Assembly (NCBI GenBank): GCA_964570665.1
Contig: CAZMZH010000002.1
Coordinates: 301,642-365,641, forward strand
Reading direction: 5' to 3'
Source: an uncultured Nitrospinota bacterium
Lineage (GTDB): Bacteria > Nitrospinota > Nitrospinia > Nitrospinales > JAJDAT01
DNA: 64,000 nucleotides
Shown here: in pieces, positions 1 to 64,000 of the stretch
Position numbering within the stretch: the stretch's first letter is position 1
Layout: every line of letters begins with the position of its first letter
Position numbers and translations under genes: made by a program
The notes under the pieces: generated by a model
Told to the model about the DNA's origin: nothing
What the model saw: only the letters and a program-made list of their open reading frames with translations
Database searches by the model: none

Positions 1-549
1 AAAATGGAACCGATTCCATTCCGATTGGGTATAGTTCCTTTTACTTTGGCATTTGGTATTTCATTGCTTACTTTTTTATTTTTTTATAAAAAGATTTTTG
101 GGATAGTTGTAACTTTGGCGTTGATGCAAATAATTACCTTGACCTTTATTTTTGGAGATGCGCTTCCATTTTACAGCCGGTATCCTATGAATAAATTTAA
201 AGAGATTTCCACGATGCCTTTAAAAAAAGACGCTACGTTGGCGGTTTTTGGTTTGGGAAACGATCGAGCAAAATTGAGCATATTAACTGGAAAACCCGTA
301 TATGGATTTGAGGATCCCCAAAAACTTTTAATTAACTTGAATCTAAAAAAAATAGCGTTAATCGCAATGAAAGAAAACGACTGGAAACAAAAATTTGCGG
401 ATATTAATTTTGTTTTGATTCAAAGGGATGTTAAGTGGAAATGGGAAGGAAGTTTTTGGATAGCTTTGGCTAGTTTATTTGAAAAAGCGATAAAAGATCG
501 GATGGAAGACTTGACGGAAACAGTCGTATTATTAAAATACGAAAAATAA
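1..549 (+). CDS. 3' part of a polytopic membrane protein gene, 5'-truncated by the window edge; tail resembles GT-C (ArnT/PMT-like) glycosyltransferase C-termini
   Basis: Frame is open from base 1, stop at 547-549. The visible part starts with two hydrophobic helices (GIVPFTLAFGISLLTFLFF; IVVTLALMQIITLTFIFG), then a ~120-aa soluble tail. Family assignment is by resemblance only. Confidence 0.4.
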   Translation, partial: KMEPIPFRLGIVPFTLAFGISLLTFLFFYKKIFGIVVTLALMQIITLTFIFGDALPFYSRYPMNKFKEISTMPLKKDATLAVFGLGNDRAKLSILTGKPVYGFEDPQKLLINLNLKKIALIAMKENDWKQKFADINFVLIQRDVKWKWEGSFWIALASLFEKAIKDRMEDLTETVVLLKYEK

Positions 550-1090
550 ATACAAAAGACTAAATGCTGAATGATTGGATTTTAAGCGGGCAGATCTTTA
601 GTGAGATCTTTCTTTTGCGGTTCGTTCAAATTTGTAGCGAACAAAAAACCAAATGTTTCTAAACGCCAAACCAAAGCATCTAAACCTTTAAGCATGTAAA
701 ACCAATATGGAATAACTTGGATTAAAGGTTTTTTGTTTAAACCATTTTTACACAAAATAAATTCTAATAGCTGTTTTTTAGAACGTCTTATTAAAAGCCA
801 ATTGCCTCTAACTTTTAGGATTTGAATTAACTTAAATAAATTAAGAAGTCTATTTATCATAAGAATATTCTTTTAAGTTTTAAGTCTCAATTACAACGAT
901 TTTTAAAATAAAAAATCTTGGTTTTTTTCGCCAATTACAATTGTAGTATTCCTTTTTTTGAAGACTTTTTCCAGTGTTCCTTTTAATCTGAGTTTACATT
1001 TTTTTGAAAATAGAGTTATTTTTCTATCCAAGTATGATTCTAAGGCGATTTTGAATAAGTTTAATAAAATTTTTGCTGAGGAAATAATTT

Positions 1091-2947
1091 GTGAAAACTG
1101 AAGAGTTAGATCTGAACGCTAGAGAATTGATTAAACCTGATTCTTCTCTCGTTGCATGGCACTTCGAATATTTAAGAAAAATGGTTGCGATTGATAGTAG
1201 AAGTTTTGGCGTCAATGAGTTTATAGGCGATAGAAAAACACCTAGCGATATGACAGAGATTTTATCTCTTGCCGAGGAATATTTAAGAAAAATAGGCTTT
1301 GATTTTGTAAAAATAAATAAAAGTTCAAATGGAGATCAACTGCCTAATCCAATTTTAATGGCGGAATTATTTTCAGGAAAAGGAAAGCCAACATTGTTGT
1401 TTTATGCCCATTTGGATAAGCAGCCTTACATGGACGATGAAAAATTTGAAAAATGGGGAGGGGTTTCTCCGACTAAGTTAAGGTGGAACGAAAATAAAAC
1501 AAGAGCTTATGGCCGCGGCGCCGCTGACGACTTGGCAGGGGTGACCGCAATTGGGATGACAGTGGATGCATTACTCAAGGCGGTAGGTTTCGACGCCGAA
1601 GCGTCAAATAGAGAAAAAATAGATAATTTACCCTGCAACATGAAGGTGATTTACGAAACTGAGGAAGAATCGGGCTCTAAAACTTTGGTTGATCAAATTA
1701 AAGAAAACCGAGAATTTTTTGAATCGTCCGATTGTATTTTAATTACAGATGTGATTAATCCGGATCAAGGGATACCAGGTTTAACCACTTGTTTACGCGG
1801 TCTTGTTCAGATGAATATAACTCTGAAGAAGAAAAAAGGTTCCTCAATTAAGATTGACGAGCAAACCGCTTTATATAAATTACTATCTACCCTGATCAAG
1901 GATGACCATTCGCTGGCAATTGAGGAAATCGCCTTAGCAGATTTACCGCTAACCGAAAGAGAACGCGAAGGATTTGCACGAATTCCAACTTCAGTAGATT
2001 TTTTAAAACAAACAGGTGGATTACTTCCAGACACAGTTTTGACTGTAGATTCTGAACGTGAAAGTGTTATTGAAGCTCAACTGAGGAAATCCTACGCAAA
2101 TGTTCGCCCGGGCAACCGAGTTTCTGGAAGCGTTATTTTTGGTTCGGCAGCGGCTAGATTGATAATTAAACTTTCTGATAATTTGGAAGAGGAGCTTCTA
2201 TTATCTTTGCTCCAAAAAAAAATTAATGATTTAAATCGATTTCGTCTTAAAACTTGGATCAAAAGTTTTTGCCAAGGGGAAAATTTAATTGTTGATTTTT
2301 ATATACAATCCTCTACAAAAAATCCCCATTCAGGGGTAAATGGAGGACCATTTCCAGTTGCTGAATTACAATTAGCAAAAATTATAGATAAACTAATAGG
2401 AGACAACGGGTTTTTAGTACTGGGAGGTATAGAAACTCGGGAAAATTACTCGATTCCTATTATTGAAGTTCAATCTCTGTGGGCGGATAATGATGGGAGT
2501 TATAAGTTATTTGATTCAAAAGTAGCAAAATCTATTGTCGAGATTCGTTTGGGGGCTGGGAATGACGAGGCGCTAGCCACAGAAGCGTTGCGTAAATATT
2601 TATTAGCGCAGATTTCTGAAGGATTTGAAATTGATATTGTAATTGATAAAGGAGCTTCACCCTGGATAACTGGAATAGAGCACCCTGCATTTTCGCTAAT
2701 TTTAGAAGCTTTAGAAGCAGGTTATGGGGAAAAACCTTGTTTATATGGTTGTGGAGGAACAATTCCTTTTGTTCCTAAATTGACCGACGCTTTAGGTCCA
2801 ATTCCGCCTTTATGCCTAGGCGCTTATGATCCTAACTCCAAAATGCACGAGCCGGGAGAAAGTATGTCGGTTAAAGATTGGCTTGGATGCGTTCGATCCA
2901 TGATTTATTTTTCATGCAAATCTTTAGAAATATTTCCAAAAAGTTAG
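1091..2947 (+). CDS. M20-family metallopeptidase (dipeptidase/deacylase-like), unusually long (618 aa)
   Basis: GTG start. M20 metal-ligand blocks are visible: FYAHLDKQP, GRGAADDLAGV, YETEEESGS and C-terminal KMHEPGE. Confidence 0.75.
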   Translation: MKTEELDLNARELIKPDSSLVAWHFEYLRKMVAIDSRSFGVNEFIGDRKTPSDMTEILSLAEEYLRKIGFDFVKINKSSNGDQLPNPILMAELFSGKGKPTLLFYAHLDKQPYMDDEKFEKWGGVSPTKLRWNENKTRAYGRGAADDLAGVTAIGMTVDALLKAVGFDAEASNREKIDNLPCNMKVIYETEEESGSKTLVDQIKENREFFESSDCILITDVINPDQGIPGLTTCLRGLVQMNITLKKKKGSSIKIDEQTALYKLLSTLIKDDHSLAIEEIALADLPLTEREREGFARIPTSVDFLKQTGGLLPDTVLTVDSERESVIEAQLRKSYANVRPGNRVSGSVIFGSAAARLIIKLSDNLEEELLLSLLQKKINDLNRFRLKTWIKSFCQGENLIVDFYIQSSTKNPHSGVNGGPFPVAELQLAKIIDKLIGDNGFLVLGGIETRENYSIPIIEVQSLWADNDGSYKLFDSKVAKSIVEIRLGAGNDEALATEALRKYLLAQISEGFEIDIVIDKGASPWITGIEHPAFSLILEALEAGYGEKPCLYGCGGTIPFVPKLTDALGPIPPLCLGAYDPNSKMHEPGESMSVKDWLGCVRSMIYFSCKSLEIFPKS

Positions 2948-3039
2948 AAATGGAAATAGTTAGTTTATTTTCTGTTACTGTCTGTAGTTTGGTATAATCA
3001 TTTTGTAAAAATTGATTATTTTAGGTATTTTTTAAAAAA

Positions 3040-4008
3040 ATGAGTGAAGAAAAAGGTCTATATCGCCCGATTAATTTGGAAAATATTAGTAAGGGCTCAA
3101 ATTTGACATTTGACGTTTATTACGAAACGAAGGCTGATGGAGGGAGTTACGTAAAATTCGCAAGCGCCGATAACCCAAGGCATCAAGAAAAGGTTAAGGA
3201 GTTTCTAGGCAATCCAGATTTTAATATCCAGTTATATATTGAAGAAAAAGATTTATTTAAATATTACGATCAAGCCACCATATCCTTAAAGAAAATGATG
3301 TCCAGCGATGTAGTACCGCTAAAAGAAAAGACTAAAAAAGTTTATTCAGTTTCAAAAGAAATTATGCAGGATTTTTTTGAGTTTTCCGCTACAGATAAAG
3401 TATTAGGTTCGTCGGAAAAAGTGATGGAAATTATGGAAGATTGTATTTCCGATAATAACGTAGGGTTTAAGGCAATTTCTTCGATTACGAACAAAGATTA
3501 TTATACGTATACGCATAGCGTAAATGTCGGACTGTATTGTATGACATTTGGCGTAAAGCTTAAAATGGGCAGGGATGACGTGCGTGAACTGGGTTTAGGA
3601 GGTATGTTGCACGATGTAGGAAAAGCGGAAATACCTCATGAACTGATCAATAAAAATGGAGCGTTAACAGACGAAGAATTTAAAATTATTCAGAATCATT
3701 CGCCTAAAGGGGAGGAATATCTTTCCAATTTAAATTGTTACAGCAATAAAGTTACTTGTATGGCAGGTCAGCATCATGAAAAGTGGACAGGCGGAGGTTA
3801 CCCAAAAAACCTTGTTGGAGATCAGATTGCCGTTAACGCTAGAATTTGTAAAATAATGGATGTCTATGATGCGCTTTCCACTAGACGTTCTTATAAAAAA
3901 GCAATGAATTCTTTTGAAGCCTTAACTCTCATGAAGCAAAAAATGAACGATCATTTTGATCCCAAACTTTTAAATGCATTTATTAGATTGATGGGTCCTG
4001 ATATGTAA
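3040..4008 (+). CDS. HD-GYP domain protein (putative c-di-GMP phosphodiesterase)
   Basis: HD motif in GGMLHDVGKAEIP and GYP motif in HHEKWTGGGYP; N-terminal ~150 aa of unknown function. Confidence 0.85.
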   Translation: MSEEKGLYRPINLENISKGSNLTFDVYYETKADGGSYVKFASADNPRHQEKVKEFLGNPDFNIQLYIEEKDLFKYYDQATISLKKMMSSDVVPLKEKTKKVYSVSKEIMQDFFEFSATDKVLGSSEKVMEIMEDCISDNNVGFKAISSITNKDYYTYTHSVNVGLYCMTFGVKLKMGRDDVRELGLGGMLHDVGKAEIPHELINKNGALTDEEFKIIQNHSPKGEEYLSNLNCYSNKVTCMAGQHHEKWTGGGYPKNLVGDQIAVNARICKIMDVYDALSTRRSYKKAMNSFEALTLMKQKMNDHFDPKLLNAFIRLMGPDM

Positions 4009-4043
4009 TTGGCTCGTTTTTCTCATCGTCCTACCAATTCATC

Positions 4044-4907
4044 TTAATTTTCAAAAGCAGTCGCCGCCAATTCTGCGGTTTCTTTTAATTTTGGGCTCCA
4101 CCCATTTAAAGTCGACTGATCTAATTTCAGAGCCTTGAAAACCCATGGTTCTATGGATGTTTCTGAAGCAAGCCACCCATCATGGTAATCGAGACTATTT
4201 GCTAATCTATTAGACAAACAAACCACAGCAGATAGCTTATTTAAGCCTCCATTTTTTGAATTTAAATTGTGACCTAATTTTAAAGCCTCAATTAGGTTTT
4301 CGGGAAAGCCCCAAATGGAAGCTAAATAAGCAGAAATCTCAGAAATTGGCCAACCTAATATCTTATTTCCTGCTTGAGATAAAGAAATTTTTTCTATTTT
4401 TGCTTTCTTAGCGATTATTGAAAAAATTTTAGGTTGATGGACCAAGAGCGCTATTTTCCCAATATCGTGTATTAAACCTGCGGTAAAACATTCGTCTGGA
4501 GCGTGGCTGCCGGATAGTTCCGCAACTTCTAAAGCTAATGTTGCAGTAATTATCATGTGTCGCCATAGAGACTTAACTGAGAAATTATAGTCGCTAAAAG
4601 CTTCAAGATCGTTTTCTAATATAGGGGTAGTCAGTATGATGTTTTTTATGGGTCCAGGCCCTAAGAGATTGGAGGCCTGTTGCAACGATACAATTTGAGA
4701 GGGCCAACCATAAAATGGAGCGTTTGCTATTTTGAGGATTTGGCAAGCCATTGCCGGGTCATTTTGAATCATTGTTTCAGCTCTAAAATCTTTAAAAGAC
4801 ATAGTGTTTACTTGATCCAATACTTTTACAATTTGGAAGGGAGGAGAATGAAGCATTTCAATTTCCCCAAAAACATCTATATCTATTGGTTTCATTAGTT
4901 TATCCAA
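4044..4907 (-). CDS. HDOD domain protein (degenerate HD signalling domain)
   Basis: Typical HDOD layout with GLIHDIGKIALLV. Its start overlaps the upstream GGDEF gene stop by 8 nt (4900-4907), implying co-transcription. Confidence 0.75.
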   Translation of the reverse strand: MDKLMKPIDIDVFGEIEMLHSPPFQIVKVLDQVNTMSFKDFRAETMIQNDPAMACQILKIANAPFYGWPSQIVSLQQASNLLGPGPIKNIILTTPILENDLEAFSDYNFSVKSLWRHMIITATLALEVAELSGSHAPDECFTAGLIHDIGKIALLVHQPKIFSIIAKKAKIEKISLSQAGNKILGWPISEISAYLASIWGFPENLIEALKLGHNLNSKNGGLNKLSAVVCLSNRLANSLDYHDGWLASETSIEPWVFKALKLDQSTLNGWSPKLKETAELAATAFEN

Positions 4908-5976
4908 GGATCGTTTGATTTCTTCCGTTTTCTTTAGCTTTATATAGAGCTTGATCGGCGACTTTTAGAAGATCGTCTTTGTTTTTCATTTTTTTGAAAT
5001 CTATTTCAGCAACGCCACAACTAATTGTTACGTGCCAAGGTTTTGTGTCGCTTTCAAAGGATAAACTTTCAACTTGATTTCGAATTCTTTCAGCAATTGG
5101 GAATGCTCCTTTAGCATTAGTTTCTGGCAAAACGACCACAAACTCTTCTCCGCCATAACGAGCAATGGTATCGTGGGCTCTACAAATTACGTTTAAGACA
5201 TTTCCAATTTCGATAAGGACTTGGTCGCCTTTTTGGTGACCGTAAGTATCATTGACTGATTTAAAATGGTCTACATCTATGATGACTGCAGACAAGGGGC
5301 TTTTATAACGTAGACTTCTAGAAAATTCTGAAGTAAATACATTTTCAAGATATTGCCTATTCTTAATTCCGGTTAATCCGTCTGTTACGGATAAATCCTC
5401 TACTTTTTCAAAAAGAAGGGCATTGCTAATTGTTAACGATAAAAATTCAGTAATATTGATAACAAAGTCTAATTCGCCTACTGAAAAAAAACCTTTAATA
5501 TTGTCATTTAGATTTAGAATTCCTACGATTTCATTTTCAATCATCAAGGGAGCGCAGACTAAAAAATTATTTTGAAAAAGGCTATTACGCTTTCCTTGGA
5601 AAAATTTTGAATTTTGATAATTCGCTTCGACAATATATTTACCATTGCTAAGAGCATCTTTCATAACGGGGGAATCGTCGACGGCAATTGACATATTTTT
5701 TTGCAAGTCAGGTCGATTATGACAAGCTAAATCTAGCCTATTATTCTTCTTGTCAAATAAGAACAAAGTAAAATATCTAATAGATAAAATGTGAGGTAGT
5801 TTTTCTACTAGAACGCGTTTAATTTCTTCAAGGTCAAGAAGACTAATGCTTTTTTGTAAGTAAAGTAAGTGGTTGGAAAATAATAAGGATTGTCCTAGCA
5901 TTCCATTTTGCTTTTTAAGCAAATCTCGAATTATAGACAATTCTGTATCTTTTTCGTCTGGGCGCTTATTAGCCAT
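4900..5976 (-). CDS. GAF-GGDEF diguanylate cyclase
   Basis: GGDEF blocks DGLTGIKNRQY, DVDHFKSVNDTYGH, active site RYGGEEFVVVLPET and ALYKAKENGRNQ. An RxxD I-site (RAHD) lies 5 residues upstream of GGEEF. N-terminal GAF-like region. Confidence 0.85.
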   Translation of the reverse strand: MANKRPDEKDTELSIIRDLLKKQNGMLGQSLLFSNHLLYLQKSISLLDLEEIKRVLVEKLPHILSIRYFTLFLFDKKNNRLDLACHNRPDLQKNMSIAVDDSPVMKDALSNGKYIVEANYQNSKFFQGKRNSLFQNNFLVCAPLMIENEIVGILNLNDNIKGFFSVGELDFVINITEFLSLTISNALLFEKVEDLSVTDGLTGIKNRQYLENVFTSEFSRSLRYKSPLSAVIIDVDHFKSVNDTYGHQKGDQVLIEIGNVLNVICRAHDTIARYGGEEFVVVLPETNAKGAFPIAERIRNQVESLSFESDTKPWHVTISCGVAEIDFKKMKNKDDLLKVADQALYKAKENGRNQTILG

Positions 5977-6184
5977 TATGAAATATTAGCTTAAATTAAG
6001 AATATTTTTTTAGATTTACATTCAGTTAAGTCAAAAAAATGACGAAAAAGAGATGATCCAGTAAAGTATTTATGGTGATGTATGATTTAGAATAGCTAGA
6101 TTTATAATATATTTTCAATGAAATCGCAATTCGAACTGCTTATTCTACCCTAAAGTATTATAAAGTAAACTGATGAGCGTTTTT

Positions 6185-6200
6185 CGGTATGGTTTTTGCT
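6185..6200 (+). promoter_or_regulatory. Candidate sigma-54 (-24/-12) promoter upstream of the TPR/kinase/regulator operon
   Basis: cGGtAtG-gttt-TTGCT versus consensus TGGCACG-N4-TTGCW. GG and GC have the correct spacing, 38 nt upstream of the 6238 start. The -24 half is imperfect. Confidence 0.3.
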
Positions 6201-6237
6201 AAGTTTATTTCAGTACTAAAAATAACCAATAATTCTT

Positions 6238-8841
6238 ATGCAGTTAGAAAAAACTTTAAAAAATAAAATTATAACTATTCTGCTGCTTTTTCTAAGCGCG
6301 GAATATTTTGTTCCGTTATCTAGTTTCTCGCAAGAAGTCCAATCTCCTGCCAGTGGTTTGAATAGCGCTATTATTGAAGAAGTTTTAATTGGTCCACACC
6401 CAGATTATTCTAGGTTACTCATTAAACTTAATAAGGCCGTTCAGTACACTGTTGACGCAGATTTTCTAAAAAAGCGGATTGTCATAGTAATAAAAAATGC
6501 AAAATTAGGGCCTAAAGCTCGAGCTAGAATATTTAAAGATTTAAATTTGCAAATGGTAGAACTTTTGGAGCCAAGTCTTGGTACTGTTCAAATTGCTTTA
6601 CATTTGCAAAATCAAAATAGCAGGTTTTTTCATTTTCAAAGAACCTTACCTCAACAAATTGTTGTGGATGTTCTTGGAAAAGGTAAACCTTTTATTAAGG
6701 CTAGAATTAAGAATATCAGTCCACAGACGAAAAAATCTGAAACCACGAAGATGGCTTCACAGGCCACTCCCAAGGGTGGTAAGAATGGGGATGGGAAAAA
6801 GATAAGCGATAAAGAAAATAAAACTCGAAACCGTGGTTTGAAAATACCTGGTTTCACTCAAGCAGACATCCAGGAAGCGCTGGTAAAAGATAGAGAAGAT
6901 CGCGTTAGAAATGGGCGAGACGATTTCAAAGAAGCCCTATTACGTTTCCAACAAAAGAGATACCCCGAAGCCATTCGTTTATTTAAACAATTTCGAGAAA
7001 AATACCCTGGTAGTAGGCATCTTGGAGATATCGCGTATTTGACCGCTCAAGCAGAATATGCTCTGACTTTTCGTCAAGAAATCCCAATATTTGAAAAGAC
7101 AATTGAAGCTTTGAATTTTGCTTTACGAGAATACCCAGAATCTAAGTTTTACGATCAGGCTCTGGCTCAATTGGCTTCTGTTTACGATGAAATGGGATTG
7201 TCTTTGGAGGCGAAAGCTCTTTACAAGGAAGGATTGCGGAAAGACCCCAAAGGATTATTCTCCAATTATTTTAATACGCAGTTAGCTCTTTTGCAGTTGA
7301 GGGAAAATCAATATGAAGAAGCCTATTTAGCCTTAAATAACATTTTGAAAAGATCTCCTAGGGATGAAAATGCAAGAGATGGTATTTTCCGGATTGCGAA
7401 ATGGTATTTTGATCAAGAAGAATACGACAAAGCGCTTGAAATTTATGAAGACGGCGAAAAAAGATGGCCAAGATTTCTAAATGAAAAAGCCGAAGTAAAA
7501 TACTATATGGCGGAAATTTATTTTAAAAATGAAGATTTTAATAAAGCGCGGCGACATTATTTTGATTATATTAACCTTTTGCCAGACACCCCTTTATCCT
7601 TTAAAGCTCTAAATCGAATTGGCGATTCTTTTTTTATCGAAGGAAACGATCGCGCTGGACTGGCTATATTTGACGAATCTGCTAAGAGAAAAACAGGAGG
7701 TCGCGAAGCTCAATATGGAAAAATAAGGCTCGCAGATATTGGAATTAGAAATCCAAATCTAAAAATAAATAATATTGTTTTCGATTTAGATCCATATTTT
7801 CATCCCTTTAAAACTTACGATGAGATATTTGAATCTGCCGCCGATCCAAACATTAAATCAGAAGTTCTTCTGAGTCTTGGAATCGCCTATCTCCGTAGCC
7901 AAAGGTATTTAGATGCCGTAGCCCATTTTAAAAGCTTATTAGCGGCCAAACCTCAAAAAAACTATGTTCGAGCTGCTGAAAAGTATTTAAAGCAATCTTT
8001 GATATTTTTAGTAGAAAAGCTTTCTAAACAAAAGGGTTATTTACCTGTTTTATATGCTTATAGCGATTATCTGGGTCTTTCTTTGGGAGATATAAATAAC
8101 GTTAAAACAGTTCTACTTATTGGAGAGGCTTACCAGAAAATTGGTATGGAGCAAGAGGCAATTAAGCATTACGAAAGAGTAAAACGTCTAGATACTCATA
8201 AAACATATAGCGATAGGATTTTTCTAAACCTTGGAAGGATTCATTTAAGCGAGAAACAATTTAAAGAAGCTGAAAGGGTTTCCCGAGCTTTTGTGAATAA
8301 ATTTCCCGAGAGTGATTTAATGCCTCAAACCCTCTTATTAAAGGCAGAGGCTTTGACAGGAAAAAAGGAATTTGATGCGTCGATTGGCGTTTATAGGGAA
8401 ATTCTTGAAAAGGGATTAGGAAATCGTTCGGATATTCATTATCGGATCGCTCAAGTTCAATTGAAAATGGATAAACCAAAGGAAGCCATTGAGTCTTTTA
8501 ACCAGTCAATTCAAACTTTTAATCGAGCTGTCAAACCGCCTCCCGAACATGTTCCTAACGCTTATTATAAGTATGGAATTGCTTTGTATAACAATGAAAA
8601 TTATGAAGAAGCCGTAAAAGCTTTAGATAAAGCCCGTCAACTATACCCGAATCATTCTTTAAATGATTGGGCGGAATTTTTAATAGCGGATTCTTTTTCC
8701 AAATTAAAAGAAGCGGGAAAATCAATTGATCGTATGAAAAAATTTATTCAAGTTGAAAAATACGATCCCCTACTCAAAAGAGCTGCAGAAAATAAACTAA
8801 AAATCATTGATTGGGAAAAAAAGTTCAAAGACTTTGGTTAA
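6238..8841 (+). CDS. Secreted/periplasmic AMIN-like + multi-TPR protein (867 aa)
   Basis: N-terminal signal/anchor (IITILLLFLSAEYFVPLSSFSQE). AMIN-like block (YSRLLIKLNKAVQYTV...RIVIVIKNAKL...QIVVDVLG). Lys-rich linker, then many 34-aa TPR-type repeats (e.g. AIRLFKQFREKYPGS, ALEIYEDGEKRWP). Confidence 0.7.
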   Translation: MQLEKTLKNKIITILLLFLSAEYFVPLSSFSQEVQSPASGLNSAIIEEVLIGPHPDYSRLLIKLNKAVQYTVDADFLKKRIVIVIKNAKLGPKARARIFKDLNLQMVELLEPSLGTVQIALHLQNQNSRFFHFQRTLPQQIVVDVLGKGKPFIKARIKNISPQTKKSETTKMASQATPKGGKNGDGKKISDKENKTRNRGLKIPGFTQADIQEALVKDREDRVRNGRDDFKEALLRFQQKRYPEAIRLFKQFREKYPGSRHLGDIAYLTAQAEYALTFRQEIPIFEKTIEALNFALREYPESKFYDQALAQLASVYDEMGLSLEAKALYKEGLRKDPKGLFSNYFNTQLALLQLRENQYEEAYLALNNILKRSPRDENARDGIFRIAKWYFDQEEYDKALEIYEDGEKRWPRFLNEKAEVKYYMAEIYFKNEDFNKARRHYFDYINLLPDTPLSFKALNRIGDSFFIEGNDRAGLAIFDESAKRKTGGREAQYGKIRLADIGIRNPNLKINNIVFDLDPYFHPFKTYDEIFESAADPNIKSEVLLSLGIAYLRSQRYLDAVAHFKSLLAAKPQKNYVRAAEKYLKQSLIFLVEKLSKQKGYLPVLYAYSDYLGLSLGDINNVKTVLLIGEAYQKIGMEQEAIKHYERVKRLDTHKTYSDRIFLNLGRIHLSEKQFKEAERVSRAFVNKFPESDLMPQTLLLKAEALTGKKEFDASIGVYREILEKGLGNRSDIHYRIAQVQLKMDKPKEAIESFNQSIQTFNRAVKPPPEHVPNAYYKYGIALYNNENYEEAVKALDKARQLYPNHSLNDWAEFLIADSFSKLKEAGKSIDRMKKFIQVEKYDPLLKRAAENKLKIIDWEKKFKDFG

Positions 8842-8894
8842 TTTCCTATAATGTAATTGTTTATAGATTTTCTTATTATAATTCTTTTCTCAAA

Positions 8895-10160
8895 ATGGTT
8901 GAAAACTTGGTAGAAAAAAAGAGAGAACAAGAAATTCAAGTTCTTCATAAAGCTTTCGAGTCATTTAATGAAGCGTCACAGCAGCTGCAAGGTTCTTATG
9001 ATAAGCTTCAAGAAAGAATTAATGAGTTGGACTCGCAACTGGCCGATAAGAATTTAGAACTAGAACGAAACTTAAAAGAAAAAGATAAAGTAAAGAATAA
9101 CCTCAATAATATTTTAGAAAACCTTCACAATGGCGTTGTTGTAATTGATTCGGATGAAAAAATCACCGCTTTCAACCAAGCGGCTGGGGCAATAATGAAT
9201 AAATCTCCAGGAAAATGTTTAGGGAAAAAATTAAAAGATGTGTTTTCTCCCGATTTTATTGAATCGACTTTTGCTCCCCTTATCCAGACTAAAGAAAAAA
9301 ACGAGAGTTTGGACCGGGTGTATTATCCTGAAGATCATGAGAAAATCGATATCCGAGTATCCGCTTCTCCAATGAAAGATCAGAAAAACAAAGAAGTTGG
9401 AACCGTTTTGATAGTCCAAGATGTGACTCATTTAAAAAGGTTAGAGGAGGAAGTTCAGAGAAACCAACGGCTCACAGCAATGGGAGAAATGGCGGCTGGT
9501 ATTGCGCATGAAATTCGAAACCCACTAGGAAGCATTGAACTTTTTGCGTCGCTTTTGCGTAAAGATTTAGAAGAAGATGTGGACAAACAGCTTCTTGCGG
9601 ATCATATTTGCTCTGGCGTCAAAAATATGGATAGAATCATCTCCAGTATTCTATTATTTGCGAAATCTCCGGAACCTTCTTGCCAAAGATGCGATATCAA
9701 TGCCATGTTGGAGGAATTATTAGAGTTTTCTTCTAACATTATTTATCCAGAAAACATTAAAATTGTTCGTAAGCTGGGCAATAAAAAGTTATTTTGTCGA
9801 GGCGACACTGATTTATTGAAACAAGTATTTTTAAACTTTATCCGAAATGCAATTCAAGCAATGCAGGAAGATGGAGAATTAGTGTTAAAGAGTAGAGAAA
9901 TTGGTATAAATAAAAAGGGAAAAAAAGAAGGAGCTTGTATTGCTATTTCAATATCGGATACGGGGGTGGGTATTTCCCCAGAAAATATTAAAAAGATTTT
10001 TAACCCATTTTTTACCACTAAAGCGCGTGGGACAGGGTTAGGTATGGCGATTGCCTATAACATAATTAAAGCTCATCAAGGCACGATAGAAGTCGAAAGC
10101 CATCAAAATGTTGGAACGACATTTACCATAAAGATTCCAGTATGGGATTCAAAAAAATGA
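8895..10160 (+). CDS. PAS sensor histidine kinase (NtrB/FlrB-like)
   Basis: Coiled coil + PAS, H-box AGIAHEIRNPLGSI, and HATPase blocks NFIRNAIQA, DTGVGI, GTGLGMAIA. The ORF track starts at 8811, but the ATG at 8895 (MVENLVEKK) avoids overlap with the TPR gene. The start is uncertain. Confidence 0.85.
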   Translation: MVENLVEKKREQEIQVLHKAFESFNEASQQLQGSYDKLQERINELDSQLADKNLELERNLKEKDKVKNNLNNILENLHNGVVVIDSDEKITAFNQAAGAIMNKSPGKCLGKKLKDVFSPDFIESTFAPLIQTKEKNESLDRVYYPEDHEKIDIRVSASPMKDQKNKEVGTVLIVQDVTHLKRLEEEVQRNQRLTAMGEMAAGIAHEIRNPLGSIELFASLLRKDLEEDVDKQLLADHICSGVKNMDRIISSILLFAKSPEPSCQRCDINAMLEELLEFSSNIIYPENIKIVRKLGNKKLFCRGDTDLLKQVFLNFIRNAIQAMQEDGELVLKSREIGINKKGKKEGACIAISISDTGVGISPENIKKIFNPFFTTKARGTGLGMAIAYNIIKAHQGTIEVESHQNVGTTFTIKIPVWDSKK

Positions 10161-11539
10161 GCGAGCAAAATACAAAGAGAATTTTAATAGTTGACGACGA
10201 AATAGAAATGAGGATTGCTTTAGAAGCCACTCTTAAACGTGAAGGTTATGAGACTGTTACTGCCGAAAATGGACAAGTGGGGCTGGATCGTTTAGAAAAA
10301 GAGTCTTTCGATTTGGTTTTAACAGACATGAGAATGCCTGAAATGGGTGGAATGGATTTATTGCGATCTTTAAAGAAACGTTATCCAGATGTTCAAGTAG
10401 TGATGATGACGGCTTATGGAACTATTGACAGCGCTGTGGAAAGTATGAAGGTGGGAGCCTTCGATTATTTACTAAAGCCATTTTCAGCTGAAATAGTCGC
10501 TTCGACTATAAAAAGAGCTTTTTTGAAAGGAACGGGGTCTTCTTTCGAGCCGAAAACCGAAGAAACTGAAACTCCGCGAGAAAAAAGCCTTCCAGAGCGG
10601 AGAATAGTTACTGCAAACGCTAAAATGAAAGAAAAATTAGAGTTTGTCGAAAATGTAGCTTACAGCAAATCGACTATTTTAATTTCTGGTGAAAGTGGAA
10701 CTGGTAAAGAGATGTTTGCTCGCTATGTCCATCATTGCAGCCCTAGAAAAGATAAGGCATTTGTGGCCGTAAATTGCGCTGCATTACCCGAAGGGTTGCT
10801 TGAAAGCGAACTATTCGGACATGAAAAGGGGGCTTTTACTGGCGCGGCAACTCGAAAAGAAGGCAAATTTGAAATTGCTAATAAAGGCACCCTTCTTTTA
10901 GACGAAATTACTGAAATGGGCGTTCAACTTCAGGCAAAATTATTACGCGCTTTGCAAGAGCATGAGATTGATCGTGTTGGAGGTAGGGAATCTATACCGG
11001 TTGACGTTAGAGTGATTGCCACTACTAACCGTGATATTAAGCAAAGAATAAGAGAAAATGAATTCCGCGAAGATTTATTTTATCGTTTAAATGTCATACC
11101 CATAGTTTTACCTTCGTTAAGAGAAAGAAAAGAAGACTTAGCTGTGTTAGCCGAATTTTTCATTGAAAAACATGGCAAGGAAGTAGGTAAGAAAATATCT
11201 AAAATTGCGCCGACGACTTTAGATCTATTGAAAAAATATAGCTGGCCCGGCAACGTTAGAGAACTTGAAAATACGATCGAACGCGCTGTTCTATTATGTC
11301 GTGGAGACACTATTCAGCCCTCAGATCTTTTTCTAGATGAAGAAGAGATTTCTTCGACCTCGCCTTCTCCTGAAGTTGGGTCGTTTGTAGGAAAAACTCT
11401 TCATCAAATGGAAAAGGAAATGATTCTTCAAACGCTTGAAGAAGTCGATAACAACAAGACGAAATGCGCTGAAATTTTGGGTATAAGTATTAGAACTTTA
11501 AGAAATAAATTGACCGAATATGAAGCAAAATCAAAGTAA
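10157..11539 (+). CDS. Sigma-54-dependent response regulator (NtrC/FlrC family)
   Basis: Receiver domain (ILIVDDE...LVLTDMRMPEMGG). AAA+ Walker A GESGTGKE and the sigma-54 contact loop ELFGHEKGAFTGA. C-terminal Fis-type HTH (KTKCAEILGISIRTLRNKL). The ATG at 10157 overlaps the kinase stop as ATGA. Confidence 0.9.
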   Translation: MSEQNTKRILIVDDEIEMRIALEATLKREGYETVTAENGQVGLDRLEKESFDLVLTDMRMPEMGGMDLLRSLKKRYPDVQVVMMTAYGTIDSAVESMKVGAFDYLLKPFSAEIVASTIKRAFLKGTGSSFEPKTEETETPREKSLPERRIVTANAKMKEKLEFVENVAYSKSTILISGESGTGKEMFARYVHHCSPRKDKAFVAVNCAALPEGLLESELFGHEKGAFTGAATRKEGKFEIANKGTLLLDEITEMGVQLQAKLLRALQEHEIDRVGGRESIPVDVRVIATTNRDIKQRIRENEFREDLFYRLNVIPIVLPSLRERKEDLAVLAEFFIEKHGKEVGKKISKIAPTTLDLLKKYSWPGNVRELENTIERAVLLCRGDTIQPSDLFLDEEEISSTSPSPEVGSFVGKTLHQMEKEMILQTLEEVDNNKTKCAEILGISIRTLRNKLTEYEAKSK

Positions 11540-11650
11540 AGATTTGTATTTTTTTTGATAGAGATTAGTTAGCTACAAGTTATTCTCCCCCCTTTAGCCT
11601 TCCTTCTTATCCCTCGAAATCCGTTTTGTCAAAATATTGGCAAAATTCTT

Positions 11651-11666
11651 TGGCATGTTATTTGCT
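11651..11666 (+). promoter_or_regulatory. Sigma-54 promoter for the flgC-fliFGHIJ operon
   Basis: TGGCATG-ttat-TTGCT matches TGGCACG-N4-TTGCW at all but one position, 56 nt upstream of the flgC ATG. An imperfect palindrome TTTTGTCAA-aata-TTGGCAAAA (11624-11645) lies immediately upstream. Confidence 0.7.
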
Positions 11667-11721
11667 CTTAACAGTTTAGGAATAAACATTGTCAAAAAAT
11701 TGTCTATGAAAGGCCACGGAT

Positions 11722-12159
11722 ATGGATTTTTTATCTTCAATGAGAGTTAGTTCTTCCGGATTATCAGTACAACGGAAGCGAATGGAGACTATTTCTAGTA
11801 ATCTTGCCAATATTGAAACGACTCGAACTCCAGAAGGCGGACCCTATAGGAGAAAAGATTTAGTCGTTACAGCCTTGCCTTTAGAAGATGAGTTCGGTCA
11901 AAAACTTAGCAGAGAAATGCAATCAAACGTAAATCGAGTTGTAGTAACCGATATTGTTGAAGATCAAGACGAACCCAGATTAGAGTTTCAACCCAATCAT
12001 CCAGATGCAAATGAATTGGGTTATGTTGCCAAGCCTAATATTAATTTGATGAGCGAAATGGTGGATCTAATGACTGCCTCCCGTTCCTATGAAGCAAACG
12101 TAACGGCTATTAACGCTTCGAAGAATATGGCTTTAAGGGCTATTGATCTCGGAAGATAA
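11722..12159 (+). CDS. flgC: Flagellar basal-body rod protein FlgC
   Basis: N-terminal rod motif SGLSVQRKRMETISSNLANIETTRT, and C-terminal MVDLMTASRSYEANV typical of FlgC. Confidence 0.9.
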   Translation: MDFLSSMRVSSSGLSVQRKRMETISSNLANIETTRTPEGGPYRRKDLVVTALPLEDEFGQKLSREMQSNVNRVVVTDIVEDQDEPRLEFQPNHPDANELGYVAKPNINLMSEMVDLMTASRSYEANVTAINASKNMALRAIDLGR

Positions 12160-12195
12160 TCGAACTATTAAACATTAACTAAACCCATAAATCCC

Positions 12196-13791
12196 ATGGA
12201 ACAAATCTTAGCTTTTATCGAAAATATTAAAAGTAGGTACCAAGAGTTTACATCAGGTCAAAAAGGAGCCGTTTGGGCTTTAGTCGCTATTGGAGTTTCT
12301 TCTTTGGTTGCGATGTCTTTTTGGGTTCAAGAACCTGACTTTCAACTTCTTTATTCTAATTTGGCTGCAGAAGATGCCGCAGCGATAGTGGATGATTTGA
12401 AAACTCAAAAGATACCTTATGAGTTAGGAGCTAATGGAACTATTGTAAGGGTGCCTTCTAATAAAGTACACGAATTGCGTTTGCAACTCGCGGCTAAAGG
12501 TTTACCAGAAGGCGGAGAAGTGGGAATGGAATTATTCGAAGATTCATCTCTTGGAATGACAGAATTTGTTCAAAAATTAAATTATCAAAGAGCGTTAGAA
12601 GGCGAATTAATGAGAACTATTAAATCGTTGGATTCAATCAGTCAAGCTCGAGTTCATTTAGTCATTCCAGAGGAAAATATTTTTCTAAGGGAAAAGCCTA
12701 AAGGTAAAGCCTCTATTACTTTAAAAATTAAACCAGGAAGAACTTTGTCGGAAAGCCAAGTTCAGGGGATTGTCCATTTGGTGTCGGGTAGCGTAAAGGG
12801 CATTGCTCCAGAAAATGTGGCTGTTGTTGATATGAAGGGAAATATTCTTTCTGGAGATCAAAAATCTTCTCGCGAAGCCATGATGACGGGCAGCAATTAC
12901 AAGCATAAACGAAATCTTGAGATGGAGTTCGAAAATAGCATTACAAATATGCTCGAAAGCGCTTTAGGAAAAGGAAAAGTCATTGCTCGGGTAACCGCAA
13001 GGCTTAATTTTGATAAGGTAGAAAGAACTGAAGAGATCTACGACCCTGAATCGCAAGTAATCCGGAGCGAACAAAGAGCAACCGAGGCTGTTGTAGGTGC
13101 TGTACCGCCAGGGGGAGTGCCAGGAGTCCAGGCTTTATTGCCTACGGGACAAACTCCAGGAGGAAAAGCTGGGAATGCGGCCAAGAGGAATAACGAAAAG
13201 CAAACTCTGAATTATGAAATTAACAAGGTAATACGTCGAATTACCAAACCGACGGGTGGACTTACGAATCTTTCCGTAAGCGTTATGGTGGATGGTACGC
13301 TCGACCCAGAGGCCAATTATAAACCGAGAACGCCAGAAGAGATGGCGACTTATTTAGATTTAGTTAAAAGAGCGGTTGGTTATAACGCTCAACGTGGAGA
13401 CAAAATTAAAGTTGAGAACGTCCAGTTTGATAAAACTCTTCAGTTGCAAGAAGCCGAGCGTTTAAAGCAGGCTGAACAATTGGAACTTGGGTTAGAAATT
13501 GGTAAAATATTATTAGGTTTCATCTTTGTCTTCTTGTTCTATACTCGATTAGTTAGACCGCTAGTTACTTGGATGACCACAAGCGTTGAAGTCGTTGAAG
13601 AAGGACCTGCAGTTCCTGAGATCATCGCGACTGATGAAGAACTGGAAGAAGAAAGACAAAGATTGGCAGAATTAGGACCTGCCGCTCAAGAAATTAGAAA
13701 TGCCGTTAACGAATTTGTAGATACAGATCCTGCGTTTTCAGCCAGTATTGTCCGTAAGTGGTTGAGGGAACGTAAAGGGGTAGACGAGTAA
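12196..13791 (+). CDS. fliF: Flagellar MS-ring protein FliF
   Basis: 531 aa. N-terminal TM, YscJ/FliF ring-building region (LQLAAKGLPEGGEVGMELFE, ARVHLVIPE), second TM near the C-terminus, acidic FliG-binding tail. Confidence 0.9.
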   Translation: MEQILAFIENIKSRYQEFTSGQKGAVWALVAIGVSSLVAMSFWVQEPDFQLLYSNLAAEDAAAIVDDLKTQKIPYELGANGTIVRVPSNKVHELRLQLAAKGLPEGGEVGMELFEDSSLGMTEFVQKLNYQRALEGELMRTIKSLDSISQARVHLVIPEENIFLREKPKGKASITLKIKPGRTLSESQVQGIVHLVSGSVKGIAPENVAVVDMKGNILSGDQKSSREAMMTGSNYKHKRNLEMEFENSITNMLESALGKGKVIARVTARLNFDKVERTEEIYDPESQVIRSEQRATEAVVGAVPPGGVPGVQALLPTGQTPGGKAGNAAKRNNEKQTLNYEINKVIRRITKPTGGLTNLSVSVMVDGTLDPEANYKPRTPEEMATYLDLVKRAVGYNAQRGDKIKVENVQFDKTLQLQEAERLKQAEQLELGLEIGKILLGFIFVFLFYTRLVRPLVTWMTTSVEVVEEGPAVPEIIATDEELEEERQRLAELGPAAQEIRNAVNEFVDTDPAFSASIVRKWLRERKGVDE

Positions 13792-13805
13792 AATAGGAGA
13801 TAACG

Positions 13806-14816
13806 ATGGCTAGAGAATATACGGGACCTGAAAAAGCTTCAATTTTTTTGATGTCTTTAGGCGAAGAGCCTGCCGCTAAAGTTTTAGCAAATCTGGACGA
13901 ACGGGAAATTCAATCCATAGGTAACTACATGTCGGCTCTAGCCGATGTGGATATCCAAACTATGGATAAAGTTCGAAAAGAATTTCATGAAGCCGTAGAA
14001 TCTGGAACCGGCGGTATTGGATTAGGCGGTGTGGAGTTTTTAAAATCAACTCTTATGAAAGCGTTGGATCCTGTTAAAGCGGCGGAAATTTTAAATAACA
14101 TTACTTCTCCTACGGATGAACTAGAAGGCGGTTTGGAAACGGTTCGAATGTTGGATCCTAGAACCATATCCAACTTTTTAGTGAATGAACATCCTCAAAC
14201 CGCAGCCATAATTATGGCTCATCTAGAACCTATTGTCGCCAGCGCAGTATTGAAGGAATTACCTGAAGATATGCGAACGGAGGTTGTACATCGCCTCGCT
14301 ACCTTAGAGCGGGTTGCTCCTATGGTTATTAGAGAATTAGACGAAGCCCTCCAAAACGAGTTACGCGCTTCTACCGCAGTATCTGGTAGTAAAATGGGAG
14401 GAGTCGATAATGCGGCTAAGATCATGGGAACTTTGGATCGAACCACTGAGACTTCAATTTTAACCGAATTAGACGAGGTAGATCCTGATTTAGCTAATGA
14501 AATTCGGAATCTAAGGTTCACCTTTGAAGACGTTGTCAAAATCGACGACCATGGTTTGCAAATGGTATTAAAAGAAGTGAATCAGGAAGATTTGCTGATA
14601 GCTCTCAAAACCGCTACCGATAAGTTAAAAGATAAAATCTTTAACAACATGTCAGAGCGGGCTTCCATGATGCTCAAAGAAGATCTAGAAGCCATGGGGC
14701 CAAAAAAAATTAGCGAAGTAGAAAATAGCCAAAGTAAAGTAATTAATGTGTGTAAAAGGTTAGAGGAAGAAGGAAAAATTGTAATTGGTGGCGGAGCAGA
14801 GGATCAATATGTCTGA
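13806..14816 (+). CDS. fliG: Flagellar motor switch protein FliG
   Basis: 336 aa. GPEKASIFLMSLGEEPAAKVL N-terminus, conserved middle and C-terminal domains (MLKEDLEAMGPKKISEVE). Confidence 0.92.
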   Translation: MAREYTGPEKASIFLMSLGEEPAAKVLANLDEREIQSIGNYMSALADVDIQTMDKVRKEFHEAVESGTGGIGLGGVEFLKSTLMKALDPVKAAEILNNITSPTDELEGGLETVRMLDPRTISNFLVNEHPQTAAIIMAHLEPIVASAVLKELPEDMRTEVVHRLATLERVAPMVIRELDEALQNELRASTAVSGSKMGGVDNAAKIMGTLDRTTETSILTELDEVDPDLANEIRNLRFTFEDVVKIDDHGLQMVLKEVNQEDLLIALKTATDKLKDKIFNNMSERASMMLKEDLEAMGPKKISEVENSQSKVINVCKRLEEEGKIVIGGGAEDQYV

Positions 14817-15633
14817 TGAAATTTCGGGATCTTTCCAAAGAGATTTCCTTAAAAGCGAAACGGCTGAAAGCGTTCAAACTAAAGAACAATGGGAATATGA
14901 GCTTACGGATTTAGTCAATCCCGAAGAAGTTGGCGAGAAACGATTTATTTACGACTCGGATGAAGCTCGTAATTTTGACCAAACAAACGTTAAGCGCGCT
15001 CGCGAAGGAGTTAAAGAGATTCTTGCCGACGCTATCGATAAGGCAAAATCTAAAGCGACTCAAATAAGAGACGAATCTCGAAAATTAGGATATGACGAGG
15101 GAAATAAAGAAGGCTTTCAAAAAGGCGAAAATGATGCCTCGCAAGAATTTGAGCCTTTTTTTAAAACATTTGATCAATGTGTCCGAGAGCTAACGGTTTT
15201 TAGAAAAAAGATGTACGGCAAGGTGGAAAGGGAAATGATGGAGATGGTGGTTGGATTAACCAAGAAAATTGTCCATCATGAAATGAGCATCCGAGAAGAT
15301 AGCATAAAAGAAATGATCCGATTGGCAGTGGATTCGGTATTAGATAAAGAGACTATGATTATCAAAGTGAACCCTGCCGACAAAGGTTATGCGGAAAGCT
15401 TTAGACCCGAATTGCACTTGTTGTTTGACGAGATTAGAAATATTACTTTCGAAGCTTCTCCAGCAATGGAACGAGGAGGATGCGTAATAGAAACGAATTT
15501 TGGAACTGTGGATGCGCAGATTAAACACTTAGATGAAGAAATTGATAAAATTCTTAATCTAACGCCAAGGCCGTTTGAAGAAGAAGGGGACTTGGAAGAA
15601 GAGTTAGAGGATACGGAATCCGATGGAAACTAG
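14809..15633 (+). CDS. fliH: Flagellar assembly protein FliH
   Basis: Position between fliG and fliI. C-terminal FliH block (VNPADKGY...GGCVIETNFGTVDAQI). Preferred ATG at 14809 overlaps the fliG stop; the ORF track begins at 14785. Confidence 0.78.
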   Translation: MSDEISGSFQRDFLKSETAESVQTKEQWEYELTDLVNPEEVGEKRFIYDSDEARNFDQTNVKRAREGVKEILADAIDKAKSKATQIRDESRKLGYDEGNKEGFQKGENDASQEFEPFFKTFDQCVRELTVFRKKMYGKVEREMMEMVVGLTKKIVHHEMSIREDSIKEMIRLAVDSVLDKETMIIKVNPADKGYAESFRPELHLLFDEIRNITFEASPAMERGGCVIETNFGTVDAQIKHLDEEIDKILNLTPRPFEEEGDLEEELEDTESDGN

Positions 15634-16942
15634 TATAGATATATCAAAATATCGATCTTTCATAGCAAATACACGACTAGTAAAAAAGAGCGGTAAAGTT
15701 AAAAGAATCGTTGGAATGATACTAGAGGGCGATGGACCTCCATGCGCAGTGGGGGCTACATGCACTATTTTTCCTTTAAGCGGGAAAGATCCTGTGAGAG
15801 CTCAGGTTGTCGGTTTTCAGGATAATAAGACGCTTCTAATGCCATTAGGCGATATTTATGGAATAGAACCTGGAAGCAAAATTGAAGCGGAAGAAGATTC
15901 TCCAACCTTTTCAGTTACTCCAAATTTAATTGGCCGAGTTATCGACGGGACAGGAGCTCCCATAGATGGCAAAGGCCATATTCCATTGGGCGTTCAATAT
16001 CCCTTAATGGGTACGCCTATTAATCCCTTGGAAAGAAATCGTATCAACGAACCTTTAAACATGGGGGTCCGCGCAATTAATGGATTGTTGACCTGTGCCA
16101 AAGGTCAACGCATTGGTATTATGGCGGGAACAGGAGTGGGTAAATCTGTTTTAATGGGAATGATTGCGCGTAATACATCGGCAGACTTGAACGTAATCGC
16201 TTTAATTGGAGAAAGAGGACGTGAAGTTCGGGAATTTATAGACGAAAACTTAGGACCAGAGGGATTAAAAAAATCTATTGTTGTTGTCGCAACGTCTGAT
16301 CAACCGCCGCCAGTTCGTTTGCGGGGAGCTTATATTGCCACCACTATTGCCGAATATTTTAGAGACCAGGGTAAAAATGTAGTTTTGATGATGGATTCTG
16401 TAACTAGGTTTGCGATGGCGCAAAGAGAAATTGGATTATCTGCTGGCGAACCGCCAACGACTCGCGGTTATACCCCCTCGGTATTTTCTTTACTGCCAAG
16501 ATTGTTAGAAAGAGCGGGAACTACCCAGGCATCTGGAAGTATCACGGGGCTTTATACTGTTTTAGTGGAAGGCGACGATTTAAACGAACCTGTGGCCGAT
16601 TCTATTCGAGCAATCTTAGATGGGCATATTGTGTTATCTAGAGAATTAGCGTCTCATAATCACTATCCAGCAATCGATGTTTTAAGCAGCGTTAGTAGAT
16701 TGATGATAGATGTTGCGTCAAAAGATCACCATCAAGATACAATGAGGTTTAAGGATATATTAGCGACTTATAAAGAAGCTGAAGACTTAATTAATATTGG
16801 CGCCTACGCGAAAGGGAGTAACCCCAAAATTGATAATGCCATGGAGAAAATTGACGCTATGAATAATTTCCTTCGTCAGGGAATTATGGAAACGTCTAGC
16901 CTTGAAGAAAGTATTGGTGGGTTAAAACAAATAATTAATTAA
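15623..16942 (+). CDS. fliI: Flagellum-specific ATPase FliI
   Basis: Walker A GTGVGKSVL, Walker B VVLMMDSVTRFA, F1/T3SS-ATPase-like throughout. Overlaps the fliH end by 11 nt. Confidence 0.93.
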   Translation: METSIDISKYRSFIANTRLVKKSGKVKRIVGMILEGDGPPCAVGATCTIFPLSGKDPVRAQVVGFQDNKTLLMPLGDIYGIEPGSKIEAEEDSPTFSVTPNLIGRVIDGTGAPIDGKGHIPLGVQYPLMGTPINPLERNRINEPLNMGVRAINGLLTCAKGQRIGIMAGTGVGKSVLMGMIARNTSADLNVIALIGERGREVREFIDENLGPEGLKKSIVVVATSDQPPPVRLRGAYIATTIAEYFRDQGKNVVLMMDSVTRFAMAQREIGLSAGEPPTTRGYTPSVFSLLPRLLERAGTTQASGSITGLYTVLVEGDDLNEPVADSIRAILDGHIVLSRELASHNHYPAIDVLSSVSRLMIDVASKDHHQDTMRFKDILATYKEAEDLINIGAYAKGSNPKIDNAMEKIDAMNNFLRQGIMETSSLEESIGGLKQIIN

Positions 16943-16975
16943 AGCAAACAAATCGTTTTTTTAAGAAAAAATATT

Positions 16976-17413
16976 ATGGCATTTAAGTTAGAAACGCTCC
17001 TAAAAATGAGAATTAATAATGAAAATTCTATAAAAAAAGAGTTTTCGGAAATTCAGAATCATTTAATTTCTCAGCAAAAACGGCTTCAATTTATGGAAAA
17101 CGTTGGCAATAAAACTAAAGTTAATTGGAATCAAGCTATTAGCGGGCAAATCGATCCTAATATGTTGGAAGTATACAATCAATTCTTTGACGGTATTGAA
17201 AGCCAAAAAAAATTGCAGCAAAATATTATTTCGGAGATAGATGAAAAAGCTAGGGCTAAAAGGACAGTTTTAGCAAAAGCAATGCAAAGTAGGAAAACTT
17301 TGGAAATTTTAAAAGAGAAACAATTAAAAGAAGAAAAAGACATGCGGCTTAAAATAGAAACGGCCATGTTGGATGAAGTTGCCGCAATCCAGTGGAATAG
17401 AAGGTCGAAATAA
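16976..17413 (+). CDS. fliJ: Flagellar export chaperone FliJ
   Basis: 145-aa coiled-coil protein directly after fliI, the canonical position and size. Confidence 0.7.
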   Translation: MAFKLETLLKMRINNENSIKKEFSEIQNHLISQQKRLQFMENVGNKTKVNWNQAISGQIDPNMLEVYNQFFDGIESQKKLQQNIISEIDEKARAKRTVLAKAMQSRKTLEILKEKQLKEEKDMRLKIETAMLDEVAAIQWNRRSK

Positions 17414-18006
17414 TGTTTCGAAATTTTCTTTTTTTATTCTCTTTTTTCTTTTTTTATTTTACGCCGTTTAGTTCTTATGATTGCAAATGGATGAATTGGA
17501 ATATAGGTCAAAAAATTGCTTTTGCGCAAATGGCCGATAAAAAAGAGCTCAAAAACGACGCAAAAGATCCAGGTTTATCGCGCAAACCGCAAAACGTTAA
17601 TGTGGAAACTCTTCGCCTTATCGAGCGAATCGAAACAAAAACTAAAGAATTAAAGAAACGAGAAGAAGCTGTGAAGTTAAAGGAACAACAGCTTAAAGAC
17701 CTTGAGAAAAAGGTAAAAAAAGATTTAAAGAAAATTGAGGACGCAATAAATCAAGGCCAAGTTCTGTTAGGAATTTCAGACGATTTAAATCAAGAAAACT
17801 TGGATCTTTTGGTAAATATTTATTCTTCCATGCGTCCCGAAGATGCCGCTCCTTTAATTGGAGCTTTGGATGAGCGTATTGGAATTCCAATAATTTCTCG
17901 TATGAAGAGTAAAATAGCGGCTCAGATTTTAAGTCAAATGGATCCTAAAGCCGTAAAAGTGATTAGTGAAAAACTAGTAAATCCCGCGAAGTATAAAGAA
18001 AGATAG
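17413..18006 (+). CDS. Flagellar-operon protein with MgtE-N-like domain (YlxF/MotE-like)
   Basis: 1-nt overlap with the fliJ stop. N-terminal hydrophobic segment, Lys/Glu coiled coil, C-terminal MgtE_N-like helices (MRPEDAAPLIGALDERIGIPIISRMKSKIAAQILSQMDPKAV). Confidence 0.6.
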   Translation: MFRNFLFLFSFFFFYFTPFSSYDCKWMNWNIGQKIAFAQMADKKELKNDAKDPGLSRKPQNVNVETLRLIERIETKTKELKKREEAVKLKEQQLKDLEKKVKKDLKKIEDAINQGQVLLGISDDLNQENLDLLVNIYSSMRPEDAAPLIGALDERIGIPIISRMKSKIAAQILSQMDPKAVKVISEKLVNPAKYKER

Positions 18007-18013
18007 ACTTGCA

Positions 18014-18688
18014 TTAATTATTTTCCGAAGCGGGGAAATGTTTCTGTATTTTTTTTTCAGAAACTTCCGGATTATACATTCCCACCGAAACAATCATTTT
18101 TAACCCTTGGTCAACAGGAAAGTCTAAAGGAATAACCTTTTCTTTAGGCAAGATTACCGTAAAGCCGGTGGTAGGGTTTGGAGTGGTTGGAACAAAAATA
18201 TTTACGAAGCCTTTTCCTAATTTATCTTCCACTTCTCCAAATGCGTCGCAACATATTATTCCAAGGCTTTGCAATCCCTCTCTTGGATAATCCAGGACGA
18301 CAGCTTTTTGGAATTTTGGAGTTCCTGTTTCCGAAACAGTTGTCATTAACTTTTTTATGGTCGCATAAATTGAGCGTACAAACGGAATTCTTTGAACAAT
18401 AATATCGCCAAAGCCGACAACTTTTTTGCCGTACCAATTAGTCGCAAAAAGACCCGCTAAAATTATTAAAATAAACAGAATGAAAAAACCAGTTCCAGGG
18501 ATATATATGTTATCCGATATATGGATGCCTGTCTTGTGTAATAGATTGTTTATAAATGGGACCAACGATTCGTCTAAGCTAGAATTCACGAATGAAAACA
18601 GAAAGTAAGTCAGGCCGGTTGGAATTACTACAAGAAGCCCTGCAATGATATTTTTTTTGATTTTGGTTTTAATAGAAGTCTGAGGCAT
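18014..18688 (-). CDS. DUF502 family membrane protein
   Basis: Two N-terminal TM helices and the conserved stretch PGTGFFILFILIILAGLFATNWYGKKV...IPFVRSIYATIKKL. Confidence 0.75.
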   Translation of the reverse strand: MPQTSIKTKIKKNIIAGLLVVIPTGLTYFLFSFVNSSLDESLVPFINNLLHKTGIHISDNIYIPGTGFFILFILIILAGLFATNWYGKKVVGFGDIIVQRIPFVRSIYATIKKLMTTVSETGTPKFQKAVVLDYPREGLQSLGIICCDAFGEVEDKLGKGFVNIFVPTTPNPTTGFTVILPKEKVIPLDFPVDQGLKMIVSVGMYNPEVSEKKIQKHFPASENN

Positions 18689-18807
18689 GGAAACGCCCTA
18701 GGAGATAAAAATTATTTTGACTTCATTCTAAGCTTTTTAAATTACTTAAACAAGGGAAGGAGAAAACTCAAAAAATAATAAGAACCATAGCCAAAAAATA
18801 GAAGGGA

Positions 18808-20244
18808 CTAGCCTACTAAAGATTCTAGATGATTTTTTACTCGTGTTACCAATTGAGGATGACGGTCGCCCCCAAGCTTAATAAATCTTCGGTAGAAATA
18901 AATAGCCGAAGTCATATTACCCATTTCTTCGTAAAGCAAACCTAAGTTGTAATTTGTACCTGGATGGTCTGGATCGATTTTAAACGCTTTATTGTATACA
19001 GATTGTGCTTTTTCTAACCAGTTTTGTTTTTTATAGATTATACCTAAATTATTGTAGGTTTCGAGGTTATCGGGTTCTGCCTGAATTGCTTTTTTGTAAT
19101 TGGAAATGGCTCCCTTGATATTTCCTTTTTTATAATACACGACCCCAATATTGTTATATGCTTTAGAGAAATTGGGATCTATGTATAGGGCGCGCATAAA
19201 TTGCTCAAGCGAAGCGTCATACATCCTTAACTTTTTATAAATTAACCCGATATTGTTGTAGATTTCTGGGTTCCTAGGGTCTAATTCGGCGGCTTTTTGA
19301 TAGTTGATTAAAGCTTCTTGATGATCGCCCGCTTCTTGGTGGAAAGTTCCCATGTTGAAATAGTAATTTGAATCCTTAAATATTTCAGGAGTTGCAGTTT
19401 TAGGGAGTGGAGGGGATTCTAAGCTCTTGATGGGCATCATTTCATCGGGAGAAAAATTTGCCATTTCTAACTTTTCGCCATCATCTCCCGAAATTTGCTC
19501 TAAAAATTCCTTTGGACTTAAGATAACAACATGTTTAACTTTTCCGCTTGAAATTTGATCTCTAACCGAGTTTGACCTTGAGCTGGAGACTGTTCGATTT
19601 CTCCGATTTTTTTTTGCCGTTTTCTTAGGACCTCTTCTTATCCTAATTTCTAACGGAGGAGACTCGTTTACCGGAACAACTTTTGATCCTTCATTTTGTG
19701 GCTGGGGTATTTCATCCTCAGGTATTTCGGTTTCAATTTCTTCAATAGGAATCTGTGGTTCCTGAGCCATCGTTTGTGTTGAAGGTTCTAAGTTTTCGGT
19801 TTTGCTTTCAACGTTTTGCGAATTTGAAACAGGTTTGTTTGCTTGATCATTCGCAGGTTGTGGGGGAACGAAAGGTTCTAAAGTTTCAGTTGCTTTGGAA
19901 TTCGCCGGCGCCGTTGTAGGTTGTGGGGTTAATTTTGGTTCTTGTGGCTGTGCCGGAATTTTCGCTGTTTGGATGGGAGGTGACTTTTTCTTTTTTAAGC
20001 CCAGGTCTTCCAATATTGGTAATTCGGTAACTTTGGTGTTTTTATCAAAAGCTCCTGAGAAAACCAAATATGAAAATATAATGCCTAAAACTCCGATAGC
20101 TACCGCTTGTCCCAGAACTTTTTTGTCGGGAATTTTTCCAGAAATCTTGCTTTTTGAGCCTATTAAATTGAATTGTGGTACTTTTGGCCCTAGAGATTCT
20201 TTAGCTTTTAACGCTTTTTTAAGACTATCGGCTATTAAACTCAT
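18808..20244 (-). CDS. TPR protein with N-terminal TM anchor and Pro/Gln-rich linker (MshN-like position)
   Basis: TM (AVAIGVLGIIFSYLVFSGAF), a ~200-aa low-complexity P/Q/E-rich region, then 5-6 TPR repeats (AELDPRNPEIYNNIGLIYKK etc.). Follows the ExeA/MshM-like gene as in MSHA loci. Confidence 0.6.
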   Translation of the reverse strand: MSLIADSLKKALKAKESLGPKVPQFNLIGSKSKISGKIPDKKVLGQAVAIGVLGIIFSYLVFSGAFDKNTKVTELPILEDLGLKKKKSPPIQTAKIPAQPQEPKLTPQPTTAPANSKATETLEPFVPPQPANDQANKPVSNSQNVESKTENLEPSTQTMAQEPQIPIEEIETEIPEDEIPQPQNEGSKVVPVNESPPLEIRIRRGPKKTAKKNRRNRTVSSSRSNSVRDQISSGKVKHVVILSPKEFLEQISGDDGEKLEMANFSPDEMMPIKSLESPPLPKTATPEIFKDSNYYFNMGTFHQEAGDHQEALINYQKAAELDPRNPEIYNNIGLIYKKLRMYDASLEQFMRALYIDPNFSKAYNNIGVVYYKKGNIKGAISNYKKAIQAEPDNLETYNNLGIIYKKQNWLEKAQSVYNKAFKIDPDHPGTNYNLGLLYEEMGNMTSAIYFYRRFIKLGGDRHPQLVTRVKNHLESLVG

Positions 20245-20253
20245 GGCGGTCTC

Positions 20254-21708
20254 CTAACCGGATTTAGAAAGCGAAAGCAATAAAGGTTCCCGACCAGAAG
20301 TTTTTAAACGCTTTAGGCTGGATTTTGCTTCAGTTATTGCCTCAAATGGACCTACATAGACTACATGCCAGATTTGCCCTGACGAGTTGATTTTTTTCCA
20401 ATAGGTTTTAAATCCCTCAGCTTTCAATATCCTTGCATTGTCTTCGGCGGTTTTTTGATTGCTAAAAGCGTAAACCTGTATTCTATAATCCCCTTTACCT
20501 CTTGGTTCCATGGAATCGAGAGGCGAATTGTTTGAAGGAACCACGGGTTTTAAATTATCATTAGTTTGAATGAAATCTTTTTTGATTTCATCAATATTTT
20601 GAGATTTTTCGAGGTTTTGAGCGTTTACTTGAGAGGGAACGTTTTGTGATAAATCTTTTCTCGAACTTGCATTGCCATCGTTTGATTGGTTTGAAAAAAA
20701 GAAAATTAATCCCGCGACAAAAAATAGAATAGAAAACGCTAAACTTATATTTTCTTTAAATATATCCTTCCAAGAACGCTCGATTGAATCGCCGCCAGAA
20801 AGGCTTTTTATTCCTTGTTTTACATGACTGGTTTCAATGGAATCAGTTTGCGCATTAAAAGCCGAAAGAAGAGCTCGATCGCTTACCAGATTGATGAGCC
20901 TAGGATAACCTTTTGAATAGTTATAGATTGTTTTTAAGGCCGAAGAATTAAAACGAATGCGGGAAATGGTCCCAGCAATCATCACTCGATGATTTACATA
21001 ATTATAGGTTTCTTCTCGAGTCAATGGAGGAATTTGATAGCGGATAGAAATTCTTTGGTTCAATTGTTTTAATTCGGGACGATTCAATTTTTCCGTTAAT
21101 TCCAGTTGTCCGACGAAAATGATTTGTAGTAATTTTTCTTTTTCAGTTTCAAGGTTGGATAAAATCCGGACTTGTTCCATCACGTCCAAAGAAAGGTTTT
21201 GAGCCTCGTCGATTATCAAAACGGTCGATTTATTTTCTTCATGTTGTCTCAATAAAAAAGCGTTTAGAACGTCTATTAATTCTTTTTTAGAAAGACAATC
21301 TATTAAAGATTTTTCTTCAAGAGATTTTAAGTTATTCCCACCCACTGCGTTGGGCGCCATTTGCCCAGGGTCTCCAGGGATAACGTCGACAGGAGTGTGC
21401 GCTAAATACAAGCTAGGATCTATTCTTAGGTCGTATAGACAGGTGCGAAGTAAATCGATATCCGAAAGCATTGGATTTAAAATGAGAGCGACTTGAACGG
21501 TATTATCTAGACGGTCAAGTAAGCAACGGCACAAAGTCGTTTTACCGGTTCCTACATCGCCCACAATGGTCATGAAACCTTCTTTTTGTTTTATGCCATA
21601 TGACATATGATCCAAAGCTCCTTGATGTTGTTTACTTAGATATAGAAACTTTGGGTCTGGCGTTAAACTAAAGGGTTTTTCTTTTAAACCATAAAAGCTT
21701 TCGTACAT
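20254..21708 (-). CDS. ExeA/MshM-like AAA ATPase fused to a C-terminal SPOR domain
   Basis: Walker A GDVGTGKTT, Walker B VLIIDEAQNL, one TM (ISLAFSILFFVAGLIFFF). C-terminal SPOR-like block YRIQVYAFSNQKTAEDNARILKAEGFKTYW...WHVVYVGPFEAITEAKSSLKRLK. Confidence 0.8.
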   Translation of the reverse strand: MYESFYGLKEKPFSLTPDPKFLYLSKQHQGALDHMSYGIKQKEGFMTIVGDVGTGKTTLCRCLLDRLDNTVQVALILNPMLSDIDLLRTCLYDLRIDPSLYLAHTPVDVIPGDPGQMAPNAVGGNNLKSLEEKSLIDCLSKKELIDVLNAFLLRQHEENKSTVLIIDEAQNLSLDVMEQVRILSNLETEKEKLLQIIFVGQLELTEKLNRPELKQLNQRISIRYQIPPLTREETYNYVNHRVMIAGTISRIRFNSSALKTIYNYSKGYPRLINLVSDRALLSAFNAQTDSIETSHVKQGIKSLSGGDSIERSWKDIFKENISLAFSILFFVAGLIFFFSNQSNDGNASSRKDLSQNVPSQVNAQNLEKSQNIDEIKKDFIQTNDNLKPVVPSNNSPLDSMEPRGKGDYRIQVYAFSNQKTAEDNARILKAEGFKTYWKKINSSGQIWHVVYVGPFEAITEAKSSLKRLKTSGREPLLLSLSKSG

Positions 21709-21774
21709 AGGTAACCAAAAAAAGTGTAAAAAAAATATTAAAGGTCAAAAAGGCGTTTTGGGCCTTTTATAGAT

Positions 21775-23790
21775 TCAATTAAACTTGACTCCCATTTTTT
21801 TTGCATTCAGGGATTCGGCAAGGACTCGTTCGTCGATTTTTTTCCCGGCTAAAACTTCAGGAGTTAACAAAATTACTAATTCGGTTTTTTCGGTGGTTTC
21901 TAATTCTCGTTGAAATAAGCGTCCAAAAATTGGTAGATCTTCCAAAAGAGGCACCCCATTTGTTCCCGTAGTTTTCCGATCTTGCATCAAGCCACCGATA
22001 ATGATTGTTTGGCCATTTTGGGATAATACGACGTTGTTAGCTTCTCGAACATTTAGAATAGGAACGCGGTTAATTCCATCTGGAGAAACAGCCGTTCCAG
22101 TACGTTCTGAAATACTGGTGTTAATACTCATCATGACTTGTCCATTGATATTTATTTGTGGCAACACGTCTAAAATGATACCCACCGTTACGGTGGCAGG
22201 TTGAAAAGTTGTTGAAGATGCGGTTGTAGTTGTCGCTGGAGTTACTTCTGGAACGAAGAAAACATCTTCAGTGCCAACTTTAATTACGGCGCGTTGATTA
22301 TTTAGCGTTGCAATCTTGGGGCTTGAAAGCACGGATACAGAGCCTTGATTCTGTAATGCTTCCACAACTAAATTCAATTTAGCATTGCTAATTCCGTAAG
22401 TTAAGTTAGAAGTCCCTTGTATTAACGATGTAGCTGGATTAGAAGCTAATCCATCATGGATGATACTTATGGGAGTTACAGTACTCCAATCAATACCTAA
22501 CCGGTATTCATCGTTAAGATTGACTTCCAAAATTTGCGCCTGAATATAAACTTGACGTTGGGTCGAACCTTCGACGGCTTCTAAATATTCTGCGACTTTA
22601 AGTAATTGTTCGGGGAAGTCCTTTACTATTATTAATCCCGCTTGTTTATTGATAGAAACAAAACCATTTTCCGTTGATCCATCGGCCCCACCAGCATCTT
22701 CCTCAGCTTCGGCGTCGCCCGGAGCTGCGGCAGGGGTTGCGGCTCCGCCACCTAATGCCCCTAGAGCTGCGCTGAGAGGACTTCCGCCAGCGTCTGGGGA
22801 GGCTCCTGCAGCTGGAACTGCGGCAGATGCATCGGCGCCAGTTTCTCCAACTCCGTCAATACTAGCTCCTGGGCTAAGAAATTGTCTCAAACCGGTTGTG
22901 ATTTCGTTCCATAAATCGGTTTCTTCCGAAGAAAGTAAACTACTCGTTGTTCGAGCGTTTCCTGAACCGCTTGAACTTCCTGAAATTCCAGCTCCAGAAA
23001 TTTGAGAGCCACTGGAAGATTGAAGGTTACTGCTACCTTGCCGACGCGAAATAATATAATTCAAATGGAATATTCGAGTTTCCATTTTATCGGCAGTTAC
23101 CCGAATATAGTCTTTTTCAATTGTGTACTTTAGTTTTAATGGAGTTAATAAAGCTTCTAATACCTCAGTAAGCGGGACATCTTTTAAATCCATAGAAGCT
23201 TTTTGATTAATGGTTGGATCAATTAAAATATTTTGATCAATTTCCTTTGAGATCGAAAAAAGGATTGTCTTTATATCGACATCTTTTGCAGAGATACTAA
23301 ACTTTGGTCCTCTTTCTCTGAGTTTTCTCGTTTCGGTATCGCTTTGGGTTAAAAGAATTTCTAGGGGATCTTCTTCAGATTGCGATTTTTTATTTGATTT
23401 ATCTCCCCTAAAGCCTTTGCCAGTCATGGGTTCTAATTCGTCGTCTAAACTAGCTTCAGGGTATAAAAACGATTGCTGGGTTTCGACTAAACTTCTAAGA
23501 GGAGATCTCCGTTTTTTCTTTTTGCCGCTGCTTTTTTTATACGTTTTAGATACTTTGGTATTTTCAAAATCTTCATCCCAGTCTTCGTTAGATTCTGATT
23601 CTTCTGTTTTATCAGCTTTTACGGAAAGAGCGGCCTCTTGCGAGTTTGGCTGTTTTTCGTTCTCCTTGTAGGCAATTTTGTTTGATATACAGGCTGAAAG
23701 GAAAAAAATTACTAAGAAAAGTAATGAGTTTATTTTGTGAGTTGGATATTTTAATAACCCATTAATTTTACGAACAAGGCAGGAGGGCAT
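21775..23790 (-). CDS. Type II/IV secretin, lipoprotein form (MshL/PilQ-like)
   Basis: Lipobox LVIFFLSAC. Secretin C-domain (VSVLSSPKIATLNNQRAVIKVG...GVPLLEDLPIFGRLFQ...ELVILLTPEVL). Contains a ~110-aa Ser/Gly/Ala/Pro-rich insert. Confidence 0.85.
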   Translation of the reverse strand: MPSCLVRKINGLLKYPTHKINSLLFLVIFFLSACISNKIAYKENEKQPNSQEAALSVKADKTEESESNEDWDEDFENTKVSKTYKKSSGKKKKRRSPLRSLVETQQSFLYPEASLDDELEPMTGKGFRGDKSNKKSQSEEDPLEILLTQSDTETRKLRERGPKFSISAKDVDIKTILFSISKEIDQNILIDPTINQKASMDLKDVPLTEVLEALLTPLKLKYTIEKDYIRVTADKMETRIFHLNYIISRRQGSSNLQSSSGSQISGAGISGSSSGSGNARTTSSLLSSEETDLWNEITTGLRQFLSPGASIDGVGETGADASAAVPAAGASPDAGGSPLSAALGALGGGAATPAAAPGDAEAEEDAGGADGSTENGFVSINKQAGLIIVKDFPEQLLKVAEYLEAVEGSTQRQVYIQAQILEVNLNDEYRLGIDWSTVTPISIIHDGLASNPATSLIQGTSNLTYGISNAKLNLVVEALQNQGSVSVLSSPKIATLNNQRAVIKVGTEDVFFVPEVTPATTTTASSTTFQPATVTVGIILDVLPQININGQVMMSINTSISERTGTAVSPDGINRVPILNVREANNVVLSQNGQTIIIGGLMQDRKTTGTNGVPLLEDLPIFGRLFQRELETTEKTELVILLTPEVLAGKKIDERVLAESLNAKKMGVKFN

Positions 23791-24105
23791 TTATCGGTTT
23801 TATTTTAGGTTAATTAAATTTACATGTAATTACATAAAATTATACCAAATAATAATACATTAATTTTGTCAAATAGTCTAAAAAAAATTGATTTTATTGA
23901 AGTTATTAAGTTTTTGAGTGGATTTGGAGATTTGATGAAAAAGAGCTGTTTTAGGTGAAAATTACGGAAAGGGTGGTTATTGAATAATAGAAATATTTAT
24001 AAAGATGAAACAAGTAATTAATTTTTTTGAATTTATTGAATATTTTTTGATGTATCAGGGGATTAGAGAAGCCTGGCGGAGTTTATTTCAAGGGTTAGGA
24101 TATTT

Positions 24106-24618
24106 TCAATTTTGTTCTCTATTAACCTTAATTCTAAAAAAATTATTTTTTAAAGTTAACGTAATACGTTCCGCGTCGTTTTCAAGTATTACTCGATCAT
24201 TTGAAATTGCGACCACTTTTTTGCCAAAGGCAATATCTCCAACCTCAAAATTAAAGTTGTTAATAGTGGCGATTCGATTTTTTTTGGTAATTGTAACGGC
24301 CTGTAAACTGGGTTCCCCTTCAGGTTCTTCGGGTTTTGCTTCATTTACTAGTTCAGATTTTAAATAAACGCCCTCAGGTAATAAAAAAGGATTTCGTACT
24401 TCTTCCTCTTCAACTTGAATAGGGGGTTGTGGCGACATTGAAAAATTATCTTGAGGCTTGGTTTGTATGGAAAGTGGATTCTCTGCAGGAGGTGGGAGTT
24501 TGCCTGTTTTGGATAAAGGTGGTTGGTTATTTGTTTGTTGAGAAAACGATGGAGAGGAGAAAACCAAAAAAGAGATAAATAAAAAAACCAAAAATAAAAT
24601 TGAGCGTGATGAGATCAT
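24106..24618 (-). CDS. Small periplasmic pilus-assembly protein (PilP/MshK-like)
   Basis: Signal peptide (ILFLVFLFISFLVFSSPSFSQ), Pro-rich linker, C-terminal beta-rich block (ATINNFNFEVGDIAFGKKVVAISNDRVILEN). 4-nt overlap with the upstream gene. Call rests mainly on position. Confidence 0.45.
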   Translation of the reverse strand: MISSRSILFLVFLFISFLVFSSPSFSQQTNNQPPLSKTGKLPPPAENPLSIQTKPQDNFSMSPQPPIQVEEEEVRNPFLLPEGVYLKSELVNEAKPEEPEGEPSLQAVTITKKNRIATINNFNFEVGDIAFGKKVVAISNDRVILENDAERITLTLKNNFFRIKVNREQN

Positions 24619-25199
24619 ACAAGTGCGTATAATTTTAGGGTTAGCTTTGTTTGAATATTTGGTAAAAACTCATCTTTTCTTTTGACTTCTATTGTGTCTA
24701 AAAAAATAATTGCGGGAATTTTCTCTAAACCTTCAATAAAACTAGCAATAGCTTTATAGTCGCTGTGAATCACCATTGTCACAGTCACTTCTTTATACCT
24801 CAATTTTCCTTTTTTTATTTCTTCGTCGGTGGTTTTAGTCGATTTTAGTATCGCTTTACTTTTTTCGGCTTCTGCGTTCATGGCATTTAATATTTCGAGA
24901 TAACTTCCTCTCATTCTACTTTTGGCAAATTTTATATCTTTTTTAAGTTGAGCGTTTTTTTCATTTAATTTGGCGATCTTTTTTTCAATGTTTTTTACCT
25001 TAGCGCCCGCAGGAATTGTTTTCGCCAGGGAATTTAGCGCAATATTAGTTTTATTTATTTGACCGGTAATCTTTTTAAGTTTTTTCTCTCGGACTTCATA
25101 TTCCAGTTTAAAAAAACCTAGACCGACTATAACCAATGTCATTACAACCAATATGACTTTTTCCCTTGGGGTAAGTTTTTTTAAATCAAGTTTATTCAT
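24615..25199 (-). CDS. PilO/MshJ-like pilus assembly protein
   Basis: N-terminal TM (VILVVMTLVIVGLGFF), coiled coil, C-terminal globular part. 4-nt overlaps on both sides. Confidence 0.55.
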   Translation of the reverse strand: MNKLDLKKLTPREKVILVVMTLVIVGLGFFKLEYEVREKKLKKITGQINKTNIALNSLAKTIPAGAKVKNIEKKIAKLNEKNAQLKKDIKFAKSRMRGSYLEILNAMNAEAEKSKAILKSTKTTDEEIKKGKLRYKEVTVTMVIHSDYKAIASFIEGLEKIPAIIFLDTIEVKRKDEFLPNIQTKLTLKLYALV

Positions 25200-27031
25200 G
25201 AGGTGGATTTAGGTGTAGGTTTTTTTGTTGGTTTTCTAAGCGATAAATTCTCCGATTCTTTAGGGAAAGCGGAGATTTTAAACTTAAGACCTGGGCTAGT
25301 GTAAATTTCGGTTCCTTCAGCTTTTGTGTCTTCTAATTTAAAAATAGTAAATAAAGGAGATTCTTTAAGACTATTTAGAAAATTTGTGAGAGCTTGTAAT
25401 GAGGTTCTTTCGTTTCCAAATAAAATACCTTTAAGATAAATATCTCCCCTTTTGTTGTCCCTTTTATCCCTTTTGGCTTTGTAAACTAATTTTAGTAGAG
25501 ACGTTTCAGGGGGAAGTATTTTTGCCAATTCATTTAAAATTTCTTTAATATCGACAACTCTATAAACCCCTGGAAGTTTTCTAAGTTCTTTTTCTAAAGA
25601 TTCTCTTTTAGCGGTAATTTTTCCTAAAGTCGCCACGGGGTTTTGTGCCGCTTCGGCAGCGGCTTGCAAAGTTGCTAACTGTTGCTGCACTCTATCCAAT
25701 CTTTTTTCTGCGGCGGTTACTTTTCCTCTTATGCTAGAGCTAACTAACATCAATGCAATTATAAATATAGGAATTAAAGAATAGGGAGCCCATTTAACAA
25801 TGTCTTTTTTAACGGAATAGCGCAGTTCTTCAGGCAGTACGTTAATTCGACCAGATTTACCTAGGGCTAAACCGGCTGCTGTGGTTAAGCTGGGACCTAA
25901 AAGTTTAGTATTTTCTTGCGATACGCTAGCTAAAGGCTGAGTTGATTGGAATAAAGGGTTACATCTTTCAATCGGGGCTTCTAAATTTCCAGAAAGAAAC
26001 TGATAAAAGCCCTTTAGACTGCCAGAACCGCCAGAAAGTATGACGCGATGAACGGCGTTTTGTTTATATTGATTTTTGAAGTAATCGATAGACCGCATAA
26101 ATTCTTCCAGCTGTTTTTCTACTATAGGAAGAATGCGTTCGCGGATATCAAGAAGAGGGATACCTTCTTGTGTGATTTCTAATGAATCTTCCGCAGGCAA
26201 TCCATAAGTTTTTTTGATCGTTTCCGCTCGTACTGCGTCCACAGTAACCTTAGTTGCGTCTTCCAAGGTGTAGTCGCCTGCAATAGCGGCTGTAACGTTC
26301 TTTCCTCCATTTGGTATTTCGCGTGAAAATCTTAATTCGCCGTCTATAACAAAATAAACCCTAGTCCTCTCGGCTCCCATATCGATATAGCTAGTTACCG
26401 TGCCAGGTTCCAACTGATTAAAGGAACTATCGTAATGCCATAACGCCAGAGGAATAATTGTGACTCCCAATGGTTTTAAACCCGCTTTTTCGGCGACAGA
26501 AACTAAGAATGGAACAATATCCGCTCTTACGATAACGCTTAATAATTGATAGTAGGATATGCCATCATCCTTTGTGACTTCGCCGGTAATATGATAATCG
26601 GCAAAGGCGTCTTCGACAGAAAAAAGAACTTCTTCTTTGGCGTTCCAACGGGTAGCGTCTAAAATTTCCTCTTTGGGTATTTTAGGTAGTTCCAAATGAC
26701 GGATAACAACGTTGTGTCCGCTAACAGTCAGATACACTTGATCTGTATCAAACTTTTTTTCCTCAAACATTTGCTTGATCATCTGACCAAGAGCTTGCGC
26801 GCGGTCGGGAAGAGATAAAACGGAAGGAGGAATCTCTTTTATCGCGAAATTAGTAATGTCAAACCCTGAGGCATGAGAAACTACTTCGACTATTTTTATT
26901 GAGTGGAACCCTATATCTAATCCAACGCTCTTTCCAATGGAACCTTTACCAAGTCCCGGAATCTTAATAGATGGCGTTTTGAACGGAAGTTTAAAAGGAA
27001 GTTTTATGGGTGGAAGTTTTAGTTTGCTCAT
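25196..27031 (-). CDS. PilM-PilN fusion protein (MshI-like)
   Basis: Actin-like ATPase PilM region (VGLDIGFHSIKIVEV...YIDMGAERTRVYFV...ILSGGSGSLKG). Then a TM (WAPYSLIPIFIIALMLVSS) and a PilN-like coiled-coil/periplasmic region. Confidence 0.8.
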   Translation of the reverse strand: MSKLKLPPIKLPFKLPFKTPSIKIPGLGKGSIGKSVGLDIGFHSIKIVEVVSHASGFDITNFAIKEIPPSVLSLPDRAQALGQMIKQMFEEKKFDTDQVYLTVSGHNVVIRHLELPKIPKEEILDATRWNAKEEVLFSVEDAFADYHITGEVTKDDGISYYQLLSVIVRADIVPFLVSVAEKAGLKPLGVTIIPLALWHYDSSFNQLEPGTVTSYIDMGAERTRVYFVIDGELRFSREIPNGGKNVTAAIAGDYTLEDATKVTVDAVRAETIKKTYGLPAEDSLEITQEGIPLLDIRERILPIVEKQLEEFMRSIDYFKNQYKQNAVHRVILSGGSGSLKGFYQFLSGNLEAPIERCNPLFQSTQPLASVSQENTKLLGPSLTTAAGLALGKSGRINVLPEELRYSVKKDIVKWAPYSLIPIFIIALMLVSSSIRGKVTAAEKRLDRVQQQLATLQAAAEAAQNPVATLGKITAKRESLEKELRKLPGVYRVVDIKEILNELAKILPPETSLLKLVYKAKRDKRDNKRGDIYLKGILFGNERTSLQALTNFLNSLKESPLFTIFKLEDTKAEGTEIYTSPGLKFKISAFPKESENLSLRKPTKKPTPKSTS

Positions 27032-27169
27032 AACTCATTCAAAAAAAAGGCAGTATCTTATTTTGAATTATGGCACAACTTCCCCGTTGGGGTCTAGTTT
27101 TTTTGCGATGAGGGCAAAAAAACTTTAAAAATTGGAGGGAATTAAATGATTTGGATGAAAAAAAGTGGA

Positions 27170-28381
27170 CTAACCTGAATAGTCTGGCGGCAGCAAAACT
27201 CCTCCAGCTCCGCCCTGGCATTCGTCAAACCCTGTGGCTTCTGAACCGGCTAAACTGCCGTAAGTAAGGTTGGAATTATTTTGTAGGGTGACGTTGTCTC
27301 CTAATATTGCGCCGTAGGAATCGTTATTATTTTCGATAGAAATATCATTATTTGCAATGATACCACCCACGTAAACTGTGGAGTTTTCAATGGTGGCATC
27401 TTTACCGGCTAATACCAATACGTCTTCGACTCCAATTAAAGGAGTTTGATTTAAACCATTAACTTGGTTGATTTTGGCGGTGTTTTGTAGCTTAAAATCG
27501 TCGTTATTATGTAAAGTCAATGTTCCAGCTTTGTTTGTGCTGTCATTAAGGTCAAAATCGGCATTTCCTTCAATGGTAATTTTACCCTCAACTTTAAAGA
27601 CAACTTTGGCGTTATTTCTAATCTTAATAGAACTTTGTTGTTTAACGTTTAAATCATTTTCAATTTCAATAGTTCTGTCGCTAGAAATGGTAAATGTATC
27701 TGATCCATCAATCGTAAAGTTACAGAATTGAAAGTGGTTCAATTCCCCTGAAGTTACATGAGTTGCCGTATCAAAATCTGGATAAGTGGCATTCGGGCAT
27801 CCAGCGCCATCAACAACCACTGTAGATACTAAAGGAAGAGTACAAGATACTATCCCGGAACTAGCGTCGGTCTCGGCATTGTTAAGTATATTAATACTTG
27901 TGCAAGCAGAAACGGAGTTGGTTGAAAAGGCACATCCGCCAGCAGTGGAAATCGTCTTAGAAATGATTCTTTCGCCCATATTATATGTTCCTATAGAAGT
28001 AGCTCTAACAGACCCGGCGCTTTTAGCTGAAAATGTAACCGTAAATGCCCCACCGGATATAGGAACTGGAGTTGATAGGTCTGGAGTGGTTGCCCATGTG
28101 GAGCAACTAGATCCGCCTTGATTACACCAACAAGCGGCATTGGAAGGGTCTTTAATTAAACAACCTTCTACATATCTGATACCGGATTCGGCAATAAAAA
28201 AAGCGTTTGTTGAAGTCATGGTTAAGGCGCTGCCGGCATGTTTATGTTTTGATTCGACCCAAAAATTTAAAGCGACCGTTCCTAATACAACAATGGTAAT
28301 CACCGCTGCCATTAAAGCTGCGATACCAGATTGCCCTTTTATATGGCGAAAAAAATATTTTTCAAAGAAGCTCGATATCAT
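27170..28381 (-). CDS. Large PilX-N-like pilus-associated protein with Cys-rich and beta-helix-like regions
   Basis: N-terminus GQSGIAALMAAVITIVVLGTVALNF lacks Glu5, as PilX/MshP-type proteins do. The C-terminal half has repetitive N/D/G-rich beta-helix-like segments. Confidence 0.5.
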   Translation of the reverse strand: MISSFFEKYFFRHIKGQSGIAALMAAVITIVVLGTVALNFWVESKHKHAGSALTMTSTNAFFIAESGIRYVEGCLIKDPSNAACWCNQGGSSCSTWATTPDLSTPVPISGGAFTVTFSAKSAGSVRATSIGTYNMGERIISKTISTAGGCAFSTNSVSACTSINILNNAETDASSGIVSCTLPLVSTVVVDGAGCPNATYPDFDTATHVTSGELNHFQFCNFTIDGSDTFTISSDRTIEIENDLNVKQQSSIKIRNNAKVVFKVEGKITIEGNADFDLNDSTNKAGTLTLHNNDDFKLQNTAKINQVNGLNQTPLIGVEDVLVLAGKDATIENSTVYVGGIIANNDISIENNNDSYGAILGDNVTLQNNSNLTYGSLAGSEATGFDECQGGAGGVLLPPDYSG

Positions 28382-28890
28382 AAATATCCTCTAGGCCTCA
28401 CAGCGGCTTGAATCGAATAACTTTCTCCAGTGGATTTGGAAAGAGAAAGCGTAAAGCGAAATAAGTTAGCTTCTACAACCTCTACGGTAAAACCGGAAAC
28501 GTTGGTAGCTATGTTTTCGGCAGCGGCTCCCGTTCTAACTAGGTTTGTAGAGCTAACCGTGTAGGAAACAGATCTGGGATTGGTTGTGTCTTGCAATAAA
28601 GCGCCACGATCAAAATAGATAGAGTTATAAGTTGCGCCAATAGTGCAAGCTCCTAATAATGCTCCGCAAGCAATAGCAGGGGTGCCTTTGGCAAATCGGA
28701 TTTCCCGAACAAGATACTCCATGCCTAATTTAGCTTCGTCTACCATATCTTTCTTTTGAGCGTGCATTTGGTTGAGGTTAACAATATCCAATATATACTT
28801 CATCGATATTGTCCCCACCACAGATGCTAAGACGATGCTTATGATTATTTCGATAAGCGTAAAGCCTTTTTTGTTTTTTATTAATTTCAT
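28378..28890 (-). CDS. Prepilin-type (class III signal) minor pilin/pseudopilin
   Basis: MKLIKNKKG|FTLIEIIISIVLASVVG: G-1, F+1, E+5 prepilin peptidase motif. Confidence 0.78.
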   Translation of the reverse strand: MKLIKNKKGFTLIEIIISIVLASVVGTISMKYILDIVNLNQMHAQKKDMVDEAKLGMEYLVREIRFAKGTPAIACGALLGACTIGATYNSIYFDRGALLQDTTNPRSVSYTVSSTNLVRTGAAAENIATNVSGFTVEVVEANLFRFTLSLSKSTGESYSIQAAVRPRGYL

Positions 28891-28899
28891 AATTTGAAA

Positions 28900-29322
28900 T
28901 TATTGCGTAAAAAGATTGACGAAACTTAGCGGTTCCATTTCAGCATGGTCAATGGTCAACGTTAATTTTTTTCCAAATCCGGCAGCGCCTAGCGCAGTAT
29001 CTAAATCTCCTGCGGCTACGTCAATTACGGAGCAGCTTAAGGTGTATGCGGGTATCTGAGAGTCGGCACCATTTAAACTAGAGCAATCTGTGTTTATGGA
29101 AGAAACCGTTTTATCAACTAAAGTTTCCATATGTTTTTGAGCTAGAAATGAAGCTTTGACTACAATTTCAGGGGATTGCGTAAACTTTAGACTGGTGAAT
29201 GGAACCATGATGGCCGGTACCGAAATGCCTATGAGGACAATAGACATGATAACTTCCACCAAAGTGAAACCCTTATTTTCAAGAAAAATCCATTTAGGAA
29301 AAAACTTCGCTAGCATATTCAT
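28900..29322 (-). CDS. Prepilin-type minor pilin/pseudopilin
   Basis: ...LENKG|FTLVEVIMSIVLIGISV prepilin motif with E+5. Confidence 0.75.
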   Translation of the reverse strand: MNMLAKFFPKWIFLENKGFTLVEVIMSIVLIGISVPAIMVPFTSLKFTQSPEIVVKASFLAQKHMETLVDKTVSSINTDCSSLNGADSQIPAYTLSCSVIDVAAGDLDTALGAAGFGKKLTLTIDHAEMEPLSFVNLFTQ

Positions 29323-29330
29323 AATTTTGT

Positions 29331-29810
29331 CTATGGCTCGGTTATCTCAACAATTCCAGTATAGGGCTTGACCGTAATTGTGTATGTCACGGTTCCCATG
29401 CCTAAATTAAGAGCCCAAGGAGTTGCGCCGATTTCTGGCTCTCCGTGTTTGTTGAAATAAAGCGAGTTGGTTGTTATGGAATTTACGGTAACCTCTGGAG
29501 CAAACTCTCTTTGTTCGGCTAAGATTCCATTAGTGTCGACTAAGTTGTAGGTCCATTTTGATCCAACTTGGCTAAAAATGAGCCCTGCCTTGTTATCTCC
29601 AGTCCCCAAATTTCTTGTCATTCCTACTTCTTGGACTAGGCGAATATCGGATTCTAAGGCCTGCGCAGAAAGCGTTGGGTTAATAGAATCTACTTTTAGA
29701 TTGGGTACGGCAACTGCGGCAATAATGCCAATCAATAAAATTACAATGATGATTTCCATCATTGTAAAGCCAGAGGATGATTTAATTTTTTTATTTTCCT
29801 GAATTCTCAT
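29331..29810 (-). CDS. Prepilin-type pilin, first gene of the operon (possible major pilin)
   Basis: ...KSSSG|FTMMEIIIVILLIGIIAAVAVPNL prepilin motif with E+5. Confidence 0.8.
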   Translation of the reverse strand: MRIQENKKIKSSSGFTMMEIIIVILLIGIIAAVAVPNLKVDSINPTLSAQALESDIRLVQEVGMTRNLGTGDNKAGLIFSQVGSKWTYNLVDTNGILAEQREFAPEVTVNSITTNSLYFNKHGEPEIGATPWALNLGMGTVTYTITVKPYTGIVEITEP

Positions 29811-29846
29811 TGAAAACCCAATTCAAATTTTGTCTCTAAGTAAAAA

Positions 29847-29875
29847 ATTATAAGCTCATTGTCATAGGCTGTCAA
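29847..29875 (-). promoter_or_regulatory. Consensus sigma-70 promoter of the pilus operon
   Basis: The minus strand reads TTGACA (29875-29870), 17 nt, TATAAT (29852-29847), about 37 nt upstream of the pilin ATG at 29810. Confidence 0.6.
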
Positions 29876-30150
29876 ATAGTTGATATCATTAAATTTACCC
29901 TAGTTTCTGAAATGGGTTGAAAAACGCTAAGTTAGCCTACGAAAAAAAATAAATTTTTTTTTTATTTTCTTTACCCTAACTTTCAATATTTTAGAAGAAC
30001 TTATAAAAGGGCTTAATATTCAACAGTTTTGACATTAAAATATTATATACAGTTTTACAAACTTTAACTTCTATTTCATGGTTACTATACACCTAGCGCC
30101 AAAATTATCTTTCCAATTAGTGACTTTTTTATAGAAAGGCCGGGTTTTTC

Positions 30151-31701
30151 TTGATTGGCAACAAAGTATCGCTTCCCATTTCCAACAGAGTTTTACTGAC
30201 TAGCATTTCTTCTGTATTGGCTTGGCTTTTATACCCCGGTTTGGAAGGAGAAGGACTTTCGTTTTTAGTCTGGTTCGCAATGGTTCCGTGGGGTTTGGCT
30301 ATGGTGAATACACGCCCTATTGAAGGAGCTGTTTGTGGTTTTGCTTTTGCTTTTTTTGCTTTTTTTGCAATTTGTTCGGGATTTATCAATGGGATGCAAA
30401 GTTGGCTTGAGCTTTCATTTTCTCTAACATTATTCTGGTATAGCGTAGTTTGTGTTTTTCAAGCTTTGCCTTATGCATTGTTTGGTTGGTGCCAAAGCAA
30501 ATTTGGATGGTTAGGCAACCCTTTTGGTCCTTTACGCGCAGCCGCTTGTCATTGCTTACTTCTTACTATTCTTCCGGCGTTGCTTCCTGGCAACATAACT
30601 CATGCTCTTTATAATTCTCCCCGCGTTATCCAAATTCTTGATTTGGGCGGAATTCCTCTTTTGTTATTTTCCATAATCTTGTCGAATTGGTTGATACTGG
30701 ATTTAATCTTAAAGCTAAAGAATAAAGAAAAGCCAGTCGTTGTTTTAATTTGCTTGGTATCTTTATATCTATTCATAGTGGGTTATGGCACGTTTAGGTT
30801 AGATCAATTTCATGTCGCGGAGAAATCTGCAAAGGCTAATCAATTTTTGCAAGTTGAATCGATTCAACCCAATTTACCCTTAAAATCAAAAAAAATCGGC
30901 GTTGACCTATTGGACAGCGCTTTTGAGTTAACGGAAAAAAGCGCGGAAAGACATCCTAAAGGAGAATTTGTGGTTTGGCCCGAGATTCCTCTAACCCCTA
31001 CTTGTGAGGATAAGGATTATCAAGAAAAGTTAAGCGCTTTGGCAATAAAAATAAACCGAAGGATTTTAGCTCCTTGTACTTGGGTGTCGAAAAAGCCTTA
31101 TAGATATACAAATACTATGAGGATGACACTGCCTTCGGGGGAATTTGGCAAGGAATATAATAAAATGATTTTATTTCCTTTTGGAGAATACATTCCCTTT
31201 GAGAACAATTTTCCTTTTTTACGAAGCTTATTTAAAAAAGCTCGATACTATATTCCCGGCAAAGAACATATTGTGTTTGATTTAGGCGAAGGAAAAAGAA
31301 TCCTACCTGTCATTTGTTATGAATCTGTTTTTACCGATCTAATTCGTAAATTTATTGACCGAGGGGGAAACGCCATTGTCAATATGTCCGACGACGCTTG
31401 GTTTGGAAAAAGCGGTCTTTCTTTAATTCATTTTTCTTTAGCGGTATTTCGATCAGTAGAATACCGCGTGCCAATGGTTCGAGTTACAAACTCTGGAGTT
31501 GGAGCATTTGTTCAAGCGACAGGAGAGATAGTACCTTCATCCCAGACCTCCTTATTTAAGCCAGTGGCAACTTCTTTTTCATTATTTATTCCCAAAGACA
31601 GATCTATTTATTACAACGTAGGTAATGTATTCTTTTGGTTGATTTTGATTCTATTTAGCGTTGATTTATTATGGAAACCAGCCATTCGATTCCTGAAATA
31701 A
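30151..31701 (+). CDS. lnt: Apolipoprotein N-acyltransferase
   Basis: TTG start. Multi-TM N-terminal half, C-terminal CN-hydrolase domain with VWPEIPL and the catalytic-Cys block PVICYESVF. Confidence 0.85.
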   Translation: MIGNKVSLPISNRVLLTSISSVLAWLLYPGLEGEGLSFLVWFAMVPWGLAMVNTRPIEGAVCGFAFAFFAFFAICSGFINGMQSWLELSFSLTLFWYSVVCVFQALPYALFGWCQSKFGWLGNPFGPLRAAACHCLLLTILPALLPGNITHALYNSPRVIQILDLGGIPLLLFSIILSNWLILDLILKLKNKEKPVVVLICLVSLYLFIVGYGTFRLDQFHVAEKSAKANQFLQVESIQPNLPLKSKKIGVDLLDSAFELTEKSAERHPKGEFVVWPEIPLTPTCEDKDYQEKLSALAIKINRRILAPCTWVSKKPYRYTNTMRMTLPSGEFGKEYNKMILFPFGEYIPFENNFPFLRSLFKKARYYIPGKEHIVFDLGEGKRILPVICYESVFTDLIRKFIDRGGNAIVNMSDDAWFGKSGLSLIHFSLAVFRSVEYRVPMVRVTNSGVGAFVQATGEIVPSSQTSLFKPVATSFSLFIPKDRSIYYNVGNVFFWLILILFSVDLLWKPAIRFLK

Positions 31702-31804
31702 ACTTTTTTATATTTTTTTTATTGTAAGACCGTCAATCGGTAGGATGAAATTCTTTGAAAAACGGCATATTAATCCAAAACGACCCATAAAGTTTGATAA
31801 AAGG

Positions 31805-31833
31805 TTGTTTTTCAAAACACTTAGGGATAAATT
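31805..31833 (+). promoter_or_regulatory. Candidate sigma-70 promoter of paralogue P1
   Basis: TTGTTT-N17-TAAATT. The same element and flanks (TAAAAGGTTGTTTTT...TAAATTA) recur upstream of P2 at 33336-33364. Confidence 0.4.
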
Positions 31834-31866
31834 AGTAGTTAGGAAAAAAAATCTAATATTTAAACA

Positions 31867-33174
31867 GTGAAAAGGCCAATGAAAAATAAGCCCGTAAAAA
31901 ATAAAAAGGTAAAATTTATTTTTAAGGATTTCCCATCTTTAAAGGCTTTGGGTATTACCTTATTTTTTGTTTTGGCTTTATTGTCGCCTAATCCGATAAA
32001 TAGTAATATTGTCGACAATGCGTATGCGGGTGGGGGGAGTCCTTCTCCATCGCCTTCTCCATCGCCATCACCGTCGCCTTCACCATCACCGTCGCCATCA
32101 CCGTCGCCTTCTCCATCACCGTCGCCTTCTCCATCGCCATCTGTTGATGAATGCGATTTAGGTACTGATTGGAATTATGATTGGGATAATTGTTCTCGGT
32201 CTATAGATTGCGACTCGATTCATACTTTGAAGATGTATTACCATCCAAATTTTACCGCTACCAATTTCCCATCGCCGAATATAACGGTAACAGGGAAAGA
32301 TGCGGGTGATAGTTGTACCTTTGACGTTAATTTTACCAAGGTATCAGGCGGTGATAATTGTGGGTACGCGTTATATACAGCAAGCGGCGGTACACAATTA
32401 AAAGTAAATACCAATGCCATTAATGGGGCGACGAATTGTGAATTAAGAATTACTGTTGCGGCGCCGAGGACCACTAATTTGGGCATTAGCTCGGAAACTC
32501 GTTGGACCGGCTTTGGTATTTGGGCGAATAAGGCTTGGGCTTCTGTTGAAGGCATGAAAGGTTTTGTAAGCGCTCATTCAACGACAGGAGATTTACGAGC
32601 AGACGTAACATCGGGTAATGTTTTTATGACATCCGTAACTGGGAATTTATGGGCAATAGGCTTGACCCAGAAGGCTGAACTAAGAACTTGCTCTGATATT
32701 AGAGCTGAGTATTGTTCAATTCCAAGCGGATCTAATTATTTAAGAGTTGATACGAAGCGAGCGGGTAATGGGCTTCGGAATAGTGGTACCACATGTTCTG
32801 TAGACGATTCAGATAAAGATAAAGACAAGGACAAAGATAAAGACAAGGACAAAGATAAAGACAGTGACAAAGATAAAGACAGTGACAAAGATAAAGACAG
32901 TGACAAAGATAAAGACAGTGACAAAGATAAAGACAAGGACAAAGATAAAGATAAGGATGAAGACGAAGATGAAGATCCTTATGGAAATATTGACGTTCAA
33001 TATATTCCTACGACTACCTTCAAAGAAGAGTTGGCTGTTGATTTAACCAAATATCGCAACGATATTGGAAATTGCCCAGGATGTAGTTATAAAATAGACG
33101 CAGATAGTTTGGGGCATGTTTATATAATTAATAAAAATGTTCCTTCCGGAACAACGAACATTTGCGCTCATTAA
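31867..33174 (+). CDS. Secreted Cys-containing protein P1 with (Ser-Pro)17 and Asp-Lys tracts; family unknown
   Basis: Signal peptide ...NAYA|GGG. Paralogous to 33534-34631 and 34651-35640. The GTG at 31867 or the ATG at 31879 (preceded by AAAGG) could be the start. Confidence 0.8.
   Translation: MKRPMKNKPVKNKKVKFIFKDFPSLKALGITLFFVLALLSPNPINSNIVDNAYAGGGSPSPSPSPSPSPSPSPSPSPSPSPSPSPSPSPSPSVDECDLGTDWNYDWDNCSRSIDCDSIHTLKMYYHPNFTATNFPSPNITVTGKDAGDSCTFDVNFTKVSGGDNCGYALYTASGGTQLKVNTNAINGATNCELRITVAAPRTTNLGISSETRWTGFGIWANKAWASVEGMKGFVSAHSTTGDLRADVTSGNVFMTSVTGNLWAIGLTQKAELRTCSDIRAEYCSIPSGSNYLRVDTKRAGNGLRNSGTTCSVDDSDKDKDKDKDKDKDKDKDSDKDKDSDKDKDSDKDKDSDKDKDKDKDKDKDEDEDEDPYGNIDVQYIPTTTFKEELAVDLTKYRNDIGNCPGCSYKIDADSLGHVYIINKNVPSGTTNICAH
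32038..32142 (+). repeat. (Ser-Pro)17-Ser coding microsatellite-like tract
   Basis: 105 nt of tcN-ccN dipeptide codons with mixed synonymous codons (tct/tcg/tca, cca/cct/ccg). Confidence 0.95.
32803..32976 (+). repeat. Asp-Lys / Asp-Ser / Asp-Glu coding tandem repeat in P1
   Basis: ~58 codons (hand count). The core is seven consecutive 18-nt units at 32824-32949: 2x gacaaggacaaagataaa, 4x gacagtgacaaagataaa (perfect, 32860-32931), 1x gacaaggacaaagataaa. Confidence 0.95.
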
Positions 33175-33335
33175 TTCATTCCTTTAAATGACCAAGTAGA
33201 TAGTAAGTAAAAGTTCGATTTTGCTTTCCCCTTCCCTTTTTTTAAAAAGTTGATTAAGCCACGCGGTTTTTTCCAGTAAACCTCCTGTGAAAAAGATTGA
33301 AAATCCCCAAGTTAAGGTAAATATTTTGTAAAAGG

Positions 33336-33364
33336 TTGTTTTTGAATGTGTTGAGGCGTAAATT
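33336..33364 (+). promoter_or_regulatory. Candidate sigma-70 promoter of paralogue P2 (duplicate of the P1 element)
   Basis: TTGTTT-N17-TAAATT within the conserved TAAAAGGTTGTTTTT...TAAATTA context, about 170 nt upstream of the P2 start. Confidence 0.35.
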
Positions 33365-33533
33365 ATAGTGAACTCTGATTTCTATTTAATCGATGCGGGT
33401 CAAACTTTTTTCCAAATAAAATAGGAATTAGTGGGAGGATGGCTTTCTGTTTTTTTAGTTTTAAAGAAATAGTAAATGTATTGCCATAGAGCGTTTGAAT
33501 TAATCTTAAATTTTAAAATAATTTGGGTACTAG

Positions 33534-34631
33534 GTGATGAATGAAATTTCAAAGTATATTAAAACCCTTTTTCGAATTTTTTCATTTTGTGTCTTGGCAA
33601 TATTATTTTTCTTTGCGCCATCGCCTTTGCCATTAATCGGCCAAGCGCAAGCCGCCGATTGTGATGAAGGATCATGGGATTATGATTGGAGTAGTTGTAC
33701 CCTATCGGTTGATTGCGATTCAGTAAATAGGTTAAGAGTTGTTTATAATGCAACATTTACTTCTACTAATTTTCCTGCGCCTAATATTTATGTTTTAGGA
33801 AAAGATACTCCAAGCGAGTGTACGTTTGATTTTAATTTGACCAAAGTATCGGGCGGAGACGACTGTGCTTATAAAATTTATACAGATAAAAGTGGCGAAA
33901 GACTGAATTTAAATACCAGGCGTCGAAATGGGGAGACCAATTGCGAAATTAGGGCTAATATTACGGCTCCCAGAACCATGAATATAAATAATATTACTGC
34001 CAATAAAGCTTGGGCATCCGTTGAAGGAATGACAGGCCAAGTAATAGCAAAATCCACGATAGGCGATCTTCGCGCTGACGTTACGTCTGACAAGGTAGTT
34101 TTATTATCCGAAACCGGTAATCTATGGGCTTCTGGACTAAAAAAAGTAGCTACCTTAAGGACTTGTTCAGATATTAGAGCGTTTTATTGTGTAATACCTA
34201 CCACAAATACAACGTTGACAACAGAAACAAAGAGGTCCGGAAAAAAGCTTGCTTGTGTGGTGGATGACTCTGACAAAGACAAGGATAAAGACAAAGATAA
34301 AGACAAAGATAAAGACAAAGACAAGGATAAAGACAAAGACAAGGATAAAGACAAAGACAAAGACAAGGACAAGGACAAAGACAAGGACAAGGATAAAGAC
34401 AAAGATGAAGACGAGGATGAGGAAGATGAAGACAGTCACGGAAATATAGACGTCCAATTTCTTCCGACAACTGGGTTCAAAGAAATATTGGATGTAGACT
34501 TAACCAAATATCGAAATGATATGGGTAATTGTCCAACTTGTAGGTTTAAATATAAACCAATCAGTTTGGGTCATGTGTTCGTTATTGAGAAAAATGTTCC
34601 TGCTGGAACCACTAACGATTGTCCATACTAA
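33534..34631 (+). CDS. Secreted Cys-containing protein P2 with a long (Asp-Lys)22 tract; family unknown
   Basis: Signal peptide ...GQAQA|ADC. Collinear with P1 (CD.G.W.YDW, DCDS, TNFP.PNI, TKVSGGD.C, NKAWASVEGM, GDLRADVTS, TGNLWA, LRTCSDIRA, GNIDVQ, VDLTKYRND.GNCP.C, GTTN.C). Confidence 0.8.
   Translation: MMNEISKYIKTLFRIFSFCVLAILFFFAPSPLPLIGQAQAADCDEGSWDYDWSSCTLSVDCDSVNRLRVVYNATFTSTNFPAPNIYVLGKDTPSECTFDFNLTKVSGGDDCAYKIYTDKSGERLNLNTRRRNGETNCEIRANITAPRTMNINNITANKAWASVEGMTGQVIAKSTIGDLRADVTSDKVVLLSETGNLWASGLKKVATLRTCSDIRAFYCVIPTTNTTLTTETKRSGKKLACVVDDSDKDKDKDKDKDKDKDKDKDKDKDKDKDKDKDKDKDKDKDKDKDKDEDEDEEDEDSHGNIDVQFLPTTGFKEILDVDLTKYRNDMGNCPTCRFKYKPISLGHVFVIEKNVPAGTTNDCPY
34263..34433 (+). repeat. 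(Asp-Lys)22 + Asp/Glu coding repeat in P2
   Basis: 57 codons (hand count) of gaY-aaR hexamers in irregular order, followed by DEDEDEEDED. Confidence 0.95.
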
Positions 34632-34650
34632 GTTTTTCTAAGATCGAATT

Positions 34651-35640
34651 ATGAAACCAACTTCAATAAAAAAAAATGGTTTGAGGATTTTTATTGGAGT
34701 TTTAGCGGCCTGTCAGATATACGCAACGGCATTTGCTTCGGAAGGGGAGGAAAGATGTCAAGTAACCTCTAAGTTGCAAAGTAATATAAAGGCTTGTTCT
34801 AAATTAGTTTCTTTACCTTCCGTTGATAAACTGTATGTTCTATACGGTAAAAACTCTATCGCTACAGACAGATCATCCTCTAATATTTTGATCAAAGCTT
34901 GGGAAGAAAGGGAGTGTGACAACTCTGACAAGGGTAAAGATAAAGATGTCGAAAATAATCGAATAGATTGTAATACCGATTTTCATGTTTCTATGAAAAA
35001 AATAAGCGGGGGCGATCAATGCGGTTTTATTATCGATAATCCAAAAAAGCAATCCGATCAATTAAAAATTGTTATAAAGCGAAAAAGTCGTTCCAAAATT
35101 GACAATTGCGAAATGCAAATGATTATTCGAGCTCCGGCGTTTACACAATTAATTAGAAATGTGTATAACAAGGCTGAAGCGCAAATTGTCGGGATGAAGG
35201 CATTAATTGGAGCGACTTCTACTTCGGGAGATATTCATGCGGAAGTTACTTCTCCCCAAGTAAACTTGACTTCTAAAACTGGGAGTCTATGGGCATACGG
35301 GTTGACTAAGCGAGGCAAAATAATGACGCGGGGAGGAGATGTTGCCGTCCAATATTGTAAAACTCCTGAAAATCAAACGGGAGAGCTTCAATTGTTAACG
35401 TTAACTTCGAAAGATGGAAGCGTGCCCGCCGGTTATGTGAGTTTATTTTTACCTCAAGAAATGGAATATTGGATGCATAAGTCTCTCAAAAAACAATTAA
35501 AGAAAGCGAACCACCTCAAAACACAAGTTCCCGAGTGTGGATATGCGAATTGTAAGTCTTTTAAAATGCGAGGAGACGTTCGAAATTATATGTATGTTTC
35601 AGCGCTTCCTCAAAAAGCCGCTAATGTTTGTCGATTTTGA
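34651..35640 (+). CDS. Secreted paralogue P3 (divergent, lacks the long Asp-Lys tract)
   Basis: Signal peptide ...ATAFA|SEG. Shares KISGGDQCGF, DNCEMQMIIRAP, NKAEAQIVGM, SGDIHAEVTS, TGSLWAYGL and a C-terminal Cys pair. Only a short DKGKDKD at a different position. Starts 19 nt after the P2 stop. Confidence 0.75.
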   Translation: MKPTSIKKNGLRIFIGVLAACQIYATAFASEGEERCQVTSKLQSNIKACSKLVSLPSVDKLYVLYGKNSIATDRSSSNILIKAWEERECDNSDKGKDKDVENNRIDCNTDFHVSMKKISGGDQCGFIIDNPKKQSDQLKIVIKRKSRSKIDNCEMQMIIRAPAFTQLIRNVYNKAEAQIVGMKALIGATSTSGDIHAEVTSPQVNLTSKTGSLWAYGLTKRGKIMTRGGDVAVQYCKTPENQTGELQLLTLTSKDGSVPAGYVSLFLPQEMEYWMHKSLKKQLKKANHLKTQVPECGYANCKSFKMRGDVRNYMYVSALPQKAANVCRF

Positions 35641-36083
35641 ATATTTGATTATTTTTATTCCACCAACGCCTCACACCTCTTAGTATTTTTAACTATACCC
35701 TCCGTCCCGCCTTCATTATGTACCCACTTTGCTTGTAGTCAATATCATTGACTTAACGAAATGGCTCGTCAATTATAGCGATTGGGTTTCTTCTACGGTT
35801 CCAAATTTTTTTTGGTTTGTTAGTTTAAATTGAGTAGATATAAGCGATTTAAGCGCAGTCAAAAAAAACTGGTCGCATAACAGATTATTGTGGTATTTGA
35901 ATTCGAAAGTTACCAATGAGTTTGTCGAGTTATTTTTTATCGATCTATCTATTTTAGATTAATTAAATCGTTTTTAATAAATTTAATTTATTACTTTTTT
36001 ATGTCGCTCCGATTATAATTATTTTCAAATTTTTAAATTAAAAATTTAAGCAATTGAAACCGCAATAAAATATTGAATTATCG

Positions 36084-38318
36084 ATGATTCATTTCAAAAA
36101 AATAAAAATAATTTTAAACGAGAGTAGAGCTTTATTTTTATGGGTTTTATTAATTGGTTTTTTTTTAATTGGAATAAAGTTGCGTTGGGAAGCTTTAGAT
36201 ATAGTTAGGCTTAACGAATGGCTTTCCCGTGATATTGATAGAGCGTTAAATCTATTTAGCGGTACTTACTTCCCGCTTGCAGGGCCAGAAACAACTAATG
36301 GGCTAAGATTACCAGGGCCATTTTTATATATTTTAATGGCAATTCCTTTTTTCTTTGAAACCTCGTACGAGTCGCTATTTAATTTCTATTTCGTAATTAA
36401 TTCTGCATCGCTTTTCGTATCCTTTTATGTAGTAAGGAAATATTTTAACTTTAATACCGCTTTTTTAGTTACCGTTCTTCAATCGACCCATCTTTTATAT
36501 ATTGAAGCAATTGCGTTTCCCATAAATCCAACGTTTTTATTGCCACTCATACCTTTTTTATTGTGGGCAATCCTAGAGTTTTCTCTAAATAGAAATGAAA
36601 AAGCCCTTAAGTTTGTTGGTTTGATTATTTCATTAGGAATACAAATTCATTTGTCAATTGCAACGTTTTTACTAGTCCCGCTTGTTTGGAGTATTATCTT
36701 TCGCATAAAGATTTCTACTAGAGAAATTTTAAGAACGGCGCTTGTAAGTCTGGCTACTTTTTTACCTTTTATATATTATTTCTTTAACTCATATAAACCT
36801 GATTTACCTATAAGTCACGTAACTAAATTTGACCCTTTTTCTAATTTTTTTGAACCAATAAAAATCTTAACGGTCCAAAATACGGTAAACAGGTTAACTG
36901 ATTTTAATATTGGTCAAGGTAACTTAACGAACTTTAGCGAAGTTTCTAAATTATTTACATTAACTCAGTTTACTTTATTGAATATAAGTTTATTGGGGAT
37001 AGTGATTTTTGGTATTTTTAAAATTAAAAAAGAAGGAATTGAAAGCTACCAAAAGGAAATACTAGTTTTTTTGTTCTTTTATTGCCCGGCCCTAATTTAT
37101 GACTTAATTAGGCCTTGGGATATTCATTTTTGGTACAACTACATTTTTATTTTTCCAACAGCGTTATTAGTTAGCAAATTTATTACAACAGTTTTAGAGG
37201 TTCTAAAAAAAACCATTTCAATAAACTTAATAGCGAAAATAATAAGTTTAAGTCTTCTAGGTTATTGGACTTTTTATAATATAAGCTACATCCGTGATTC
37301 AAAAAAAACGATCGGCGATATGGCTTATATTGGAGATTATCAAAACTATAATGGGTTTAAACTTTTGAGTAATAAGCTCGCAGAAGCTCTTGGCATATCT
37401 TTAAATACGTTTTTCAGTAATGTTTTTGATCAAAAAATGTTTTTGTTGTCGACGGAAAATCCAAAACTATTAAACAATAATAAAAAATTAAATAAGGAAA
37501 CATTAATTAAAGAAAATTGTTTTTTCATCATTGACGATCGTTTTTTCCCGGTTGCTGAAAAATACGCAAGTTTTATTATCTCGGAAGTTAGCGATAGCAA
37601 ATTGAAAAAGGAGAGAGAGAAACTAGATATTTTTTTAAAAGATCCCACGTTAAAAATTTCCCCTAGTTATATGGTTTCTTTTAAGGGCGACGATCTCCCT
37701 GGATTCCATCGTATATCGCGCGTTAATAGAAAGTACCATGTCTATGAATATCGTCCTAAAAATAAACAGAATTGCTATAGTAACCAAATTAATCCTTTTC
37801 CAGTGACTCTCGAAGATAATTCGTTTTATGACGATCTATTTAATTTTCAAAAATCTAATAATAAGCTTTTAAAAAATAAATTTGAATTTGACTCTGCTGG
37901 GGTTCTCGATAATTTAGAGATTAAATACATTCTTTTAGAGGGGGAGATTACCAATCCGGTTATATTTCAAGTTGAAATTAGAAAAAAACCAACTGGTTAT
38001 GATGTAAAAACTCAAATCAATTCTTATTTCTGGGGCGTTTCGAAATCGGATAAATTTATTTTTACAGAGTTAAAATTAAATATTTATAATGACGGAAAAT
38101 TAAAAATTGATTTGCCAATTATTTCAGAAAACTCTTGGGTTGCTAATGGATATGGGATAAACACAGTTAAACCCAGTTGGTATCGAAATTTCGAAATAAA
38201 AAATGGCCTTAAAGTTATGAAAGCTGAAATGCTTTTTGAAATTTCGGGTAAGCTAATGTTTCCAAGTAAAGATAAATCGAAAGAGGTCGATTTCAAAACT
38301 TTTATACCCATATTATGA
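36084..38318 (+). CDS. Large polytopic membrane protein, GT-C-type glycosyltransferase-like (744 aa)
   Basis: About 12-13 predicted TM helices in the first ~400 aa. The first extracytoplasmic loop has an acidic motif (LSRDIDRAL...GPETTNGLRLPGPFLY) like ArnT/PMT-type enzymes. ~340-aa soluble C-terminal domain. Recognised by architecture only. Confidence 0.45.
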   Translation: MIHFKKIKIILNESRALFLWVLLIGFFLIGIKLRWEALDIVRLNEWLSRDIDRALNLFSGTYFPLAGPETTNGLRLPGPFLYILMAIPFFFETSYESLFNFYFVINSASLFVSFYVVRKYFNFNTAFLVTVLQSTHLLYIEAIAFPINPTFLLPLIPFLLWAILEFSLNRNEKALKFVGLIISLGIQIHLSIATFLLVPLVWSIIFRIKISTREILRTALVSLATFLPFIYYFFNSYKPDLPISHVTKFDPFSNFFEPIKILTVQNTVNRLTDFNIGQGNLTNFSEVSKLFTLTQFTLLNISLLGIVIFGIFKIKKEGIESYQKEILVFLFFYCPALIYDLIRPWDIHFWYNYIFIFPTALLVSKFITTVLEVLKKTISINLIAKIISLSLLGYWTFYNISYIRDSKKTIGDMAYIGDYQNYNGFKLLSNKLAEALGISLNTFFSNVFDQKMFLLSTENPKLLNNNKKLNKETLIKENCFFIIDDRFFPVAEKYASFIISEVSDSKLKKEREKLDIFLKDPTLKISPSYMVSFKGDDLPGFHRISRVNRKYHVYEYRPKNKQNCYSNQINPFPVTLEDNSFYDDLFNFQKSNNKLLKNKFEFDSAGVLDNLEIKYILLEGEITNPVIFQVEIRKKPTGYDVKTQINSYFWGVSKSDKFIFTELKLNIYNDGKLKIDLPIISENSWVANGYGINTVKPSWYRNFEIKNGLKVMKAEMLFEISGKLMFPSKDKSKEVDFKTFIPIL

Positions 38319-38536
38319 ATATTTTATTAGACGCTAAATAGGTGATTTAAATATTTCACACAATACTCTATTTTTTAAGGGTAAATCAGCGTCTTAGTTT
38401 ACTTTAGTTTTTAGTAGTCAAAGTTTTGCGTGGCTTATTATGTAAGGTTATGAAACAAACAAGCAAAAACTTTGGTGAGTAGATTTTAAGGAAATCGGTT
38501 GGAAGTAAAAAAAAACAGAGAGTTGCTATTGATTAA

Positions 38537-40090
38537 TTATTCCCACTCAATAGTAGCTGGCGGTTTTGAGCTGATATCGTAGGTGACGCGATTGACTCCG
38601 CGTACTTCGTTTATGATTCGGTTTGAAATAGTTCCCAGTAAATCGTATGGCAGTTGAACCCAATCGGCCGTCATACCGTCGGCGCTATTTACCGCCCGAA
38701 ACGCAATCACGTTTTCATAAGTTCGGGCATCCCCCATAACCCCAACTGTCTTGATGGGGAGAAGGACCGCAAAAGATTGCCAAATTTCGTAATATAAACC
38801 AGCTTCTTTAATTTCTTCCAAGATAATTCTGTCAGCCTGGCGTAAAATTTCTAATCTTTCTTCAGTAATAATTCCTAGTATTCTAATTGCTAAACCTGGA
38901 CCTGGAAAAGGTTGACGGTTTACAATTTCTTCAGGTAATCCAATTTCTCTCCCAAGAACTCTAACTTCGTCTTTAAATAATTCTCTGAGAGGTTCGATCA
39001 GTTTTAAGTTCATTTTTTCGGGTAACCCACCCACATTATGATGGGTTTTTATGGCGGCAGATGGTCCTTTGACCGATACGGATTCAATAACGTCGGGATA
39101 TAGAGTTCCTTGAGCTAGAAAAGTAAAGTTTCCAAGCTTTTTGGCTTTTTCTTCAAAAATTTCAATAAAGGTTCTTCCAATTATTTTTCTTTTTTCTTCA
39201 GGGTCGGAGATGTCTTTTAGGTTTTTAAGAAATCTGTCTCCTGCCTGCACAACTTCTAAATTTAATTGGAAACTATTTTTAAAGGTGGTCGCAACCTTCT
39301 CTCTTTCTCCAAGGCGTAAGAGACCGTTATCTATAAAAATACAGACGAGGTTATTTCCTATCGCTTTATGTAAAAGTAAAGCGACGACTGAGGAATCCAC
39401 TCCTCCACTAAGAGCGCATAAAACTTTTTTATCTCCTACTGTCGATCGAATTTTATCGATAGCAAAACCTGCGAAAGATTCAATTTTCCAAGATGGTTGA
39501 ACGACGCAAATATTAAAAAGAAAATTCTCTAGAATTTTTTTTCCTTCCACGGTGTGAGCTACTTCGGGGTGAAATTGTAGCCCATAAATCTTATTAATTG
39601 AGTGTTCAACAGCTGCAACGGGTGAATTTAAAGTAAATCCAGGCGATTTAAAACCATTAGGGATTTTACTGATTCTGTCTCCATGGCTCATCCAGACGAT
39701 GGTTTTGTTATGGATATTTTGAAAAAGATGTGAAAATTCCCGAACCATCAGTTCTGCTTTGCCAAATTCCCTCTTTGGAGCAGGGTCCACTGTGCCGCCA
39801 AGAGTATGGACAATTAACTGCATTCCATAGCAGAGCCCTAAAATGGGTATATTTAAATCGAAGAGTTTTCGATCAACCTTAGGGGCGCCTTCTTCTAGAA
39901 CGCTACTGGGTCCGCCAGAAAGTACAATGCCTTTGGGTTGAAAGCGGATGATTTCGTCGATGCTTATTGTATAAGGGTGTATTTCGCAATAAACCTGACA
40001 TTCCCTGATTCGTCGGGCAATGTTTTGAGTATATTGAGAACCAAAGTCGAGAATGAGAATTTTTTCGTCACAAAGGGATTCGGGAAGCAT
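38537..40090 (-). CDS. guaA: GMP synthase (glutamine-hydrolysing)
   Basis: GATase block [12 protein letters not shown]-loop LSGGVDSSV, canonical C-terminus [10 protein letters not shown]. Confidence 0.96.
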
Positions 40091-40277
40091 AGAATTTTAA
40101 AACGTTATAATTTATTGAAAAAAGAAAATTAAGAAATTATCTAATAATGGATATTTTTGTCTGATTGTTATTGTCTATACCTTGAGTTCTAAATATAGAA
40201 TTCCGGGAATTAATTTTTTATAGGTTTCCTTAAGACAAAACAATTTTAGGTAAGGATAGACTTTGAGAAGACTTGTT

Positions 40278-41750
40278 TTACTCCAAATTATAATTTGGAG
40301 CTTCCTTAGTTACCATAACATTATGGACGTGGCTTTCCTTTAACCCTGAAGAAGAAATTCTAATGAAGGAACTCTTTTCTCTTAATTCTTTAATTGTAGC
40401 GCACCCGCAGTAACCCATCCCGGCTCTTAGTCCACCTGAGAATTGATGCACAGAAAACGCTAAAGGACCTCTATAAGGCACCCTAGCTTCGACTCCTTCA
40501 GGAACTAGTTTACTTTTTGAAAGTTCCTTTTCTTGGAAATATCTATCTCCACTTCCTTCTGACATAGCCGCAATTGAACCCATTCCTCTATATTCTTTGT
40601 AACTTCTGCCTTGATAAAAAATCTTTTCGCCTGGACTTTCGTCCGTTCCGGCAAAAAGCGAACCAAGCATTACTGAATGAGCGCCAGCCGCAATAGCTTT
40701 TACGATGTCTCCAGATTGTTTTATCCCACCATCGGAAATTACGGGAATTCCTTTTTTGGAAGCGACTTTGGTGCATTCAGCCACGGCTGTAATTTGAGGA
40801 ACTCCAACCCCACTAATCACCCTGGTTGTACATATAGACCCAGGGCCGATACCCACTTTGACGGCGTCTGCTCCCGCGTCAATCAAAGCCTGGGTTCCTT
40901 CTGCGGTTGCAACGTTTCCTCCTATAACGGGCAAATCGGGAAAATGGCTTTTTATTTCTCTAATAGAAGATAATATTTTTTCCGAGTGGCCATGTGCGCT
41001 GTCGACCACTAATACATCCAGTCCCACGTTTACAAAGCTTTGTACGGCTTCCAAATACTCTTTAGCGACTCCTATTGCCGCCCCAACCAAAAGGTGTCCA
41101 TCTGAGTCCTTTGCGGCTTTTGGGAATTTCCCCATCTGTTCAATATCTTTAATTGTGATTAAACCTTTTAAGTTGCCTTGTTGGTCGACGATAGGTAATT
41201 TCTCAATTCTATTTTCGTGCAGTTTTTTTCTAGATTCCTCGATCGGAGCGCCTTCAATCGCTGTAACTAAATTTTCTTTGGTCATTAAATCCAAAATAGG
41301 TCGGTCATGATTGGTTTCCACTCGCAAGTCCCGATTGGTTAAAATACCAACTAGCTTTTCGCCTTTGGTTATTGGAATTCCCGTAATTTGGAATTTCTCC
41401 ATCACCTTTTTAGCTTCATTAATTGTTTGCTCTGGATTCAAAGTAATAGGATCGGGAATTATGACGCTGACAGCTCTTTTGACTTTTTCAATTTGTTTTT
41501 TTTGTTGGTTAAAGGGCATATTGCGGTGAATAATTCCAATTCCTCCTTCTTGAGCAAGGGCTATTGCCATAGCCGCTTCAGTTACAGTATCCATTGGAGA
41601 ACTGATTAAGGGGCAATTTAACTTTATATTTGGGGTTAGTTGTGTAGAAGTATCTACATCTTTAGGCAAAACTTTAGAATAACCCGGCAGTAAAAGTACG
41701 TCGTCAAAGGTAAGGTAAGTGGGAATTTCCTGGGCTAACATAGCAGGCAA
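40278..41750 (-). CDS. guaB: IMP dehydrogenase
   Basis: [13 protein letters not shown], a CBS pair, catalytic loop [20 protein letters not shown]. The start may be the ATG at 41741 (MLAQEIP...). Confidence 0.96.
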
Positions 41751-42032
41751 AGGTGGAGCGAGATGAATAAACGAATAATTTTTTTAAGCGTTTGTATATT
41801 ATCATGACCTAAAGAATTCCGTTTCATAAAATTTTCGCGAAAATGAAAAGAGCTAATGATTCAATGAGGTTCAACGGAGTTTTAAAGTAAGTGGTTTTAA
41901 CATACCTATGTTTATTTCATAAAATTTAGCTTTTGTGACAATATTTTAAGGCTATTTTGATAAGCTATTGCTAACAAAAGAGTTTAAAGACAAATTAAAT
42001 TCCCTTGAATTTATATTTATTGGTAAAAAAAT

Positions 42033-43475
42033 ATGAAGCGATTAGCTTTTTGTGTATTGGTGAGTATCTTTGTTTTTATTTGTGGTTCGAATGTTTTTGC
42101 CGTTCCTCTATTTCCCGATCAGGAGGGTTGGTCTGGAATTTATTTTAAAGGTAATAAATTAGGTTTTTCCAGTTATTCCCTCAAAAACTTGTCAGGCGTC
42201 ATTCAAATTAAATCTAAAGTTTTTTTTCGAATTAAAGTTGCGGGGGGCGATCAAACCACTTCTTTTGTCCAGGAGACTATTCTAAAAGAAAACTTAGAGC
42301 CTAAGAGTTTTTATCTTTTACAAGAGGTAATGGGTACTCGCCATCAAACACATGGCAAGTTAGAAGAAAATCGTTTGGTTTTGACAGTTTCAACTAAAGG
42401 TTTTAAAAAAAATAAATCTTTGTCTTATAAAAAAAAGAGCGCTCTTTCGTCATCGTTCTTACTCAAAATCCTTAGCGAGGGGTTAGAGGTTGGTAAAAGT
42501 GGAAAATTACCTGTTTTTATGGAAGCTTTTCGAGCTTATTCTAAAGCACAGTTTAAAACGATCGGAAAAGAAACTTTAAATATTAGAGGTTTTGCTGAAG
42601 AAGCATTCATTTTGGAACAAAAGATTGGCGGAATGGAGGTTAAAACCTGGGTAACTGCAGAAGGTAGAGTTTTAAAAGAAATATCTGCCGACGGTTTTGA
42701 ATCTATTTTAGAATCCAAGGAAAAAGCTCAAGATATGGGTGGTTACGCCTTTTCCGCTTCAAGCCTTATCACTTTAAGCGTGATCAAGCCTAAAAAAGTA
42801 ATCCATTACCCATTTTCTAAAAAGGTTCTAAAAGTTAGGTTAAGCAACCTTTTAGAACCGACTTCCATTCCTCAAGATCACAGGCAAAAGATTATAAGTT
42901 CTGAAACACTTCCAGATCAAACGTTTGCATCTGTTGTAATGATAAAATCTGAAACCGAAAATGTGGAAACCAAAAAAATTTTAAAAGAAGAAGCTCTAGA
43001 TCCCAAAACATTAGAGGAAACTGCCGAAATTCAATATAACCATCCAATGATCAAAGCCTTAGCGCGTGAAATCGTCCAAAAAGACTGGAGTCCTTGGAGA
43101 ACGGCGCTTGGAATAAATGAATGGGTTTATAAGAATTTGGATAAAGTCTTGGAAGATTCCATATCTGCTTTAGACACTCTCCAAAAAAGAAAAGGAGAGT
43201 GCCAATCTCATACTAATTTATTTGTTGCTCTAGCAAGAGCGTCTGGGTTACCAGCTCGCATAGTTAATGGATTGGTTTACTCTAGAGAATTCAAAGGTTT
43301 TGCTTACCATGCTTGGCCAGAAGTATATGTTGGTCAATGGCGAGCGTTAGACCCCACACTGGGGCAGGCTGTTGCTGATGCAACCCATATAAAATTGGCA
43401 AAAGGAGGCGAATCTGGCCCATTAAAACTCTTAGAGTTTATGGGTAAGCTCCAAATTGAGATTTTAGAAAACTAA
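42033..43475 (+). CDS. Secreted transglutaminase-like cysteine protease-fold protein
   Basis: Signal peptide. C-terminal Cys-His-Asp core: RKGECQSHTNLFVALARASGLPARIVNG, FAYHAWPEVYV, WRALDPT. Confidence 0.8.
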   Translation: MKRLAFCVLVSIFVFICGSNVFAVPLFPDQEGWSGIYFKGNKLGFSSYSLKNLSGVIQIKSKVFFRIKVAGGDQTTSFVQETILKENLEPKSFYLLQEVMGTRHQTHGKLEENRLVLTVSTKGFKKNKSLSYKKKSALSSSFLLKILSEGLEVGKSGKLPVFMEAFRAYSKAQFKTIGKETLNIRGFAEEAFILEQKIGGMEVKTWVTAEGRVLKEISADGFESILESKEKAQDMGGYAFSASSLITLSVIKPKKVIHYPFSKKVLKVRLSNLLEPTSIPQDHRQKIISSETLPDQTFASVVMIKSETENVETKKILKEEALDPKTLEETAEIQYNHPMIKALAREIVQKDWSPWRTALGINEWVYKNLDKVLEDSISALDTLQKRKGECQSHTNLFVALARASGLPARIVNGLVYSREFKGFAYHAWPEVYVGQWRALDPTLGQAVADATHIKLAKGGESGPLKLLEFMGKLQIEILEN

Positions 43476-43673
43476 AGCTTATAAATTTTTTATTTATATA
43501 AATAATTTTTTTTCAATGAGTTACCGATATTCTTGTCGGTTTCTAACTTTGGTTTTTGGATTTATTACTCCTTTCTAAGAAAAAAATAATCGAAGAAAAA
43601 AAATCTTTTACGTGTAAACCTCCTAAAGATTTGGCTCCCTAAAAAGTCAAGACTTTTTTTGAGTAAAAAGTCA

Positions 43674-43702
43674 TTGACAACCCCACATATTGTGTTTATT
43701 TT
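43674..43702 (+). promoter_or_regulatory. Candidate sigma-70 promoter of nrdJ
   Basis: TTGACA (43674-43679), 17 nt, TATTTT (43697-43702), about 112 nt upstream of the nrdJ ATG. Confidence 0.5.
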
Positions 43703-43727
43703 GGATAGTGGGCACAAAATGTTGTTG
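43680..43727 (+). promoter_or_regulatory. Two candidate NrdR boxes
   Basis: Box 1 ACCCCACATATTGTGT (43680-43695) matches the NrdR consensus as I recall it (acaCwAtATaTwGtgt) at 13/16. Box 2 GCACAAAATGTTGTTG (43712-43727) matches at 11/16. Starts are 32 bp apart. Box 1 fills the -35/-10 spacer. Confidence 0.5.
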
Positions 43728-43814
43728 CTTTGATTTGTTGGAACTTTCAAAAAAAAACGTTAATTTATTTAAATTATCTAAAATTTAAACTTATATTTTT
43801 TCCTCCAAAAAGCC

Positions 43815-46800
43815 ATGAAAATCATCCGAATATTTACAAAAAATCTTAAAGATCCTTTTGAAGCCTTTAATTTTGTGGAGCGAACTTCAAAAATTACAAA
43901 TACGGATGGTTCCACCGTTTCCGAAATGAAGGAGGTCATTGCCCCAGATTTTTGGTCTCAAGTCGCAGTGGATATCATGGCCCAAAAATATTTTCGAAAA
44001 GCTGGAATTCCTTCTTGTTTAAAAAGAAAAGTTGAAGAAGGAGCTCCCGAGTGGCTTTGCCCATCAGTCCCTGATTTTGCGGCGCTAAATCAATTGCCGA
44101 AAGTTAGTCAATATGGTGGAGAAACCGACGCTCGGCAGGTTTTTAGGCGGTTGGCGGGTTGTTGGACTTATTGGGGATGGAAAAATAACTATTTTGAAGA
44201 CGAAGAATCCGCTCAGATTTATTTTGATGAAATGTGTTTTCAATTAGCTGGACAATTGGCGGCTCCAAATTCACCTCAATGGTTTAATACAGGTTTAAAT
44301 TGGGCTTATGGGATAGAAGGTCCGGCTCAAGGTCACTATTATTATGACTCAGATGAATCAAAAGTCGTGCAATCTCAGTCCGCATATGAAAGACCTCAGC
44401 CTCATGCTTGTTTTATTTTGTCAATTGAAGACAACTTGGTTAATGAGGGCGGGATAATGGATTTATGGCGCCAAGAAGCCCGATTATTTAAATACGGTTC
44501 GGGTAGCGGTACAAATTTTTCTAGTCTTCGCGGAGAAGGAGAGCCTCTTTCGGGTGGTGGAAAATCTTCTGGATTGATGAGTTTTTTGAAAATTGGCGAT
44601 CGAGCGGCTGGAGCTATAAAGTCCGGTGGAACTACGCGAAGAGCGGCAAAAATGGTGACCTTAGATATTGATCATCCCGATATTGAAGAGTTTATTGAGT
44701 GGAAAGTAAAAGAAGAACGAAAGGTAGCGGCGCTTGTTTCTGGTAGTAAAATAACTAGAAAAAGACTGAAACAGGTTATTAAGGCTTGTTGGGCAGAAAA
44801 AGACGAATCTTTACGTTTTGATTTGGCGAAGAACCGGGAATTACGCAAGGCTGTTAAACAAGGTTTAGAAGACTGCATTCCTGAAAACTATATTTATAGA
44901 GTGATCCAGTTAGCTAAGCAGGGAGTACAAGATATTGAATTTGAGGAATACGATGTTAATTGGAATTCAGAGGCTTATGCTACTGTTTCAGGTCAAAATT
45001 CCAACAATTCAATTCGGCTCACAAATGAGTTTTTAAGAGCTGAGGAGTGTGGTGGCGATTGGAACTTGTTAAATCGGGTTGATGGAAAAATTAACAAGAC
45101 CGTTTCTGCGGATAGTTTGTGGGAGAAAATAAATGAATCGGCTTGGTCAAGCGCCGATCCCGGATTGCAGTTTGATACCACAATTAACGAATGGCACACC
45201 TGTCCAGAAGGCGGTAGAATTCGCGCTTCCAATCCATGTTCTGAGTATATGTTTCTTGATAATACGGCCTGTAATTTAGCCTCGATAAATTTGATTAAGT
45301 TTTTCGATGCGAAGAGCGGCAGGTTTGCTATTCACAATTTTAGACATGCTTGTAGGCTTTGGACTTTGACTTTGGAAATTTCAGTTGCGATGGCTCAATT
45401 TCCAAATAAAGCGATTGCTGAAAAAAGCTTTGACTACAGAACTTTGGGTTTGGGGTACGCCAACCTTGGAGCTTTGTTGATGGTTTCTGGTATCCCCTAT
45501 GACTCGGAAGAAGCTAAGTCTATTGCTGGGTCTATAACCGCTTTATTGACAGGCGCTTCTTATTCTATGTCAGCCGACATGGCTAAAGAATTAGGGGCTT
45601 TTTCTCAATATGAATCGAATAAAACTCATATGTTAAGAGTTATGCGGAATCATCGAAGGGCTGCGCAAAATGCTCCAGAGCAAGAATATGAAGGTCTTAC
45701 CGTTTTCCCAAGAGGAATTCGGTCCGAGTTTTGCCAAGATAATCTTTTGAGGGCGGCGAAAAAAGAATGGGATGATGTTTTGGAAAAAGGCGTAAAGTTT
45801 GGTTTTCGGAACGCCCAAGTGACTTGTATTGCTCCAACGGGAACGATTGGTTTGTTAATGGATTGCGATACCACGGGTATTGAGCCAGATTACGCTTTAG
45901 TAAAATTCAAAAAGCTAGCTGGTGGAGGATATTTTAAAATTATTAATCAGTCTGTACCCGCAGCCCTAGGACGCCTCGGTTATAGTGAAGAAGAAGCCGA
46001 AGAAATTGTAAAATATTGTGTCGGGTCGGGAAGTTTAAAAGACTCTCCATTTATTAACAGGGAATCGTTAAAGGAAAAAGGGTTTAGCGATAAGGTTTTA
46101 GAAAAAATTGAGGCAGAGCTGCCAAAAGTATTCGATATTGGGTTTGCGTTTAACAAATTCACGTTGGGCGAAGAGTTTTGTAAATCTACTTTTGGTATTA
46201 CCGAGGCGCAATTAGAATCTCCAATGTTTAATTTTTTAGAATTTATCGGTTTTTCGTCCGATGAGATTTCTAAAGCTAACGACGCAATTTGTGGAACTAT
46301 GACGATTGAGGGTTCGCCTCACCTTAAGGAAGAGCATTACCCTGTATTTGATTGCGCCAATAAATGCGGTAAATATGGAAAGCGTTTTATACCTCATGAA
46401 GCGCATATTCGGATGATGGCAGCCGCCCAGCCTTTTATTTCTGGAGCGATTTCTAAGACCATAAATATGCCGTCTGAATCCTCCATTTACGATGTTAAGA
46501 AAGCGCATATTCTATCTTGGAAGCTTATGCTTAAAGGGACTGCTATTTACCGAGATGGGTCCAAATTAAGCCAACCTCTTAATAGTGTAGCCGATTTAGA
46601 CTTTAGAATGATTGAAACTGAAAGTGAAGATCGGAAGGAAGCGAAATCTCCAGCTCTTGCCGCTGCGGAAAGAATTGTTCATCAAATGGGATACCGCAAA
46701 AAGCTTCCATATAGACGCAAGGGTTATACTCAAAAAGCTATGATTGGAGGACATAAGGTTTACCTCCGTACGGGCGATTATGAGGACGGAAGCTTGGGTG

Positions 46801-47414
46801 AGATTTTTATTGATATGCATAAGGAAGGCGCCGCTTTCCGGAGCTTAATGAATTGCTTTGCTATTTCTATTTCTTTGGGTCTTCAACATGGAGTTCCCTT
46901 GGAAGAGTTTGTTGACGCCTTTGTTTTCACCCGTTTTGAGCCTAATGGGATTGTTTCTGGTAGTAAGAATATAAGTATGTCGACATCTATTATTGATTAT
47001 ATTTTTAGAGACCTAGCGATTTCATATTTAGATCGAAATGATTTGTCTCAAGTTACCCCCGAAGATTTACGCGCAGATGCCATTCAGAAAGATTCTGAAT
47101 TTAGCTCCGATGTTACTTCCAGCATTAAACCTCCTCAAGAATCAAACGTTGTTTTGGAAAAAACAGAGGTGGTTTCCGAGGTTCCAAAAGCCGCAACTAA
47201 AACAAATGGAAATGGGAACGGAAATGGAGCGGTAGCGGAAAAACATGCGGAGGTTACGGTTGGATTGGCTCAACCTAAAGTTTCCGCTTTTGAAATAGCT
47301 AGAATGAAAGGATATGAAGGCGACCCTTGCAATGAATGCGGGCAGATGACCCTTATACGCAATGGTACCTGTTTAAAATGCCTGTCATGTGGCGCAACGT
47401 CCGGTTGTTCCTAA
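43815..47414 (+). CDS. nrdJ: Class II (adenosylcobalamin-dependent) ribonucleotide reductase, long form
   Basis: Active-site block [23 protein letters not shown]. Also [33 protein letters not shown] and [10 protein letters not shown]-terminal Cys cluster [22 protein letters not shown]. Confidence 0.93.
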
Positions 47415-47559
47415 AGATTCATTTTTTTAAGTAGATTACTTTAATATCTCCCCTCCCCCCCCTCTGGGGCAGTTTTGCATCTGATTTTTTTCTTATAAAA
47501 AAAGTTTAAAAATTTTTCTTCAAATTTAAATTGTTAAGGTTAACTAATCCCACAAAACC

Positions 47560-47588
47560 TTGACACTATTGAGCTAAAATAATATACT
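47560..47588 (+). promoter_or_regulatory. Strong sigma-70 promoter at the left edge of accessory block 2
   Basis: TTGACA (47560-47565), 17 nt, TATACT (47583-47588), 82 nt upstream of the TTG start at 47671. Confidence 0.6.
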
Positions 47589-47670
47589 TCAAAATTCACA
47601 TCCTTAGACCTGAAAGAATTTTTCAATTTATTACCTAGCGTTAACCTGGGTATTTGGAGGAGCTAATCCA

Positions 47671-48294
47671 TTGAGCGAAAAAGAAAATAATCCGGCAGAG
47701 CAAGGCACCCAAGCGGAAGACGATGAAGAATCCCTCAGGGGAGATTCGTCTAAAGAAGGCGGACTGGCCGACCTTAGCGAGTTGGAAAAGATAAAAAAAG
47801 AACTAGAACTTGAAAAAGTAAAAGCTGCGCAAGAACTTGAAGTGGGCGAGGAAGAGGAAGGCGAAGACGCTAGAGAGGCGGATTATCTTCAAAAGCTAAT
47901 TAATTTGACAATTAAGTTTGATCATCATTTAGGAATGTTCTTGATGCCTTCTTACATTGACTGCGGCTTAAAATACGATCATCGTTTAGTTGAAAGTTAT
48001 ACGACGCAGTTGGTTACTATTCAAAGTTTTCTAAGGCTATTGGAAAAAGTTGATGGAGTAACGCGCGAGCAGGTTACTAAAGAATGTGTTATCAAATTGA
48101 GAAACGTTCTCCAGCAAGTTAATAAAAATATGGTGAAGCCGCTTTTCAAAGAAGTAAAGCTTATGAAGAAGAAGCCTAAAATGGAAAACCTAGATACATT
48201 TAAAGAAAACTGGAACGATAGATTGCTCGAATTTCAAAAAGTTTGTGATTTTGAATACCAGATTTTAGACGTAAAAGGTTTTCAGATAAAATAA
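47671..48294 (+). CDS. Hypothetical protein with a ~70-aa acidic disordered N-terminus
   Basis: TTG start, 207 aa. N-terminus rich in E/D (AEDDEES...EVGEEEEGEDAREAD), helical C-terminal ~130 aa. No motif recognised. Confidence 0.6.
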   Translation: MSEKENNPAEQGTQAEDDEESLRGDSSKEGGLADLSELEKIKKELELEKVKAAQELEVGEEEEGEDAREADYLQKLINLTIKFDHHLGMFLMPSYIDCGLKYDHRLVESYTTQLVTIQSFLRLLEKVDGVTREQVTKECVIKLRNVLQQVNKNMVKPLFKEVKLMKKKPKMENLDTFKENWNDRLLEFQKVCDFEYQILDVKGFQIK

Positions 48295-48532
48295 CTTTAT
48301 ATTTGTTTATTTAATTCGAAACTGCTTGGGGGATGGTTGTTTCGTGAGAAGTCGATTTGATTATTTTGCGAAAATAAGTTTGCCGTGGGTATAGTCGTTT
48401 TTATAAATTCGATTATTTTCTAATTACCTCCAAGAGTTTCTCCCTCCTGGGCGGAGTTTTTAAATCATCCTCGCTCCCTTACGTTAAAAAAATTTCCCAT
48501 TAACCTTATTTAAGAATTTTTGCCTAAGAAAA

Positions 48533-49525
48533 ATGGAAGAAGAAAAAAACGAAAATGAAGAGTTAGAAGTGGGGCAGGAACTGACGGTGGTAGAGGAAAC
48601 TTTACCTGAAGAAAAACCGGTTGTCGATCATTCTAAATTATATGTTTGGATTGCCGATGCCGGTAATAATCGTATACAAAAGTTTGATGGGAATGGGAAG
48701 TTCTTGATGCAGTTTGGTCGGCCTGCCGGCACGCGGGCTCCCTATAACCCAGGCGAATTCAAAACTCCAATGGGAGTTGCTGTCGATTCCTATGGGAACA
48801 TTTGGGTGGCCGATACAGGGTGTCATCGAATACAGAAATTCGACGAAGAGGGCGGCTTTCTTTTGGAGTTTGGCACGGAAGGTTGGGGACCCGATAAGTT
48901 CTATATGCCAGAAGGTATAGCGGTGGAGGCGTCGGGAACTATACTTGTTGCCGATACGGCAAACCATTGCTTTAAGCGTTTTGACGATGATGGAGAGTTT
49001 CTATTGGGCTTTGGTTTCTCGGGTGATTTTGACGGTTTTTTAAAATACCCAACCGGAGTAGCTCTAGACCGCGAAGGTAACATTTATGTGGCAGATAGAG
49101 ATAACCAGCGAATTCAAATTTTTAATGAAGACGGTCAATACGTTTCAAAGTTTGGTCAATATGGTTTTGAGGAAGGATTTGTTAATTTCCCTAATGGTAT
49201 TGTGGTGCGGAAAGATGGAACGATAGTTGTTTCTGAAAAAAGCCAAAACCGTTGCCAAGTTTTTGATAACGAAGGAAATTTTATTTCAAGTTTTGGCGAA
49301 TTAGGCAAACGCGAAGGGCAATTTAATTGTCCAATGTGTTTGGCCCAGGATCCATATGGTTATATCTTTGTAGTAGATACGCTTAATAATCGAATCCAGA
49401 AATTTGATAAAGAGTTTAACTTTGTTGGGAAATGGGGTTCCATTGGAAAAGAATTGGGCCAGTTAAAGGATCCTGCTGGAATTTGCCTTACATGGGAACC
49501 CGATTGGGCTCCAAAAGACGAATAG
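48533..49525 (+). CDS. NHL-repeat beta-propeller protein (six blades), no signal peptide
   Basis: Six repeats of the form GVAVDSYGNIWVADTGCHRIQKFDEEG / GVALDREGNIYVADRDNQRIQIFNEDG. Acidic ~30-aa N-terminus. Confidence 0.85.
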   Translation: MEEEKNENEELEVGQELTVVEETLPEEKPVVDHSKLYVWIADAGNNRIQKFDGNGKFLMQFGRPAGTRAPYNPGEFKTPMGVAVDSYGNIWVADTGCHRIQKFDEEGGFLLEFGTEGWGPDKFYMPEGIAVEASGTILVADTANHCFKRFDDDGEFLLGFGFSGDFDGFLKYPTGVALDREGNIYVADRDNQRIQIFNEDGQYVSKFGQYGFEEGFVNFPNGIVVRKDGTIVVSEKSQNRCQVFDNEGNFISSFGELGKREGQFNCPMCLAQDPYGYIFVVDTLNNRIQKFDKEFNFVGKWGSIGKELGQLKDPAGICLTWEPDWAPKDE

Positions 49526-49575
49526 TTTAACCAAAACTATTTGTAACTAATATTTAGAATAAGGAAAAATATTTT

Positions 49576-50199
49576 TTGAAAAAAGTTTGGCAAAATTTTG
49601 AGCTTCAATCCCCGGCAAAATGTGGATTTTTTTTAATCCTAATTATGGTTTTTCTGAGTTCCACCGTTTTTGGGGATGAAGGGTATTATTATGGCCATAA
49701 AGTTGAGGTTGAACCGCTCAAGCCAAAGTTGGGACCCGACGGCCTTCCATTGCCTGAAAGATTTGCCGATAATGGCGATGGAACAATTACCGATCAGAAA
49801 GAAAATCTTATGTGGAAAGCTCGTGATTCTTACCAAGAAAGAAAAAAATGGTTGAATTGGCACGACGCGCAAATATTCATAAAAGAGATGAATGAAAAAA
49901 AGTTTGCTGGGCATGATGATTGGCGATTACCCATAAAGAAAGAGCTTAAATCCCTTTATGAAGAAGAGAAGGAAATTCCTTGGAAATATTATTGGACGGA
50001 AAATGTTGTGCATATAGATCCAATTTTTGGAGATACTAGTTGTTGCTTTTGGACTAGCGAGGAATATAAAGAGAAATACGCATATGGGTTTAATTTTATT
50101 AGAGGGCAGTCATACTTAAGTCTTAAAGGCGGTATAATGCAATCCTTAACGGTGATACGGCCAGTTAGAACTATAACGGCTAAACTGGACTCAAAATGA
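49576..50199 (+). CDS. DUF1566/Lcl-C-like domain protein with N-terminal signal/anchor
   Basis: TTG start. Hydrophobic N-terminus (CGFFLILIMVFLSSTVFG). Domain blocks FADNGDGTITD, NLMWKARD, WLNWHDAQ, FAGHDDWRLPIKKEL, CFWTS, VIRPVR. Confidence 0.75.
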   Translation: MKKVWQNFELQSPAKCGFFLILIMVFLSSTVFGDEGYYYGHKVEVEPLKPKLGPDGLPLPERFADNGDGTITDQKENLMWKARDSYQERKKWLNWHDAQIFIKEMNEKKFAGHDDWRLPIKKELKSLYEEEKEIPWKYYWTENVVHIDPIFGDTSCCFWTSEEYKEKYAYGFNFIRGQSYLSLKGGIMQSLTVIRPVRTITAKLDSK

Positions 50200-50984
50200 G
50201 CGATCAAAATAATTTAGAAGACCAAGCGACGGAGGACGAGAGCCTTGAGCTTGAAGATAGTGAAGCCCTAGAAGAGGAAGAGCCGGATTTACAGGAAGAA
50301 CTTGACGACGATGAAGTGGAGTTTGACCTGGAAGCTCAGATTGAGTTATTTAGAAGCCAGATTGAAGAAGAACCTGAAAACTGCATCCACCACTATAATT
50401 TGGGCGAAGCTCTAGAGGAGCTAAGGCATTATGACGAAGCCTTAGAGGAATTTCAGCTGGCTTTGAAGTATGACGAAGATAATTCCTTTGGAGGAGTGAT
50501 TCATTTTGGATTAGGTAATTTATATTACAATAAACTTTTAGGTGGAGCTTCTTCAGACGTTATCAAAAGTTCTATTGGATTGTTAAATGAGCATAAAGAA
50601 AAAGATTCAATTACGGATGTTCTGGCTGAAGATTATCAAAACCCAATTAATGAATTTGAGCAGGCATTAAAATATTTGCCGATGCTGAAAGCAGACGATG
50701 ATTTAGCGGAATACATTTCAGAAAATGCCCCGTTATCGATAGCAAATATTTATTATAAATGGGCATCTGATTTAGTTGATAAGTCGAGACAGCTTACTAA
50801 CTATGGCGATGAAATAAACGATATTAAAAGAGCTTTGAAGCACTTAAAAAAAGTTTTAGAAATTGACCCTAATAATTCTCCTGCCGCCCTATTAGAAAAA
50901 TTGGGAAAAAAAATGTTAGCGGAAGGATGGATGATCTATGATGAGTACGGTTTTGAAGCTAAAAATATTCAAGGCATAGGTTAA
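50196..50984 (+). CDS. Acidic-N-terminus + TPR-like helical repeat protein
   Basis: ATGA overlap with the upstream gene. The first ~60 aa are almost all D/E. TPR-like units follow (HHYNLGEALEELRHYDEALEEFQLALKYDEDN; ALKHLKKVLEIDPNN). Confidence 0.6.
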   Translation: MSDQNNLEDQATEDESLELEDSEALEEEEPDLQEELDDDEVEFDLEAQIELFRSQIEEEPENCIHHYNLGEALEELRHYDEALEEFQLALKYDEDNSFGGVIHFGLGNLYYNKLLGGASSDVIKSSIGLLNEHKEKDSITDVLAEDYQNPINEFEQALKYLPMLKADDDLAEYISENAPLSIANIYYKWASDLVDKSRQLTNYGDEINDIKRALKHLKKVLEIDPNNSPAALLEKLGKKMLAEGWMIYDEYGFEAKNIQGIG

Positions 50985-51023
50985 TCGTTTAAAAGTATAA
51001 AAGAGTTAAAAAGGAATTTTTTT

Positions 51024-51419
51024 ATGGCTGACATTTTAGAGCTAATCGGCGAACGATTGAGTAAAGACGGTCAAGTCTTGAATCTCAAGGCCCAGTTTAT
51101 TCGAGAAGTAGGCGCGAGGAAGTTAGCGGAATGCGAAGAGCTTTCAAATTTAAGGGCGTTAGATTTAACTCAAAACGCTATTGGCGACGATGGAGCCAAA
51201 GCCATTGCGGAATCGCCTCATTTATCTAAAGTTAGAACTCTGAATTTAAAATCAAATGGAATCACTGATATTGGCGCGGAATACCTGGCAAACTCTACAA
51301 CTTTGAAAAGTTTAAAAAGTTTGCAATTGGTAGTCAATGATATTTCGGAAAAGGGCGAAAAACTGCTGATTAACTCTAAAAGCTTAACAAGTTTGACTTC
51401 CTTAAAATTCCGAGTTTGA
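51024..51419 (+). CDS. RNI-type leucine-rich repeat protein (131 aa)
   Basis: ~28-residue LRRs: LRALDLTQNAIGDDGAKAIAESPHLSKVRTLNLKSNGITDIGAEYLANSTTLKSLKSLQL. Confidence 0.8.
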   Translation: MADILELIGERLSKDGQVLNLKAQFIREVGARKLAECEELSNLRALDLTQNAIGDDGAKAIAESPHLSKVRTLNLKSNGITDIGAEYLANSTTLKSLKSLQLVVNDISEKGEKLLINSKSLTSLTSLKFRV

Positions 51420-51514
51420 GTATTTTTTTTTAAAAAAAATTATTAGAATTAATGGTTTATAAGTAATTGTTTTTATTAAGCTTGTGGGGTGCGCTGAAAA
51501 TAGAAAAATAGCGC

Positions 51515-51543
51515 TTGACTTATTTTGCCCGTTTTGATACTTT
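51515..51543 (+). promoter_or_regulatory. Candidate sigma-70 promoter of the small secreted protein gene
   Basis: TTGACT-N17-TACTTT. The -10 element is weak. Confidence 0.3.
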
Positions 51544-51673
51544 CGGTCCACAATCAAAGCCCAAAGACCCGGGCATAAAAAAACGAATATTAGGGTTCTT
51601 AGCCAATTTGAATATTTGTTAGGGATTATTTTGGAGTTAGTTTAACTTTTCAATTTTTTGAAAGGGGGAGACC

Positions 51674-52165
51674 ATGATGAGAAGGACGACTACCGTGGTT
51701 ATCACGGCCTTGGCGTTTTTTGCGCTTACCTCAATTGCTGCCGCTAATGTTTCAACTTTAAAGGCTGGCCAATCGAGTGTGTGTGAAGACGCTTCTTGGA
51801 TTATCTACAATGTAAGTGAAACCGATTCAACTAATGTCCAGTTTGATATTGGTCCTCATGCTTACGGTTGGGGTAAATGGTATAAAAGAGACTTGCCACC
51901 TGGTGGGTATCAAACCAACGCTATTGCCGTTAAAACAGATTTTAAGAATAATGGCCCAGGAGTAGTTCAAGTTAACTGCCAACGTCAGCGTTTTGACCGC
52001 CATGACTGGAAAATTGATGCTGGTTCTGGTAAAACCTACCAAAGTGATTATCATATGGACCATGTTCAACCTGGTACATATATTGAGCCTGGTTTAGGGT
52101 TGCCTGAGGGTACGGAAAGAGGAATTTTCTCTAACCAAAACCAAAAGCCTGAGTATCAAAGATAA
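51674..52165 (+). CDS. Small secreted protein (163 aa), unknown family
   Basis: Strong SD (AAGGGGGAG, 4 nt before the ATG). Signal peptide MMRRTTTVVITALAFFALTSIAAA|N. Two Cys. Followed by a canonical intrinsic terminator. Confidence 0.75.
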   Translation: MMRRTTTVVITALAFFALTSIAAANVSTLKAGQSSVCEDASWIIYNVSETDSTNVQFDIGPHAYGWGKWYKRDLPPGGYQTNAIAVKTDFKNNGPGVVQVNCQRQRFDRHDWKIDAGSGKTYQSDYHMDHVQPGTYIEPGLGLPEGTERGIFSNQNQKPEYQR

Positions 52166-52185
52166 GCCGAATTTAGTTCTATTAA

Positions 52186-52220
52186 AGCCGGAGGGGTTTT
52201 CCCCCTCCGGCTTTTTTTTT
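52186..52220 (+). terminator. Rho-independent terminator
   Basis: AGCCGGAGGGG-tttt(c)-CCCCTCCGGCT (11-bp GC-rich stem) followed by a T9 run, 21 nt after the stop. Confidence 0.88.
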
Positions 52221-52884
52221 GGCTTAAAAAATGGAAAGTCCTGAAATTTACAGTAAGGCTTTCTCTAAACTGTTTTAGTTGTGCTATCAGTGGAAATAAA
52301 AAAAACTAGATCGTTTCAGGTTAGGAAGATGGTATGTCAAAAGAAAAGGAACATGAAACTTTTAAGCTTTGGAAGTTGTAGAAGAATAGAGGATCCTCTA
52401 TGTTTAAAAATTTAATCTAATAATCGTTTTATAGTTTTTTGTGATTTTTTTAGCTTTTACCGCTATTTAATGGATATTAAAGAGAGTTTTTTTAATATTG
52501 GTTTTTGAAATTTATTTTATAAAAGGCTAATTTTTTTTAAGATTGACCAATTTTGAATTTGTATTTGATTTTGTTTTCAGAGAAAAATAACATTATATTA
52601 AATACGAGAGGTTTAGTTATATAAATTATTAGCGAGCATTGTTTGCATCGAAACAGTAGGTTTTTGAAAGGTTTTTGCCTTGAAAATTGCTTTTGCTAAT
52701 GTTACTTTATCTATATTCGATTTTAATTTTGATTGAATCTTTCTAGGGGAACACTCTGATATTGGCATTAGTTTGTCTTGGGAAGTTTGGCTCTTTTGAC
52801 TGAGAGTCGAAATGTTCTTTTTTCCGGGAAAACCGTCGATAGGGGTGTTTTTTTTTATTTTAAGCTAATTGTTTGGTTTTAATT

Positions 52885-53322
52885 ATGACTCAAGATTCAA
52901 GCTTTAAAGATAATAAAGATGGTACTGTTACCGACCTTGAAGAAGATCTTTGTTGGTGTAAAAAAGATTCAAGGGCAGAGCTTGAAAAGTGGCTCAATTG
53001 GGATGAAGCTATAGAGTATATGCGCGTATGTAACGAGCAAAAATACTTGGGTTTTGTGGATTGGCGTATGCCGACTAAAAGTGAATTACGCTCTCTGCTA
53101 AAAAATAAGAAAGATTATCGTCAAATTTTTCTAAATGAACCCCCTAAAGCTGAACGTAAAGTGTCCGATTATAAATCGGGGGGAGAACAAAGTCTTTGGA
53201 GTTCCGAGACAAGATATGGTTCATATGCATGGAAATCATACTTTCCTTCTGGTAAAGAAGTATGTGTCGATCAAAGCGTTGCGACAACAGGCACTTCAGT
53301 TCGCTTAGTTCGAGATCTTTAA
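52885..53322 (+). CDS. DUF1566/Lcl-C-like domain protein, leaderless
   Basis: FKDNKDGTVTD, DLCWCKKD, WLNWDEA, LGFVDWRMPTKSEL, LWSSE, VRLVRDL. The ATG at 52885 is preferred over the TTG at 52873. Confidence 0.72.
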   Translation: MTQDSSFKDNKDGTVTDLEEDLCWCKKDSRAELEKWLNWDEAIEYMRVCNEQKYLGFVDWRMPTKSELRSLLKNKKDYRQIFLNEPPKAERKVSDYKSGGEQSLWSSETRYGSYAWKSYFPSGKEVCVDQSVATTGTSVRLVRDL

Positions 53323-53387
53323 TATAAACTTGATATTTTTTAAGAAGTTTAATAATAGCGCTATTTTTATAATCAATAGGTGACCTT

Positions 53388-54023
53388 ATGGTTGATGAAA
53401 ATTTAACAGATCAAGGCGAAGATGAGCTTCATAAAGTCGACCAAACTCTGGATGATTCCGCGGAAAGCGAAGATTATGTAGTTGACGAGTGGGAAGGAGA
53501 CGAAGATTGGGGCGAAGAGAGTGAGGATGAAGAGTCTCCAATAGAAACTGACGCCCCAATTTATGTTGACAATGAAAATGGAACTATAAGCGATTCTCGT
53601 CATTTTATTATGTGGGCAAAAGCAGATTCATTTAAAGAATTTAATTACGGTATCAATTGGTATGAAGCTCATGATTACTGTGAAGCTTTAAACGAGAAAA
53701 AATTTGCGGGTTTTGACGATTGGAGATTACCAGGGTTTGACGAGGCTGTTACCTTGTTTTCTTTTGAAAAATCAAACTACGATAAAGACGATGCTGAGAT
53801 TCATATTGATCCAATTTTTGAGTCAAATGGCGGTCATAATACTTGGACATACGACGAAAAACCGGATTACCACCAGTATGCTATGAAGTTTAGTTATATT
53901 ACTGGAAATGAAATGTGGGAAAATAAAGATAATGAATATTCCCACGTCAGAGCTGTTCGGGACGAGCAAAAAGAGGATTGGGAACCTGAATGGAGAAAAG
54001 ATTCTAAGAAATATGGCGGATAG
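53388..54023 (+). CDS. DUF1566/Lcl-C-like domain protein with a ~55-aa acidic N-terminus
   Basis: YVDNENGTISD, FIMWAKAD, INWYEA, FAGFDDWRLPGFDEA, HIDPIF, TWTY, VRAVRDE. N-terminus DEWEGDEDWGEESEDEES. Confidence 0.72.
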   Translation: MVDENLTDQGEDELHKVDQTLDDSAESEDYVVDEWEGDEDWGEESEDEESPIETDAPIYVDNENGTISDSRHFIMWAKADSFKEFNYGINWYEAHDYCEALNEKKFAGFDDWRLPGFDEAVTLFSFEKSNYDKDDAEIHIDPIFESNGGHNTWTYDEKPDYHQYAMKFSYITGNEMWENKDNEYSHVRAVRDEQKEDWEPEWRKDSKKYGG

Positions 54024-54102
54024 TTTCATGTTAATTGAAATTATTAAGCGATAAGCTTTATTAATTTTTCAAATTAAAAAAGATTTTTTCGGAATATAGA
54101 GT

Positions 54103-54321
54103 ATGAGTAATTACATGATTTTTGGGAAAAGAGATTGCCCGCATACTCAGAAGGCGCTGGCTGATTATAAAAAAGAGTTAAAATCTTTTATGTTTATAGA
54201 TGTCGATAATAACCCACGGGGTTTAGAACAATTATTGGAATATTCTAATGGGAAATATATTGTGCCAGTGATTGTGAATGTTGACGAAGGAAACGTGGAG
54301 ATTGGCTACACAGGGGATTGA
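54103..54321 (+). CDS. Glutaredoxin/NrdH-like thioredoxin-fold protein with CPHT in place of CxxC
   Basis: 72 aa. MIFGKRDCPHTQKA (active-site position), a cis-Pro region YIVPVIV and a terminal GY, the usual Grx-like layout. The second Cys is replaced by Thr. Confidence 0.55.
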   Translation: MSNYMIFGKRDCPHTQKALADYKKELKSFMFIDVDNNPRGLEQLLEYSNGKYIVPVIVNVDEGNVEIGYTGD

Positions 54322-54426
54322 TTCCGATTTGAATTATATTTTTTGCGAATAGTAGAAGATTATGAAAAAACTTTTTGACATTATATCTGAGGTTTTTTTA
54401 GACTTTAAAGTGGAGGGTGAGTTTGG

Positions 54427-54930
54427 ATGAGCGATTTGCCAGAAGTAAAAAAAACCGACGAACAAATTGAAAAGGTTGAAGACGAGGGTCCTAAACGATT
54501 TGTCCCAAAAGGACCGTTCGTGATTTACGATACAGAAACGGGGATTTCATGGCTCAAAAAAGATTCCTGGCAAGATAAAGGAAAGTTTTTTAATTGGCAT
54601 GAATCTAGAGATTACGCGGATACAAAATGTATTCGAAAGATTGGTAAATTTGAGGATTGGAGATTGCCTTTAGCCGATGAAGCGCAAACTTTATTTGTTA
54701 AAGACAAAGAAATTGTTGGCAAAGGAGGAGTGAGTCTCCACTTAGATCCCGCTTTCCCTGAAGGGGCATTTAAGACTTGTTGGGTTGCTGGCGATACTTC
54801 GACTAAAAGACCTCGCTTTGATTATTCCGATGGGAAGCTATTAACAGCCGAAGAATATAGTTTTGGAAGCGTTCGATTATGTCGGAAAGATGCTGTTGGT
54901 AAAGCGCGCCGTTCCTTAAAGCGTGGATAG
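54427..54930 (+). CDS. Divergent DUF1566/Lcl-C-like domain protein, leaderless
   Basis: ISWLKKDSW, FNWHES, GKFEDWRLPLADEA, HLDPAF, CWVAG, VRLCRKD. The N-terminal DNGDGT block is degenerate. Confidence 0.62.
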   Translation: MSDLPEVKKTDEQIEKVEDEGPKRFVPKGPFVIYDTETGISWLKKDSWQDKGKFFNWHESRDYADTKCIRKIGKFEDWRLPLADEAQTLFVKDKEIVGKGGVSLHLDPAFPEGAFKTCWVAGDTSTKRPRFDYSDGKLLTAEEYSFGSVRLCRKDAVGKARRSLKRG

Positions 54931-54944
54931 TAAAAAATTAAAGA

Positions 54945-55403
54945 TTGCATTCAATGACAAGTTCCAACGATTCTAATTCGCAACGATTTATTGATTGCGA
55001 CGAAAATACTATTTTTGATGTTAAGACCCGATTAATGTGGTTTAAAAAAGATACTTGGCAGCTAAGCGGCAAGTGGTTGAGTTGGGTACAATGTCGAGAG
55101 TTCTCCGAAGAGCAAAACAAAAATAAGGTTTCAGGTTTTTCTAACTGGAGGATTCCCACAACTCAGGAAGCAAAGAGTATTTACGAAAAAAGCCAATCAA
55201 ATAAGGATCATATGGGGCAGATTGCCTGGTTGAATAATGCATTCGCTCCTGGTTTTGGTTTTTTGTGTTGGACAAGCGATGTTAGAAATAAGATTCAAGC
55301 GGTTAGGTTTAGCTATAGAAAAGGCGGAACTATGTACGACGATGTTTATAGAACGTCTCGAGGCTCTACTCGTTTAGTGAGGAATTTACAAAAAGACGAA
55401 TGA
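54945..55403 (+). CDS. DUF1566/Lcl-C-like domain protein, leaderless
   Basis: FIDCDENTIFD, LMWFKKD, WLSWVQC, VSGFSNWRIPTTQEA, CWTSD, TRLVRNL. TTG at 54945 or ATG at 54954. Confidence 0.7.
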   Translation: MHSMTSSNDSNSQRFIDCDENTIFDVKTRLMWFKKDTWQLSGKWLSWVQCREFSEEQNKNKVSGFSNWRIPTTQEAKSIYEKSQSNKDHMGQIAWLNNAFAPGFGFLCWTSDVRNKIQAVRFSYRKGGTMYDDVYRTSRGSTRLVRNLQKDE

Positions 55404-55416
55404 AAAAGAGGATAGT

Positions 55417-56325
55417 TTGGAAATAAAACAGAAAAATAGATTTGTCGATAATGGAGACGGTACGGTAACAGATATTGAATCGTCTTTGATATGGACTAAA
55501 GGGGATTCCTGGTTAGACCTGGAAAGATACATCACTTGGGCAGAAGCTCAAGAATATGTTCAAAAAAAGAATGATGAGAAATTGTCTGGCTATTCAGACT
55601 GGCGTGTTCCTAACGCTAAAGAAGCTAAAACCCTTTATGTTTATGAGTCGATAAATACGGACAAAGATGGGTGTGAAGTTCATATCGATAAATCGTTTTC
55701 TTCAGGCTGTGGATACACTACTTGGACTAGCGAAACGCGCGCGGCGAAACAAGCAATGGGCTTTGATTTTCGCGATGACTATGAATATTGGTTGGATAAA
55801 GATCACGATTCTTCATCAAGTAATGTGCGATTAGTACGAAGCGCTGGCGCTGAAAACTCGATGTTAATTTCCGTTGACGATGGTCAAGGGGGTGTCGAAG
55901 AAATTAGTCGTTTTGTGGATAATCGAGACGGCACCATTAGCGATCTGCAAACTAACCTTATGTGGGTAAAGCTTGACTCGCTTTTAGAGCTAGATAAATG
56001 GGTTAGCTGGGATGAAGCAAAAGTTTATGTTAAAGAATTATGCAGAAATAAATTTGCTAAATTTACTGATTGGCGGATGCCAACCAAAAAAGAGGCCTTG
56101 AGTATATATTGTCCTGGTCATGCAAACACCGATGTTTATGGAGATACAGTTTATTTACCGAAGCTGTTCCCCGCAGGTTGTGGCGTCACTACTTGGACAA
56201 GAACGTTAAATAAAAACGATGAACATTTGGCTATGCGGGTATTTTACTATAATGGCGATTTTAAATGGTACAAACGAGGGCTCCGAAGTCACGGGGTAAG
56301 ACCTGTTCGTCTTATAAAAGGATAA
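55417..56325 (+). CDS. Tandem double DUF1566/Lcl-C-like domain protein, leaderless
   Basis: TTG start with a GAGGA SD. Domain a: FVDNGDGTVTD...LSGYSDWRVPNAKEA...TWTSE...VRLVRS. Domain b: FVDNRDGTISD...FAKFTDWRMPTKKEA...TWTR...VRPVRLI. Confidence 0.78.
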   Translation: MEIKQKNRFVDNGDGTVTDIESSLIWTKGDSWLDLERYITWAEAQEYVQKKNDEKLSGYSDWRVPNAKEAKTLYVYESINTDKDGCEVHIDKSFSSGCGYTTWTSETRAAKQAMGFDFRDDYEYWLDKDHDSSSSNVRLVRSAGAENSMLISVDDGQGGVEEISRFVDNRDGTISDLQTNLMWVKLDSLLELDKWVSWDEAKVYVKELCRNKFAKFTDWRMPTKKEALSIYCPGHANTDVYGDTVYLPKLFPAGCGVTTWTRTLNKNDEHLAMRVFYYNGDFKWYKRGLRSHGVRPVRLIKG

Positions 56326-56338
56326 ATTTTTTAGAATT

Positions 56339-56761
56339 ATGGAAAAAAGGTTCACAGATAACGGAGATGGTACAGTTACGGATCACGAAATGAAGTTGAT
56401 GTGGAAGCAAACTGACGGTTTTCAGGACGATGGGGAGTTTATGAATTGGTATGATTCGCAGAAATATTTGAGAAATTTAAATATTGATAACTTTGCGGAC
56501 TTTAACGATTGGAGGCTCCCAACTTTAGAAGAAGCTCAAAGTCTTTACGATCCTGATAGGCGAATTCGCGATATGGATAGGTTCGAAATTTATATCGATT
56601 CTAGTTTTTCTCCAGGAGGTTCATATACGCTATGGACTAGCGATGAAAGGCCTTTTGAAAACGCAGTCGTTTTCTATTATAGATATGGATATGAGGACCT
56701 TGCTCAGAAATTTGGCGCTTATAATAAATGTAGCGTTCGCGCCGTTCGTTTAGTTGAATAA
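56339..56761 (+). CDS. DUF1566/Lcl-C-like domain protein, leaderless
   Basis: FTDNGDGTVTD, LMWKQTD, MNWYDS, FADFNDWRLPTLEEA, LWTSDE, VRAVRLV. Confidence 0.75.
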   Translation: MEKRFTDNGDGTVTDHEMKLMWKQTDGFQDDGEFMNWYDSQKYLRNLNIDNFADFNDWRLPTLEEAQSLYDPDRRIRDMDRFEIYIDSSFSPGGSYTLWTSDERPFENAVVFYYRYGYEDLAQKFGAYNKCSVRAVRLVE

Positions 56762-56902
56762 TGGTGATTTTTTAAAAGATCTATCAATTTTTAAAAAAGG
56801 AAATAAACCATCGAATCTTATCGCTTAATAAATCCGCAGGAGAGTCAGAATTCGGTTCTCACTTATAGGTTTGAAGAAGAGGATTTTGAAAATCTCTATG
56901 TT

Positions 56903-57550
56903 TTGGAAGACTATTATCACACTAATCCATTTTGCGATTATCAAAACGCATTAATTTCATTTAGGGATAGTGAAAAACCAGATAATCGAATTTCTTTTTT
57001 ACTTGGATTCAAAAAGACATATACGCTTCCTCCGAATCAGCCTACATTGACCAATGTTCAAACAGAAATTGTAAAACGTTTTGTAAAAGAGATTCCAGAA
57101 GAACTAATGGTTTTATTTAAACAACGTTATTTTGAGGCAAAAGCTTACGGTGAGAAAAACCCTATGTCCTATTTAGAATTTGAATCTGGACGATTTTTCA
57201 CTTTTGTTGAACTTTTTCCAAAAGCCAATAAACCGATTGAGTTTTCGTTAGATAGCGCTCAATACTTAATTGAAGACTCTTATGATATTGATCCTAATAA
57301 TAAAAATCGAACTGTTAAGCTGGCGTTTTTTAAGCTGGATTTAGAAGAAGAAAACAAACCGCCTATCTTTAATTATGCTTATTATTTTAATGAAGACCTA
57401 AGAGTGGCGGAAGATAAAAAAATTCCGGATGATCACAGCGCTTTAGTTGTTGCGTTGAATGCCTCTATTCCAAACTTACGAAATATGTTGAAAGATCGTT
57501 ACCGGGAAGCAAAAAGTCTTGGCGAAGAATTATTGCGAAAAAGCGCTTAA
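56903..57550 (+). CDS. Hypothetical protein (215+ aa); true start uncertain
   Basis: The ORF track starts at TTG 56903. The frame is open back to 56807 and reads like protein (TYRFEEEDFENLYV), with no ATG/GTG/TTG in that stretch. Confidence 0.55.
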   Translation: MEDYYHTNPFCDYQNALISFRDSEKPDNRISFLLGFKKTYTLPPNQPTLTNVQTEIVKRFVKEIPEELMVLFKQRYFEAKAYGEKNPMSYLEFESGRFFTFVELFPKANKPIEFSLDSAQYLIEDSYDIDPNNKNRTVKLAFFKLDLEEENKPPIFNYAYYFNEDLRVAEDKKIPDDHSALVVALNASIPNLRNMLKDRYREAKSLGEELLRKSA

Positions 57551-57652
57551 AAAATAGTTTTAAAAATTTTAGTAATATTTTTTCATAAACTTAATTGGTT
57601 ATTTCTTTTATGAAAAATCGATTTAGACAATTTAATCTTTACGAGAAATGTT

Positions 57653-58213
57653 ATGTCATCAAAGACTAGAAAAGTTAAAAAAGTTCAGGCGAGACACATT
57701 TTAGTTTCCAGTAAGGAATTGGCTCTTGATCTTAAGAAAAAATACGAAGATGGCGAAGACTTTGCCGAGTTAGCTCAACAAAATAGCGAATGCCCTTCAA
57801 AAAAGCGAGGAGGCGATTTAGGTTGGTTTGGAAAGGGAGCTATGGTACGGCCTTTTGAAGTGGCTGCGTTTTCCGCAGAAGAAGGCTCGGTTACCGATCC
57901 GGTTAAAACTGAATTTGGTTGGCATTTGATTTATGTTTATGAAGTTAAAGAAGATGCAGATCCTGATGCAGGACCTCCAACTGGCGACGAAGATGCCGAT
58001 GAAAAGACTTTACGCTTGGTAGCTGAAAATTACGCTCATGAGTTTATGATGCTAGGTTATTCTAGTAAAAAAGTTCTCAGTCTTTTTACAAGCCAGCACT
58101 TTAAATCTGCGAATGTTGTTTATAATATTCTTGGTAAAGATATTATTAATGAAATAATTGCCAAGGTTTATGGAGTTAAAATTGAGAAAAAACAGGAAGA
58201 TTCTGGCGAATAG
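57653..58213 (+). CDS. Parvulin-type peptidyl-prolyl isomerase (PpiC-like) with a ~85-aa C-terminal extension
   Basis: ARHILVSS...CPSKKRGGDLGWFGKGAMVRPFE...TEFGWHLIYV. An acidic linker and a helical tail of unknown function follow. Confidence 0.8.
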   Translation: MSSKTRKVKKVQARHILVSSKELALDLKKKYEDGEDFAELAQQNSECPSKKRGGDLGWFGKGAMVRPFEVAAFSAEEGSVTDPVKTEFGWHLIYVYEVKEDADPDAGPPTGDEDADEKTLRLVAENYAHEFMMLGYSSKKVLSLFTSQHFKSANVVYNILGKDIINEIIAKVYGVKIEKKQEDSGE

Positions 58214-58406
58214 TTAATTTCAAATTAATCGTTATTTTCTTTTGTTTTTTTAATACTTTTCATCGTTTCTTCCCCCTTTCAATTGCCCACCAAGTTTCTT
58301 ACCTTTTTTATTTTTCATAATTCAAAAAATAGCATTGAACCTAAAAATACGGAACAAACTCCTGTGCGTATTTTCTAGAATTAAAATCTTTAGATTTTAG
58401 AAAAAA

Positions 58407-58796
58407 TTAAGAAGAAATTAAGTCGAGTCTTCGTAAGGTTGGGGAACCGAAGGGCGGAAGGTTTAAAATACGTCCATTTTTTATAGTTTTTAGGGCAAAG
58501 GCGACCATTGCCTCATAATCTTTCATTCTTTCCCTAAAAAACTGAATTGAATCCAAACAAATCTTTTTTGTTTTTTTTATTTTTTGAACAGTTTGCTGGT
58601 GGAGTTTAATTAGTTGAATCTCTTTTTCTTTTAATAGATGTAGGTTATTTCCTAAGGTCTTCCTTTTTTGTTTTATAAAGCTTCTAAAAGTTCTCAATGG
58701 ATCAAGGTTTGAAGCAATGGAAGATTTCTCGGGCACCGCTTCATCTATCCTTTGTGAATTTAAAAGCTTATCGACTTCATTTTGATCAAGATCCAT
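58407..58796 (-). CDS. Hypothetical coiled-coil protein (129 aa)
   Basis: Isolated ORF with no recognisable motif. A 14-bp perfect inverted repeat lies 31 nt upstream of its ATG. Confidence 0.4.
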   Translation of the reverse strand: MDLDQNEVDKLLNSQRIDEAVPEKSSIASNLDPLRTFRSFIKQKRKTLGNNLHLLKEKEIQLIKLHQQTVQKIKKTKKICLDSIQFFRERMKDYEAMVAFALKTIKNGRILNLPPFGSPTLRRLDLISS

Positions 58797-58826
58797 TTTT
58801 TCTCTAAAATCAAAAATTTTTACAAT

Positions 58827-58860
58827 CGTTCAATCGGACCAATTTAGGTCCGATTGAACG
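58827..58860. repeat. Perfect 14-bp inverted repeat (hairpin or operator)
   Basis: CGTTCAATCGGACC-aattta-GGTCCGATTGAACG. Confidence 0.9.
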
Positions 58861-59179
58861 TTAGGGTCGACGAGGGGGGTTGCCAACCCTTCATGCAAAA
58901 AATTAAAAAAATATGAAATTTCACAGGTAAGTTACTTAGTTTAAGTTCTTGGGTAATCATTAGTTTTTGTAAACTATCTATTGGTAAGCATTTTCTGTTC
59001 CAAAACTTTCAACGGTTTTTTTGTTTTTTAAGTCCTATTAATTCAATGGATTTTGGTTTTTGTTCTTGAGGGACCAGAAAAAGTAGTGAAGTTTTTGGAA
59101 TTGATAAGACGGGATGTCTCAAAATGAAACTTTCGGGGCACTTTGAGACAAGAGGAGGAGGAAGTTTTTAAAAGGTTAT

Positions 59180-59959
59180 CTAATTAACTTGGCTATGGAT
59201 GTAATCGACCCATTTTTGGGTACGAGCGCTATTGGGTTTTAATTTTTTATAGAGTTTAAATTGTTTTATTGCCGCCCCATAATCGGAATTAAATGTTAAA
59301 GATACTCCTAAATTAAAAATTAAATTTGGATGATCGGGTTTTAGGGCTAAGCCTCTTTCATACATGTCGATTGCTTCAAGAGTTCTCTTTTTATTTTGAT
59401 AAGCAAGACCTAGTTGGTTAAAAAACTCTGAACTATCTATTAAAGGCTTATCTTTATATCTTTCTAAAAGAACTATTACCGAATCTGGGTTTTTATAAGG
59501 ATTAAGTTTTTTAGCCTCTTTAGCTAGTTTTCCAAATTTTAAATCTTTATCCGCAATTGCTTCCCCTAAACTTAATACCCAAATTGGGGCCTGAAAAGAG
59601 CTTCCTGGGGAAATTTCTTCAAATATACCTTTGCCAGAAAAATCGATAAGAGCAAGATCAAGGGGCTCTTGGTTGTCAAAATCGGCAGTTACAGAATATG
59701 TCTTTCCGCTAATTGTATAAACTCCCACTGAAATTTTTCCAACTTCGTAGATATTAAAGCGGGTCTCCTTTCCAGGCATTTTTGATGAATGATCCTCCAA
59801 GCTGGAAAAAATACTTCGTTTTCCCTTCCAATCCGGAATTCCCCATTCTTTTAAGGTTTTGGGAGTTGCCCAAACCTTTTGAATGGCTATGAAATTTAGA
59901 GTTAAGGTAAAACAGCAAGAGATTATAAATATACGTAATAGGGAGTTTTTATTTTTCAT
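59180..59959 (-). CDS. Secreted TPR-repeat protein
   Basis: Signal peptide (LLRIFIISCCFTLTLNFIAIQKVWA). C-terminal TPRs (LGLAYQNKKRTLEAIDMYERGLALKPDHPNLIFNLGVSL). Confidence 0.65.
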   Translation of the reverse strand: MKNKNSLLRIFIISCCFTLTLNFIAIQKVWATPKTLKEWGIPDWKGKRSIFSSLEDHSSKMPGKETRFNIYEVGKISVGVYTISGKTYSVTADFDNQEPLDLALIDFSGKGIFEEISPGSSFQAPIWVLSLGEAIADKDLKFGKLAKEAKKLNPYKNPDSVIVLLERYKDKPLIDSSEFFNQLGLAYQNKKRTLEAIDMYERGLALKPDHPNLIFNLGVSLTFNSDYGAAIKQFKLYKKLKPNSARTQKWVDYIHSQVN

Positions 59960-60199
59960 GCAAAATATTATGAAATTAAGGTTGGAAAAAATAATATTAT
60001 ATATATCTTTTAAGAGTTTGGCTAGATGGTAATTTTTTCAAAAGCGGTCATTTTTTCTGTAATTAGTCTCATAGTTTTTTGGATGTTATTTCGTAAGGCA
60101 TTGTATTTAAATGAGTTTTAAAATTTTTCTTATTTTTAATTTGTGGCATGTTTATTGCTTTAACAATAAGTGAAGATTCGGACAGGCACACCTCCTTAC

Positions 60200-60241
60200 C
60201 CCGGATGATTTCAGTAAACCAGGTATTGAATATCATCCGGG
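60200..60241. repeat. 10-bp perfect inverted repeat with a 22-nt spacer upstream of the DyP-like gene
   Basis: CCCGGATGAT-(22 nt)-ATCATCCGGG, 100 nt upstream of the ATG at 60341. Confidence 0.85.
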
Positions 60242-60340
60242 CGTGCCTACCAATTTTTCTACTCTATTTGGTTTTTTCCAACTCAGATATAATTTCCTAC
60301 CTTGCTTGTTTTTTTTATTTTTTAAGTTCATAGTATTTCG

Positions 60341-61186
60341 ATGGGCCGTCCTCAATCTGGTTTAATTGTTCCTCCGCAAAACAATCTCATTTCATTGGTT
60401 TATCATGTCGAAGACCTTGGCGTAAACGCTATGAGCGTTTCCAAAATTGCCGCCATGATTGCTGGATTAGCTGAAGAAAAAGAGAAGTGTGATTTTGATT
60501 CCAAAAATAATTATATGATTGGTTTTGGGGCTAGGTTTTGGAGTTTAGTTTTTCATTTGAACTTACCTAAAGCATTTGAACGTTTTCGTCCTTTGAATTT
60601 GAAGCAAGTTGATCCAGTAGAAGTGGGAGGAGACTTTTTTATCTTTTTCAACGCTCAAAATTCAGATTGGAATGAAAGATTACTTTCCGAAATCGAGATT
60701 AATCTTAGGGAGTTGACAGAAACCGCCGATCAATTTAATGGATGGCCCGTTTTTTCAACTGATTTAAAAGATAATAAAAAAGTTTTAATAGGCTCAGAAG
60801 ATCCTGAGTTTTTAGGAGGATGTTTTACTTTGAGGTTAAAGTTTTCTTGGGATGAAAAAGATGAATCCGAAAACCTTTTAGCGAAAGATTTTAGAAATTT
60901 TATTGAATCTAAACATTTTAAAGGAATAGTGGAGCAGTTTTTAGCGCGTTCATTACTTTTTCAAAATAAGAATGATTTCTTATTAATGATTTTAAGTAAA
61001 ACACCTCAGCAGTTGGAGGATGTATTAGAAGAGATAAGCCGAATTGAGTCAAAATTTTTCTTATTTTTGGAATTTGGTTCTTACGCTTTTGTGCCTTCGA
61101 TCGATGTATTAACAGGCTTAAGAATGGGAGGGTTAAGGATGGGAGCTCTATCTCCTACGGCCAGATTTAAGATAAGGCCAATCTAA
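60341..61186 (+). CDS. Divergent DyP-type peroxidase-like protein
   Basis: Collinear by eye with YfeX/DyP proteins: PQSGLI (cf. QSGIL), IGFGARFWSLV, GGDFFIFFNAQ, GGCFTLRLKFSW, C-terminal YAFVPSIDVL. The GXXDG distal-Asp motif is not evident. Confidence 0.45.
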   Translation: MGRPQSGLIVPPQNNLISLVYHVEDLGVNAMSVSKIAAMIAGLAEEKEKCDFDSKNNYMIGFGARFWSLVFHLNLPKAFERFRPLNLKQVDPVEVGGDFFIFFNAQNSDWNERLLSEIEINLRELTETADQFNGWPVFSTDLKDNKKVLIGSEDPEFLGGCFTLRLKFSWDEKDESENLLAKDFRNFIESKHFKGIVEQFLARSLLFQNKNDFLLMILSKTPQQLEDVLEEISRIESKFFLFLEFGSYAFVPSIDVLTGLRMGGLRMGALSPTARFKIRPI

Positions 61187-61200
61187 GGGAATTTAAAAAG

Positions 61201-61455
61201 CTATAGGGATCGAATATTTGTAATTTGTATTTCGTTAGGGGCTTTTTTCAAATAATGGGCAAGAGCCGAATGAATAACGGCTATATGTTCTGATGTTTCT
61301 TCGTTGCCGGAAGAAGACACTGGTTTTGCCGGAGGAGGAACGTAGGGCATCCACTTTACTAAAGTTTTAATTACAAAGATTAAGCTCGTAAGGATAATAA
61401 AAATTACTGACAGTGAAATTAGAGATACGAATATCGAGGATGTTATCGGCGACAT
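61201..61455 (-). CDS. oadG: Oxaloacetate decarboxylase gamma subunit
   Basis: 84 aa. Single N-terminal TM, Pro-rich linker, C-terminal EHIAVIHSALAHYL. Directly downstream of oadB. Confidence 0.65.
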   Translation of the reverse strand: MSPITSSIFVSLISLSVIFIILTSLIFVIKTLVKWMPYVPPPAKPVSSSGNEETSEHIAVIHSALAHYLKKAPNEIQITNIRSL

Positions 61456-61462
61456 TTTTTTA

Positions 61463-62659
61463 TTAAGGCAATATAGGGTTGATTAATTGAGAAGCAGTTT
61501 GCAAAGCTGCATGCGACACTGGATCAGGGGTTCCAAATAATGAAACAAATACTCCGGCAGCGACAGCGCTACCAATAACTCCAGCTACATTTGGACCCAT
61601 TGCGTGCATTAGCAAAAAGTTGTTATGGTCTTCTTCAGAACCAACTTTTTGAGAAACTCTTGCGGCCATGGGGACTGCAGAAACTCCTGCGGACCCAATT
61701 AATGGATTTACTTTTCCACCGCTAATTTTACACATAAGTTTCCCAAACAAAACGCCTCCCGAAGTAGCTACAACAAATGCCAACAAACCTAGAATAATAA
61801 TTTTTATAGTTTCAAGTTTAAGAAAAGATTCGGCTGTCATAGAACCGCCAACGGAAAGAGCAAGCAAAATAGTAACTATATTTATCAAGTGTGTTTCAGA
61901 AGTCTCATGAAGTCTTCCTGTTACTCCAGATTCCCTAAATAAATTTCCCAACATGAGCATTCCCAATAAGGGAGCTACTCCAGGTAATATCAACGTGCAT
62001 AAAATCGTAGTAGCAATAGGGAATACGATTTTTACATTTTGTGAAATGGGTTTGAGTTGCTCCATCCGAATCTTTCTTTCTTCGGGCGTCGTGAAAAACC
62101 TCATAATTGGAGGTTGAATCAATGGAACCAACGACATATAAGAATAAGCGGCTACAGCTATGGGACCTAATAGGTGTGGAGCTAGTTTACTGGCGAGGAA
62201 AATAGAAGTCGGGCCGTCAGCTCCGCCTATGATGCCAATAGCGCTTGCTTCCTGTAAGTTAAACCCAAGAAACACCGCTCCAATTAAAGTGGAGTAGATA
62301 CCAATTTGCGCGGCAGCCCCTAAAAGCAAAGTACTAGGATTAGCTAATAAAGGACCAAAGTCAGTAAGCGCTCCAACTCCTAAGAAGATCAAAGGCGGTA
62401 AAACTTCATGTTTGACGCCAAAATAAAATATATTTAAGAGACCGCCTTCAGCATCGGAAGCCATATTGCTTAATGGAAGGTTAGCTAAAAGACAACCAAA
62501 TCCAATTGGGAGGAGCAATAAGGGTTCAAACTTTTTCCAGATAGCTAAATATAGCAATACGCATGAAACCCCGATCATTATAAAATGACCAGTTGTCATT
62601 GCTACAAAACCCGTCATGCCGACGATTTTTGAAAAAGATTGTGCTAAGGAACTTTCCAT
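61463..62659 (-). CDS. oadB: Na+-translocating oxaloacetate decarboxylase beta subunit
   Basis: 398-aa polytopic protein with conserved [13 protein letters not shown] and [14 protein letters not shown] blocks. 1-nt overlap with the oadA stop. Confidence 0.9.
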
Positions 62660-64000
62660 TACCCAATAGTTACCAGTGCATCTCCAGCGCTCACATTGTT
62701 GCCTTCTTGAACGTGAATAGTTTGAACAGTTCCAGTGAAATTTGATTTTATTTCCGTTTCCATCTTCATGGCTTCGATAATTAGAACGGTATCTCCTTCT
62801 GAAACGGAAGCGCCAACTTGAACTTTAATCGAAAGTATTGTTCCAGGTAACTTAGCGTCTATGATATTTCCAGATCCACCTTGCGCTGAAGCCGCTGCTG
62901 GTTGAGCTGCTGCTGGTTGAGCTGCTGGAGCGGGTTGTGAAGTCGCAATTGGCGCCGGCGCTGAGCCAGCGGGAACCACTTCAACGGAATAAGCTTTACC
63001 ATTCACGTTGACCGTGTAATTTGCTGGACCTGTAGCCACGGGAGCGACAGGAGCGGCTGAAACTGTTCCAGTTCCATTTGTTTTAGGTTTTGCCGCAGCG
63101 GCTCTAGCTTTTTCTGTTACTGTTGGGTCGTTGCGCGTTTCAAAAAACTTTAAGGCTACTTTAGGAAACATAGCGTAAGTTAATAGATCTTCTTCCTCCG
63201 TTACCTTTCCTCCGCATTCTTTTACAACTGAATCCCATTCTGGCTCAAGTAAGTCTGCAGGTCGGCAATCAATGATTTTTTCATTTGCAGATACTTTATC
63301 AAAAAGTTCTTGGTTTAATTCGCCCGGAAGTTTCCCGTATTTACCTAATAGGCATTCCCGGGTTTCCTTAGTAACAATTTTATATCGCTCACCTGTCAGG
63401 ATATTGAGTGTCGCTTGGGACCCAACAATCTGGCTTGTGGGAGTCACCAGGGGAGGATATCCTAGGTCTTTCCTGACTCTTGGGACCTCTTTCAAAACTT
63501 CTTCAATTTTATCCGTGGCGTTTTGTTCTTTTAGTTGGTTTTCCATATTAGAAATCATTCCGCCAGGAATTTGCGAATCTAAGATTTTAATATCGACGCC
63601 TTTAAAATCACTTTCAAATTGTGCATAGTGTTTTCTGACATCTTTAAAATAATCAGAAATCTCATGAAGAAGGTTTATATCTAAACCTGTATCTCGCGGG
63701 GTTCCTTTAAGAGATGCGACAACACATTCCGTAGCAAATTGTGAAGTGCCCATTGCTAATGCGGAAATGGCAGTATCAACCATGTCAACACCCTCGTCGA
63801 TAGCGCACTGTAAATTCATTCCTACCAATCCAGTTGTCGCATGGGTATGCAAGTGAATTGGAAGTTTAACCGTATTTTTAATTTCTCTAATTAAAGAACG
63901 AGTAATTTGAGGAGTTAAAAGTCCTGCCATATCTTTGATACAAATAATATCAGAACCCATGTCCTCTAGTTGCTTAGCCATTTTAACGTAAAGGTCAACG
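62659..64000 (-). CDS. oadA: Oxaloacetate decarboxylase alpha subunit (carboxyltransferase + biotinyl domain), 5'-truncated by the window end
   Basis: The frame stays open to base 64000 (...[15 protein letters not shown]...). Blocks [10 protein letters not shown] and LHTHATTG, Ala/Pro-rich linkers, and the biotinylation motif IIEAMKMET. Confidence 0.9.

Follow-up and report, generated by a model that had tools for sequence, protein, structure and literature searches.

The window, a stretch of 64,000 nucleotides from an uncultured marine Nitrospinota bacterium, contains three tandem genes on the forward strand, here called P1, P2, and P3. P1 (31867–33174) encodes 435 amino acids, or 431 from the ATG at 31879 chosen in the JGI gene call; P2 (33534–34631) encodes 365 amino acids, or 364 from its probable start, the ATG at 33537; and P3 (34651–35640), which begins 19 nt downstream of the stop codon of P2, encodes 329. 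Full-length identity between P1 and P2 is 60% (E = 1e−101), and P2 and P3 share 33% identity across 209 residues (E = 1e−23). An earlier note on this DNA had read the three open reading frames (ORFs) as paralogues, and our check of the ORFs and the pairwise identities bears this out. The sequence blocks it listed as shared are common to P1 and P2, but several occur in these two only, and P3 has diverged forms of about half of them. Comparison with orthologues from three genomes gave dN/dS ratios of 0.04 to 0.12, similar to those of the neighboring Lnt and GuaA genes. P1 to P3 are real genes, tandem paralogues under purifying selection. Their repeat DNA does yield spurious ORFs in alternative frames and on the complementary strand, and one related locus (L004) keeps only a fragment of P2, as might be expected of low-complexity artifacts or decaying pseudogenes; this idea is refuted by the dN/dS ratios, by the cysteines and motifs kept at 23 to 33% identity, and by a confident AF2 model, and we give it practically no credence. 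A conserved promoter-like motif (AAAAGGTTGTTTTT..N..TAAATTA.TAGT) lies upstream of P1 (31797–31839, forward strand) and is common to P2 and to the orthologues in three other genomes. Its second copy (33328–33372, forward strand), about 165 to 205 nt upstream of P2, is followed by a conserved leader.

A pilus-like gene cluster on the reverse strand runs divergently from the P1–P3 side. Three genes at 28378–29810 encode minor pilins or pseudopilins of the prepilin type, of 159, 140, and 170 amino acids and with an N_methyl motif, and a PilX-like large minor pilin of 403 amino acids (27170–28381) combines a PilX_N-type N-terminal helix with DUF7305. The remaining genes of this MSHA-like type IV filament operon (18808–27031) encode a PilM_2 protein (611 amino acids), a PilO-like protein, a 170-amino-acid ORF, a secretin (Secretin_N_2 and STN), an MshM/ExeA-like protein with AAA_22 and SPOR, and an MshN-like TPR protein. 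Genes for an extension ATPase, a platform protein, and a major pilin are not among the annotated ORFs, which cover part of the window, and the filament could therefore be either a pilus or a secretion pseudopilus. Between the pilin operon and P1 lies an apolipoprotein N-acyltransferase (Lnt)-like gene (30151–31701, forward strand), which is syntenic in close relatives and probably a bystander, because it is missing at that position in more distant loci.

Toastrack homology and export

Pfam and NCBIfam gave no match to the folded parts of P1 to P3, and the PF13349 model itself misses them. To this extent the family is unrecognized, as the earlier note had it, but it is not an orphan. A search with a family profile (A1) against 1.84 billion cluster representatives found 54 proteins, and 19 of the 20 weaker matches that were gathered in a separate alignment (A4) belong to PF13349. 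When the family was compared with these matches by hhalign, the probability was 99.6% (E = 2e−24) over 214 columns, which take in the N-half, the C-half, and the C-terminal CxxC module. The AF2 model of P3 is all-beta (pLDDT, 85.2; pTM, 0.85), and its best 12 Foldseek matches in the PDB were to the Toastrack-type crystal structures 4qrk, 3lyc, 3jx8, 3ljy, and 4opw, with marginal scores (best E, 1.3e−3; TM, 0.33 to 0.42); 4QRK and 4OPW are named Toastrack exemplars (PMC11237479). The family is thus homologous, across its whole folded region, to the Toastrack single-stranded beta-helix superfamily (PF13349 DUF4097, DUF2154, and DUF2807; LiaG, YvlB, VraT, 4QRK, and 4OPW), and the faint likeness to DUF4097 mentioned in the earlier note was correct. 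P3 represents a complete Toastrack-like domain. The family is a highly divergent branch of this superfamily, presumably exported and stapled by disulfides. All organism-labeled members come from Nitrospinota metagenome-assembled genomes, and the others come from unlabeled assemblies and metagenomes.

Secreted PF13349 relatives of about 240 amino acids have two cysteines of the N-terminal region in common with the family. Beyond escaping the Pfam model, however, P1 to P3 and their relatives differ from other Toastrack proteins in several ways. They have 10 to 12 cysteines and signal-like N-termini, whereas Toastrack is considered an intracellular, sub-membrane platform (PMC11237479); they carry long DK, SP, and His-rich low-complexity insertions; they show natural fission into N-half and C-half genes; and their conserved neighbor is a pilus operon rather than PspC, LiaF, or two-component genes.

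The signal-like N-terminus of P1 (31867–32028, forward strand; residues 1 to 54), as read from the sequence, has an n-region with a charge of +10, the h-region LGITLFFVLALL, and a candidate cleavage site between AYA and GGG. P1, P2, and P3 each show positive charge at the N-terminus, a hydrophobic core of 12 residues, and a small-x-small site, and 25 of 25 family members combine a basic n-region and a hydrophobic core with such a site directly before a hydrophilic tract. These features agree with the cleavable-looking signal peptides noted before and predict export. The candidate signal peptidase site lies some 12 to 20 residues past the hydrophobic core, which is unusually far, and the N-terminus could therefore stay as a membrane anchor. 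The mature proteins contain 12 (P1), 12 (P2), and 10 (P3) cysteines, and across the family cysteine columns are present or absent in pairs; their even number and pairwise covariation point to disulfides and so lend further support to export. The extreme C-terminus is strictly conserved as Cys-x-Tyr/Phe/His-COOH, with CAH in P1, CPY in P2, and CRF in P3. We hypothesize that each protein has an N-terminal Sec-type signal and would undergo oxidative folding outside the cytoplasm, where one disulfide may link the invariant C-terminal cysteine to the "YC" strand.

Low-complexity tracts

P1 consists of the signal-like N-terminus, a GGG(SP)17 tail, a Cys-rich N-half, Toastrack rungs, a DK loop, and the last rungs, and P2 has the same architecture without the SP tail. 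The (Ser-Pro)17 tract of P1 (32038–32139, forward strand) is present as described earlier, at residues 58 to 91, and would form the N-terminal tail of the mature protein; orthologues have 10 or 18 units. The charged tract of P1 (32803–32976, forward strand; residues 313 to 370) has 58 residues, namely, 20 DK pairs with 5 serines and then DEDEDED as an acidic tail, and its DNA is built from an 18-bp unit with mixed synonymous codons. That of P2 (34263–34436, forward strand; residues 244 to 301) also has 58 residues, with 22 DK pairs and then DEDEDEEDEDS. The net charge of the two tracts is −12 to −13, and all 27 matches to the DK-coding DNA pattern within the window (0 expected) fall inside P1 and P2. 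The earlier description of these tracts needs some amendment. Both do end in an acidic Asp/Glu tail, but strict alternation holds for P2 and not for P1, where five serines interrupt it (DSDKDK units); the hand count of 58 codons was right for P1, while P2 has 58 rather than 57; and the near-equal length, exact in this pair, is not kept among orthologues (27 to 52 residues, or 27 to 58 with P1 and P2 included). P3, said to lack the tract, has no long DK loop but does have a short DKGKDKD insertion. In relatives, the DK tracts occupy differing module borders, the tails are of the DK, SQK, poly-D, or His-rich type, and His-rich HxH tracts adjoin DK tracts (L005 3087–3935, P0016, and P0017).

The DK tract of P1 and P2 is most likely an internal loop between rungs of one beta-helix domain and not a stalk, because the segment that follows it, previously taken for a separate C-terminal module, corresponds to the last rungs of the same beta-helix and is contiguous in P3 and in all relatives. 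In P1, this segment (32977–33171, forward strand) matches positions 90 to 151 of a C-half profile made from proteins with an uninterrupted copy of the region. The module is also not restricted to P1 and P2, since P3 has it with CxxxxC replacing CxxC. The earlier picture of a disulfide-rich head held out on a rigid stalk or ruler does not fit a tract that interrupts a single domain and whose border and length vary among relatives. We envisage the DK tract as a flexible, strongly hydrated, well-mixed polyampholyte loop, and the SP tract and the relatives' DK, SQK, poly-D, and His-rich tails as flexible tails at the N-termini of the mature proteins; such tracts may serve as spacers or "bristles" rather than as a rigid ruler. 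The Ser-Asp repeats of the staphylococcal Clf/Sdr MSCRAMMs are similar in being long dipeptide repeats with an 18-bp unit, mixed synonymous codons, and length polymorphism between strains, and NCBIfam aligns the DK tract to the SD regions of ClfB, SdrC, and SdrD, a match of low-complexity sequence only (35 bits versus a cut-off of 999). However, the repeat here is DK, a near-neutral polyampholyte, and not SD, and it forms an internal loop or N-terminal tail instead of a wall-spanning stalk; the proteins lack an LPXTG motif, and the host is a diderm.

Conserved pilus neighborhood, gene fusions, and gene fission

The family adjoins a minor-pilin/PilX-like/PilMO/secretin operon, with N_methyl/GspH, DUF7305, PilM_2, and secretin genes, at every locus with enough flanking sequence. 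There are about a dozen such loci, with 23 to 88% identity (the window, L001/L003, L002, L004, L005, L006/7, L008, L009/10, L011, L012/13, the P0017 contig, and L015/16). Pilus genes are missing from the surroundings of the generic Toastrack relatives that served as controls (P0020 and P0026). Moreover, in some relatives the family domain is joined to a PilX-like or DUF7305 pilus protein or divided between two adjacent genes, and both parts of the 403-amino-acid PilX-like protein of the window occur in such fusions. In P0004, a DUF7305 region homologous to the window's protein (E = 4e−20) is fused to the full core; in P0024, a PilX_N helix is followed by a DK tract and the N-half, the gene for the C-half lies immediately downstream, and a minor pilin of the same operon has a DK tail. 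Because most loci come from related Nitrospinota or unlabeled assemblies, part of the conserved neighborhood could be inherited synteny. However, the fusions, and a neighborhood kept at 23 to 30% identity, argue against mere inheritance.

Possible role at the filament tip

We favor, with a probability of roughly 0.55, the view that P1 to P3 are Sec-exported non-pilin accessory subunits of the MSHA-like type IV filament, probably binding modules displayed at its tip. The family would be functionally coupled to the adjacent filament machine; the subunit may use the minor-pilin tip complex, and especially the PilX-like DUF7305 protein, as its docking site, pass through the secretin, and be displayed outside the cell as an adhesin-like module, for which the three paralogues could provide alternative surfaces. 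PilC/PilY1 and MshQ, the non-pilin proteins at the tip of type IVa and MSHA pili, ride on minor pilins by C-terminal beta-strand addition (PMC13533445). Like these, the P1–P3 family is encoded with minor pilins and is predicted to have a signal of the Sec and not the prepilin type, and its conserved extreme C-terminus could serve in docking. Unlike them, it has no beta-propeller and no sequence similarity to them, comprises about 300 rather than 1,000 or more amino acids, and is transcribed divergently instead of downstream of a PilK homologue.

The same neighborhood and fusions could also be accounted for if P1 to P3 were secreted cargo of a type II secretion-like filament, released outside the cell after a tail hooks onto the minor-pilin tip. 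This is how TcpF and CofJ, which are secreted by type IVb pili via a tip minor pilin, behave, and the flexible N-terminus of TcpF binds the minor pilin TcpB (PMC9565799). P1 to P3 resemble these proteins in their predicted Sec export, in being encoded with pilus genes, and in the flexible tails at the mature N-termini of most family members, and the minor-pilin set resembles GspH/I/J/K, with a GspH Pfam match in relatives. Yet the fold is unrelated, the tails are low-complexity repeats of widely varying composition (DK, SP, SQK, poly-D, and His-rich) and not a specific recognition signal of 10 to 15 residues, and in P0024 the N-half is covalently joined to a PilX-like pilin, which implies that some species, at least, keep the protein on the filament. 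We therefore regard release as cargo as possible but clearly less probable than display at the tip.

It is rather unlikely that the proteins are periplasmic or membrane-tethered scaffolds, with the N-terminal hydrophobic segment as a lasting anchor and the DK or SP tract as a tether, whose Toastrack sheets offer a docking platform that helps to assemble or regulate the pilus machine or senses envelope stress. This would echo the Lia and Psp systems, since Toastrack domains usually follow transmembrane segments on the C-terminal side and have been proposed to act as platforms for protein docking (PMC11237479), and it could explain the long gap between hydrophobic core and cleavage site and the low-complexity tract directly after the N-terminal segment in most members. 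However, nearly all members have a small-x-small site immediately ahead of the tract, the DK tract of P1 and P2 is internal and away from the membrane segment, PspC, LiaF, two-component, and HTH genes are absent from the listed genes of related loci and from the ORFs annotated around the cluster in the window, and the fusion to the PilX-like/DUF7305 head region places the domain on the filament side. Even less probable are stand-alone surface proteins without a pilus connection, with either the DK/SP stalk or ruler or the cation- or mineral-binding function that the earlier note suggested. The net negative charge of the tracts (−10 to −13) with their acidic tails, the His-rich HxH tracts beside DK tracts in relatives, and a weak NCBIfam hit to ZrgA, again covering low-complexity sequence of the tract only, led us to keep the cation or mineral idea as a minor rival. 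But the DK tract, variable in length, links no anchor to a head, a cell surface anchor, LPXTG motif, or beta-barrel was not seen in the P1–P3 sequences or with Pfam and NCBIfam, and the pilus neighborhood and fusions would be left unexplained.

In summary, what is new here is the genomic context, the invariable link of this Toastrack family, at loci with enough flanking sequence, to the genes of a type IV pilus-like machine, which the earlier note could not have seen. The conserved neighborhood and the fusions suggest that P1 to P3 represent a previously undescribed pilus accessory protein.

The tandem genes and their fold

P1, P2, and P3 are consecutive genes on the + strand that encode proteins of 435 aa (P1, 31867-33174), 365 aa (P2, 33534-34631), and 329 aa (P3, 34651-35640); the ORF positions confirm the three reading frames picked out in the earlier note. 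Over their full lengths, P1 and P2 share 60% identity (E 1e-101), and P2 and P3 share 33% identity over 209 residues (E 1e-23). Measured against orthologues from three other genomes, dN/dS is 0.04 to 0.12 for the family genes, 0.12 to 0.14 for the neighboring Lnt gene, and 0.04 for GuaA, all of which are rough ratios because dS is near saturation. At the level of the coding sequence, the family genes are real and under purifying selection. A promoter-like motif, an invariant AAAAGGTTGTTTTT followed about 17 nt on by TAAATTA.TAGT, lies at 31797-31839 (P1) and 33328-33372 (P2) and is kept in four genomes (the window and the upstream regions in the related loci L002, L004, and L001). P2 also has a conserved leader of about 170 nt that includes GAACTCTGATTTCTATTTAAT, and in an Rfam scan of 29700-36200 the leaders gave no riboswitch or sRNA match.

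Is this an unrecognized family? The standard models indeed miss the folded parts of the proteins. The Pfam model PF13349 did not match P1, P2, or P3 at E≤1, low-complexity matches being the only ones, and Pfam and NCBIfam matches to CDC45, RNA polymerase subunits, ClfB/Sdr, and ZrgA were discarded as compositional and confined to the low-complexity tracts. From 5.8 billion clusters, a word-indexed search with P2 lacking its Asp-Lys (DK) tract recovered a single metagenome fragment. The resulting impression of an orphan family was overturned by an exhaustive HMMER search, in which a four-sequence profile retrieved 54 proteins at E≤1e-3 (including P0002, which is P3 itself, on the 458-kb contig Ga0114932_10000001 of JGI metagenome 3300009481). 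The stronger matches belong to one subfamily, which has its cysteines, DK tracts, and C terminus in common. Among the weaker ones, gathered in alignment A4, 19 of 20 are Pfam PF13349 ("Toastrack DUF4097") proteins, and the family profile retrieved such proteins at library-wide E-values of 1e-9 to 1e-3. Aligned with hhalign, the family (24 sequences) and the PF13349 matches gave a probability of 99.6% (E 2e-24) over 214 columns, extending from the "DCDS" block across the GDLRADVTS/TGNLWA rungs and the whole C-terminal CxxC module.

A PDB sequence search with the profile gave no matches, and an AlphaFold2 model of P2 from four sequences (pLDDT 42) was left unused. The P3 model from the 24-sequence alignment (pLDDT 85.2, pTM 0.85) consists mostly of strands, and a Foldseek search of the PDB with this model filled its top 12 ranks with the structural-genomics "putative adhesin" structures 4qrk, 3lyc, 3jx8, 3ljy, and 4opw, at weak scores (E 1e-3 to 0.1, TM 0.3 to 0.4). 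4QRK and 4OPW are Toastrack exemplars according to Ravi et al. (PMC11237479). We therefore assign the family, with high confidence, to a very divergent branch of Toastrack. The faint resemblance to DUF4097 put forward in the earlier note was right. Because the Toastrack family is known, the fold is not categorically new.

Domain anatomy and low-complexity tracts

The C-terminal module, comprising the last β-helix rungs with a CxxC pair, had been thought to be limited to P1 and P2, but a diverged copy occurs in P3 as well. The module stands directly behind the rungs in P3, P0003, P0004, and every protein with the C-half, the second of the two parts of the family domain. A C-half profile built from proteins with a contiguous module is matched at positions 2 to about 120 by the part of P1 and P2 that precedes the DK tract and at about 90 to 153 by their C-terminal module. 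Both the contiguity elsewhere and these matches argue that the tract is an insertion in an inter-rung loop of one domain. P3 lacks the long tract, as noted before, but carries a short DKGKDKD insertion.

The mature proteins have 12 (P1), 12 (P2), and 10 (P3) cysteines. Universal across the family are the "YC" cysteine, the terminal cysteine, and two cysteines of the N-half (alignment columns 229 and 258); the CxxC pair is present or missing as a unit, and a pair specific to P1 and P2 brackets the DK loop at its base. The Toastrack relatives have two conserved cysteines in the region equivalent to the N-half (C67 and C93 of P0020). If all cysteines are paired, at least one disulfide would bridge the DK loop, because the core cysteines are odd in number and the C-terminal module has three. 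All members that contain a C-half end in Cys-x-[Tyr/Phe/His] (CAH in P1, CPY in P2, and CRF in P3).

At the other end, each of the 25 N termini examined combines a basic n-region with a hydrophobic core of 12 residues (mean Kyte-Doolittle value of 2.1 to 3.3) and a small-x-small site that abuts a hydrophilic tract, unusually far (12 to 20 residues) past the core. Cleavage at this site is likely. A lipoprotein reading of P3 (VLAAC) was set aside: the orthologue has FFAVC, whereas the AFA/ASA site followed by Ser is conserved. We infer that the proteins are exported by Sec, form disulfides as they fold, and work together with the filament encoded next to them. A small conserved motif, CH.PPGN(P/K)...C....AV.AH..H(A/G)D, lies ahead of the N-half in P0006, P0012, and P0024 (locus L008, 10001-11461).

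P1 carries (Ser-Pro)17 at residues 58 to 91, and the charged tract is 58 residues long in both P1 (313 to 370, net charge -13) and P2 (244 to 301, net charge -12). Its supposedly strict alternation holds for P2 (22 pairs, then an acidic tail) but not for P1 (20 pairs with five Ser interruptions). The underlying DNA mixes GAT with GAC and AAA with AAG codons and, in P1, has an 18-bp unit; DK-coding DNA is confined to these two tracts within the window (27 matches versus 0 expected). The repeats also create spurious ORFs in other frames and on the opposite strand (32736-32942, 32809-33000, and 34167-34470, all -), for example poly-(Leu-Ser) or Phe/Val/Ile-rich, for which no gene annotation is warranted.

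The near-equal tract lengths of P1 and P2 do not mark a conserved ruler, since the lengths differ among orthologues (27 to 58 residues for DK; 10, 17, or 18 units for Ser-Pro). In P0016, P0035, and L005, the loop that corresponds to the DK site of P1 and P2 varies and is acidic. In most split proteins the tract is directly behind the signal-like N terminus; in P0003 it lies between the N-half and the C-half, and in P0012, an N-half protein, at the C-terminal end. Because position, length, and composition (DK, SP, SQK, poly-D, His-rich) all vary, the tracts point to generic spacers or bristles and away from a ruler or a specific binding site. Under the Das-Pappu classification (summarized in PMC7503639), strong polyampholytes with strictly mixed charges should adopt expanded, well-hydrated, coil-like conformations, and by analogy the DK tracts of the family would behave in the same way. 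His-rich tracts (HTHTHSHG..HSHWH, HxHxH) adjoin the DK tract in L005 (3087-3935), P0016, and P0017, and their composition suggests metal binding in the species carrying them.

Straight after P3, in a segment with a GC content of just 29.5%, lies a gene for a PMT_2-like (GT-C) glycosyltransferase of 744 aa (36084-38318), and another PMT_2 gene adjoins a pilin gene in L008 (139-1838). The window's enzyme could O-glycosylate the Ser-Pro tract or pilins; synteny does not support a functional link between the window's PMT_2 gene and the family, as the gene is absent from L001, L002, and L004.

Neighborhood, fusion, and fission

Upstream of P1, the - strand carries a set of MSHA-like type IV filament genes: three prepilin-type minor pilins (28378..29810), a 403-aa PilX-like protein with a DUF7305 domain (27170..28381), a PilM_2 protein, a PilO-like protein, a secretin (Secretin_N_2 and STN), an AAA_22+SPOR protein (MshM/ExeA-like), and a TPR protein. 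A FliJ-like gene (16976-17413) among the + strand ORFs at 6238-18006 may be part of a cluster of flagellar genes lying upstream of the pilus genes. Elsewhere in the window, a class II ribonucleotide reductase of 1,199 aa (43815-47414) is unusually long, with a barrel domain matched in two stretches and a TSCPD domain, and may contain an insertion.

Five related loci came out of a scan that covered one genome per species; all lie in Nitrospinota metagenome-assembled genomes (Nitrospinales, Nitrospinia, and Nitrospinaceae). Close relatives share the order of pseudopilin genes on the - strand, followed on the + strand by Lnt, P1, P2, and an optional P3, and then by GuaA and GuaB. The full set of three is present in the window and in JAYOZP01. 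L002 has P1 and P2 only, and L004 has P1 and a 98-aa C-terminal remnant of P2 (11577-11873), a case of gene decay. In JAYOZP01, L003 stops within P1 about 20 codons past the DK tract, and L001 opens in the last part of a P1-like ORF; a break in the assembly around the DK repeat is probable. A functional link to Lnt was rejected, as Lnt is missing at that position in more distant loci.

Wherever a locus has sufficient flanking sequence, the family lies divergently beside the minor-pilin end (N_methyl/GspH-type genes) of such an operon. This holds for the window, L001/L003, L002, L004, L005, L006/7 (P0004), L009/10 (P0003), L011 (P0014), L012/13 (P0009), the contig of P0017, and L015/16 (P0013); L014, with too short an upstream flank, was left out of the count. 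The distant members share only 23 to 33% identity with P3, and the generic Toastrack controls P0020 and P0026 have unrelated neighbors. On ENA ERZ23499116 scaffold_430 (L015/L016), a block of minor pilins, a 539-aa protein, PilM_2, N-half, C-half, and DUF2231 has a tandem second copy about 7.1 kb off, which is either a true duplication or an assembly artifact.

Fusions tie the domain to pilus proteins directly. P0004 (752 aa) joins a DUF7305 region, homologous to residues 190 to 384 of the 403-aa protein (E 4e-20), to a complete core of the family. In P0024 (486 aa), a PilX_N-type N terminus (Pfam E 4e-4, below the cutoff; BLASTP E 4e-4 against the 403-aa protein) is followed by a DK tract and an N-half; P0024 sits within a pilin operon, and a C-half gene begins two bases past its stop codon. 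Many genomes likewise have separate, adjacent N-half and C-half genes. Neighborhood, fusion, and fission thus show a fixed association of the family with pilus-tip components. A prepilin-type minor pilin in the P0024 operon (L008, 8394-9095) has a C-terminal DK/KD tail of about 60 residues, so that DK tracts are not exclusive to the Toastrack-like family in these pilus systems.

Function and significance

P1 to P3 are not themselves pilins: Pfam gave no N_methyl match, and their N termini are ordered n-h-c like Sec signals rather than prepilin leaders, in contrast to the PilX_N-type N terminus of their relative P0024. They also differ from the Clf/Sdr MSCRAMMs, whose models match the DK tract only, at 15 to 35 bits versus cutoffs of 999 to 2500, and their C termini have no LPXTG. 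PilC, PilY1, and MshQ are another parallel. These proteins ride minor pilins via C-terminal strand addition (PMC13533445), and their genes are likewise placed with the core minor pilins; however, Pfam and NCBIfam detected no PilY1-type β-propeller in P1 to P3, whose fold is a β-helix.

We favor the view that P1 to P3 are non-pilin accessory subunits, displayed binding modules that would dock on the minor-pilin/PilX-like tip complex. This view is based on the covalent inclusion of the Toastrack domain in the PilX-like proteins of some species, on its two large sheet surfaces (PMC11237479), and on the precedent of non-pilin tip proteins that ride on minor pilins (PMC13533445). The invariant Cys-x-[Tyr/Phe/His] C terminus is suggestive of a docking strand. 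The main rival is that the proteins are cargo released by the filament, as is TcpF, whose flexible N terminus hooks onto the tip minor pilin (PMC9565799); a periplasmic scaffold is a third possibility. A more specific and rather unlikely version of the tip-subunit view is a split β-helix, in which, in some species, the N-half on a PilX-like minor pilin and the C-half, a separate exported protein, would complete the Toastrack domain in trans on the filament. The last rungs of P1 and P2, tethered by the 58-residue polyampholyte loop, could then dock in trans on a neighboring subunit or a pilin-borne domain, which would chain subunits or give interchangeable tip heads. The DK tails of accessory proteins and minor pilin would reflect a system-wide need for passage through the secretin or for a hydrated, non-sticky tip in seawater.

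The main comparative study of Toastrack places the domain inside the cell, as a signaling platform alongside PspC, LiaI-LiaF-TM, or two-component genes (PMC11237479), whereas P1 to P3 have signal-like N termini, paired cysteines, and pilus neighbors. The intracellular, PspC-type context is a feature of many members and no part of the definition of the fold. A full-text literature search for DUF4097 and pilus found nothing relevant. What appears to be new is an exported, Cys-rich Toastrack branch missed by standard models, its fixed association with minor pilins of type IV filaments, including fusion and natural fission, and DK polyampholyte tracts as a family hallmark.

Toastrack/DUF4097 is very widespread, and we know of no established biochemical function for it. 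An exported, disulfide-stapled, pilin-linked branch places the domain in a new setting that lends itself to direct tests. Nitrospinota are major marine nitrite oxidizers, and the family provides a candidate tip or cargo protein for their uncharacterized pilus-like systems. The split and DK-interrupted versions also offer material on how a β-helix tolerates fission and long polyampholyte insertions, and they bear on how non-pilin proteins are attached to filament tips.

Follow-up and report, generated by a model that had tools for sequence, protein, structure and literature searches.

A phylum-wide Nitrospinota gene block with leaderless Lcl_C (DUF1566) paralogues at its core

Why does a bacterium carry seven genes for the same lectin-like domain, six of them without an export signal? 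The question is raised by a 64,000-nucleotide stretch of DNA (the window) from an uncultured Nitrospinota bacterium, in which a first-pass annotation had noted eight DUF1566/Lcl-C-like domains in seven ORFs. All features described here lie on the plus strand and are numbered by window position. We found the Pfam family PF07603 (Lcl_C/DUF1566) above its gathering score of 34.9 bits in 7/7 ORFs, here called O1 to O7, with two matching stretches in ORF 55417 (O6) and thus eight domains in total. Their alignment spans about 138 columns. The sequence blocks listed in the annotation are found among its invariant positions (D13, W20, D24, W35, W56, R57, P59, E63, W97, R132, and R135), and DWRMPTK is indeed common to ORF 52885 (O2) and the second half of O6.

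The AlphaFold model of O7 (pLDDT 95.6) was compared with known structures. The top PDB match was the Legionella Lcl C-terminal domain (8q4e; probability 1.00, TM 0.55/0.58), in agreement with the fold first proposed. The C-terminal domain of Bdellovibrio Bd2740 (8oks) ranked second, followed by FGE/EgtB lectin folds. EgtB, FGE, SenA, PvdO, and CarF were among the structures matched after Lcl, and the best viral matches were phage DUF1566 fibre-tip proteins. The pTM of the two-domain O6 model (pLDDT 85.6, pTM 0.79) suggests defined packing between its two domains. Snaclec chains were among the structural matches to this model, with 4-10% identity and E > 0.05, a likeness at the level of the fold only.

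The paralogues differ in architecture and charge. O1 (49576..50199; PF07603 75.4 bits, residues 69-197) is the sole exported copy, with a Sec-type signal peptide and one domain, and its 3' end overlaps the following TPR gene by 4 nt. O2 (52885..53322, the start taken from the public gene call; 73.1 bits) is a leaderless single-domain protein with orthologues that are 60-94% identical (dN/dS 0.04-0.06). The leaderless O3 (53388..54023; 69.0 bits) has a domain net charge of about -15 (-17 to -12 in 49 orthologues) and a 57-residue acidic tail. An aromatic motif in this tail, EW.G...WG.EE, is kept in more than 20 genomes; we count it as a partner motif for a reading in which the paralogues assemble. 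O4 (54427..54930), also leaderless, is the most divergent copy, scoring 35.9 bits, barely above the gathering score. The DNGDGT block is missing from it, its N-terminal tail is rich in Lys and Glu, its orthologues are 57-90% identical, and GGAGG lies 5' of its start. O5 (54954..55403; 56.3 bits) is leaderless and basic, its domain carrying a net charge near +6 (+3 to +10 in 49 orthologues). O6 (55417..56325; 132 bits over the two stretches) joins, without a leader, an acidic first domain (-6) to a basic second one (+4). Both charges are conserved, and the Nitrospina gracilis orthologue is NITGR_360077. O7 (56339..56761; 68.8 bits) is a leaderless, acidic, single-domain protein.

A hydrophobic N-terminal segment is present in only one of the seven ORFs, O1 (residues 10-28), as the annotation had stated. 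The ORFs listed were maximal, and therefore no leader can come from an in-frame start further upstream. The Lcl_C domain starts just 5-11 residues past the start codon in O2, O5 (from ATG 54954), O6, and O7. Among maximal ORFs of the O2-O7 orthologue groups, a signal-like N-terminus was seen in 1/292, and this single case is an upstream-extension artefact. By a strict heuristic, 24/32 O1 orthologue ORFs have a signal-like N-terminus. We infer from the sequences that O2-O7 (six ORFs, seven domains), being without an export signal, most likely remain in the cytoplasm. The domain itself is known; its apparently intracellular, multi-copy use has no prior description. The claim that a leaderless multi-paralogue array is undescribed stands in so far as none of 34 papers mentioning DUF1566 describes such an array (the sole text among them also naming Nitrospina is an unrelated beta-barrel survey). 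It needs narrowing in that leaderless cytoplasmic Lcl_C fusions exist and cytoplasmic lectin-fold sensors have been described (PMC10907252).

On the Nitrospinota chromosome, the array lies at the heart of a block of 15-16 genes, all on one strand, with boundaries at 47671-58213 that are wider than the 49576-56761 first delimited. The flanking genes beyond the two ends differ between Nitrospinota lineages. The block opens with unk207 (47671..48294; no Pfam family), which has an acidic N-terminal tail and a C-terminal domain without a recognised fold. Its orthologues are 62-93% identical and hold the same position in Nitrospinota loci (dN/dS 0.03-0.04). The next gene (48533..49525; Pfam NHL 132 bits) encodes a beta-propeller protein of NHL repeats, leaderless and acidic at its N-terminus (pI 4.5, no transmembrane or signal segment), with syntenic orthologues that are 67-95% identical. 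After O1 come a leaderless TPR protein (50196..50984; Pfam TPR_2/TPR_1; pI 4.15) with a highly acidic N-terminal tail of about 55 residues and a motif, EEVEFDLEAQIE.FR.QIEE, kept phylum-wide, and a leaderless 131-aa LRR_6 protein (51024..51419; Pfam LRR_6 54.5 bits), invariable in position and 65-98% identical among orthologues. The exported 163-aa protein sec163 (51674..52165; no Pfam match) closes this first part; its signal is probably Sec rather than Tat, because orthologues keep the signal peptide without keeping the RR pair.

The second part consists of the leaderless Lcl_C genes, six or seven in number, with an interspersed glutaredoxin-like gene, then unk215 and a parvulin. The glutaredoxin-like protein (54103..54321; 72 aa, monothiol CPHT; Pfam Glutaredoxin 24.7 bits) scores 73.9 bits against NCBIfam UXX-star family 1 (cut-off 72). 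It has no C-terminal UXX, TAA ends most orthologues, and its dN/dS is 0.01-0.02. The conserved downstream gene unk215 (56903..57550) has no Pfam match in its window copy; SEC-C (PF02810) was matched on the N. gracilis orthologue. The SecA-type SEC-C zinc motif CPCGSGKK[YF]KKCC is C-terminal in unk215 orthologues from about 40 loci and absent in the window clade. A parvulin-type peptidyl-prolyl isomerase (57653..58213; Pfam Rotamase_3 84.9 bits), 73-97% identical among orthologues, invariably closes the block.

The arrangement of the array genes supports an operon-like organisation, as first suggested from their packing. Spacers of 13 nt separate O5 from O6 and O6 from O7, as annotated. The O4-O5 spacer is 14 nt with the TTG 54945 start but 23 nt with ATG 54954, the start preferred by orthologues and public gene calls. 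Shine-Dalgarno-like sequences accompany these 13-23 nt spacers of O4-O7. A strong intrinsic-terminator-like hairpin (52184..52214; 13-bp stem with 9 G-C pairs, then a T run) probably closes the upstream transcription unit and separates sec163 from O2. A promoter-like site 5' of O4 (54375..54404; TTGACA-18-TAGACT, 10/12 matches in a consensus scan) is weak evidence, because the whole region is not enriched for such sites relative to shuffled sequence.

From unk207 through to the parvulin, about 50 Nitrospinota genomes and contigs keep the genes in the same order, the only exception being a swap of O5 and O6. This order was seen in at least 20 genome loci, at least 40 metagenome loci, the groundwater CG11 Nitrospinae genome, and the cultured N. 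gracilis. The marine nitrite oxidisers of the phylum all have this old, closely conserved cluster, with its seven or eight small Lcl_C proteins. In the window clade, an extra paralogue, O0, is absent and the order of O5 and O6 is swapped. Each paralogue has 1:1 orthologues, with 53-94% identity within a group versus 29-46% to the next paralogue. Nucleotide similarity among the copies is confined to motif stretches of 20-43 nt (61-90% identity), bearing out the view of them as old and of low nucleotide identity. Their dN/dS of 0.03-0.09 is similar to that of the neighbouring parvulin and glutaredoxin-like genes, net charge is paralogue-specific and kept over about 50 genomes, and few parts of the proteins are better conserved than the C-terminal ligand-face region. 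Judged by these comparisons, all seven ORFs are genuine genes, passed down vertically within a core block that is specific to Nitrospinota. The paralogues are old, non-redundant, and each under constraint of its own. The array is not peculiar to the window but belongs to a syntenic part of the core genome found throughout the phylum. The evidence shows the domain family and fold, the absence of leaders, synteny, 1:1 orthology for each paralogue, purifying selection, and a charge specific to each paralogue. Leaderless Lcl_C singletons also occur at other Nitrospinota loci, and therefore the block does not encode every leaderless Lcl_C protein.

We tentatively favour, with slightly less than even confidence, a cooperative role for the Lcl_C set, as lectin-fold binding subunits that are not exported and may form a hetero-oligomer. 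Each paralogue would be a binding subunit of fixed specificity. A hetero-oligomer seems most plausible, in which acidic domains (O3, the first domain of O6, O7) would pair with basic ones (O5, the second domain of O6). The tightly spaced O4-O5-O6-O7 operon and an O2-O3-glutaredoxin unit could supply matched subunit amounts. The co-inherited leaderless NHL, TPR, and LRR proteins would be the partners, and the parvulin and, in most lineages, the SEC-C-motif protein at the 3' end of the block may help in folding or targeting. The signs of hetero-oligomerisation are indirect: charge complementarity, gene spacing, one pTM value, and O6 itself, a natural fusion of an acidic to a basic half that we count in favour of subunit pairing. 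Both the joint assembly and the kind of ligand are inferred. In Lcl the C-terminal domain is trimeric, and the study reporting this proposes that DUF1566 could aid oligomerisation or the recognition of carbohydrates (PMC11162425). A rigid complex might be less tolerant of the absence of O0 and the O5/O6 swap, which would count against it, as do the leaderless singletons at other loci.

Other readings have to be weighed against this cooperative one. The leaderless proteins could leave the cell by a non-classical or piggy-back route and act as lectin- or adhesin-like proteins of the surface or periplasm. The characterised DUF1566 proteins are all extracellular (the Lcl adhesin, leptospiral lipoproteins, phage fibre tips), which counts against a cytoplasmic location, and two exported proteins, O1 and sec163, are encoded in the block. 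In most Nitrospinota the gene directly 3' of O7 carries the SEC-C motif, which in SecA binds SecB and ribosomes (bioRxiv 10.1101/613315). However, Sec requires a signal; about 290 orthologue ORFs have no signal-like N-terminus, and several are too short N-terminally. The only candidate carrier, sec163, is Sec-type without a conserved twin-arginine, and the strong terminator-like hairpin lies between it and O2. The window clade is without the SEC-C motif, yet all its Lcl_C genes are kept under equal constraint. Long polyacidic tails are not known to serve as export signals, and overall we consider export unlikely. It also seems improbable that the paralogues are independent intracellular sensors for different ligands that feed signalling or defence, as stand-alone versions of kinase-, TIR-, or STAND-type lectin sensor domains. 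Leaderless fusions without transmembrane segments elsewhere combine Pkinase with three Lcl_C domains, TIR with two, and T5orf172 with three, cytoplasmic lectin-fold 'antigen sensors' are on record (PMC10907252), and NHL, TPR, and LRR repeats, all encoded in the same cluster, are typical of sensors. Against this, Pfam found no effector, NTPase, or kinase domain in the conserved block, PADLOC gave no real defence-system match, and there is no diversity-generating retroelement (DGR). Strict core-genome synteny, the low dN/dS, and the lack of a variable region are unlike conflict systems.

A catalytic or metal-handling role like that of FGE/EgtB, which would make the domains enzymes or metallochaperones instead of binding proteins, is very doubtful. 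The EgtB, FGE, SenA, PvdO, and CarF matches, the glutaredoxin-like redox protein within the array, and C86, H89, and C98 in most O6 orthologues point this way. However, those matches have a TM of about 0.5 (query) and 0.2 (target) with an rmsd of 6-12 angstroms, and PF03781 was unmatched in the seven ORFs at E <= 0.1. No Cys pair is invariant (C86 in 43/72 and C98 in 59/72 O6 orthologues), and no conserved Cys or His was found in the O7 group. Least credible of all is that the array comprises the targets or relic of a DGR. DUF1566 and C-type-lectin folds are common among DGR variable proteins (PMC5758913, PMC4159848). With Pfam we found no reverse transcriptase domain in 30 larger ORFs from elsewhere in the 64-kb window, a set covering most of those of at least 280 aa, as the annotation had noted of the surroundings, and no template/variable repeat pair at the locus. 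The C-terminal region is conserved, not hypervariable, dN/dS is low (0.03-0.09), and orthologues are stable across the whole phylum. As far as these data reach, a DGR identity is therefore rejected for this locus.

The closest known relative is the Legionella pneumophila Lcl C-terminal domain (8q4e), which shares the Pfam family and is the best structural match; both have the W...DWRLP..E core with its Arg-Glu salt-bridge positions (PMC11162425). Lcl, however, is secreted and attached to the surface, where its Lys-rich homotrimer, borne on a collagen-like stalk, binds sulfated glycosaminoglycans of the host, whereas the Nitrospinota proteins are stand-alone, leaderless, without collagen repeats, and mostly acidic, with seven or eight distinct paralogues per block. 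DGR variable proteins with a C-type-lectin or DUF1566 fold, among them the cytoplasmic 'antigen sensors' of multicellular bacteria, use the same fold class for ligand binding, and some are also predicted to be cytoplasmic (PMC10907252). In contrast to them, the Nitrospinota locus is without reverse transcriptase, template/variable repeats, or hypervariability and is conserved across the phylum, and its proteins have no fused STAND, kinase, or protease domains. The cytoplasmic Lcl_C fusions (for example, Desulfococcaceae MDM8524879.1) are likewise leaderless and multi-copy, but on one polypeptide with an enzymatic or signalling head, whereas Nitrospinota use separate genes with no effector domain. 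Snaclecs, the alpha/beta heterodimers of snake venom, are also small, paralogue-encoded lectin-fold subunits, although eukaryotic, secreted, and disulfide-linked; comparable pairing in Nitrospinota is hypothetical. As structural matches to O7, the Bd2740 C-terminal domain and the phage DUF1566 fibre-tip proteins are further likenesses, and these are extracellular fibre ends that recognise prey or host.

All seven ORFs of the array between 49576 and 56761, encoded on the same strand, belong to the Lcl_C family (PF07603, formerly DUF1566), as the first-pass annotation had proposed. In gene order, the ORFs starting at 49576, 52885, 53388, 54427, 54954, 55417, and 56339 (here O1 to O7) scored 75.4, 73.1, 69.0, 35.9, 56.3, 132, and 68.8 bits against a Pfam gathering score of 34.9 bits. 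The 132-bit match of O6 spans two stretches, corresponding to its domains O6a and O6b. O4 barely clears the cut-off (35.9 versus 34.9 bits); it has clean orthologues and matches a profile built from the window domains. The ordered motif blocks claimed for the modules are borne out by the alignment of the eight domains (~138 columns), which contains eleven invariant positions, including a W...DWR.P...E core and a terminal R..R. Five of these (W35, W56, R57, P59, and E63) are invariant in 8/8 domains. The roles of the corresponding core residues in the Legionella adhesin Lcl (a helix Trp, and DWR.P...E with an Arg-Glu salt bridge) are described in PMC11162425, and the profile alignment with its C-terminal domain (Lcl-CTD; PDB ID: 8q4e) passes through W..A...DWRLPT..E.

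Predicted structures support the suggested likeness to Lcl-CTD. The AlphaFold model of O7 (pLDDT 95.6, pTM 0.89) had 8q4e_A as its top Foldseek PDB match (probability 1.00, TM 0.55/0.58, rmsd 4.0 angstroms, 24% identity, E = 1.6e-3), followed by Bd2740, a Bdellovibrio fibre tip, and after it by lectin folds of FGE, EgtB, PvdO, and PorK. Its best viral matches were phage DUF1566 proteins. The two-domain O6 model (pLDDT 85.6, pTM 0.79) also had 8q4e_A as its top structural match, and its pTM appears higher than would be expected of two freely hinged domains. In O6, the stretch at residues 109-122 of the first domain (55741-55782) ranks with the best-conserved segments across the phylum (column entropy ~0.5 bits) despite a pLDDT below 50, and may be an element that depends on a partner or is swapped.

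No signal or transmembrane segment was found in O2 to O7. O1 alone among the seven carries a hydrophobic N-terminal segment, as the annotation had stated. Across the O2-O7 orthologue groups, a signal-like N-terminus occurred in 1 of 292 maximal ORFs, and that one is an upstream-extension artefact. In O2, O5, O6, and O7 the domain begins 5-11 residues after the start codon. Start-codon correction as a way to regain leaders was ruled out: because the ORFs were taken as maximal, they leave no room upstream for an in-frame start that could add one. Signal peptides are present in O1 and in sec163, an exported 163-aa protein encoded nearby. Tat hitch-hiking on sec163 was rejected, since its RR pair is not conserved and lends no support to piggy-backing.

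We mapped gene order via Lcl_C domains and best matches in all fetched loci. On one strand, the order is unk207, NHL propeller, O1, TPR, LRR, sec163, O0, O2, O3, glutaredoxin-like, O4, O6, O5, O7, unk215, and parvulin, where unk207 and unk215 are proteins without a Pfam family in the window and O0 is an extra leaderless Lcl_C paralogue of other Nitrospinota. The window's clade differs from this order in that O0 is absent and O5 and O6 are swapped. The order is kept in at least 20 genome loci and at least 40 metagenome loci, and it is the same in a groundwater CG11-type Nitrospinae genome and in the Nitrospina gracilis genome. The flanks beyond unk207 and parvulin vary between lineages: upstream lies a ribonucleotide reductase in the window and a radical-SAM gene in N. 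gracilis and CG11, and downstream of the block the latter two have serA. As the flanks differ outside these two genes, we consider the block (47671-58213 in the window) a discrete unit. The array flagged in the annotation is real, and its limits are widened here to a phylum-wide signature block. A genome scan with O6 returned 25 loci, all but two of them labelled Nitrospinota, Nitrospinales, Nitrospinaceae, or Nitrospina (the exceptions are 'uncultured bacterium' and Nitrospirae). Named sources of database homologues include N. gracilis, N. watsonii, Ca. Nitronauta, Ca. Nitrohelix, and Ca. Nitromaritima. Cultured N. gracilis carries the cluster (NITGR_360077 and neighbours, the latter by position in the cluster), and N. 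watsonii probably does so too, judging from the O6 orthologue found there. The metagenome scan used a five-sequence alignment, as the eight-paralogue alignment was too divergent.

The window itself is a low-GC (~37%) chromosomal segment with flagellar, type IV pilus, guaA/guaB, class II ribonucleotide reductase, and oxaloacetate decarboxylase genes; neither tRNAs nor Rfam matches were found in it. In the window's clade, the gene immediately preceding the block is that of the class II (B12-dependent) ribonucleotide reductase (43815-47414), a protein of 1199 aa that includes a TSCPD domain; no cobalamin riboswitch was detected in the window with Rfam. Further upstream, three consecutive ORFs without a Pfam family (31867-33174, 33534-34631, and 34651-35640) have N-terminal hydrophobic segments and are probably exported. 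The first two are clearly paralogous, with a Cys-rich N-terminal CD.G.W.YDW..C..S.DCDS and a C-terminal YRND.GNCP.C motif that the third fits only loosely; the first also has a long (SP)n linker. They are followed at 36084-38318, where the GC content of the window is lowest (29.5%), by a protein of 744 aa without a Pfam match, for which seven transmembrane segments are predicted.

Within the block, a strong predicted terminator at 52184-52214 closes the upstream unit, and O4 to O7 show tight spacing, Shine-Dalgarno-like sequences, and a promoter-like site upstream (near 54375). The reported 13-14-nt spacers hold for O5-O6 and O6-O7 (13 nt each); the O4-O5 spacer is 14 nt, or 23 nt from the ATG at 54954 that orthologues and public gene calls favour as the O5 start. 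Between the terminator and O2 lies an AT-rich stretch of 719 nt (52166-52884, 29.5% GC) with no ORF of at least 60 aa and no Rfam match. Other Nitrospinota have the 164-aa leaderless O0 gene at this position, and a search for a pseudogene remnant of O0 gave no signal even with HMMER filters off. The glutaredoxin-like gene inside the array (54103-54321) encodes a 72-aa monothiol (CPHT) protein that scores 73.9 against NF041114, the NCBIfam UXX-star selenoprotein family 1 (cut-off 72), with profile positions after 66 unmatched. The ORF ends ...GYTGD at a TGA in the window, where most orthologues have TAA or TAG; no further stop lies two codons past it. A selenoprotein was rejected, as there is no UXX-stop read-through, the C-terminal Sec/Cys-X-X is missing, and most orthologues end in TAA. 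The gene is therefore a Sec-less truncated relative.

The paralogues fall into separate orthologue groups, one for each; sequences share 53-94% identity inside a group and 29-46% with the next paralogue, so the duplications predate the divergence of the sampled Nitrospinota lineages. The copies had been described as old and of low nucleotide identity; repeats in 47000-59000 are indeed limited to motif-level stretches of 20-43 nt at 61-90% identity. Compared with relatives at 79-94% identity, each Lcl_C gene has a dN/dS of 0.03-0.09, and the parvulin and glutaredoxin-like neighbours have 0.01-0.03. Consistent with the annotation, no RVT family match was found with Pfam in the block or in 30 larger ORFs scanned from the rest of the window. 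No template/variable repeat pair with adenine-specific differences was present in 47000-59000. The C-terminal part of the domain, where lectin-fold targets of diversity-generating retroelements (DGRs) have their variable region, belongs to the best-conserved portions of O6 and O7; it is not hypervariable, and in both proteins column entropy reaches its minimum in the C-terminal blocks. For this locus, a DGR target was rejected on the combined grounds of reverse transcriptase, repeat pair, C-terminus, and dN/dS. An immunity-gene array, with tandem leaderless paralogues following a toxin, was likewise rejected, since these are core genes in conserved synteny, on which purifying selection is strong throughout the phylum.

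With a limit of E <= 1e-3, a profile search of 1.84 billion representatives returned 30,260 members of the family. Giant multi-repeat proteins dominate the result; they are the best-scoring members and have a signal-like N-terminus in 105 of 149 cases, and the search does not resolve the distribution outside the phylum. The representatives also include leaderless multi-Lcl_C proteins from Sulfuricella and Desulfococcaceae, and leaderless fusions without transmembrane segments: a Pkinase with three Lcl_C domains, TIR with two, and T5orf172 with three. These Ser/Thr kinase, TIR, and T5orf172 fusions (P0284, P0374, P0375, and P0278; for example MDM8524879.1 from Desulfococcaceae bacterium HSG8) may act in the cytoplasm as sensor-effector proteins. 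In DGR-diversified conflict systems, lectin-fold sensor domains located in the cytoplasm have been described (PMC10907252). The claim that a leaderless array is undescribed thus holds for a conserved, stand-alone, and non-diversified set of paralogues, but not for leaderless cytoplasmic Lcl_C as such. Further leaderless single-domain Lcl_C genes (128-159 aa) occur at other Nitrospinota loci (L057:2740-3159, L065:4770-5192, L076:5096-5518, L072:6507-6893, L092:782-1261, and L107:7989-8411), and one singleton family always follows a ~770-aa membrane protein and a ~475-aa protein. Secreted singletons of ~175 aa also exist. The leaderless Lcl_C in Nitrospinota amount to a lineage-specific expansion.

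The array finding is real and its first reading supported, confirmed in every detail that could be checked; the domain itself is already known. Database names of these proteins are only 'DUF1566 domain-containing', 'Lcl C-terminal domain-containing', or 'hypothetical'. Among 34 papers that mention DUF1566, Nitrospina comes up in a single one, an unrelated survey of beta-barrels. Lectin, NHL, TPR, and LRR genes go unmentioned in the N. gracilis genome paper, and no paper was found for the locus tags around NITGR_360077. In the ocean, nitrite is oxidised mainly by Nitrospinota, and we know of no role assigned to most of their conserved lineage-specific genes. With 15-16 genes in nearly fixed order, under selection as strong as on housekeeping genes, the block is a signature of the phylum and the largest set of non-exported DUF1566 proteins we found. 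To our knowledge, the domain has been characterised only outside the cell, in an adhesin, a phage-fibre tip, and DGR targets. If intracellular, the set would indicate a part of Nitrospinota cell biology that has not been described and looks essential, and as cultured N. gracilis carries the cluster, the question is directly testable.

Domain net charge is paralogue-specific and kept over ~50 genomes: about -15 in O3, -8 in O7, -6 in O6a, about +6 in O5, +4 in O6b, and about +1 in O4, so that the two halves of O6 differ in charge, the first acidic and the second basic. Long acidic N-terminal tails are found on four proteins of the block (unk207, NHL, TPR, and O3), and that of O3 contains a conserved EW.G...WG.EE motif. 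Lcl-CTD is a trimer, and its authors propose a role for DUF1566 in carbohydrate recognition and/or oligomerisation (PMC11162425). Charge, tails, spacing, and the Lcl-CTD trimer are jointly consistent with non-redundant subunits that would be made together inside the cell and interact with one another or with a shared fixed ligand. On a speculative reading, to which we give a rather low probability, seven to nine conserved Lcl_C paralogues and the acidic-tailed NHL, TPR, and unknown partners would build a so far unrecognised cytoplasmic hetero-oligomeric lectin-fold assembly, a Nitrospinota-specific scaffold or cellular structure with a fixed internal ligand. This would be the first case of the DUF1566 fold serving a structural role inside a cell.

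Non-classical export of the leaderless proteins is an alternative that we keep alive. It has precedent in the family, and in most Nitrospinota (L110:12003-12698 and ~40 other loci) the gene after O7, unk215 (56903-57550 in the window), ends in a canonical SecA-type SEC-C zinc motif, CPCGSGKK[YF]KKCC; the N. gracilis orthologue matches PF02810. In SecA, this motif binds SecB and ribosomes (bioRxiv 10.1101/613315). However, the C-terminal extension is absent from the window's clade (the window and L003-L005) and from L030, and in the window's clade the array is under the same constraint. A reading as independent sensors lacks an effector, as the block has no fused or adjacent NTPase or effector domain: besides Lcl_C, its Pfam domains are NHL, TPR, LRR, glutaredoxin, and rotamase only. 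Core-genome conservation also makes sensors a poor fit. Membership in a defence system was rejected, as PADLOC gave only two marginal repeat-level matches, which we took as negative. The fold likeness to FGE raises the possibility of enzymes, but there is no PF03781 match at E <= 0.1, and no Cys pair is invariant among the orthologues of O6 or of O7, the two groups examined, so FGE-type catalysis is unlikely and was rejected. PDB sequence searches with three unknown proteins gave no match.

Structural likeness to the FGE-sulfatase and EgtB enzymes goes no further than the fold. DGR targets come with a reverse transcriptase, a template repeat, and a variable C-terminus, none of which was found at this locus, and conflict-system sensors (STAND, kinase, or TIR fused) have effector partners that the block lacks. 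The Lcl adhesin is secreted and surface-associated, whereas O2 to O7 have neither signal nor transmembrane segment. It also has a collagen-like GXY stalk and an N-terminal amphipathic helix; the array translations contain no Gly-X-Y repeats, and the proteins consist of 140-302 aa with one or two domains and short or acidic tails. Lcl is a homotrimer with a Lys-rich glycosaminoglycan-binding face; in the array, O3, O6a, and O7 are strongly acidic by net charge, and O5 and O6b are basic.
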